Assembly: GCA_004524535.1 (NCBI GenBank)
Contig: SDNY01000030.1
Span: forward strand, 1 to 33,534
Length of the DNA: 33,534 nt
Direction: 5' to 3'
Origin: Promethearchaeota archaeon
Lineage (GTDB): Archaea > Asgardarchaeota > Lokiarchaeia > Sigyniarchaeales > SOKP01
The notes beneath the pieces are model-generated. The model had not been told where the DNA came from. It saw only the letters and a list, made by a program, of their open reading frames with translations, and searched no databases. Position 1 is the first letter of the stretch. Each line of letters begins with the position of its first letter. The translations under genes were made by a program, and so were the position numbers. Positions 1-33,534 of the stretch are shown piece by piece.

Positions 1-192
1 CTTTTTATCCTGCTAAGGGCATTATTCCCTTTTTTTATCGTGTCATCCGATTCTTTTTTCAAGATTTGGGCAAAAAATTTGAATCTAATAATTCAAACAG
101 TAAAATTTTTAATGACTCAAGAGATCAAAAAACTTAGTACTTACAAAAAATCAAATTTAAATAACTTTTATTAGAAAAAAGGATGTGTTAAA

Positions 193-1077
193 ATGGGTAG
201 ACTTGATGATAAGGTAGTTATAATAACAGGTGGAGCAAGTGGTATAGGTAAGGCTTCAGTTCGTCTATTTATTGAAGAGGGGGCTCGTGTTATATTTGGC
301 GATATACAAGATGAGAGAGGTAAAGCCCTCGCCGAAGAGCTCGGATCAAATGCTATATATCTTCATACGAATGTCCGTATTGAATCTGAAATTAAGGCTG
401 CCATCGATTTTACTGTGGAAAAATTCGGACGCCTTGATGTTATGTTTAATAACGCAGGTTTTGGGGGTGCTACAGGGCCGATTGAAGAGATACCAACAGA
501 CGCATTCGATGTGACTATGGAAGTAATGTTCCGCAGCGTATTTCTCGGAATGAAAAATGCTATTCCGGTGATGAAAAAACAAGGTTCGGGGTGTATAATT
601 AGCACTGCCAGTGTGGCAGGACTCAGAACTGGCATGGCTCCTCATGTTTACAGCGCTGCCAAGGCAGCAATCATCCATCTAACTCGTACAGTTGCTGAGG
701 AAGTAGGTGAACATAATATTCGTGTGAATTCTATTTGCCCTGGAGGAATTGCAACACCAATCTTTGGAAAAGGAATTGGACTGCCACAAGATAAGGCAGA
801 ACGGTTAGCAGTATTGGCAAAACTCTTTTTAAATGAAATACAACCAATCAAACGAGCTGGGCTCCCGGAAGACATCGCCAAAGCTGCTCTCTGGTTAGCT
901 AGTGATGATTCCAATTTTGTTTCTGGACATGCTCTCGTGGTTGATGGTGGGTTGATATGGAGAAGAATTCTAGACCAAGATGCAGAAAGACTCGAGGAAT
1001 TTGCCCAAAGATTAGGCATTGAATCTATAGAGGAGCGTATGCGACAAATAAACGATGAAATCGCTAAAATGAAATAA
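193..1077 (+). CDS. Classical short-chain dehydrogenase/reductase (SDR)
   Basis: TGGASGIG Rossmann motif, NNAG, catalytic S...YSAAK, IRVNSICPG, VDGG. Confidence 0.95.
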   Translation: MGRLDDKVVIITGGASGIGKASVRLFIEEGARVIFGDIQDERGKALAEELGSNAIYLHTNVRIESEIKAAIDFTVEKFGRLDVMFNNAGFGGATGPIEEIPTDAFDVTMEVMFRSVFLGMKNAIPVMKKQGSGCIISTASVAGLRTGMAPHVYSAAKAAIIHLTRTVAEEVGEHNIRVNSICPGGIATPIFGKGIGLPQDKAERLAVLAKLFLNEIQPIKRAGLPEDIAKAALWLASDDSNFVSGHALVVDGGLIWRRILDQDAERLEEFAQRLGIESIEERMRQINDEIAKMK

Positions 1078-1150
1078 ATAAATCATTTAATACTTTTTTA
1101 CAATAAATTCGAATTATTTATTGAACTTCTTCTTACTATAGGTGATTAAA

Positions 1151-2323
1151 ATGGAATTAAAATACCTTTTTCGTCCTGGAAAGATTAGAAACGTCCAAAT
1201 TAAAAATAGAATTGTCCGATCTGGGACCTATGAAAGAAGGGCAACCAAAGATGGGTATGTGACTGACCGACTTATAAAAATCTATACAGATTTAGCCCAA
1301 GGAGGAACAGGATTAATAATCATGGGAGCTATGGCTGTGGACCCTAAAAGTTCTGGATCCCAAAACCAAACCTATTTATACGATGATTCCTTCATCCCAG
1401 GACAAAAAAAATTAGTTGAAGCAGTTCACGATTATTCTGATGTTAGAATTGCTCCACAATTTGTTCATATTGGTCGCCAAGCCAATTTGAATCCAAAATA
1501 TTCCCCTCCAGTTGGCCCTTCCCCAATTCTTAATAAACTTTCGAATTTAGTACCTCGAGAATTGACTGTAGAAGAAATTAGAGCTATTATTGAAAGATTT
1601 GTGGATGCAGGGCGTAGAGCCTATGAGATTGGTTACGATATGGTACAAGTGCATGCTGCTCACGGGTATTTACTTAGCGATTTTGTTTCTCCCTTCGCAA
1701 ACAAGCGTAATGATGAGTATGGAGGGAATACTCAAAAACGGACTAAAATTTTAGTCGATATTTACAATCGACTTAGAGACGAGGTTGGGAAAAATTTTCC
1801 GATAATTATTAAATTACAAACTCAAGATTTTATGTCAGGGGGTCTCACTTTAAATGAAGCAAAAGAAATTGCGAAAATTCTAGTAGATGTGGGATATGAC
1901 GCAATTGAACCTAGCGGAGGTAGTGGAGAATCAATGCTAGAATCAATGCGAGAATTAAAGAAAGCATACCCCAGCAACGTGATTAAAACTCCGGAGGATG
2001 AGAATTATTTTTTATCTACTGCTAAAGAATTAAAACCACTAATGAATAATTGTCAGTTAATTCTGGTAGGTGGTATTAAAAATCCTCTCTCTGCAGAAAA
2101 AATTCTACAAGAGAATCACGCTGATTTTATTTCAATGTGTAGACCATTGCTTTATGAACCAGATCTACCAAATCGTTGGAAGAGTGGTGATTTATCTCCC
2201 GCACTTTGTAAAAGCTGTAATTCTTGTTATTCCACAATGATAAGAGGTGAAGTATATTGCGTTGTCAAAAAAAGAATAGAGAAAAGAAAATTGAGAAAAG
2301 AGAAAGAAATGCTAAAAAAATAA
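1151..2323 (+). CDS. NADH:flavin oxidoreductase / Old Yellow Enzyme family
   Basis: KNRIV, QVHAAHGYLLSDFVSP, NKRNDEYGG, RPLLYEPDL, C-terminal CKSCNSC. ATG 1151 follows GGTGA; the ORF track starts at GTG 1142. Confidence 0.93.
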   Translation: MELKYLFRPGKIRNVQIKNRIVRSGTYERRATKDGYVTDRLIKIYTDLAQGGTGLIIMGAMAVDPKSSGSQNQTYLYDDSFIPGQKKLVEAVHDYSDVRIAPQFVHIGRQANLNPKYSPPVGPSPILNKLSNLVPRELTVEEIRAIIERFVDAGRRAYEIGYDMVQVHAAHGYLLSDFVSPFANKRNDEYGGNTQKRTKILVDIYNRLRDEVGKNFPIIIKLQTQDFMSGGLTLNEAKEIAKILVDVGYDAIEPSGGSGESMLESMRELKKAYPSNVIKTPEDENYFLSTAKELKPLMNNCQLILVGGIKNPLSAEKILQENHADFISMCRPLLYEPDLPNRWKSGDLSPALCKSCNSCYSTMIRGEVYCVVKKRIEKRKLRKEKEMLKK

Positions 2324-2470
2324 CTTAGGTTTTAAAATCCTACATTTATTCTTGGAAATATCTAAATTCATAATTTAACTTATCTATTTCCTTAAATTTT
2401 TTAATAATGATTTTCTTATTTTTTATTAAATTAATCTTTTTTTTGTAAAAAAAATCAAGAGTTTTGTAAA

Positions 2471-4087
2471 ATGAGTAAAGAGGTAAAAGATTTTATTGAA
2501 TCAGCAGAACGAGAACTGAAACATCGTTTAGAATTAGAAAAAACGATTAAACAATTACAAGACCAGATTATAAGTTTGGGGGGTCAGATACCGGAGCAGA
2601 AATCATTAATCATAGAAAATGATATTAGTCCTAAAAGTATGAGCGTTGATGCGGAAGACTTTAAAATCTTAAAGGATATGGTCACATCGCAAAGAGATGA
2701 AATAGGCAAAAAAGAGAGTAATATTAAAGCGTTGGAATCTAAAATTGATGAATTAAAATCGGAACTTGAAAAATCTAGAAAAATCATTGATGAGTTAAAA
2801 GAAAATTCAAATTTTGAGAATGCCCTGAATTTAATCGATGCCCTAAAGGAAGAAAAATCAAATTTTGAAAATGAAATTGCTGGCTTAAATAAAAAAATTG
2901 CTGATTTGGAGGAGGAAAATGAAATACTTCTACAAAATATAGATACGGCAAAAGATACTTCAGTAGTAGAAAATGACTTGGATTCAGTCGAGGCCCTAAA
3001 GGAAGAAAAATCAAAGTTTGAAAATGAAATTGCTGGCTTAAATAAAAAAATTGCTGATTTAGAAGAGGAAAATGAAAAACTTCAACAAGTTATCGATAGT
3101 GTAGAAATCAACCAAGAAGTTATTGATAATATGAATCTTAAAATTATTGAATATGTGGATCAAATTTCCTCCTTAGAAGAAATCAATGAAACCCAGAGCG
3201 AAAATATAGAAAAAATAAAATCTGAACGAGATGCAATCGCTGCTGACCTGCAGGATAAAATTGATGAATTAATTGAAACAATTTCTGATTTAGAAGAGAA
3301 AAACAAAGCTTTACGTGAAATCGAACAAACTCCTGCAATTGACCAATCAACTATAACTAATTATGAAAATAATATTATTGATTTGGAAAAAAAAGTTGCT
3401 GAATTAGAGAATGAAAACAAAAATCTAGATGAAAAAAATCAGATGTTAAAAGCAGCACTTTTATTACATGTAGATGTAGAATCAAAACATGTGGCTCCCG
3501 AATCTAATGTAATGGAGGATGAAAAGATTATTTCAATTCCTAAAGGGATTGTAGAAGAGAGAGTAAAAGAACGAGATCAAGTTATAGATTCAATAGAAGA
3601 ATCTGGTCAAATACCACAGCAAGAAGTAAGTGAAAAAAGCGAAGAAACTGAAATAAGCGAATGGATTGAAGAGCCAACGATTGAGCCCGAAACCTTACCT
3701 CTTTCCTATGATGAAGCAAGTGAAATAAGCGAGGAGCCTGAAAAAAGCGAAGAAACTGAAATAAGCGAATGGATTGAAGAGCCAACGATTGAGCCCGAAA
3801 TCTCACCTCCGCCCAAATATGAACCAAGTGAAATAAGCGAACCAAGTGAACATTTGGAACCTGTGGAACCAGAAAAATTATCAGAAACGAGTGAACCTAC
3901 CTCAACTCAAGAACAAGAAGAAGTAATTATTGAATCCTCTACAGGGAGACGATTATGTCCGAAATGCGGAAATACTAATAAACTGCTCATTCGAGAAATG
4001 CCTGATAAGACCAAAATTATTTCAGCTGTGGCAGGATTATACGGGAAGAAATATAAGTGCGGCATGTGCGGAGCAGAGTGGCGCTGA
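2471..4087 (+). CDS. Long coiled-coil protein with acidic Pro/Glu linker and C-terminal Zn ribbon
   Basis: Heptad-rich E/K/L/I region of about 330 aa, low-complexity EP linker, CPKCG...CGMCG. C-terminus paralogous to 22476..23030. Confidence 0.85.
   Translation: MSKEVKDFIESAERELKHRLELEKTIKQLQDQIISLGGQIPEQKSLIIENDISPKSMSVDAEDFKILKDMVTSQRDEIGKKESNIKALESKIDELKSELEKSRKIIDELKENSNFENALNLIDALKEEKSNFENEIAGLNKKIADLEEENEILLQNIDTAKDTSVVENDLDSVEALKEEKSKFENEIAGLNKKIADLEEENEKLQQVIDSVEINQEVIDNMNLKIIEYVDQISSLEEINETQSENIEKIKSERDAIAADLQDKIDELIETISDLEEKNKALREIEQTPAIDQSTITNYENNIIDLEKKVAELENENKNLDEKNQMLKAALLLHVDVESKHVAPESNVMEDEKIISIPKGIVEERVKERDQVIDSIEESGQIPQQEVSEKSEETEISEWIEEPTIEPETLPLSYDEASEISEEPEKSEETEISEWIEEPTIEPEISPPPKYEPSEISEPSEHLEPVEPEKLSETSEPTSTQEQEEVIIESSTGRRLCPKCGNTNKLLIREMPDKTKIISAVAGLYGKKYKCGMCGAEWR
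2840..3077 (+). repeat. Intragenic 85-bp direct repeat (2840-2924 / 2993-3077)
   Basis: Near-identical copies encoding ALKEEKS(N/K)FENEIAGLNKKIADLEEENE, 153 bp apart. Confidence 0.9.
3631..3800 (+). repeat. Intragenic 62-bp perfect direct repeat (3631-3692 / 3739-3800)
   Basis: Encodes EKSEETEISEWIEEPTIEPE twice, period 108 bp. Confidence 0.9.
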
Positions 4088-4235
4088 ATGGCGTAGAATG
4101 GCACGGAAATAAACGATAATGGATGAACGATAAATCTCTTTTTTGGACCTATTAAATAAAATACAAAATAGTATAATTTATATTAAGAAATAGATTAAAT
4201 AATAATTAATTCTTAGAAAATTAGTTATAATTTCC

Positions 4236-5012
4236 ATGTTATTTGTGAACATTAAACCATCAACTCAACTTTCTGGTTTCCTTAGTTTAATTACAATATG
4301 CTTTGCAATCATTTTAGTCTTTTTCGTTTTGCATCTTGCGATAAAGCGACAAAATAAGTTACTTTACGCATTCTGTTTATTTGGGTTATCTATAGTTTCA
4401 CCTTGGTATCCAAGCGGTATTGGATATTTGTATTGGCTTATCACCGGAAAGATCATTGCTTACCAAATTTATATTATATTGGGCACAACGGGGTTCCCTA
4501 TTATAGCATTAAGTTGGAGCTATATTTACACTTCATTATTATATCCCCATTGGAAAAAATATGTTTTACTCATTTGGGGGATACTATCAATAATCTTTTA
4601 TCTATATCTGTTTTATTTTTTATTTTTTGCCCCAGGTGCGCCAATAGATACTATGATTGCACTTAAAAAAACAGAGTTAGATATTGAATATAAAGCATTC
4701 GTTCTAATTTATATAGGAATTGTTATAATAATTACAGGGCCCACATTTTTCCATTTTGCTATTGTGTCAATGAGAACAAAGGATGATCCAAAGATTCAAT
4801 GGAGAGGGAGATTAATATTATTAGCATCAATACTTTATTTGTTCGTCGCTCCTATGGACGCTTTATTTACACCTACACCAGTATTTTTAGTGATAATTAG
4901 AATAATTTTATTAATGGCAGCTTTATTTTTTTATATGGGATTTGTGATGCCCGATTGGGTAAAAAAACTCCTAAAATTGGAGATGGAAGAACAACCAACG
5001 CCAACAAGTTGA
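4236..5012 (+). CDS. Stand-alone 7-TM membrane protein, copy 1
   Basis: Seven hydrophobic segments followed by amphipathic PDWVKKLL; no soluble output domain. Confidence 0.85.
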   Translation: MLFVNIKPSTQLSGFLSLITICFAIILVFFVLHLAIKRQNKLLYAFCLFGLSIVSPWYPSGIGYLYWLITGKIIAYQIYIILGTTGFPIIALSWSYIYTSLLYPHWKKYVLLIWGILSIIFYLYLFYFLFFAPGAPIDTMIALKKTELDIEYKAFVLIYIGIVIIITGPTFFHFAIVSMRTKDDPKIQWRGRLILLASILYLFVAPMDALFTPTPVFLVIIRIILLMAALFFYMGFVMPDWVKKLLKLEMEEQPTPTS

Positions 5013-5181
5013 AATTCAATCTCTATTTTCTGTAAAAGCGCTTTAAAATGTTTTATTGCGAATAACTTTTGTTCATTTTAATTATAATATTTATAACAAA
5101 ATAGTATAATTTATATTAAGAAGTAACTTAATTAATAATTAGTTCTTGGAGAAATAGATAAATTTCAATGTTGGTGCGAAA

Positions 5182-5943
5182 ATGGACCAATCAACTCAAC
5201 TTGCCGGGTTACTTATTTTAATTTCAGTATGTTTTGTGATCATTTTAAGCGTTTTCGTTTTACATATTGCGATCAAGCGAAAAAATAAGTTACTTTACGC
5301 ATTCTGTTTATTTATGTTATTTTTAAATACACCTTGGATTCCAAGCGCTTTTGGATATTTGTATTGGCTCATCACTGGAAAGATATTTGCTTATCAAATT
5401 TATATTTTATTGGGCACAATGGGCATCCCTATTGCATTTTTAACTTGGTTCTATATTTACACTTCATTATTACATCCACATTGGAAAAAATATGTTTTAA
5501 TCAGCATTGGGATATATTCAATAATCTTTTATGTATATGTGTTTTATTTTTTATTTTTTGCCCCAGGTGCGCCAATAGATTATTTGATTGGAATTAAAAA
5601 AACTGAGTTAGATATTGAATATAGGGTGTTCGTCCTAATTTATATAGCATCTCTTCTTATTATTGGCGCTCCCACATTTTTACATTTTGCTATTGCATCA
5701 ATAAGAACAAAGGATGATCCAAAAATTCAATGGAGAGGTAGATTTATCTTAATATCATTAATACTGTTTATGATCGGTGCTCCTATAGATGCTTTATTTA
5801 CCCCTGATCCAATATTTTTAGTGGGAATTAGAATAATTTTATTATTGACGGCTTTATTTTTCTATATGGGATTTGTAATGCCCGATTGGGTAAAAAAACT
5901 CCTAAAATTGGAGATGGAAGAACACCCAACGCCAACAAGTTGA
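5182..5943 (+). CDS. Stand-alone 7-TM membrane protein, copy 2 (tandem paralog)
   Basis: Aligns end to end with 4236..5012; near-identical C-terminus. Confidence 0.85.
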   Translation: MDQSTQLAGLLILISVCFVIILSVFVLHIAIKRKNKLLYAFCLFMLFLNTPWIPSAFGYLYWLITGKIFAYQIYILLGTMGIPIAFLTWFYIYTSLLHPHWKKYVLISIGIYSIIFYVYVFYFLFFAPGAPIDYLIGIKKTELDIEYRVFVLIYIASLLIIGAPTFLHFAIASIRTKDDPKIQWRGRFILISLILFMIGAPIDALFTPDPIFLVGIRIILLLTALFFYMGFVMPDWVKKLLKLEMEEHPTPTS

Positions 5944-6038
5944 AATTCAATCTCAATTTTCTGTAATAGCGCTTTAAAATATTTTATTACGAATGTATAG
6001 ATAGTATTATATTTTAATTGATATAATAAGGTATTATT

Positions 6039-6284
6039 ATGGTTAAAAAAATTCTCTATGAAATCATCGTTCATGAGGATAAATGTACTGGATGCCTCAT
6101 TTGTCAACTAAATTGTTCCTATGTTCATAAACAAATATTTTCTCCCTCTGAGGCCTTTATTCAGATTTCAAATCAATATAGCTTAACGCCAAAAATTTTA
6201 TTTTTGGAGGGGTGCACTCATTGCAATCAATGTGCTCAGCACTGCCTTTATGGAGCTTTAGAACTAAAAGAGGTGGAGCAATAA
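6039..6284 (+). CDS. 2x[4Fe-4S] ferredoxin-like subunit
   Basis: CTGCLICQLNC and CTHCNQCAQHC; TAATG overlap with the AOR gene. Confidence 0.9.
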   Translation: MVKKILYEIIVHEDKCTGCLICQLNCSYVHKQIFSPSEAFIQISNQYSLTPKILFLEGCTHCNQCAQHCLYGALELKEVEQ

Positions 6285-8185
6285 TGGAATGGCACGGCTA
6301 CACAGGCAATATTCTTAATGTAAATTTAACGGACAACAAAATATCAATTACTAAAGAAAATCTAGAGGATCTAAGACAATTTATAGGCGGAATGGGTATG
6401 AATTGCAAACTTTTTGCTGAACGATTTAAGCCTAATATCGACCCATTATCTGCTGAAAACCTAATTATTATAGGCACTGGACCTTTAGTCGGGACTGCTA
6501 CGCCAGGTGCCTCGCGGACTGTTGGTATCTCGAGATTTCCAGCGACCGGCGCGATTGCTAATTCCTGTGGAAGTATGAGCTTTGGTTTTCAATTGAAACA
6601 CGCCGGGTTTGACCATGTTATAATCTCTGGGAGTGCAGAAGCACCTGTTTATTTGTTAATTTGGGACGACCATATCGAAATTTGCGATGCCAGACAATTG
6701 TGGGGTAGTGATATTGTAGAAACGCACGATGCTCTTATAAAAAAATACGATTCTTGCGGCACTATAGCAATCGGACAAGCGGGCGAAAATTTAGTTTTTT
6801 CCTCATTGACTTTAATAGATAGAACTTCTACTTTCGGTCGTGGAGGGCTTGCTGCGATTATGGGATCCAAGAATCTGAAAGCAATAGTAGCGAAAGGATC
6901 TAAAGGTATTTCTATCGCACATCCGAAAGAATTTAATAAACTATATAATAATCTTTTTGAGCGCATCAGAAACTATCCTCATCGAGAATCTTGGCACGAG
7001 CTAGGGATGTTAAGAAGTCTGCCTGTTGGAATGATGTTAAAAGCGTCTGGGCAAAAAAAAAAGGCTCGACAATGTACAGACAGATTCTATCTTAATAAAT
7101 TAAAAAAACGACGTATCGCATGTCCTTCATGTCCAATGGGTGATAAAGATATTCTTGAACTTAAAGAGGGCGACTTTACAGGGCTAATTAATTATACTTC
7201 TTCGGTTATTAATCCATTTTTGATGTTTATATTCGAAGGTTTAAAATCTTATACCGAAGCAATTAAGACTTTTGATTTGATAAATAGATATGGTTTGGAT
7301 TCGTTAACCATGGTTTCACTTTTAGAATTTTGTAATAAATTGTATAAGAAAGGGATTTTTACTAAGGAAAACACGGGAATAGAGTGGAGTGCAGATGTCA
7401 ACACATTTATTCAATTAATTGAAATGATTACACATAGACAAGGATTTGGAGACATCTTGGCGGATGGATGGAATAAATTAGCTGAAACTTACGATGATAT
7501 TGGTGAGGAAATGCTGGTTGTGAAAGGTCTAGATGTAATTTTCGAGCCTCGATTTTTACATCTTGGCACAATGGAATTTGAACAGGTTGTAAACCCTAAA
7601 GGTGCCCATGTAGCTTCTGGAGGGTCTCCCACTTATGTTGGGGCTGGTTCGTCCAAGGATAAATTTATAGCTCATTTCAAACGAATGGGCATCCCTGAAT
7701 CTGCTATAAAAAGGCTTTTTTCTCCGCCTTTCCCTGAAATGATTATAAATGTTGGCAGATTAACGCGCTATTCTGAAGATTGGTACACGGTGTTAACATC
7801 TTTAGGTCTGTGTGCGAGAGCACAAATGAATCGCTTCTGGGGTTTGGAATCGGCATCAGAATTCTATAATGCTATAACGGGGATCGAGATCAGTCCAGAG
7901 GATTTAAGAATGGCTGCTGAACGCACTTGGAATTTAATGAAAATAATGAATATGAAGGAAGGATTTTCACGAAAAGACGACAAATTCCCTAAAGAATGGT
8001 TCAAACCATTAAAATTTGGGGTTAACGAGCTAGAGTTTATAGATTTTTTTGGGGAAATTAAGATTACTCATGACATCGCTAACCAACTACTCGACGATTA
8101 TTATGACGAACGCGGTTGGGATAATGAGAATGGCCTACCAACACAAGATAAAATAAAAGAACTTGGGTTGGAAAAATATCTTTAA
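6284..8185 (+). CDS. Aldehyde:ferredoxin oxidoreductase family (tungstopterin) catalytic subunit
   Basis: GYTGNIL-VNL N-terminus, FIGGMG, AIGQAGENLV, GRGGLAAIMGSKNLKAI, YGLD, YYDERGWD..GLPT. Real start probably ATG 6284, after GAGGTGG. Confidence 0.93.
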   Translation: MEWHGYTGNILNVNLTDNKISITKENLEDLRQFIGGMGMNCKLFAERFKPNIDPLSAENLIIIGTGPLVGTATPGASRTVGISRFPATGAIANSCGSMSFGFQLKHAGFDHVIISGSAEAPVYLLIWDDHIEICDARQLWGSDIVETHDALIKKYDSCGTIAIGQAGENLVFSSLTLIDRTSTFGRGGLAAIMGSKNLKAIVAKGSKGISIAHPKEFNKLYNNLFERIRNYPHRESWHELGMLRSLPVGMMLKASGQKKKARQCTDRFYLNKLKKRRIACPSCPMGDKDILELKEGDFTGLINYTSSVINPFLMFIFEGLKSYTEAIKTFDLINRYGLDSLTMVSLLEFCNKLYKKGIFTKENTGIEWSADVNTFIQLIEMITHRQGFGDILADGWNKLAETYDDIGEEMLVVKGLDVIFEPRFLHLGTMEFEQVVNPKGAHVASGGSPTYVGAGSSKDKFIAHFKRMGIPESAIKRLFSPPFPEMIINVGRLTRYSEDWYTVLTSLGLCARAQMNRFWGLESASEFYNAITGIEISPEDLRMAAERTWNLMKIMNMKEGFSRKDDKFPKEWFKPLKFGVNELEFIDFFGEIKITHDIANQLLDDYYDERGWDNENGLPTQDKIKELGLEKYL

Positions 8186-8198
8186 TTTCTAATTTAAC

Positions 8199-9206
8199 TC
8201 ATTTCTTTTTTGCGACTGACTTCTTTTTAGCGGGCTTTTTTGCCGTTGTTTTTTTAGCGACAGGTTTCTTTTTTGCGACGGGTTTCCTTTTCGCGGGCTT
8301 TTTTACCGTTGTTTTTTTGGAGGCAGGTTTCTTTTTTGCGACTGGCTTCTTTTTTGCGGGCTTTTTTGCCGTTGTTTTTTTGGAGGCAGGTTTCTTTTTT
8401 GCGACTGACTTCTTTTTAGCGGGCTTTTTTGCCGTTGTTTTTTTAGCAACAGGTTTCTTTTTTGCTGCTGGTTTCTTTTTAGCTGGTTTTTTTACTGGTG
8501 GTTTTTTAACGAGACTATTTAAGTATATTTTATATTTTTGAGTAATTTTTCCTTTATAATAAGGAACTCCCCCTTTTTCCTCCCTAAATCTTTTTTGGAT
8601 TCTTATTTTCCACTTTTGAAAAGCTTTCGTTTCATGATCGCTCCATATGGCATTTTTCTCAGTTATTCTCTCATAGGATTCAATTTCAGATTTGGAGGTT
8701 GCTGGTTCTTTAGGCTTCTCTCGTTTTATTACTTTTTTCGGTGCATCCGGTTTGAATTTACTAATGATTTCCATTAATTCATGGCATTCAAAGACATTTC
8801 CTTTATTATCGCTAAAATAAGGATGATCAAAACTGTCTAAATAGATCGCAAAATCGAAATAATTAGTGTGATCAATCTCAGGCCCCATATATTGAGCAGT
8901 AAAAACGATTACTTGAGTGTCTTTGGAGAGGTTGATGATATTTCTTTTATATTCAGAATATTGATATAAAGAAATTTTTTCAAAATCAGTAATAGAAGTT
9001 AATACTTCAATTTGATCTTTATTCTTAATTTGAATATCATATTCTTCATACTTTTTATTATTAATTGAGGCATTGAGGGCAAGAAAGGAATATTCTTCTC
9101 CTTTCTCAAGCGTCAATTCTAAGAGTGCTTTTATAAAATATTTTATATGATTCCATTCTGAAGCTTTAGCGATTCCAATGATTTCTTTGGGGATACTCTC
9201 AGACAT
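8199..9206 (-). CDS. Unknown N-terminal domain + histone H1-like Lys/Ala/Pro-rich C-terminal tail
   Basis: About 105-aa tail composed almost only of K, P, A, V, T, S. Confidence 0.85.
   Translation of the reverse strand: MSESIPKEIIGIAKASEWNHIKYFIKALLELTLEKGEEYSFLALNASINNKKYEEYDIQIKNKDQIEVLTSITDFEKISLYQYSEYKRNIINLSKDTQVIVFTAQYMGPEIDHTNYFDFAIYLDSFDHPYFSDNKGNVFECHELMEIISKFKPDAPKKVIKREKPKEPATSKSEIESYERITEKNAIWSDHETKAFQKWKIRIQKRFREEKGGVPYYKGKITQKYKIYLNSLVKKPPVKKPAKKKPAAKKKPVAKKTTAKKPAKKKSVAKKKPASKKTTAKKPAKKKPVAKKKPASKKTTVKKPAKRKPVAKKKPVAKKTTAKKPAKKKSVAKKK
8202..8480 (-). repeat. 63-bp (21-aa) coding tandem repeat, about 4.4 copies
   Basis: Consensus unit KKK(P/S)(V/A)AKKKP(VA/AS)KKTT(A/V)KKPA, visible at DNA level. 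Confidence 0.9.
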
Positions 9207-9385
9207 AGGTTTGTAACCTAAAAAAAAGAAGCTCTCTAAAATATTATCAATAGTTAGCCTTTATTTTACTCATTAAAAATAAATTAATGCTAATTATATA
9301 TTTGTATGTTTCCAATGATTAATAAATAGTATAATCACTGTATAAAAATAGTAGTTCTAATTTAAATAGAAGTAGTGTAAATTTA

Positions 9386-9550
9386 TTATTTGGCTTCAGA
9401 TTCTTTTTCAAAATCCTTTTTTAATACTTCTATTAGATTATCAACAAATAAGTCGGTAGGACATTTACCATCTATGTGATGGGAGGACTCATTCTCATGC
9501 GAATGATGTTCGCAACCGCAATTATCCGCGTGGTTTTTTTTATCATTCAT
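9386..9550 (-). CDS. Small His/Cys-rich putative metal-binding protein (54 aa; below ORF-track cutoff)
   Basis: Hand translation MNDKKNHADNCGCEHHSHENESSHHIDGKCPTDLFVDNLIEVLKKDFEKESEAK*; more GC-rich than its flanks. Confidence 0.65.
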   Translation of the reverse strand: MNDKKNHADNCGCEHHSHENESSHHIDGKCPTDLFVDNLIEVLKKDFEKESEAK

Positions 9551-9702
9551 ATTTTCTTTTACTATTTTTCATGAATAATTAATAGATATAATATTTGAAG
9601 ATATAAGAATTAGATAGAAATCATTATTTTTATACCATCTAATATTAAATCATACTATATTATCCCTAAATAATTTAGAAAATAAAGGATGGTACATAAA
9701 AA

Positions 9703-10194
9703 ATGAATGAAAAAGATAATACTCACGATAGTCGAGAAATCCCACACTCGCATTTATTACAGACATTATTACCAATTATTTTTATTGTAATTTGGATTCT
9801 AGATTCTTGGATATTATTGCTCTCAGTCTGGTTAAATGAATTTGTCCCTTCAATACTCAGGCTAATCTTATTCATAACTGTATTGGGTTTGGCATTAATA
9901 ATATTGTTTTTATCACACAAAACTCTATTTGAACATAACGAACCTTCAGATACTCTTATAACTAGCGGAATACTGAGTCGTGTTAGAAATCCATTATATC
10001 TTGGTATTCTTCTAATTTACGTTGCAGTTCTCTTATTATCAATTTCTATAATTAGCATTATTTTGTTCATAATCATTCTCTTTGTTTATAATAAGATGGT
10101 TAATTATGAGGAAAAAAAACTTGAAAAAATGTTTGGCAATGAGTATTTAGAATACAAGAAAAAAGTACCAAAATGGATTCCTAAATTATTTTGA
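9703..10194 (+). CDS. Isoprenylcysteine carboxyl methyltransferase / PEMT-like membrane methyltransferase
   Basis: LITSGILSRVRNPLYLG and EEKKL..MFGNEY.EYKKKVPKWIP motifs; 4-5 TM segments. Confidence 0.88.
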   Translation: MNEKDNTHDSREIPHSHLLQTLLPIIFIVIWILDSWILLLSVWLNEFVPSILRLILFITVLGLALIILFLSHKTLFEHNEPSDTLITSGILSRVRNPLYLGILLIYVAVLLLSISIISIILFIIILFVYNKMVNYEEKKLEKMFGNEYLEYKKKVPKWIPKLF

Positions 10195-10243
10195 AACAGA
10201 AAATAGTTTTAATATGGTTTAATAAAAAAATCAGGAAAAAAAA

Positions 10244-11347
10244 ATGTCAGAAAAATTATGGTATAAAATTGCGAGAAGATTTATAAAAGCTGGTACTTTT
10301 CCGATGCCAGTAAATGACTCTGTTATTGAAATTTTAAAATTGGTTATCACTGAAGAACAAGCTAAATTTCTTCTTTTATTAAAAAAACCATCTTATAACA
10401 TCGATCAAATCAAAGAACTAACAGATTTGGATGATGAGACCTTAAACAAAATGATTAAAGATCTTAACCACAGCGGAGCACTCACAGCGATTCCAAGTAG
10501 AAGCACGGGTGTTATGGTTTATCGTATCCCGCCATTTTTCCCGGGGATGTTAGAATTCACTCTTATGCGTGGAGAGACAAATGACACAACTAAAAAAATC
10601 GCAAGCTTATGGCAAAAATTCTTCGATGAGATGGTTAAAGGAACTCAACATAATTACGATTTTATGATAAAAACTCTTAAAGATGCTGGTGTAACAATTG
10701 ATAGAGTTGTACCTGTTGAGGAAGAAATCGATATTAAACAAGAGAAAATTATCCCCACAGAGGAAGTTTCAAAGATTTTGGAAGAAACTGAAAAAATTGC
10801 TTTAATGACTTGTTATTGCCGACATCGTAAGGATCTGATTGGTGATCCGTGCAAAACTACTGATCTACGGAAAAATTGTTTTGCTTTTGGTAGGGGTGCT
10901 GAATATCTCATAAGAGAAAATTTTGCCGAAGAAATATCTAAAGAAGAAGCTTTAAAAATTATGAAAGAGAGTGAAGATGCGGGATTAGTACATAAAGCTT
11001 TTCATAATGCATTAGATCCTATGAGAGAAATCGAAGGCATGTGCCAATGTTGTAAGTGTTGTTGTGGTACCTTCGATAATCACTATGCTGGAGGTATTCC
11101 TTTAATGAGCAGGTCGACTCATTTAGCAAAAATTAGTGAAGATGATTGCATTGGATGCGGTACATGTGTGGAAAAATGTAATGCTGAAGCAATTGAATTA
11201 AATGATGATGATAAAGCAACGGTGGATGAGGATAGATGCATAGGATGCGGCGTTTGCGCGTATCTTTGTCCTCAAGAGGCCATAACATTAGAAAGAACTG
11301 ACCCTAGGAATGTCTTTGTGCCCCCACCGAAAATAAGTGAGAATTAA
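10244..11347 (+). CDS. Fe-S protein with N-terminal winged-HTH-like region, Cys-rich core and 2x[4Fe-4S] C-terminal domain
   Basis: CYCR..C..C, CQCCKCCC, CIGCGTCVEKC, CIGCGVCAYLCP. Confidence 0.88.
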   Translation: MSEKLWYKIARRFIKAGTFPMPVNDSVIEILKLVITEEQAKFLLLLKKPSYNIDQIKELTDLDDETLNKMIKDLNHSGALTAIPSRSTGVMVYRIPPFFPGMLEFTLMRGETNDTTKKIASLWQKFFDEMVKGTQHNYDFMIKTLKDAGVTIDRVVPVEEEIDIKQEKIIPTEEVSKILEETEKIALMTCYCRHRKDLIGDPCKTTDLRKNCFAFGRGAEYLIRENFAEEISKEEALKIMKESEDAGLVHKAFHNALDPMREIEGMCQCCKCCCGTFDNHYAGGIPLMSRSTHLAKISEDDCIGCGTCVEKCNAEAIELNDDDKATVDEDRCIGCGVCAYLCPQEAITLERTDPRNVFVPPPKISEN

Positions 11348-11411
11348 TATTAAAAATAATTATTCTATTTTCTAAATAAGAATTTAAAATTTAAAAGGAG
11401 AAAAAGAAAAA

Positions 11412-12308
11412 ATGAAATTATTACGAACACCCGACGAAAGATTTGAAAATCTCCCTGATTTTCCTTATAAACCCAATTATCTGGAAGTAGATAATATCAG
11501 AATTCACTATATAGATGAAGGACCAAAAGACGCCGAAGTTATTTTACTAATGCATGGTGAACCCTCTTGGTCTTTTTTATACAGATATATGATTCCCATT
11601 TTTGTGAAAGCCGGCTATAGAGTCCTTGCGCCAGATTTAGTAGGATTTGGTCGTTCGGATAAACCTACTGAACAAAGCGACCATACTTACCGTAAACAAG
11701 TAGAATGGATAACAAAATGGATGAAACTACTTGATCTTCAAAATATTACGTTATTTTGCCAAGATTGGGGATCTTTAATAGGATTAAGAGTTGCTATTGA
11801 AAATCAGGAACGATTTAAAAGAATTGTATTATCAAATGGAGGATTACCCACAGGTGCGCAAAGCATGTCCAAAGCTTTTTTACGATGGCGTGAATTTTCT
11901 AGGACGGCTCCTAAATTTGACATTAAACGTATAATCCAAGGTGGGACATTCAACAAATTGTCGAAAGATGTTTTAAGAGGATACGATGCTCCATTCCCTG
12001 ATGACACTTACAAAGCGGGGGCGCGAATCATGCCCTCTTTGGTCCCAATTAGTAAAGATGATCCAGAGTTCGAACCAAATACTAGCGCATGGGAACAATT
12101 CCAAAAATGGGAAAAACCATTTTTAACAGCATTTTCAGATAAAGATCCGATCACAGCAGGAGGATACATACCTTGGCAAAAACTTGTTCCAGGTGCTCAG
12201 GGACAACCCCACGCGACGATTAAAGACGCCTCCCATTTTGTACAAGAGGATAAAGGTCCTGAACTGGCTAATGTTATCATAGAATTTATGAAAAATAATC
12301 CAAAATAA
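11412..12308 (+). CDS. Haloalkane dehalogenase family alpha/beta hydrolase
   Basis: LRTPDERF N-terminus, HGEPSWS, PDLVGFGRSDKP, nucleophile QDWG, HFVQEDKG. Confidence 0.92.
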   Translation: MKLLRTPDERFENLPDFPYKPNYLEVDNIRIHYIDEGPKDAEVILLMHGEPSWSFLYRYMIPIFVKAGYRVLAPDLVGFGRSDKPTEQSDHTYRKQVEWITKWMKLLDLQNITLFCQDWGSLIGLRVAIENQERFKRIVLSNGGLPTGAQSMSKAFLRWREFSRTAPKFDIKRIIQGGTFNKLSKDVLRGYDAPFPDDTYKAGARIMPSLVPISKDDPEFEPNTSAWEQFQKWEKPFLTAFSDKDPITAGGYIPWQKLVPGAQGQPHATIKDASHFVQEDKGPELANVIIEFMKNNPK

Positions 12309-12318
12309 TTTCTATTAT

Positions 12319-12606
12319 TTAAGCCTCCCTAAGGATCCTTAAATTATTATCTTTTAGATACTTCACTAGCTCGTCTGTTTCTTTCTCTACTGCGTCCATA
12401 TCAAAAATAGATTTAACTTCTTGGTTAACCCAATTATCGTTGCTATTTTTCTCAAGCTTTATATTGGGTCTCTTAAAAATCCAATTTAATTTACAATCTT
12501 GGTTACAGAAGTAAGTAATAGATGGGTTTTGGCAAATATTAACATGTACAATTCTCCTTCTTTTCCAGGTGATCTCTGAACCACAATTATAACAATATAT
12601 AGCCAT
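12319..12606 (-). CDS. Small Zn/metal-binding protein (TRASH/YHS-like CxxC...FCxxxC)
   Basis: CYNCG...YFCNQDCK. ATG 12606 preferred over TTG 12630. Confidence 0.7.
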   Translation of the reverse strand: MAIYCYNCGSEITWKRRRIVHVNICQNPSITYFCNQDCKLNWIFKRPNIKLEKNSNDNWVNQEVKSIFDMDAVEKETDELVKYLKDNNLRILREA

Positions 12607-12934
12607 TCTATCACAATCCCTCAAAACCAAATATACTTATGTTTTTTGATTGGTTTTTTAATAGTAATTAATTGTTTATATCTACATTTTACAGTTAAGA
12701 TATAAAGATATTTATATATTTGTTTATTTCTCCTTTTTTTCCCCCTTTTCATTCTTTTATTAAAGCGTTTACTATCGATTTTTCATTAATGTTACGGAAT
12801 TAATCCACAATTATTTTTAATAAGATTTATAGCTTGATGTAATTTGTTCAAGAATATAATATTTAAGAAGAATTCAATAAATTTTTTGAACATAATAATT
12901 AATTTAATTTTGATATAAACCTTTCTTTTATTAT

Positions 12935-13894
12935 ATGTTGATTTATGAAAAACTAGTCGATGATATATTTCTTGTGTATTCAAATACTACATTTTGGTTT
13001 AAATGTCAAGGTATCTTAATTAAAAATAAGAATTTGGGAAGCATATTAATTGATTGCAATTGCTTTTATGAAAAGGAAATTAAAAAATTACTAAAAGATC
13101 CTGTAGAAGCATATTTTGTATCTCATGTACATCTAGATCATGTCTATAATTTGCATTATTATGAAGAATATAATCCTAAAATTAAGGTTTATTGTCCAAT
13201 TCCAGAAGATAAGTATTTAAAGGATTTTAATAACTTTATTAGAGATAATGGTACGCTCGATTATGGAATTGGAGACAATTTTAAGAAGTTTGCCTTTAAA
13301 GAATTAAATTTTAAAGAATTAAATTCTGTAATAGTTTTTAATCCTGGAACGGAATATGAATTTGATAGTATACATCTGAAAACAATACATACACCAGGAC
13401 ATTCACCTGGTCACACGGCCTTCTCAATAGAGGATAAACGTGAAAAAAAAAGAAAAATCTTATTCGTTGCTGATATTGGTCTAACAAAAATGGGAGCTTG
13501 GTATGGCTTTAAATATAGTGATTTAAAAACTGTAAGAGAATCCATTAAAAAAATAGAGGATATATATCTAAATGATGATTTTATCATTGCAAGCTCCCAC
13601 GGACCTGCCATTTTCGAAAAACAACCCGAAATCTTTAACGAACTTCTAATAAAAATGAATGAATATGATAAGAAAATTCTTAATATGTTTGATACTCACA
13701 CCCCTAAAGGATTAGATGATTTGATTTTTAAAGGGTTGTTTTTTAGTGAAAATTATATAAAATCCATTAAAGGGAACCATAAAAGTATAATATATTTTTT
13801 CGAAAATAATATGATTATGAGTCATATTCGTGAACTTGTAGAAAAAGAAAAAATTGTTGAAGTTGGCACTAATCAATGGATTATGAATAATTAA
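12935..13894 (+). CDS. Metallo-beta-lactamase fold hydrolase
   Basis: SHVHLDH, TPGHSPGH, VADI, SSHG. Confidence 0.92.
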   Translation: MLIYEKLVDDIFLVYSNTTFWFKCQGILIKNKNLGSILIDCNCFYEKEIKKLLKDPVEAYFVSHVHLDHVYNLHYYEEYNPKIKVYCPIPEDKYLKDFNNFIRDNGTLDYGIGDNFKKFAFKELNFKELNSVIVFNPGTEYEFDSIHLKTIHTPGHSPGHTAFSIEDKREKKRKILFVADIGLTKMGAWYGFKYSDLKTVRESIKKIEDIYLNDDFIIASSHGPAIFEKQPEIFNELLIKMNEYDKKILNMFDTHTPKGLDDLIFKGLFFSENYIKSIKGNHKSIIYFFENNMIMSHIRELVEKEKIVEVGTNQWIMNN

Positions 13895-14088
13895 TACTTA
13901 ATTTAATTTTGAAAGAGGATCATTATGAATCAATTAAATAATTTTATGAATTGGGATAATTTTCCTAATTTAACGCTTAAACGCGCTTTTTTTTTTAGCA
14001 ATTTTAATAAGTTGCTAATGCTATTAATTAATAGAGATTATTATAAATTTCAATTCAATTTTATAATTTAAGAAATTATTTGATTTAA

Positions 14089-14475
14089 ATGCATAATGAG
14101 GAAGTCAAACTATTATTTCAAAGATCCAATAATTTTTTAGAAACCGCTAAATTTAGACTTAATAAGAAAGATTGGGATCTTACATGTTTTTTAGCTGAAC
14201 AAGCTGCTCAGTTATATCTTAAAGCAACAATACTTGAATTAAGTGGTGAAATTCCAAAAATTCACTCATTAAGACAATTAATTGCAATACTCTCCCAACT
14301 AATTAATATTCAACTAAAATTTGAAAGAAAAGATTTATTATTCCTCGAAAATGCATATCTAAACTCAAGGTATTTTGATTTTTCTTATGAAGAAGAAGAT
14401 GCCAAAGAAGCAATTAAAATTGTAGAAGAGGTAATTAAAGAAATTGACACAGTTAGAGAAAATTTTAGAAATTAA
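14089..14475 (+). CDS. HEPN domain protein
   Basis: CFLAEQAAQLYLKA, PKIHSL..L, YLNSRY; overlaps the MNT gene. Confidence 0.9.
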   Translation: MHNEEVKLLFQRSNNFLETAKFRLNKKDWDLTCFLAEQAAQLYLKATILELSGEIPKIHSLRQLIAILSQLINIQLKFERKDLLFLENAYLNSRYFDFSYEEEDAKEAIKIVEEVIKEIDTVRENFRN

Positions 14476-14797
14476 AAAGAAAAGAGCTAATATTTTGAGA
14501 AATTTTCAAGATTATCTCAATATTATTGTAAAAAAATCTCATGAAGTTCTTAATAATCCAAAAATATATCTTTTTGGAAGTGCCCTCCAAAATAAATTAG
14601 TTGCTTCCAGCGATATCGATATTTTAATTGTTGCTGAAGTTCCTAAAAAACATTTATTAAGAACAAAATTGTTAGCCGAAATAGAAGAGAAATCTAAATT
14701 ACCATTATATCATCCTTTTGATATCCATTTAATTGATTTCTATGAATTGAAGAAATGGAAGAAAATCTATAAATTAAAATTAAAGAAGATCAATTAA
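14444..14797 (+). CDS. Minimal nucleotidyltransferase (MNT)
   Basis: YLFGS...SDIDILI, FDIH; paired with HEPN. Confidence 0.9.
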   Translation: MTQLEKILEIKKKRANILRNFQDYLNIIVKKSHEVLNNPKIYLFGSALQNKLVASSDIDILIVAEVPKKHLLRTKLLAEIEEKSKLPLYHPFDIHLIDFYELKKWKKIYKLKLKKIN

Positions 14798-14900
14798 AAT
14801 TATATACTGATCCTTAATTAGGAATAAGAACTCTTAAAAATATGATAAAAGCAAGGAAAATACCAAGAAAAAAAGAATAATAATTTAATTGAATCGAATT

Positions 14901-15281
14901 TTAATAATTCTCATCAAAGTCTCCAAGATCTTTAAATGTTCCAGCTGATCCAGGTTCCACATTAGAGGCTTCTATTAGTAGATTGGATGCGTGTTCCCAG
15001 AGATTTTTCATCGCAGTACTTATTGTTTCAAACTCCTCTTTATTTCGCATTTTTATAGTAATAATATTGGTGTTCTCATTAACGACAATATCCATCGAGA
15101 TCTCTTGTTTAACTCCACCAAACATTCTTATCATTTCTTTTACTTCATTAGGCTTCCCCAAATCTCCTGGAGCTATCTCTTTTTTTTTTATTTTCAATTC
15201 AATTAGTAATTGTTCTTTATCTTCTCTGATTTCTATTGTATCATTGAAAATATTACTCAATTTTGGAAATAATTCTTCCAT
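14901..15281 (-). CDS. Hypothetical acidic protein
   Basis: 126-aa ORF with normal composition, directly downstream of the CocE/NonD gene. Confidence 0.75.
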   Translation of the reverse strand: MEELFPKLSNIFNDTIEIREDKEQLLIELKIKKKEIAPGDLGKPNEVKEMIRMFGGVKQEISMDIVVNENTNIITIKMRNKEEFETISTAMKNLWEHASNLLIEASNVEPGSAGTFKDLGDFDENY

Positions 15282-15312
15282 TTAAATCATCTCTTCTTTT
15301 TAATTATTAATT

Positions 15313-17154
15313 TTATAATTTTTTCTCTCTACTTATAATTGGAATATCAATAAAAGACGGATATTTTTTATTCCGTTCAATAGTAATTATGGGTTTTCCT
15401 TTTGCAGGATACCGCTTAAACATATCTCTATCTGCACCTCCGATTGCGACGCGAATTCTATGACCCTTTTTAATTAAAACAGAGGTTGCATGTAACCCAA
15501 ATTTAATTTCTGAAACCTCATTTGGAACTAGTGGAAGAGCATCTTTTTTTAAAAATGAATGATAGGGGATAAGTGTTTTATAGGGGGGTTTCTCTGATGA
15601 TACTTTTCTATGGATTAGTCGCAAGTTCCCATCAGTAAAATAAGTTACATTGCCCTTTTCATCAATATCTTCTAAGTAGACAAATATTGCCCCATCTTCG
15701 TGTGTTGAAGAAAGATATAACGTAATTATTGGATTTCCGGTTATTTCTAAATCATTTTCTAAAGGAAGGCTCGTATACAAATATAATTTTTCATCGTCTT
15801 TTTTTCTATCAGTATATCTAATAGGTGTACCCGCCGGCCCCATCCAACGATTAAGAAAACCAGTGCCTGCTCTAAAATTGACCTTATAATCGTCAGCTCC
15901 TTCATTTGCTTCAGGTTCCTCTTTAGCTAACCTATTATTTTCTTGAAAATACCATCTCTGTAACGATTGACCTAAGGGAGGCCATATATCGGTCTTTTTC
16001 CACCTTTCTTCTCCCATGGTATAATAATAAAGAGTCTTACTCTTTAATCCGCCTCCTTTTAAACATCTATTAAAGAAACTTATCTCAGATTTAATACGTT
16101 CACGTGGAGAAGGAATTACTTCTGGTCTTGATGGATCATATGGATTCGCTGGAAGACGAGCGCCGTGATTCCAATCACCTATTATTGCTACTTGAGGATT
16201 ACTTAAATTTAAAAAACGTTCGATAACGACATCAGCAAAATTTGCATCTAACCAAGAAGCCCAGCTATAAATAGGGATATTTAGCTTTTGCAGGTTCTCT
16301 TGATATTTAAAAATGCTCCTTTCATCAAATGAACTCTCTGCAATCTCAATTCTAATATCTTCGTCGCGATAAGTTACTTCACTAATATTATCATAAACCG
16401 CCTCATTTTGTTTGTGTTCCTCTATAGCTTCTTTCAACTGAGAATAGTCTTTATCTGAATGGATATGCTTTACGCCCTTCATTAAAATCCAACGATGTGC
16501 TGCTAACATTTTCATTTGTTTCATAACATTTTGATCAAGCTGTTTTCCATAAAAAGACCATAATTGTATAAATGCTGTATTATAACAGCCACCCGGCAAA
16601 ATCATATCTACAAAGGGATCCCACCCACTATGCCCTGTCATTATACTTTTCACCTTCGGGTGATTATTCGTTGCTAACCATTCTGCTGTAAATCCTGTAT
16701 AAGAAATGCCATTAGAAACCACATTACCATCTGACCATGGTTGGCTGGTAATCCAATCAACAATATCAACCCCGTCCTTAACTTCCTCTTCAGAAAAAGG
16801 TCCTAACCTATAGCCATAGGAAGCTCCACACCCTCTTACATCAACAAATATAACTGCATATCCCCCGGCAGTAAATAACTCCGTTTTTGGATAATAATCC
16901 ACAATCTCATTCCATATCCATCTATAAGGTAACCGAAGATGATGAGCTCTATGATAGCGGGTCTGATAAAGTAATGCGGGTATTTTCTCTCCTGGTGATA
17001 AGCCTTTTGGTAAACAAATAGTCAAGGCAATTTTCACACCATCTCGCATTGGTATATAAGTAGAACTGACTGAATAATCTTCAAACCGCTGTTGAAAATA
17101 ATATTCATCTCTCTGCTCAAATGGATTTGCATCTTGATTTTGATTCTTTGTCAT
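15313..17154 (-). CDS. CocE/NonD family hydrolase
   Basis: IPMRDGVKIA, TRY, DVRGCGASYG, GISYTG nucleophile, GDWNHG, PepX-like C-terminal domain. Confidence 0.93.
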   Translation of the reverse strand: MTKNQNQDANPFEQRDEYYFQQRFEDYSVSSTYIPMRDGVKIALTICLPKGLSPGEKIPALLYQTRYHRAHHLRLPYRWIWNEIVDYYPKTELFTAGGYAVIFVDVRGCGASYGYRLGPFSEEEVKDGVDIVDWITSQPWSDGNVVSNGISYTGFTAEWLATNNHPKVKSIMTGHSGWDPFVDMILPGGCYNTAFIQLWSFYGKQLDQNVMKQMKMLAAHRWILMKGVKHIHSDKDYSQLKEAIEEHKQNEAVYDNISEVTYRDEDIRIEIAESSFDERSIFKYQENLQKLNIPIYSWASWLDANFADVVIERFLNLSNPQVAIIGDWNHGARLPANPYDPSRPEVIPSPRERIKSEISFFNRCLKGGGLKSKTLYYYTMGEERWKKTDIWPPLGQSLQRWYFQENNRLAKEEPEANEGADDYKVNFRAGTGFLNRWMGPAGTPIRYTDRKKDDEKLYLYTSLPLENDLEITGNPIITLYLSSTHEDGAIFVYLEDIDEKGNVTYFTDGNLRLIHRKVSSEKPPYKTLIPYHSFLKKDALPLVPNEVSEIKFGLHATSVLIKKGHRIRVAIGGADRDMFKRYPAKGKPIITIERNKKYPSFIDIPIISREKKL

Positions 17155-17284
17155 TTTATTCTGCTCAATTTATAAATGATGAATTAATTTAAGTATAATT
17201 TATCTCTTAATTGTTTTAAATAAAAGGTTTACTGACAAATATGAAAAATAAATTTTTAAAAAAAAGATTTTTACAGGAATATTA

Positions 17285-17953
17285 TTAAAGAAATTTATTT
17301 AGCTTCTTGTTTCGAGAGATATATCGTTTTTCTATACCGTTTCTCAATCCGGGTAATTCATAACATTTGTCAGGGATCATTTGCTTGAAATAGCGAGGAT
17401 TCTCTCGTTCAACAATATTTTGAGACTGGTAAAGTGTGTCGAATATTTCCTTTCCAGAAAATTGGATATCCTCAAAATATGGGATAATGGGGCGATTTTT
17501 ACTAATTTTTTCAACCGCCTCTTTAAGAGGTAATTTCAATTCTTGAATAGTCGCTTTTTCATTAATAATATCCGTTTTACGAGTATGTTCATTATACAAA
17601 CAGATGACACATTGCGGCCATCTTTTATGAAAATACTTCAAGACAAGATCAATTACACGATGTTTGAGTAAGACGACTCCGTATAATACGCCTCGATTAT
17701 TGATTTCTGTCCGCGTAAATTGTATCGCTCTATATACTTCAGTATTAACTTCTCGCATCATTCGGATCAATTTCTTAGCCATTGGAGAACCCGAATTGCG
17801 TAGGAGAACCTCTGGTAGCTTTTCAATTTGTTGTATTATATTTGGAGAAAATTTGCTATGGCGGGGAAGCTTACTGATCAATTCTCTTCGTGAAAATCCT
17901 TTAGCACGACCAATAACTTTTAATGGATCGAGACAATCTTTTTTCTTATTCAT
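17285..17953 (-). CDS. DUF4130-like probable DNA metabolism protein (TIGR03915-like)
   Basis: REV..EV.R...F.R, HRVI..V..YF..RWP, LYQSQNI.ERENP.YFKQMIP patterns; ATGA overlap with the radical SAM gene. Confidence 0.72.
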   Translation of the reverse strand: MNKKKDCLDPLKVIGRAKGFSRRELISKLPRHSKFSPNIIQQIEKLPEVLLRNSGSPMAKKLIRMMREVNTEVYRAIQFTRTEINNRGVLYGVVLLKHRVIDLVLKYFHKRWPQCVICLYNEHTRKTDIINEKATIQELKLPLKEAVEKISKNRPIIPYFEDIQFSGKEIFDTLYQSQNIVERENPRYFKQMIPDKCYELPGLRNGIEKRYISRNKKLNKFL

Positions 17954-19299
17954 ACAATGCCTCCTAGTTTCTTCTCTGGACTTTTATTTTCATCAAGATC
18001 GAAAAAAGTAGAAAGAGTTGTTTGATTTCGACCATTTATTATTAAGAAAGGATCAGCCCTTTTTAACACTACACCGACAGATTTTAGATCCTCTCGACTT
18101 TTAAACTTAATTTTTTGTGATTGCAAATTAATTATTCGTTTAGCAGAAATAGGACCAATTCCAGGCACTCTGATGAGTTCTTGGTAAGATGCGTGGTTAG
18201 GATCAACAAGGCCATGCTCTTTAAAATAATGCCTCGCAAAATGGATCTTTGGGTCTCCCGTGGGCAAATTGCCTTCCTCTGTTAAGACATCTTTTAAATC
18301 TCTTAATTTATAATGATAAATTCGCAATAGCCAATCGCTTTGATATAACCGATGTTCTCTTGCTAATGACTCTGCCTTTTTGTTTGCTAATGGTGTTCCT
18401 TTGATCGGAGTGAAAGAAGAAAAATAGGCGCGCCGCAAATCGACCGCTTTATATTGCCAATCGATTCTGTTAAGAAGATCCCAATCAGTTTCATTTTCAG
18501 CCGCACCTACTACAAATTGAGTGGTTTGACCGCTATTGAGAATTGGCGCTCCATCCCATCGAAATTTTTTATATCCATTCTCTCTTCGATCCTTAATCAT
18601 TTTTTCTTGGAATTCCAACTGATTATCTTGTTTCAAATCTTTCATGACTTTCAGGACTTCCTCATTATGTTTAAGTCGAATCTGCTTTAACCAACGTTGA
18701 CGTGTAATAATATCATTTTTAAAATCTTTCTGTTCCGCGATTTCAGAGAGATATCCTTTAGTAGAGGCTTCTGTATTAACTGAAATACGATCGGAAAGAG
18801 CTATCGCCTCTTTTAAAAGATGCTGACTTAACCCAGGTAAACATTTAAAATGAATATATCCCTGAAAATGATATTTATTTCGGAGCAATCTAACCGCTTC
18901 AAGCATCTCTTCGGTCGTTTGATCAGCACTACCACATACTCCCGAACTAATGAATATACCCTCCACCACATTCATCGAATAGAGTTTCATAAAGGTGCGT
19001 GCATACTCTTCGGGGGTAAAACTCACCTTTTGCTTACAATTATGAGAAAAACAATAGCTACAATTGTAGATACACTTATTAGTATAAAGCGTTTTAAAAA
19101 GACTCATGCAGCGCCCATCAGGCGTATAACTGTGGCATATCCCAGCACTAGCTGTAGCTCCAATCCAGTTTTTTGAATCTCCAAAAAGTGTTGGATATTT
19201 TTTCGTACGACTGGACGCAGTACTCGCACAAATATCATATTTTGAATTCCTTCCTAAGATCCGTATCTTTTCTAAAGTAGACGGCAATTTATTAATCAA
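17950..19299 (-). CDS. Putative DNA modification/repair radical SAM protein with helix-hairpin-helix (TIGR03916-like)
   Basis: KYDICAS, GICHSYTPDGRC.SLFK, CIYNCSYC, FQGYIHFK, GQTTQFVVGA, REHRLYQSDWLLRIY, HhH RVPGIGPISA. Confidence 0.92.
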   Translation of the reverse strand: MINKLPSTLEKIRILGRNSKYDICASTASSRTKKYPTLFGDSKNWIGATASAGICHSYTPDGRCMSLFKTLYTNKCIYNCSYCFSHNCKQKVSFTPEEYARTFMKLYSMNVVEGIFISSGVCGSADQTTEEMLEAVRLLRNKYHFQGYIHFKCLPGLSQHLLKEAIALSDRISVNTEASTKGYLSEIAEQKDFKNDIITRQRWLKQIRLKHNEEVLKVMKDLKQDNQLEFQEKMIKDRRENGYKKFRWDGAPILNSGQTTQFVVGAAENETDWDLLNRIDWQYKAVDLRRAYFSSFTPIKGTPLANKKAESLAREHRLYQSDWLLRIYHYKLRDLKDVLTEEGNLPTGDPKIHFARHYFKEHGLVDPNHASYQELIRVPGIGPISAKRIINLQSQKIKFKSREDLKSVGVVLKRADPFLIINGRNQTTLSTFFDLDENKSPEKKLGGIV

Positions 19300-19521
19300 C
19301 TCAATTAAATCGTTTTCCTTAAGACGATGTATAAATCAATAATTAATTGTGCACTTTATAAACCGTGGGGGCTTATGAATTTCTTAAAATGTTTTATTGT
19401 AACCTTCAAATGCTTCTAGAATAGATAAATTGAAATAGAATTAGGAATAATGAAAAATCAATATAAGCAGATGAAAGATCTGCTAATGCATTTTTTAATG
19501 GAAGAGTTTATACATACAAAA

Positions 19522-20520
19522 TTATTCTTGTCTTAACGTTTTTTGAATAAACTTGCCGACATTTTCAATTGCTTGTCGACTATCAGCTAGAGAATCACCA
19601 AAACTCTGGAATACGTGAGTCATTCCCTTCCATACTTCTAATTTTACCTTAACACCAGACGCTTTAGCATACTCCGCGAGTCTAACTGAATCATCCAATA
19701 GCACTTCAATGTTCCCTGCTTGAATCAGCATCGGAGGGAGCCCTTTCAAATCTGCATAAAGAGGAGAGGCTAATGGATTTTTTGGTTCTTTTCCCCGTAA
19801 ATACGCCATCGCGCATCCTCTAAGCATCCCCTTCGTTATATTTGGTTCAAATTTAGCATTTGTTTTTAAAGAATCTCCAGTTAGCGCTAAATCAACCCAT
19901 GGTGAAAGGAGAACTGCTGCTGCGGGCAGAGGAACTCCTAATTCTCGTAATTTCAAGAGCGTAGCAATGGCTAAACCTCCTCCCGCTGAGGCCCCCGAGA
20001 ACACGACGTTTTCCGGCGTAATTCCAGTAGAAAGTAGCCAACGATAAGCCTTAATGGAATCGTCCAATGCCGCTGGAAAAGGATGTTCAGGAGCGAGACG
20101 ATATCCGATATTTAAGCAGCGTAACTTTGACTCGCGCCCTAAAAGAAAAGGATTCCTTCTTCTGGTTTCAAGAGTTCCCATAACATACCCACCCCCAAAT
20201 AAATGAAAAAGTATTTGGTCAGTTACGACATTAGGATTAGTAATCCATTCTGCTGCTACTCCATCAGCATTAGTTAATTCGCATTTCACCTCATCGGGAA
20301 GGGGGCCATACATATTTAAAGCAATATATTTAGTTTGATAACGTGAAAGTTCTATTATTAGCTTAAAATCGTTATTTTTCAGAGCTTCACTCACAGATAT
20401 CCCTTCACGACTTTTTTTCTCTGTAAACTCCTCTAATGCTTTCTCGTTCATTGAGTTTTTTATTGCTATTAACTTCGCCAAATCGGGAGGAATTTCCATT
20501 TGTTCTTCTTTTTCTAACAT
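19522..20520 (-). CDS. Hormone-sensitive-lipase family esterase
   Basis: FGGGY, YRLAPEHPFPAA, GASAGG, EVLLDD, GMTHVF. Confidence 0.92.
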   Translation of the reverse strand: MLEKEEQMEIPPDLAKLIAIKNSMNEKALEEFTEKKSREGISVSEALKNNDFKLIIELSRYQTKYIALNMYGPLPDEVKCELTNADGVAAEWITNPNVVTDQILFHLFGGGYVMGTLETRRRNPFLLGRESKLRCLNIGYRLAPEHPFPAALDDSIKAYRWLLSTGITPENVVFSGASAGGGLAIATLLKLRELGVPLPAAAVLLSPWVDLALTGDSLKTNAKFEPNITKGMLRGCAMAYLRGKEPKNPLASPLYADLKGLPPMLIQAGNIEVLLDDSVRLAEYAKASGVKVKLEVWKGMTHVFQSFGDSLADSRQAIENVGKFIQKTLRQE

Positions 20521-20650
20521 TCTTTCTATTCACCTTGTTTATTTAACTTCTTCTAATATAATTTTCAACCTTACTATTATTTATAAAAATTTGGTAATTT
20601 CTATTAAAAAATAGCTTTTTACTTTCTGTTACATTTTACTTTATTACAAC

Positions 20651-21838
20651 ATGATACATGTATTATTAATTTTTTTTATCGTGTTAGGATTCATTTTAAT
20701 CCTCTCTAAGTATGAATTAGGAATTGTTTTAAGCGCCGGAGCGTTATTATTCGCAATCTTAGCGCAAATTAACATCATTGATTCTCTTTTAGCCGTATTG
20801 CTAAACCCATCAATTATCCTCCTAGCCATCGCAGTGACCATGATACCCATTTTAGGTGAGATTATGTCTGAATCAGGGTTAATGCTTGAACTCGTCCAGA
20901 AAATGAAAATTTCAAAAAAAGCTTCGTTAATGATGACTCCTGCATTTTTTGGCCTTTTACCCGTCGCAGGAGGGGCGCTTATGTCTGCTCCAATCTTGGA
21001 CCAAATCGACTCCAATTTGAACTCGGATCAGAAAGTCGCCATTAATGTGTGGTATCGGCATGTACTTATCTTTATTTATCCAATATCCTCCGCACTAATC
21101 GTAGCAAGCATAATTTCGGGCATTCCGCTATATCTCATATTCATGTCATTACTCATGCCTTTTATTGTTCTGATTCTTATAGGATATGTTATTCTTATTC
21201 GCAAAATTGAAAATGAGGACATAGAGTCAGAGCGTGATGTTAAACGAGTCATTCGAAACTTATTACCTCTGATAATTACTCCGATTATCGACTTTTTTGG
21301 AAGAACTTTTTTAGAATTTCCATATCCAGAAGTGTTTTTACTCGTTGGTCTTATTATTAGTACTGCGATAGCATTGAAAATAGGCAAAATGTCGATATCA
21401 AAATTAAAACCTATAGCAATTAAAATGCAACTATGGCGATTTCCTCTTTTAATCCTTGCCATGTTTTGGTTTTTAGAAGTATTCATTCGATCTGAAGTGC
21501 CAACCGAAGTTGGAAAATTAAATCTGCACTTTTTCCTGTTTATTTGCCTCGGTTTTTTTCTTGGCTTCGCTACAGGAAGAATACAATTACCACTCTCGAT
21601 TTTAATTCCTATATACCTGATTCAATACGGTTTAAAAATAATGTTCTTGTTAGATTTCGTTTTTCTCTACTCCGCAATTTTTTTAGGATATATCATTACA
21701 CCAATTCATCCGTGCGTTGCTTATAGCAAAGAATTCTTTAAAGTCGCTTACAAGGACATGTTTATCTCTCTCGCAAAGCCTACTTTTACATGTTTTGGAA
21801 TCCTTATAGCGATTTATACCGTTTTTTTAATACTATAA
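20651..21838 (+). CDS. DUF401-like polytopic membrane protein (putative transporter)
   Basis: About 11 TM segments, PAFFGLLPVAGGALMSAP, NVWYRH, TPIHPC. Confidence 0.8.
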   Translation: MIHVLLIFFIVLGFILILSKYELGIVLSAGALLFAILAQINIIDSLLAVLLNPSIILLAIAVTMIPILGEIMSESGLMLELVQKMKISKKASLMMTPAFFGLLPVAGGALMSAPILDQIDSNLNSDQKVAINVWYRHVLIFIYPISSALIVASIISGIPLYLIFMSLLMPFIVLILIGYVILIRKIENEDIESERDVKRVIRNLLPLIITPIIDFFGRTFLEFPYPEVFLLVGLIISTAIALKIGKMSISKLKPIAIKMQLWRFPLLILAMFWFLEVFIRSEVPTEVGKLNLHFFLFICLGFFLGFATGRIQLPLSILIPIYLIQYGLKIMFLLDFVFLYSAIFLGYIITPIHPCVAYSKEFFKVAYKDMFISLAKPTFTCFGILIAIYTVFLIL

Positions 21839-21891
21839 ATATTTTGATGAGTTTACATAATATATCTCCCACTACATAACATTTAATAATA

Positions 21892-21907
21892 ATGAATAAT
21901 TATTCAT
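21892..21907. promoter_or_regulatory. Perfect 16-bp palindrome ATGAATAATTATTCAT, candidate transcription-factor site
   Basis: Exact inverted repeat about 60 bp upstream of 21965. Confidence 0.55.
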
Positions 21908-21964
21908 AATCGACCCATATCAAAATATATATCATTTTTAAATTATAATTAAGGAGGTTGATTT

Positions 21965-22165
21965 ATGAGCGGAAGAGGTGGTGGAGGCGGTAGAGGAAGA
22001 AGAGGCGGTGGAGGCGGCAGAGGCATGGGAGGCGGACCATACGCAGCGGGACCTGGAGGAGATTGTGTATGTCCTAATTGTGGGAACAGAGTGTCCCATC
22101 AAGTTGGAGTTCCTTGCTATAATAGAAATTGTCCAAAATGCGGCACCAAAATGACTAGAGCTTAA
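21965..22165 (+). CDS. Small Gly/Arg-rich protein with CxCPxCG...C...CPxCG metal-binding motif
   Basis: Strong GGAGGT SD. GPGGxCVCPxCG..H..GxPC...CPKCG motif, of the kind seen in or near NifB/NifX-family loci. Confidence 0.85.
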   Translation: MSGRGGGGGRGRRGGGGGRGMGGGPYAAGPGGDCVCPNCGNRVSHQVGVPCYNRNCPKCGTKMTRA

Positions 22166-22475
22166 AAATTAAAATAATATTTATAAATTTAAAAATCCGG
22201 TAAATTTTTTCTTTAGTTAATTCTTCTGAAGGTCATTTATAGTTTTTTTTTTATTATTCATTTTTAATTAAAGTATTAATGTAATTTATACACTCATATA
22301 GCAAATATATTGAATTATCTTAGTAGGATTAATAAATAGAAAAAAGAGGTAATTTTAGAGAAACTATTTATTGTTATTTTTATATTATTATTTTGACTTA
22401 ATTAAGGAAATCAAAAGATCTTGGGAAAAAAAATTATGGCTCATAAAAATAATGTAAATAATACATTAACGCACC

Positions 22476-23030
22476 GTGGTGAACGAAATCAATCAAAATA
22501 ACGGAAAGGACTCCGCTGATGCGCAAGAATTTATACAAACATTAACAAACACTATTAAGACTCTGGAAAAAACAATTTCCGTCTTAAATAAGAAATTAAA
22601 AGATGCTGAAAACGAAATTAAAACGCTCAGAGAAGAAAATAGGAATCTGGAAACTAAAGGAGTTAATGCTAGTGAATTAATAAAAGATAATGAAATGTAT
22701 AAAATGAAAATTGCTGAATTAGAAAGAGAAATCAAAGAGTACAAGAGAAATCAAGAACCATATGAAGCTGAAAAAGCAAAATCAGAAAAGGTTACCTCAG
22801 TCACTAAAGCTTCTGATATTGTGCCAAAAAAACCGTCTGAAGTAATCAAGGAGCAAGTGTTAGGAGTCTCAGAAAGCACTATTGCAACCAGGAGAAAATG
22901 CCCTAATTGTGGTAATGCTAATCCTGCCTCAATCCATGAAAAAGTTGATAAAACGAGAATTATCATAGAATCCCCAAGAATGTATGGTAAGAAATATATA
23001 TGCGGCGAATGCGGGATCGAGTGGATATAA
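22476..23030 (+). CDS. Coiled-coil + C-terminal Zn-ribbon protein
   Basis: RRKCPNCGN...DKTRII...MYGKKYICGECGIEW, paralogous to the 2471..4087 C-terminus; GTG start uncertain. Confidence 0.82.
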   Translation: MVNEINQNNGKDSADAQEFIQTLTNTIKTLEKTISVLNKKLKDAENEIKTLREENRNLETKGVNASELIKDNEMYKMKIAELEREIKEYKRNQEPYEAEKAKSEKVTSVTKASDIVPKKPSEVIKEQVLGVSESTIATRRKCPNCGNANPASIHEKVDKTRIIIESPRMYGKKYICGECGIEWI

Positions 23031-23087
23031 ATAAGATAATCAATAAAAAGAATACCGATAAGTCTTTATTTAAGAAATATCTAATTT

Positions 23088-23093
23088 TTTATA
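23088..23093 (+). promoter_or_regulatory. TATA-like box of GTPase copy 1 (copy 2 at 23863-23868)
   Basis: TTTTTTATAAGTGTAAATTTTAA conserved at identical spacing from both ATGs. Confidence 0.5.
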
Positions 23094-23133
23094 AGTGTAA
23101 ATTTTAAAAATAATATTATACTGTGTAAAATAA

Positions 23134-23688
23134 ATGAGTCAACCTGGTTTAATCTTTAAAATAATTATTGGTGGTGATGGTGGTGTAGGTAAAACTACCA
23201 TGCTACACCGCTATGTTAATAATGAATTCATATTTGATTCGAAAATGACGATCGGTACGGATATTCTTAATAAAATGATCACATTAAAAGAGGGCCCAGT
23301 CTGCGCATTACAATTATGGGACTTTGGCGGACAAGAAAGGTTCAGATTCATTCTCGATAGCTTTGTAAAAGGGGCTGCGGGAGCATTTTTAATGTTTGAT
23401 TTAACAGTTTTTATTAGTTTTAATAATTTACCTAAATGGCTAGATCTTGTCCGTAATGAGGATCCCACACTCCCTATTCTTCTTATCGGATCTAAATATG
23501 ATTTAATAGATTCTATCACAGTTGATGATGATCTTGTTCGGGAGTTTGTCGAAGACAATAATATATGCGGATATTGTAAAGTCTCCTCGAAAACGGGATA
23601 TAACGTCAATATAGCATTTGAATCATTAATAAGCACTATCATAGATTATAGACACATAACCATAGTAGATCAATCCATGGAAGTTTGA
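23134..23688 (+). CDS. Rab-like small GTPase (Ras superfamily), copy 1
   Basis: G1 GDGGVGKT, G2 TIG, G3 WDFGGQERF, G4 SKYD, G5 SSK. Confidence 0.95.
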   Translation: MSQPGLIFKIIIGGDGGVGKTTMLHRYVNNEFIFDSKMTIGTDILNKMITLKEGPVCALQLWDFGGQERFRFILDSFVKGAAGAFLMFDLTVFISFNNLPKWLDLVRNEDPTLPILLIGSKYDLIDSITVDDDLVREFVEDNNICGYCKVSSKTGYNVNIAFESLISTIIDYRHITIVDQSMEV

Positions 23689-23752
23689 ACTACTCCTCCC
23701 TAAAAGAAAGTGTTTTCTTGAGCAATTATTTTAAAATCAAAGGTTAAAAATT

Positions 23753-23812
23753 TTATCCTTCAGAGAAGGCGTCTCGCAAGGAAATGCCCTTCTCTTACAT
23801 CTTCTTACTTAT
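23753..23812 (-). pseudogene. Degenerate copy of the last 60 bp of gene 24528..25232
   Basis: TCAGAGAAGGCGTCTC...GGAAATG..CTTCTCT.ACAT.TTCTTACTTAT matches 24528-24587. Confidence 0.85.
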
Positions 23813-23908
23813 ATAAAAATAATACGATTAGTTCATTGAAGTAAATATAAAATATTTAATTTTTTATAAGTGTAAATTTTAATAATTAAATTATACTGTT
23901 TAAATTCA

Positions 23909-24463
23909 ATGATTCAACCTAGTTTAATCTTTAAAATAATTATTGGTGGTGATGGTGGAGTAGGTAAAACTACTATGCTACACCGCTATGTTAATGGTAG
24001 ATTCTTATTTGATACGAAGATGACCATCGGTACGGATATTTTTCATAAAATACTCACATTAAAAGAGGGTCCCGTCTGCTCATTACAATTATGGGACTTT
24101 GGCGGACAAGAAAGGTTCAGATTCATCCTCGATAGTTTTTTAAAAGGCGCTGCGGGTGCATTTTTAATGTTTGATTTAACAAACTATATCAGTTTTCATA
24201 ATTTACCTAAATGGCTAAATATTGTCCGTAAAGATGATCCCACACTCCCTATTCTTCTTCTAGGATCTAAATATGATTTAGTAGATTCTATCACAGTTGA
24301 TGATGATCTTGTTTCTGAGTTTGTCGAAGACAATAATATAAGTGGATATTGTAAAGTCTCCTCGAAAACGGGCTATAACATCAATTTTGTATTTGAATCA
24401 TTAATAGGCACTATCATAGATTATAGACACATAACCATAGTAGATCAATCCATGGAAGTTTGA
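23909..24463 (+). CDS. Rab-like small GTPase, copy 2
   Basis: Same length (184 aa) and motifs as copy 1; identical C-terminus. Confidence 0.95.
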   Translation: MIQPSLIFKIIIGGDGGVGKTTMLHRYVNGRFLFDTKMTIGTDIFHKILTLKEGPVCSLQLWDFGGQERFRFILDSFLKGAAGAFLMFDLTNYISFHNLPKWLNIVRKDDPTLPILLLGSKYDLVDSITVDDDLVSEFVEDNNISGYCKVSSKTGYNINFVFESLIGTIIDYRHITIVDQSMEV

Positions 24464-24527
24464 CCTACTCCTCCCTAAAAGAAAGTGTTTTCTTGAGCAA
24501 TTATTTTAAAATCAAAGGTAAAAAATT

Positions 24528-25232
24528 TTACCTATCAGAGAAGGCGTCTCTCACGGAAATGGGCTTCTCTAACATATTCTTACTTATTTCTTTTGCTCGT
24601 CGCTCGATTACACTCTTTTTTTGGACCACATTTCTCTGATACTTTTTATATCGCCTAATTGCGATATTTTTCCATTTCTTTTTCCACGCGGGAAACCCGG
24701 TCTTGACAAACCTCTCGCGATTTGGAAAGTCTCGGCATACCCAATCAAACAAGACGAAATATCTTTGGATACCTGCCTCTTTGGTCAGATTCCTTGAAGA
24801 TACGCCCAGTTTTCTGAGATGCTGAATCAATTTACCTTCCACCGCATCCTGAAGTTTACCTTCTACAATTGCGGGTTCGTAATATATATCGTTCTCGTGA
24901 AAATATTCCCTCACCGGATCGAAACAATTACCCCTGCACAGAAGGATACGATCTCCTTTAGTATGATTAAATGCTCTAAGAGCATCGATAGTTATCTTTA
25001 CTATATGCTCTTTCACCTTATCATCGCTCTTATTTTCTTCATTATAGAGCCCTACGGGAATTGATCTGAAGATTATCCTCTTGCTCTCCGTGTCTCGAAA
25101 GCCGATAAAGGCATCTCCAACTAAATCCCCCGTCCCAGCATCGTCAATTTCTATTGTTCTTCCCTTCCACTCGCTGGGATTATTAGTGGATTGGCACGAC
25201 TCCCCGTCGTGATTCTCTTTTTCTGTCTTCAT
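24528..25232 (-). CDS. Uncharacterised protein with an RNase HII-like N-terminal acidic motif
   Basis: IEIDDAGTGDLVG resembles RNase HII G(I/V)DEAGRGP..G; basic C-terminal helix. Confidence 0.7.
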   Translation of the reverse strand: MKTEKENHDGESCQSTNNPSEWKGRTIEIDDAGTGDLVGDAFIGFRDTESKRIIFRSIPVGLYNEENKSDDKVKEHIVKITIDALRAFNHTKGDRILLCRGNCFDPVREYFHENDIYYEPAIVEGKLQDAVEGKLIQHLRKLGVSSRNLTKEAGIQRYFVLFDWVCRDFPNRERFVKTGFPAWKKKWKNIAIRRYKKYQRNVVQKKSVIERRAKEISKNMLEKPISVRDAFSDR

Positions 25233-25257
25233 TATATATTTAAACGTTTTCTCTCAT

Positions 25258-25306
25258 AAATAGATTATGATTTTACTCCATAATAAATTTTAATGAGATT
25301 TTCTAT
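25258..25306 (+). repeat. Junction repeat R1 (copies 25258-25306, 26154-26174, 27145-27184)
   Basis: 25267-25306 vs 27145-27184 match 38/40; 25258-25278 vs 26154-26174 match 20/21 (hand alignment). Confidence 0.85.
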
Positions 25307-25312
25307 TAAGAT

Positions 25313-25342
25313 TATTTAAATTTTTCAATCAAATGTTTAAAC
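25313..25342 (+). repeat. R2: copy of the promoter/start region of the LbH gene (27502-27531)
   Basis: TATTTAAATTT(T/A)TCA(A/C)TCAAATGTTTAAAC, 28/30. Confidence 0.8.
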
Positions 25343-25501
25343 GGCTTACTTTTTGGAATTGTATATTTCTTTTCAATAGAATAATATTATGGAGATATAT
25401 ATGTAAGAATTTTTATAATGGTTAAATTTAAATAATCAACTAATGTATTTTATCTCTAATACTTTATTTTAAAAAAAATAATTTATAAAAGGGAAAAAGA
25501 A

Positions 25502-25900
25502 ATGATTTTGCAAGCAGGAATGTCTACTTTAATGTTATGGACCTTCATCGTCGGAATTATCGTAAGCATTATTGTTTTTATTATTGGAGTTTTAATTACG
25601 AGATGGTGGGCTGGAAAAAAAGGTTGGAGCGAAGAATTAAAGACCGCACTAATATTAAACATATTCTGGCTAGTTATTAATATTGTGCTTGGATGGTTAT
25701 TGTGGGGTATTATTGCTCTGATAATAAATATAGTAGTCGGTGGATGGTTAGCAGCGAAACTCTATGAAAAGGAATTAAAAGATGGCATTATTTTCGTTAT
25801 AGTTGTATTAATAATACTATTTGTTATCTTTATAATTCTCGTTATAATTCTTTCAATAATTATAGTAGCCGCCGTAGTAGGAGCAGCATATGCAATGTGA
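25502..25900 (+). CDS. Hydrophobic membrane protein (about 4 TM)
   Basis: 132 aa, mostly I/V/L/F/W. Confidence 0.8.
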   Translation: MILQAGMSTLMLWTFIVGIIVSIIVFIIGVLITRWWAGKKGWSEELKTALILNIFWLVINIVLGWLLWGIIALIINIVVGGWLAAKLYEKELKDGIIFVIVVLIILFVIFIILVIILSIIIVAAVVGAAYAM

Positions 25901-25994
25901 TCCTCAATTCTAAGTAAAGAATTAAATTAATCTATTAAATTTCCTTTTTTTTTTTCTATATTTTTTTCTATAAATAACCTATACCTAACATACG

Positions 25995-26025
25995 ATTCAA
26001 GAGTAACTAAAGGTAAATAGGCGAT
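25995..26025 (-). repeat. R3: 31-bp fragment of the creatininase coding sequence (33456-33486)
   Basis: ATTCAAGAGT..CTAAAGGTAAATAGGC.AT, 28/31. Confidence 0.8.
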
Positions 26026-26048
26026 AACAAAAAATAGATTAAAGGTTC

Positions 26049-26162
26049 CTACCTTTTTTTAGTTTTAGCGCCTTCTTGATCATTTTTGCTTAGCTTAAGA
26101 AAACCATCAGATAATACACCCAACAAAATAGTTAGGGAAATAGCAATAGCAAGAAATAGATT
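26049..26162 (-). pseudogene. R4: start-less 3' fragment of membrane gene 28851..29267
   Basis: Translates NLFLAIAISLTILLGVLSDGFLKLSKNDQEGAKTKKR*; in-frame stop upstream, no ATG. Confidence 0.9.
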
Positions 26163-26274
26163 ATGATTTTTCTCAAGAGGTTAATTAAAAATAAAATCCT
26201 CAAAGTTTTCTACAAAATATAAAATTACAAATAGGCAATATTTTAATGATTAATCTTAAATAATAATGATCTAA

Positions 26275-26715
26275 CTATTTTAAATCATTAATGAACTTAA
26301 TCTTAACAATAAGAGATAATTTTTTAAATACTTTCTCAATTTCTACTTCTTTTTTCATATAGATTGGAATATCTAATAATTTTGCAGTTGCCAGACCATA
26401 ACAATCAGCAAGTGAAATAGCAAAATCACACTTTAAGTGAGCAGCTTCATCTCTCAAATCTTCTTCGGAGTAGATGGCAAAATCTTTTAAAAGTTCAGAT
26501 ACTATTTTGATTGCTTTTCCATATCCTTTACGTCGGCATAAAATATACTTCAGTTCAGTATCCACAATGGGCGCTATGTAAAACTTTTTAATTTCTTCAT
26601 TTGAAAGTACTTTTTGAAATACTTTTTTACCTAAAGGAGTATCCTCTAAATACTCTAATAAGACGGAGGTATCAACAACTATTGAATCATTTTGTGAATC
26701 TTTCTTCTCGATCAA
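26275..26715 (-). CDS. vapC: PIN-domain toxin (VapC-like)
   Basis: VVDTSV, TELKY, ISLADCY.LATA. Confidence 0.88.
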   Translation of the reverse strand: MIEKKDSQNDSIVVDTSVLLEYLEDTPLGKKVFQKVLSNEEIKKFYIAPIVDTELKYILCRRKGYGKAIKIVSELLKDFAIYSEEDLRDEAAHLKCDFAISLADCYGLATAKLLDIPIYMKKEVEIEKVFKKLSLIVKIKFINDLK

Positions 26716-26956
26716 GCTCGTTTCTCCTCATTTCTTTAAATATGGATGTTCCTTCTTTAGGTTTAAGGATTCCTTGAAATTGCTTTATATTATTAAGAAA
26801 ATTCTCTTTCTTTACTTCATATCCCTTTTCTTTAACTAAGAATTCAATGGCCTCATCATAGGTAACTCTTCGCCCCCATTTCTTCTCAAGTTTGTTTATA
26901 AGTTCAAATAATTTATTTTTGGTTCTTTCTGAAATCTGAATTGTAGTATTAGCCAT
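26687..26956 (-). CDS. vapB: Antitoxin with RHH-like N-terminus (VapB-like)
   Basis: TTIQIS.RTK.KL...TYDEAI..L; overlaps the PIN gene. Confidence 0.8.
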   Translation of the reverse strand: MANTTIQISERTKNKLFELINKLEKKWGRRVTYDEAIEFLVKEKGYEVKKENFLNNIKQFQGILKPKEGTSIFKEMRRNELDREERFTK

Positions 26957-26977
26957 AAATTACTCATCTGTTTTTAT

Positions 26978-27007
26978 TTATTATAGTGATTATAATCATT
27001 ATAATAA
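26978..27007. promoter_or_regulatory. 30-bp near-perfect palindrome, probable VapBC operator
   Basis: TTATTATAGTGATTATAATCATTATAATAA, one mismatched pair, 22-51 bp upstream of the antitoxin ATG. Confidence 0.65.
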
Positions 27008-27222
27008 TTATAGATTTTTGATATATTTATTTCTTTATTTTTTATGTCCTAAAAGTATTTTTATTTTATATTTAGGGCTTGGTTGTGTAAATTTAGCAAA
27101 TCTTATTTTTTACATTATAAAAAAATTAATCATGGTAATTTATAATGATTTTACTCAATACTAAATTTTAATGAGATTTTCTATAGATGAGCTAAAAGAA
27201 GGATTTGATAAAAACAACATTG

Positions 27223-27244
27223 AATCTCTAATTATTTAGAGATT
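27223..27244. terminator. Hairpin AATCTCTAA-TTAT-TTAGAGATT
   Basis: 9-bp stem just beyond the stop of 27251..27460; terminator role is inferred. Confidence 0.35.
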
Positions 27245-27250
27245 TTTGAA

Positions 27251-27460
27251 TTAGAACTTAAGAAACATAAGAATAAATATAAAAATTCCTAATCCTACTA
27301 ATAAAAGAAGAATTATTCGAAACATATTATCTGAGGGCGAACTTTTTTGACTTAAATTCAAGCGAACACAAGCAGAACATATCCCATTGAAATTATCAAA
27401 CTGGTGTTCCGAAATTACTTCTCCACAATTTTTACAATATTGCATTTTTTCTATTTTCAC
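27251..27460 (-). CDS. Small Zn-finger protein with C-terminal TM anchor
   Basis: CKNCG...CSAC plus a hydrophobic tail; ATG 27445 is an alternative start. Confidence 0.7.
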   Translation of the reverse strand: MKIEKMQYCKNCGEVISEHQFDNFNGICSACVRLNLSQKSSPSDNMFRIILLLLVGLGIFIFILMFLKF

Positions 27461-27521
27461 TCACTTTTTAATTGAATCAATTATCATATTAATTTAAGGA
27501 CTATTTAAATTTATCACTCAA

Positions 27522-28799
27522 ATGTTTAAACATCTTAAAATGTTCAATAAAATTGAAGATTGGCTCAAAGAACAACAAAAAAAGTTTCAACAATGGAAAG
27601 AAGAACAAGAACGACGTCAAAGACAATGGAAGAACAAAACGGATAAATTGATCCCACCTAGTTTAAAAAAACTTGTGGAAATGTATCCATTAATCAAAAA
27701 TATGGAATTTTATAACCCATTATTGATCAATCCTGAAGAAGAAAGTGAATTTTCACGGAATTTGGACGATAAAAATTACATAAAAGAAATACATGCAGAA
27801 TTGATTGAAAAGTTATATAAAAATTCAATTATTAGCCGTGATGGTGAAAATGGAAGAAAAATTCGACCAGCAACTACAGAAGAATTAAAAGAGTATCATA
27901 ATAAAAAGACCGACAAAACTAAAATTTGGAGAATAAAGGATGCCTTTAATATTATAAGTTCGTATATTGGGCTCCCGGAAATCAAAGCTCATCATTTAAA
28001 AAGTATGGGTGCAAAATTGGGTTCAAAAGTGTATCTTTCCTCTAGCAATGTTGTAGATCCTTATTTTCCAGAGTTAGTTGACATTGGTGATAATGTCGTT
28101 ATGGGAATGGGCGCCTCAATTTTTTGTCATGAATTTATTGATGGGGAATTATTCGTGGGTGAAGTTAAAATCGGAAAGAATTGTCTCATTGGTTTTGGTT
28201 CCATTGTCTTACCTGGCACTCAAATGGGAGATAATTCTATTTTAACTCCAGGTTTTTTAACATCGGATTTAAAAGAAAATACAATGGCGAAAGGACTTGA
28301 TGGCTCCATTAGGATTGAAAAAAATGTAAATAAAAATTTACCAAAAAGAAGAGTTGAAAGCCTAGATTTTACACTACATGATTATATGAGCAAATTAATA
28401 TTTCCGAAAGGCGATTATTTCAAGACCATGTTTAATAATATGTATATCGAATGGCAAAAATCGCCATTAGTAAGTCAGAGTTTTAGACAAACTCTTTTAA
28501 GAAAAGCGGGAGTTAACATAGGAAAAAGTGTTAAAATTGAAGATAACGTTCATTTTGACACCTATTATCCTGAAAAAATTACAATTGAAGAAGGTGTTAT
28601 AATAAAAAGCGGTGCAACGATCGTTACTCACGAAGGAACTGTCTCTAATTTTAGAACTGGGAATGTAGAAATTGGAAAAAACGTAGTTATTGAATCTGGT
28701 GCAAAATTATTACCTGGAGTGAAAATTGGAAAGAACTCAAAAATCTTTGCCTACGCTTTTGTTGATCGTGATATTCCTCCAGACTCTGAGTTTTTCTGA
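27522..28799 (+). CDS. Acyltransferase-like protein with two left-handed beta-helix (hexapeptide) domains
   Basis: Two repeats of G..(L/I)G..V...D.Y(F/Y)PE...I...V.......I..HE......G.V.IGKN..I...LPG. ATG 27540 may be the true start. Confidence 0.85.
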   Translation: MFKHLKMFNKIEDWLKEQQKKFQQWKEEQERRQRQWKNKTDKLIPPSLKKLVEMYPLIKNMEFYNPLLINPEEESEFSRNLDDKNYIKEIHAELIEKLYKNSIISRDGENGRKIRPATTEELKEYHNKKTDKTKIWRIKDAFNIISSYIGLPEIKAHHLKSMGAKLGSKVYLSSSNVVDPYFPELVDIGDNVVMGMGASIFCHEFIDGELFVGEVKIGKNCLIGFGSIVLPGTQMGDNSILTPGFLTSDLKENTMAKGLDGSIRIEKNVNKNLPKRRVESLDFTLHDYMSKLIFPKGDYFKTMFNNMYIEWQKSPLVSQSFRQTLLRKAGVNIGKSVKIEDNVHFDTYYPEKITIEEGVIIKSGATIVTHEGTVSNFRTGNVEIGKNVVIESGAKLLPGVKIGKNSKIFAYAFVDRDIPPDSEFF

Positions 28800-28850
28800 C
28801 ATAATCCCTCACTCTTTTTGTTTATTTAAAAAAAAATAAATTAGAAGTTC

Positions 28851-29267
28851 CTAACTTTCTTTAGTTTTAGCACCTTCTTGATCGTTTTTGCTTAGCTTAA
28901 GAAAACCTCCAGATAACACACCCAACAATATAGTAAGGGAAATGGCGATAGCAAGTAAAAACAGATTCCCCGGCACGAGTAATGCCCAACATACCCAAAC
29001 AACTGCTATTGAAGCACCTAACAGATCGCCAACTAATCTTTTATAATTATACAAATCTTCCTTGTTTTCTTCATCTTTTTTGCTTAGCTTAAGAAAACCA
29101 TCAGATAATACACCCAACAAGATAGTAAGGGAAATAGCAACAGCGAGTAACAGCAAAACAGATCCAATCATAACAACAACGAGAAAAACAAACATTATCC
29201 AAACAACTGCTACAGCTGCACCCAACACTTCGCCAACTAATCTTTTATAATTATACAAATCTTTCAC
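28851..29267 (-). CDS. Membrane protein made of two tandem 2-TM units
   Basis: DLYNYKRLVG...AISLTILLGVLS.GFLKLSK occurs twice; GTG start after GGAGA. Confidence 0.82.
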   Translation of the reverse strand: MKDLYNYKRLVGEVLGAAVAVVWIMFVFLVVVMIGSVLLLLAVAISLTILLGVLSDGFLKLSKKDEENKEDLYNYKRLVGDLLGASIAVVWVCWALLVPGNLFLLAIAISLTILLGVLSGGFLKLSKNDQEGAKTKES

Positions 29268-29391
29268 TCTCCAATTTTTTTTCTATTTCTTTATTATTTA
29301 TAATCCTTAAAAAAGTGTCATATTACTATATAGAGAAAATACACATATTTTTTTATATTGATTATAATAAAAAAAAAGAGAATAAAAGTAC

Positions 29392-29428
29392 TCATGGTAA
29401 AAAGGCCAATAAATCTCTTGTTAGATTT
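29392..29428 (-). pseudogene. R5: degenerate copy of the 3' end of gene 31849..32295 (shorter third copy at 27116-27138)
   Basis: TCATGGTAAAAAGG.CAATA..TCTC.TGTTA, 31/37 vs 31849-31885. Confidence 0.75.
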
Positions 29429-30950
29429 ATTTAGTTGCCTCAGGTATTAAAATTACAAAATTACATCCCTTCGAATAATTACCTTTTACCCTATCTTCAA
29501 TCCATATCTTCCCCTCAAAGAGATCAATAATTTTTTTTACAAGCGACAATCCTAACCCCATTCCTAATATGCTCCTATCATAGCGGATTTCTTTTTGAAA
29601 TAATCCCTTTTTTCTCTTATCATCTATTCCTTTTCCGTTATCCATTAATTCAATTTTTAAGTAATTTTTGTTTTTTAAGTGTTCCCTTGATATTTTTGTA
29701 ATGATCTCTAATGGTCTATTTTCATTATGTTTTACTGCATTCATTAAAATATTCTCAAACACTTCTCCTATAAGATCGTTTGCATAAGCATAGAAATGGT
29801 TCTCCCTATATTCTACTTTAATGGTTAAATCTCTTTCTTGAAATGCGTTCTCAACATGTTTTATCGTTTCGTTTAAAATATGACTAATTTCAATGGGTAA
29901 AAATGTTTTTTCTAATTCTTCAATTTCAGAAAACTTAATTACATTTGAAACTAAATTTGCCCCATCTATAAGTTGGTTCTCAATTAATTTAATTTTTTTA
30001 TTAAGATCTTCATATTTTTCAGAAGATTTAATCAACTTTCGACAACTCCCCACTCCAAATAAGATGACCTGTAAAAGATTATTAATATCGTGAGCAATCA
30101 GGTCTTTAAGAACATTAGCTTGATTATAGGCTTCTTTAAATTTATTCTTTGATATATTTAATTTTCTGAATAAAAGATTCACAGGATTTTTGAGAGCAAT
30201 CTGAATCATGGCTTTATAGAGGAAATAAAATGCAATGATTTTAAAAACATGACCAATTAAGTTTGGGAGTTCATACGCGCTTAAATATAGGGTAAAACAG
30301 AATTCTGAAATGATTAAAGCCACTAAAAAAGCGATAATCAAATAATAAATGTTTCTACTAAATTCCGCTCTCGTTCTATGAATTAAAATAATCGCAACGA
30401 TTAAAATCAAGATGATAATATATTCGCTTATAATTTTAAATGGTGTCAACCCAGATCCTTCAATGAATGTATCGGGAAATAATCCTATAAATATTATAAT
30501 TATGAAAATGCCAGAGATAATACTATAAATCACCAACAAAATGCTCGGTTTCACTTTTCTATTAATTGACCAAATCCCAAGTAAGATTGAAAATGCTTGC
30601 ATGAATCTGGTAACAATCCATAATTGAGATGCAAGATTGGTATCTCCCCCATAAATTATCCCCATTCCTGGATAAGCTAAGGTATGGATAAAATCAATCA
30701 TCGCAATAAAAAATGAGGATATCCCGAGTACTAAAAAAAATGTACTATCAATCTCCTTTCTCATCGTCCAGGCAATCACAAATATTACAGAAGCTATCAC
30801 AATACTATAAAGCTCTGCAATAGTATGAAAAAGTAGATAATTGTAAAGCCTTGTTAAAATTACTCCAATTAAAATTAAACTAAAAAGACCACTCTCTAAA
30901 AAAGCCTTCTTAACAATAATTAATTTTCTCATGGAATCAAGCCTTAACAA
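29427..30950 (-). CDS. Sensor histidine kinase with MASE3-type membrane domain
   Basis: YNYLLFHTIAE..S, DFIHTLAYPGM, H-box AHDINN, N-box ENILMNAVKH, DNGKGI, GMGLGLSLV. ATG 30932 is an alternative start. Confidence 0.92.
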   Translation of the reverse strand: MLRLDSMRKLIIVKKAFLESGLFSLILIGVILTRLYNYLLFHTIAELYSIVIASVIFVIAWTMRKEIDSTFFLVLGISSFFIAMIDFIHTLAYPGMGIIYGGDTNLASQLWIVTRFMQAFSILLGIWSINRKVKPSILLVIYSIISGIFIIIIFIGLFPDTFIEGSGLTPFKIISEYIIILILIVAIILIHRTRAEFSRNIYYLIIAFLVALIISEFCFTLYLSAYELPNLIGHVFKIIAFYFLYKAMIQIALKNPVNLLFRKLNISKNKFKEAYNQANVLKDLIAHDINNLLQVILFGVGSCRKLIKSSEKYEDLNKKIKLIENQLIDGANLVSNVIKFSEIEELEKTFLPIEISHILNETIKHVENAFQERDLTIKVEYRENHFYAYANDLIGEVFENILMNAVKHNENRPLEIITKISREHLKNKNYLKIELMDNGKGIDDKRKKGLFQKEIRYDRSILGMGLGLSLVKKIIDLFEGKIWIEDRVKGNYSKGCNFVILIPEATK

Positions 30951-31155
30951 TTAAGAGAAGGATTTATGATAATTTTTATATTTGTTAAATATAACCAATA
31001 TAATTAAAATAAATATATATACATACTTGTATAAGATTATATAAAATATTTATCCTCCCCACCTGCTATCAATTATAATTATTCTATTTTTCACTCCCCT
31101 CCTTTCACTTATTCCAAGAAATAAAAAAGGGGATTATAAAATAGGAACCTAAAAA

Positions 31156-31722
31156 TTAATTATTACAATAAGCTACAAATTTCTGAGGATCTCTAGCATA
31201 TCCCCTCTTATCAATTCCGCCACATTGTTTTAATACCTCATTTGGAATGGGATTATCCCCAATTCTTAGCTCAATAAGAGAATCAAGCGATCCAAGACCT
31301 TCTATAGTTCTTATTACATTTCCATATAAATTGAGCTTCTTGAGATTCTTCAAATTGCTAAGACCTTGAATTTTCTCAATTCTATTATCCTCTAACGATA
31401 AGTTTTCTAACGCTTTCAAATGATCTAACTCTTTAATTTCCTTAATTCTATTTTCAGAAAGATAAAGTATCCGTAAATTAATTAATTTATCTAATTTAGC
31501 GATCTCTTCTATATTATTCCCATATAAATTTAATTTCTCCAAATTATGGCACATATCCAAGTTCTTAATCGTTGAAATACGGTTATTAAAAAGATTTAGA
31601 CTTTTTAAATTTGGCAGGCTTTCTAACCCCTTGATTTGCGCAATATCCTCTATTTGCATATTACCCAAATATAAGCTCTCTTTATCTACTTCTATTCTCT
31701 GATTATTCACTTCAACAAACAT
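31156..31722 (-). CDS. SDS22-like leucine-rich repeat protein
   Basis: 22-aa LxxLxLxxNxIxxIxxLxxLxx repeats (about 6). Confidence 0.92.
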   Translation of the reverse strand: MFVEVNNQRIEVDKESLYLGNMQIEDIAQIKGLESLPNLKSLNLFNNRISTIKNLDMCHNLEKLNLYGNNIEEIAKLDKLINLRILYLSENRIKEIKELDHLKALENLSLEDNRIEKIQGLSNLKNLKKLNLYGNVIRTIEGLGSLDSLIELRIGDNPIPNEVLKQCGGIDKRGYARDPQKFVAYCNN

Positions 31723-31848
31723 GATCTATATAAATGGCTTCTATTTATACTTAGAAATACCTTAACTTAAAAAAATTAAGTGCTTAAACATCAAATTATA
31801 TCCTTTCCTTTTTCAATATATCATTCCTACTTATATAAAAAAAATGAA

Positions 31849-32295
31849 TCATGGTAAAAAGGTCAATATCTCTCGTGTTAAATCTCCAATAAGAACTTTA
31901 GCTTGTTTTAAAGAATAGCCTCGCATTTTGTAATCTTCAACAAGGGGATTTAATTGTCCTTCACTTAATCTCGATATCAATAACACTGCTCCAAGACATT
32001 CGCCAAACACCTTTTCAACCAATTCGCAAGTAAAACTTCCATCTTCTTCTTTTTTCCATTCACGAGAATACCCCTTAATTAAAGCAGGAGACCATGGGAC
32101 TGGTGTCCCCAAAAGATCACTTAATATATCTGCCTTCATATATTTATCCCAAATAAATACTAGATCTTTCTTATCCACCTCATTAGGGCTAATTTCTTGT
32201 TCAGGAACATGAACTATTGAAGTTGCATAAGGCTGGTAAAAACCAAACCAACACATCGTTAAAGGCTGCTCTTCCTCCTCAGTCAATTTATCCAC
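31849..32295 (-). CDS. Hypothetical protein
   Basis: 148-aa ORF, GTG start, no motif recognised. Confidence 0.7.
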   Translation of the reverse strand: MDKLTEEEEQPLTMCWFGFYQPYATSIVHVPEQEISPNEVDKKDLVFIWDKYMKADILSDLLGTPVPWSPALIKGYSREWKKEEDGSFTCELVEKVFGECLGAVLLISRLSEGQLNPLVEDYKMRGYSLKQAKVLIGDLTREILTFLP

Positions 32296-32418
32296 ACCTG
32301 TAAGTTTTCATCATTTTTATATCATTGTTTTAATAAATATTAAATCCAAAAAAATTTAAATAATTATAATGTGTAGTTATAAAATAAAAACCTAAAAAAA
32401 AGCGAGCGAATCGAAAGA

Positions 32419-32793
32419 ATGCCTGTTTCAGATATTTTAACTTTTCCCCATTTCTGGGTCATGCTGATTGGAATAGCGCTTTTGGCACTTTCAATCATTG
32501 TAGTAACAATCCACAAACCGGAGAAATGGTTTTTATTCCATAAAACCTTCGCAGTGGCAGGAGTAATTCTTACTCTAATCGGCCTTCTTGTATTGATGGG
32601 ATTAAATTTGATTTTAATTCATGCGATTTTCGGGTTAGTTGTCATAGTCTGGTTAATTGGCGAAATATTAGGTGGCTACGTTGCGTCTAAAAAGCAGGAT
32701 AAAAATATGCGAAAAATGCACATTTTGGCTGGTCGAATAGTGTTCCTCATTGCTATAATTGTGCTGATATTCGGAATTTTAGCTTTTATCTAA
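32419..32793 (+). CDS. Minimal cytochrome b561-like 4-TM protein
   Basis: One His at the start of each TM: PHFWVM, WFLFHK, IHAIFG, MHILAGR. Confidence 0.75.
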   Translation: MPVSDILTFPHFWVMLIGIALLALSIIVVTIHKPEKWFLFHKTFAVAGVILTLIGLLVLMGLNLILIHAIFGLVVIVWLIGEILGGYVASKKQDKNMRKMHILAGRIVFLIAIIVLIFGILAFI

Positions 32794-32820
32794 TTTTTTC
32801 AATTTTTTTTTTAAGGTCTC

Positions 32821-33534
32821 TTAATTAATTTTATTTAATGTTTCTTTAAGAATTTCTGCTATTCGATCTATTTGTAACGAGATTATTCTCTTTCCCTCCT
32901 CTGAGCTTGCGAATTCACGGGGATCCTTGCCCATAAGTCCAAGTGGTTTTACATCCTTATCTTTTGGAAGATTTTCTATTTTGACGAGATCTGGTCTCAA
33001 AGCCATCATAAGGGATGTTTCATTTGCCGCAGCATGATCCGTTTGTATTCCAAGCCCATCTGATTCTTTATCTCGCCAGCATGTAAAAAGATCAAGCCCT
33101 AATTCACCCTTCCACTTCTTAATACCCGAATAAAAAGCCATGGTAGAGGGACCATGTCCATGGGCGACAACAATTTTAAATCCTGCTCTTTTAAGCTGTT
33201 TTAAGATTTCTTCAAGAACTTCCCTAAAAAGCCTTTTATTTACCCAATAAGCACTACCTAAAAGTTTTTGAGGGTGGTGCTCGGGATAACTATGAATATC
33301 CATCCCATAATATTCCTTTCCATCCACATCTCTTGATTTGTCGGGGCCTATAAAAAGCATTGGAAGAACAATGCCCCCCACTTTTTTCGCAAGTTCCATA
33401 AAAAATCCAGAAGATATCAATCCATCTGCTCCCAATGGCATATGCCGACCATGCCATTCAAGAGTGCCTAAAGGTAAATAGGCAATCGGAACCTTTGATA
33501 ACCGTTCTTTAAATTCCTCAGGTGTTAACTCTAC
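32821..33534 (-). CDS. Creatininase / creatinine amidohydrolase family (5' end outside window)
   Basis: Frame open to window edge: ELTPEEF...AYLPLGTLEWHGRHMPLGAD, AHGHGP, DHAAANETS. Confidence 0.92.
   Translation of the reverse strand, partial: VELTPEEFKERLSKVPIAYLPLGTLEWHGRHMPLGADGLISSGFFMELAKKVGGIVLPMLFIGPDKSRDVDGKEYYGMDIHSYPEHHPQKLLGSAYWVNKRLFREVLEEILKQLKRAGFKIVVAHGHGPSTMAFYSGIKKWKGELGLDLFTCWRDKESDGLGIQTDHAAANETSLMMALRPDLVKIENLPKDKDVKPLGLMGKDPREFASSEEGKRIISLQIDRIAEILKETLNKIN

Follow-up and report, generated by a model that had tools for sequence, protein, structure and literature searches.

Small gene blocks between conserved flanking genes form what is probably an additive genomic island in a Promethearchaeota archaeon

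In a Promethearchaeota (Asgard) archaeon, small gene blocks form a patchwork between the conserved gene X234 on one side and the conserved genes p148 and creatininase on the other. This interval is probably an additive flexible genomic island of the Promethearchaeota population, one that would have grown by illegitimate and homologous recombination and by deletion without dedicated machinery. The short repeats at its joints (R1 to R5) are leftover ends and promoters of neighbouring genes, and thus would record the assembly of the island by recombination. The window analysed is a whole contig of 33,534 nt that ends within a gene (Table 1); it belongs to a metagenome-assembled genome (MAG) of 3.66 Mb in 198 contigs with 4.4% contamination, and the comparison data are metagenome contigs throughout.

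Table 1. Features of the variable interval and its flanks in the window, from left to right.
Feature	Positions	Strand	Description
X234	24528..25232	-	conserved left flank; 234 aa; RNase H-like fold (predicted)
R1a	25258..25306	.	copy of X234-upstream spacer: R1L 25258-25278 + R1R 25279-25306, middle deleted
R2a	25306..25348	+	orphan LbH promoter and first codons (ATGTTTAAAC...)
mem132	25502..25900	+	small multi-pass membrane protein
R3a	25973..26025	-	creatininase-gene relic, from near the 5′ end
R4a	26025..26162	-	relic of mem138 3′ end and downstream spacer; tblastn 92% aa over 37 residues
R1b	26154..26196	.	R1L + middle part R1M, like G008
VapBC-type pair	26275..26956	-	PIN toxin 26275-26715 (PF01850, E 2e-11); 89-aa upstream partner 26687-26956
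R5a	27119..27138	-	short p148 3′-end relic (9 nt ORF + downstream); abuts R1c
R1c	27137..27193	.	R1L + R1R, continuing into HepT-promoter relic + first 11 nt
Zinc-ribbon/TM protein, 69 aa	27251..27460	-	module 27208-27515 duplicated on contig C52
R2c + LbH gene	27494..28799	+	R2c 27494-27537; 425-aa double LbH acyl/acetyltransferase-like gene 27522-28799
R4c + mem138	28827..29267	-	mem138 28851-29267; membrane protein of two internal repeats
R5b	29381..29426	-	p148 3′-end relic (35 nt ORF + 11 nt downstream); abuts HK stop codon
HK-LRR block	29427..31722	-	MASE3 histidine kinase 29427-30950; LRR protein 31156-31722
R5c + p148	31838..32295	-	p148 31849-32295; conserved right flank; no family assigned
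Cytochrome b561-like membrane protein	32419..32793	+	found in L024, L029, G005; not G008
Creatininase-family gene	32821..33534	-	truncated by contig end; contains R3c 33434-33486

Repeats were evaluated by blastn self-comparison of positions 25200-33534 against 100 dinucleotide-preserving shuffles, whose maximum scores averaged 30.5 bits (95th percentile 34.6, largest 37.4). Clearly above chance were R4 (26025-26162 with 28827-28967, 86.5%, 168 bits), whose copy R4a is matched in addition by the N-terminal repeat unit of mem138 (26073-26159 with 29067-29153, 90.8%, 122 bits), R1a-R1c (25264-25306 with 27142-27184, 93%, 65.3 bits), R2 (25306-25348 with 27494-27537, 86%, 50 bits), R3 (25980-26025 with 33441-33486, 83%, 48.2 bits) and R5b-R5c (29381-29426 with 31838-31883, 80%, 43.7 bits). 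Two short copies are borderline alone, namely R5a (19/20 matches, 32.8 bits) and the 21-nt R1 copy at 26154 (20/21 matches, 34.6 bits, with 0.02 matches expected per window); the latter is backed by R1b as a whole, whose 43 nt match the X234-upstream spacer of G008, a genome of the same genus, at 86%. The repeats of the original prediction are thus real and correctly placed to within a few bases, except for a proposed pair at 27028-27056 and 29284-29316 that did not exceed chance in the 100 shuffles (30.1 bits). The motif AAATAGATT, said to recur at junctions, is present at 25258, 26032 and 26154; its occurrences are not independent, since two of the three lie within homologous R1 copies. All repeats are direct in orientation, and short local repeats are frequent across the genome, nearly all of them direct (183/189 pairs). 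A search of the full 3.66 Mb at E<=1e-3 returned no further copy of R1 to R5, including the copies of R1 elsewhere that the original prediction had named as support; the exception to this single-locus rule is the zinc-ribbon gene, with an 87% paralogue on C52.

Every repeat could be traced to a neighbouring functional feature, as expected from the claim that the intergenic DNA is made up of duplicated promoters and gene fragments from next door. That is, R1 comes from the spacer upstream of X234, R2 from the promoter and first codons of the LbH gene, R3 from a piece of the creatininase gene, and R4 and R5 from the 3′ ends of mem138 and p148, respectively. R3a shares 83-85% identity with creatininase genes (those in the window, in G008 and in the relative G005), and the HepT-promoter relic in R1c is recognized from an 85% match between 27162-27193 and positions 7325-7357 of G008. 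R2a abuts R1a, and in copy c R1 and R2 are separated by 309 nt. Among the genes between the repeats, the VapBC-type pair has a type II toxin-antitoxin layout, with the PIN toxin after a small partner gene and a 29-nt ORF overlap; a family search gave no assignment for the 89-aa partner.

Three joints are head to tail: R3a to R4a (33486 to 28827), R4a to R1b (28967 to the R1 start) and R5a to R1c (p148 end to the R1 start). Since each leads from distal to proximal sequence, their topology is that of tandem duplication or circle insertion; the joint of R1R with R2 (27184 to 27494) is collinear and therefore points to deletion. Microhomology amounts to 9 nt at the R4a-R1b joint (AAATAGATT versus AAACAGATT); the other joints show 1-4 nt. 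The middle of R1 is missing from both unit a and unit c, a derived loss not seen in unit b or G008. Moreover, unit a has kept mem132 and lost the zinc-ribbon and LbH genes, while unit c has kept these two and lost mem132. To judge from their sequences, a and c appear to be sister units, each lacking genes that the other retains, and duplication or insertion followed by deletion, as originally proposed, is the right kind of history. Neither unit b (VapBC) nor the HK-LRR block has a sister copy at the locus; for unit b this means that tandem duplication alone is insufficient and that another strain must have contributed an allele.

The same X234 and p148 flanks hold different gene content in G008, in the metagenome contig L024 and in contigs of sequencing runs X2, X3 and X4. 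In G008, whose flanks are 91-94% identical, the order is X234-R1-HepT-MntA-R5-p148-creatininase, and the content between X234 and p148 is 950 nt versus 6.6 kb in the window. L024 has a HepT-MntA cargo like that of G008 with a different left flank, and G005 shows the order zinc-ribbon gene, R2, a 39-aa mem132 tail and then LbH, the LbH orthologue beginning at the second Met. Run X2 contains VapBC without the 896-bp mem132 block, through a contig joining 25257 to 26154 (17 nt shared), and forms with and without this block are both present in the run. In run X3, LbH directly follows R1 (25277 joined to 27527 with 135 other letters between), mem138 is found in a one-unit form (joint 29025 to 29230), and HK is located elsewhere, near a GTPase gene. 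The HK-LRR block is missing from the X2 and X3 contigs (29389/29376 joined to 31847). The ends of the indels between samples coincide with R1 and R5. The interval thus does behave as a cassette-like, strain-variable array with units starting at R1 and ending at R5, and G008, L024, X2 and X3 all differ from the window in gene content.

No integrase or transposase family, PF00589 included, matched any of the 35 window ORFs scanned. The only tyrosine recombinase of the genome above the Pfam cut-off is XerA-like and lies on C126 beside orc1/cdc6, with one weak match on C144, and neither a serine recombinase nor IntI was found in the 198-contig MAG. The joints showed no tRNA gene, Rfam match or stable hairpin, and their DNA does not fold in an attC-like manner (z -2.0 to +0.7; 7 folds at 5 places). 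Furthermore, no inverted pair brackets a unit in the manner of IS, transposon or MITE ends. The window therefore holds no recombinase, attC or IS ends, as had been noted from the start. The suggestion of an undescribed system was not upheld, as ordinary duplication, decay and mixing of alleles between strains would explain the locus with no need for dedicated machinery.

In the history that we favour, different strains would carry different blocks (HepT-MntA, VapBC, zinc-ribbon/LbH/mem138, HK/LRR, mem132), several of which would have become stacked head to tail in the window genome. Each stacking may have been a tandem segment duplication or the joining of incoming DNA from a diverged allele; in the latter case one end would be fixed by homologous crossover within a conserved flank and the other by illegitimate joining guided by microhomology. 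Both routes would leave a copy of a flank edge where the new joint formed, so that R1 would derive from the spacer upstream of X234 and R5 from the 3′ end of p148. Later deletions would trim the copies until only isolated promoters and remnants of genes were left (R2a, R3a, R4a), with complementary loss in sister units, and homologous recombination between the direct repeats could then remove or add entire blocks, producing the variation between samples. Host recombination and repair would presumably be enough for all of these steps.

The main competing explanation is that the units are mobile cassettes with a mimic of a host gene end as att site, inserted site-specifically, in an integron-like or integrative-element-like manner, by a recombinase encoded elsewhere or by X234. 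Indeed, the units are bounded by R1 and R5, the population indels end on both, and the R4a-R1b and R5a-R1c joints lie within ~9 nt of each other at the R1 start, which is rarely expected of two independent random breakpoints and counts against recombination alone. The original claim of one fixed site would fit only these two joints, however: the break in L024 is inside R1, some 40 nt deeper, the relics differ in length (9 nt of the p148 ORF in R5a, 35 nt in R5b), and the R3-R4 and R1R-R2 joints lie elsewhere, those of R3-R4 and R2 involving neither R1 nor R5. X234, at the array edge, has no Pfam or NCBIfam match; its AlphaFold model (pLDDT 85) has a predicted RNase H-like fold that aligns with archaeal RNase HII (VIA-align Z 10.4) and also with retroviral integrase cores (Z 9.5, 104-113 residues aligned). 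Against a role as cassette recombinase, the family (39 orthologous loci) is conserved across Promethearchaeota, and the gene neighbourhood is stable in a more distant branch, where 24/35 loci have a MoCF_biosynth gene upstream. PMC9668308 reports that CALINs, integrase-free integron cassette arrays whose integrase is often off-contig, are enriched in Asgard archaea, with toxin-antitoxin and acetyltransferase cassettes. The window resembles them in its short-cassette array, its typical cargo and the ~50-140 nt repeats between cassettes, but its separators are host gene ends and promoters without an attC-like fold, its genes lie on both strands, and R1 and R5 are confined to this locus. Overall, we regard this explanation as unlikely.

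It would be less likely still were it not for arrays elsewhere in the same genome, of which the C167 type is stronger than the window locus. Contigs C167, C138 and C80 carry toxin-antitoxin cassettes, each followed by a ~70-nt copy of the trpG 3′ end, and C74 shows the same pattern, the 3′ end there being that of an AMP-binding gene. The left ends of the trpG relics (47 to at least 366 nt, again of varying length) cluster at trpG nt 892-897, and their right ends coincide with the stop codon; 70-mers of this type do not fold in an attC-like manner (z -0.3 to +1.0). On C167, the left ends of at least 4 relics agree to within 6 nt although the adjacent cassettes are unrelated, and the relics are 73-89% alike while the adjoining ParE genes are 59-61% alike at the DNA level, so repeated insertion at one site fits better than a single old duplication. 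One ParE cassette is common to G008 (95% versus 89% for the flanks). Moreover, ORF relics across the genome are 3′ ends in 30 cases and 5′ ends in 8, an excess that random tandem duplication does not predict and that counts against our favoured history. These arrays could suggest a lineage-wide accretion in which small cassettes for toxin-antitoxin pairs, sensors and enzymes carry along the final 20-70 nt of some host gene (p148, trpG, AMP-binding) or its flanking spacer as att site or homology arm, and are added, excised and swapped at the gene end by host homologous recombination alone or by an unrecognized recombinase, X234 being a candidate; we consider this doubtful. The 3′-end excess and the over-representation of toxin-antitoxin pairs would also agree with remnants of larger, integrase-carrying elements that integrated serially at the p148 3′ end (or at trpG) and decayed, leaving att copies as relics and toxin-antitoxin genes whose loss is penalized. 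Relics of a gene 3′ end between blocks, the gene itself being intact, are a known signature of serial integration at tDNA or gene ends, with direct repeats of the target end as flanks, reportedly as in the asn tDNA islands of K. pneumoniae (PMC4891358). Such islands, however, carry integrases and a fixed crossover site, neither of which is seen here, and no integrase fragment was found among the 35 window ORFs or 48 ORFs of other arrays. The blocks are also very compact (on C167 a relic begins one base past the ParE stop codon), and R1 to R4 are not att-like and would require other events, which makes serial integration improbable.

An assembly artefact, with alternative alleles of co-existing strains stitched in series, might be feared from a fragmented, partly contaminated MAG, from a contig ending inside a gene and from the co-occurrence of several strain variants in samples. 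The repeat copies are only 80-93% alike, with identical runs of at most 23 bases in R1, R2, R3, R5 and R4a-R4c and a sole longer one of 44 nt between R4a and the mem138 N-terminal unit, and this divergence rules out k-mer collapse or chaining. In addition, an independent assembly, the Logan contigs of X1 (probably the source run), covers 25173-26112 and 26097-29055 at 100% identity, with an even depth of about 50 that matches X234 at 55, and the R1b-VapBC part is also present in run X2, which comes from another study. An artefact is thus very improbable.

The recombination history that we favour has partial precedents. Homology-facilitated illegitimate recombination, reportedly described by de Vries and Wackernagel in 2002, similarly adds foreign DNA beside a conserved gene through a one-sided homologous anchor and a microhomology joint (here 1-9 nt), and can duplicate the anchor edge; to our knowledge its experimental demonstration is limited to naturally transformable bacteria, and at the window locus it is suggested by sequence alone. 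Tandem duplication and amplification ('accordion') leave join-point scars known from bacterial and poxvirus work, and the distal-before-proximal joints, the expandable and contractible direct repeats and the sister copies with complementary loss are alike; unlike accordions, the window units hold mostly unrelated genes, and at least one (VapBC) must come from another allele. Neisseria minimal mobile elements (MMEs), said to go back to Saunders and Snyder in 2002, are also similar, and we know of no DNA-uptake route in the uncultured host of the window locus. In MMEs, according to PMC1797815, conserved flanking genes hold different whole-gene cassettes by strain, with exchange presumed to occur via homologous recombination in the flanks. 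Like MMEs and replacement-type flexible genomic islands, the locus has two conserved flanks, variable whole-gene cassettes and no recombinase or IS; unlike in MMEs, alleles are stacked in series rather than only swapped, and the joints still hold duplicated flank edges (R1, R5) and stubs of genes.

It is poorly understood how toxin-antitoxin pairs and similar small accessory genes pass from one prokaryotic genome to another when no transposase is involved, and Asgard genome growth bears on eukaryote origins; Asgard genomes are reported to undergo gene duplication often, frequently in tandem (PMC13247210). The locus and its stronger parallels in the same genome offer readable joints that record additive island growth, and public samples reveal blocks that come and go at the repeats between closely related strains. 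If the repeats did act as att sites, this would be a new cassette system, and the accretion of cassettes with host gene ends would amount to an integron-like array without attC and IntI. Even as mere recombination scars, they would make a clear and instructive case for the population genomics of Asgard archaea.

The locus lies on C93, in its entirety a contig of 33,534 bp from a metagenome-assembled genome of 3.66 Mb (198 contigs, 30% GC). Its gene order is listed in the table, with the conserved genes X234 and p148 as left and right flanks of an island that holds units a, b and c and an HK-LRR block. The direct repeats R1 to R5, which the original prediction had described between 25258 and 33486, were confirmed by shuffling and by a genome-wide search. 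Across 100 shuffles of 25200-33534 that kept the dinucleotide composition, no direct self-match was above 37.4 bits, and seven of the real repeat pairs lay above this maximum, at 43.7-168 bits, which rules out a chance origin for R1a-c, R2, R3, R4 and R5b-c. Taken singly, two matches are borderline, namely R5a at 32.8 bits and the 21-nt copy of R1 at 26154 with 34.6 bits, and the proposed pair at 27028 and 29284 (30.1 bits) fell within chance. A blastn search with 25000-33534 against the entire genome gave E values of 1e-40 for R4, 1e-9 for R1a-R1c, 3e-5 for R2 and 1e-4 for R3. It returned no copy of R1-R4 outside the locus, and thus none of the further R1 copies that the original prediction had named as possible support; a genome-wide repeat family or MITE is ruled out. 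The repeat copies are 80-93% identical, and their longest common exact run does not exceed 23 bases, apart from one 44-nt run shared by R4a and the N-terminal unit of mem138, a membrane protein gene that is itself an internally duplicated unit of about 68 aa (units 79% identical in DNA).

Genes of the island and its flanks, and displaced copies of gene pieces, with window coordinates
Feature	Position	Strand	Description
X234	24528-25232	minus	no family
R2a	25306-25348		promoter of the left-handed beta-helix (LbH) gene and its first codons
mem132	25502-25900	plus	small membrane protein
R3a	25973-26025		piece of the creatininase gene
R4a	26025-26162		last 37 codons of mem138 and downstream spacer; 92% aa
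PIN/VapC gene	26275-26956	minus	with overlapping 89-aa partner
Zinc-ribbon/TM protein	27251-27460	minus	69 aa
LbH	27522-28799	plus	double left-handed beta-helix acyltransferase-like protein, 425 aa
mem138	28851-29267	minus
HK	29427-30950	minus	MASE3 histidine kinase
LRR protein	31156-31722	minus
p148	31849-32295	minus	no family
Cytochrome b561-like protein	32419-32793	plus
Creatininase-family gene	32821-33534	minus	truncated by contig end

R1 represents the X234 upstream spacer. In G008, a genome of the same genus, this spacer consists of R1L (21 nt) and about 96 nt of R1M, with R1R, a HepT gene promoter, at the end. Copies a and c of the window are R1L joined to R1R, with R1M deleted, and copy b is R1L followed by R1M. 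Copy c continues into the promoter of HepT and the initial 11 nt of that gene (85% over 33 nt); besides these, a tblastn search of the window for remnants of the G008 HepT and MntA proteins gave nothing convincing. R5 copies the p148 3′ terminus: R5b has 35 nt of the ORF and 11 nt downstream, and R5a has 9 nt of it together with sequence downstream. The distance of R3a from creatininase genes is nearly the same (83-85% identity) for those of the window, G008 and a second related genome, G005. A module at 27208-27515, made up of the zinc-ribbon/TM gene and the spacers on either side, has a second copy on contig C52 (19966-20276; 87% over the ORF), between acetyl-CoA-synthetase-like and radical SAM genes, and the extent of this common region shows that part of R2 belongs to the Zn-ribbon module.

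When 22400-33534 was searched in 40 related genomes, the flank was sufficient for comparison in G008 and G005 only; synteny is poor elsewhere in the genus, and the informative material consists of these two genomes and metagenome contigs. The order in G008 is X234, R1, HepT (PF01934), MntA (PF18765), R5, p148 and creatininase, with flanks 91-94% identical to those of the window, an interval of 950 nt as against 6.6 kb, and no cytochrome b561-like gene. A candidate relic of the mem138 end in G008 (25-nt match, E 0.02) was too weak to be retained. In G005 about 50 nt separate a stub of X234 (127 nt, 71%) from the end of p148, and the creatininase gene is 12 kb away. A separate G005 contig carries an intermediate arrangement, in which the Zn-ribbon gene and R2 are followed by a 39-aa ORF corresponding to the tail of mem132 (83% to window 25806-25971) and then by LbH, starting at the second Met of the window LbH. 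The search with p148 gave six metagenome loci. One of them (L024) has the G008 cargo with a different left flank, the break falling inside R1M; another (L029) has p148, the cytochrome b561-like gene and creatininase; and in two (L025 and L026) p148 adjoins a homologue of the window gene at 11412-12308. Outside the island, the window has a second pair of HEPN (PF05168) and nucleotidyltransferase genes at 14089-14797 (+), as well as tandem Ras-family GTPase genes at 23134-23688 and 23909-24463 (+), whose proteins are 85% identical; G008 has one such GTPase at the corresponding place and two more downstream of the creatininase gene. Ras/Arf-type GTPase and LRR genes number in the dozens in the genome.

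Of 17 sequencing runs named by the index, four were compared at 90% likeness or above, the evidence being contigs rather than reads, and joints with a side shorter than 30 nt being left out. Contigs of the probable source run, X1, cover 25173-26112 and 26097-29055 at 100% identity and a depth of about 50 (55 for X234); this identity and even depth mean that the gene order is backed by a second assembler working on the same reads. In X2, from a different study, 25257 is joined to 26154 with 17 nt in common, continuing through VapBC to 27149, that is, a form X234-R1-VapBC without the 896-bp mem132/R3a/R4a block; a low-depth mem132 contig also occurs in this run. In X3, 135 nt of other sequence link 25277 to 27527, which brings X234-R1L near LbH; an X3 contig also has a one-unit mem138 (joint 29025 to 29230), and HK is found 628 nt from a GTPase gene (23684 to 29425). 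Position 31847 follows directly on 29389 in X2 and on 29376 in X3, so that the mem138 flank meets p148 without HK-LRR. In X4 the LRR gene is absent, and 34 nt of other sequence link 31072 to 31847. Gene content between the flanks differs in G008, L024 and the X2-X4 contigs; identical content in relatives would have counted against the original prediction.

Three joints place distal sequence immediately before proximal sequence, namely R3a/R4a (33486 to 28827), R4a/R1b (28967 to the R1 start) and R5a/R1c (p148 end to the R1 start). Such an order would result from tandem duplication or from insertion of a circularised segment, and the joints resemble tandem-duplication join points. Microhomology amounts to 9 nt at R4a/R1b (AAATAGATT vs AAACAGATT) and 1-4 nt at the other joints. 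At R5a/R1c, contig 13 of X2 extends just 11 nt beyond the joint and thus offers no independent bridging. The fourth joint, R1Ra/R2a (27184 to 27494), is collinear and hence a deletion, which eliminated the Zn-ribbon module together with the HepT relic. The R1M deletion common to units a and c marks them as sister copies; their gene losses are complementary.

The simplest account, and on sequence comparison the one we consider probable, is that the locus was built by recombination without dedicated machinery. It would be a flexible site with alternative alleles in the population, where tandem duplication, or one-sided homologous combined with illegitimate recombination, would append alleles or segments in head-to-tail order. 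Later deletions would leave stubs, and the direct repeats would mediate gain and loss of blocks. A c-type allele (R1L-R1R, Zn, R2, mem132, LbH, mem138, R5) would have come first; a VapBC allele would then have been added on the X234 side, giving the state seen in X2, and addition of a decayed c-type copy would have produced the window. The junction of the HK-LRR block would lie 35 nt within the former p148 end. We infer this order of events, which fits the data.

In agreement with the statement that the window holds no recombinase, none of the 35 ORFs scanned matched an integrase or transposase family. Genome-wide, one tyrosine recombinase was above the Pfam cut-off and is presumably XerA-like because it adjoins orc1/cdc6; there was one weak match on another contig (C144), and no serine recombinase was found. 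No tRNA gene or Rfam match occurs at the locus, so that neither a tRNA nor an ncRNA target was retained. The flank gene X234 is predicted to adopt an RNase H-like fold (pLDDT 85), whose structural matches are nearly tied between archaeal RNase HII (Z 10.4, 153-162 residues aligned) and integrase cores (Z 9.5, 104-113 residues); the modelled fold by itself does not separate RNase H from integrase-like proteins. A canonical RNase HII was rejected, because there is no Pfam or NCBIfam match and the true RNase HII is on C98; the best PDB sequence match had an E value of 0.96. X234 belongs to an uncharacterised family kept across Promethearchaeota, with an invariant E-I-D-D-x-G-T-G-D motif, and has a paralogue on C64 (54%). 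Relatives of it were located at 39 Promethearchaeota loci; gene neighbourhood is conserved in the more distant branch and varied among the closer orthologues, whose neighbours include some toxin-antitoxin pairs. X234 is thus no typical mobile-element gene, though it may play a part in recombination.

Similar arrangements occur elsewhere in the genome. Of the repeat pairs no longer than 200 nt and no more than 12 kb apart, 189 in all, 183 are in direct orientation, and C93 20-30 kb, holding the left part of the locus, ranks third in repeat density. An ORF 3′ end has an intergenic orphan copy in 30 pairs on 19 contigs, as compared with 8 pairs for the 5′ end. On C167 (1-19382), trpE-trpG is followed by cassettes, each then followed by a copy of about 70 nt of the trpG 3′ end, with at least seven copies. 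The cassettes comprise a response regulator with CheB/CheR kinase, HIT, three ParE pairs, DUF433 with DUF5615, a VapB-like gene with a 159-aa gene, and a pyruvate formate-lyase-like gene. The right ends of the relics are at the stop codon, and many left ends are at trpG nt 892-897, others at 600-888; longer pieces of trpG occupy 5217-5571 and 18767-19132. Pieces of the array are also present on C138 (68.6-72.2 kb), C80, C133, C18 and C123; C167, C138, C133 and C80 have an identical 143-nt end in common and may be either a single array or strain alternatives. The trpG array of G008 has other cassettes, with one ParE cassette in common at 95% as against 89% for the flanks, and G005 has trpG without relics; a 91-nt trpG probe gave 16 matches in the genome under study and 0-3 in each of 40 other family genomes. 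The trpG-type relics are 73-89% alike, whereas neighbouring ParE genes are only 59-61% alike in DNA (53% when shuffled) and 33-45% in protein, which indicates that the cassettes do not come from one recent tandem amplification. On C74 (5200-9900), the 3′ end of an AMP-binding enzyme gene is present in three copies (135-170 nt, 82-85% alike), which bracket a PIN toxin-antitoxin pair, a UPF0175/DUF3368 pair with a methyltransferase, and a ParE pair. C126 carries, at 7449-8411, a HicA/HicB-like pair between 90-nt direct repeats (89%); the only clear tyrosine recombinase of the genome lies about 2.5 kb away, beside orc1/cdc6.

Such arrays raise the alternative of an att-like cassette mechanism. 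Two joints coincide at the R1 start, the 3′-end bias is genome-wide and the trpG relics have a uniform length of 70 nt, three features that simple recombination leaves incompletely explained. Integron arrays are reported to be present in some 8% of Asgard genomes, with integrase lacking in most of them and toxin-antitoxin and acetyltransferase cassettes abundant (PMC9668308). The C93 array is alike in architecture but fails the attC-fold, IntI and orientation tests: single-stranded DNA folds of the joints gave z-scores of -2.0 to +0.7, and the trpG-type 70-mers, like the joints, showed no attC-like shape. An att-like mechanism appears unlikely to us, and recombination without dedicated machinery is preferred. 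Neisseria minimal mobile elements combine constant flanks with different cassettes (PMC1797815); the C93 locus resembles such a flexible island in its fixed flanks and varying cassettes, but differs in being additive. Gene-end-relic arrays are not described in portions of two Asgard mobile-element papers, supplements aside (PMC8813620, PMC11529989), and a literature search, supplements aside, found no description of toxin-antitoxin cassettes flanked by gene-end repeats. Gene duplication has been reported to be frequent in Asgard genomes and to occur in tandem (PMC13247210). What the original prediction observed is confirmed, and its interpretation, repeated insertion or duplication at one fixed site followed by deletion, is supported in part, the mechanism being read here as probable recombination without dedicated machinery; the C93 locus is a real, strain-variable cassette island built by recombination.
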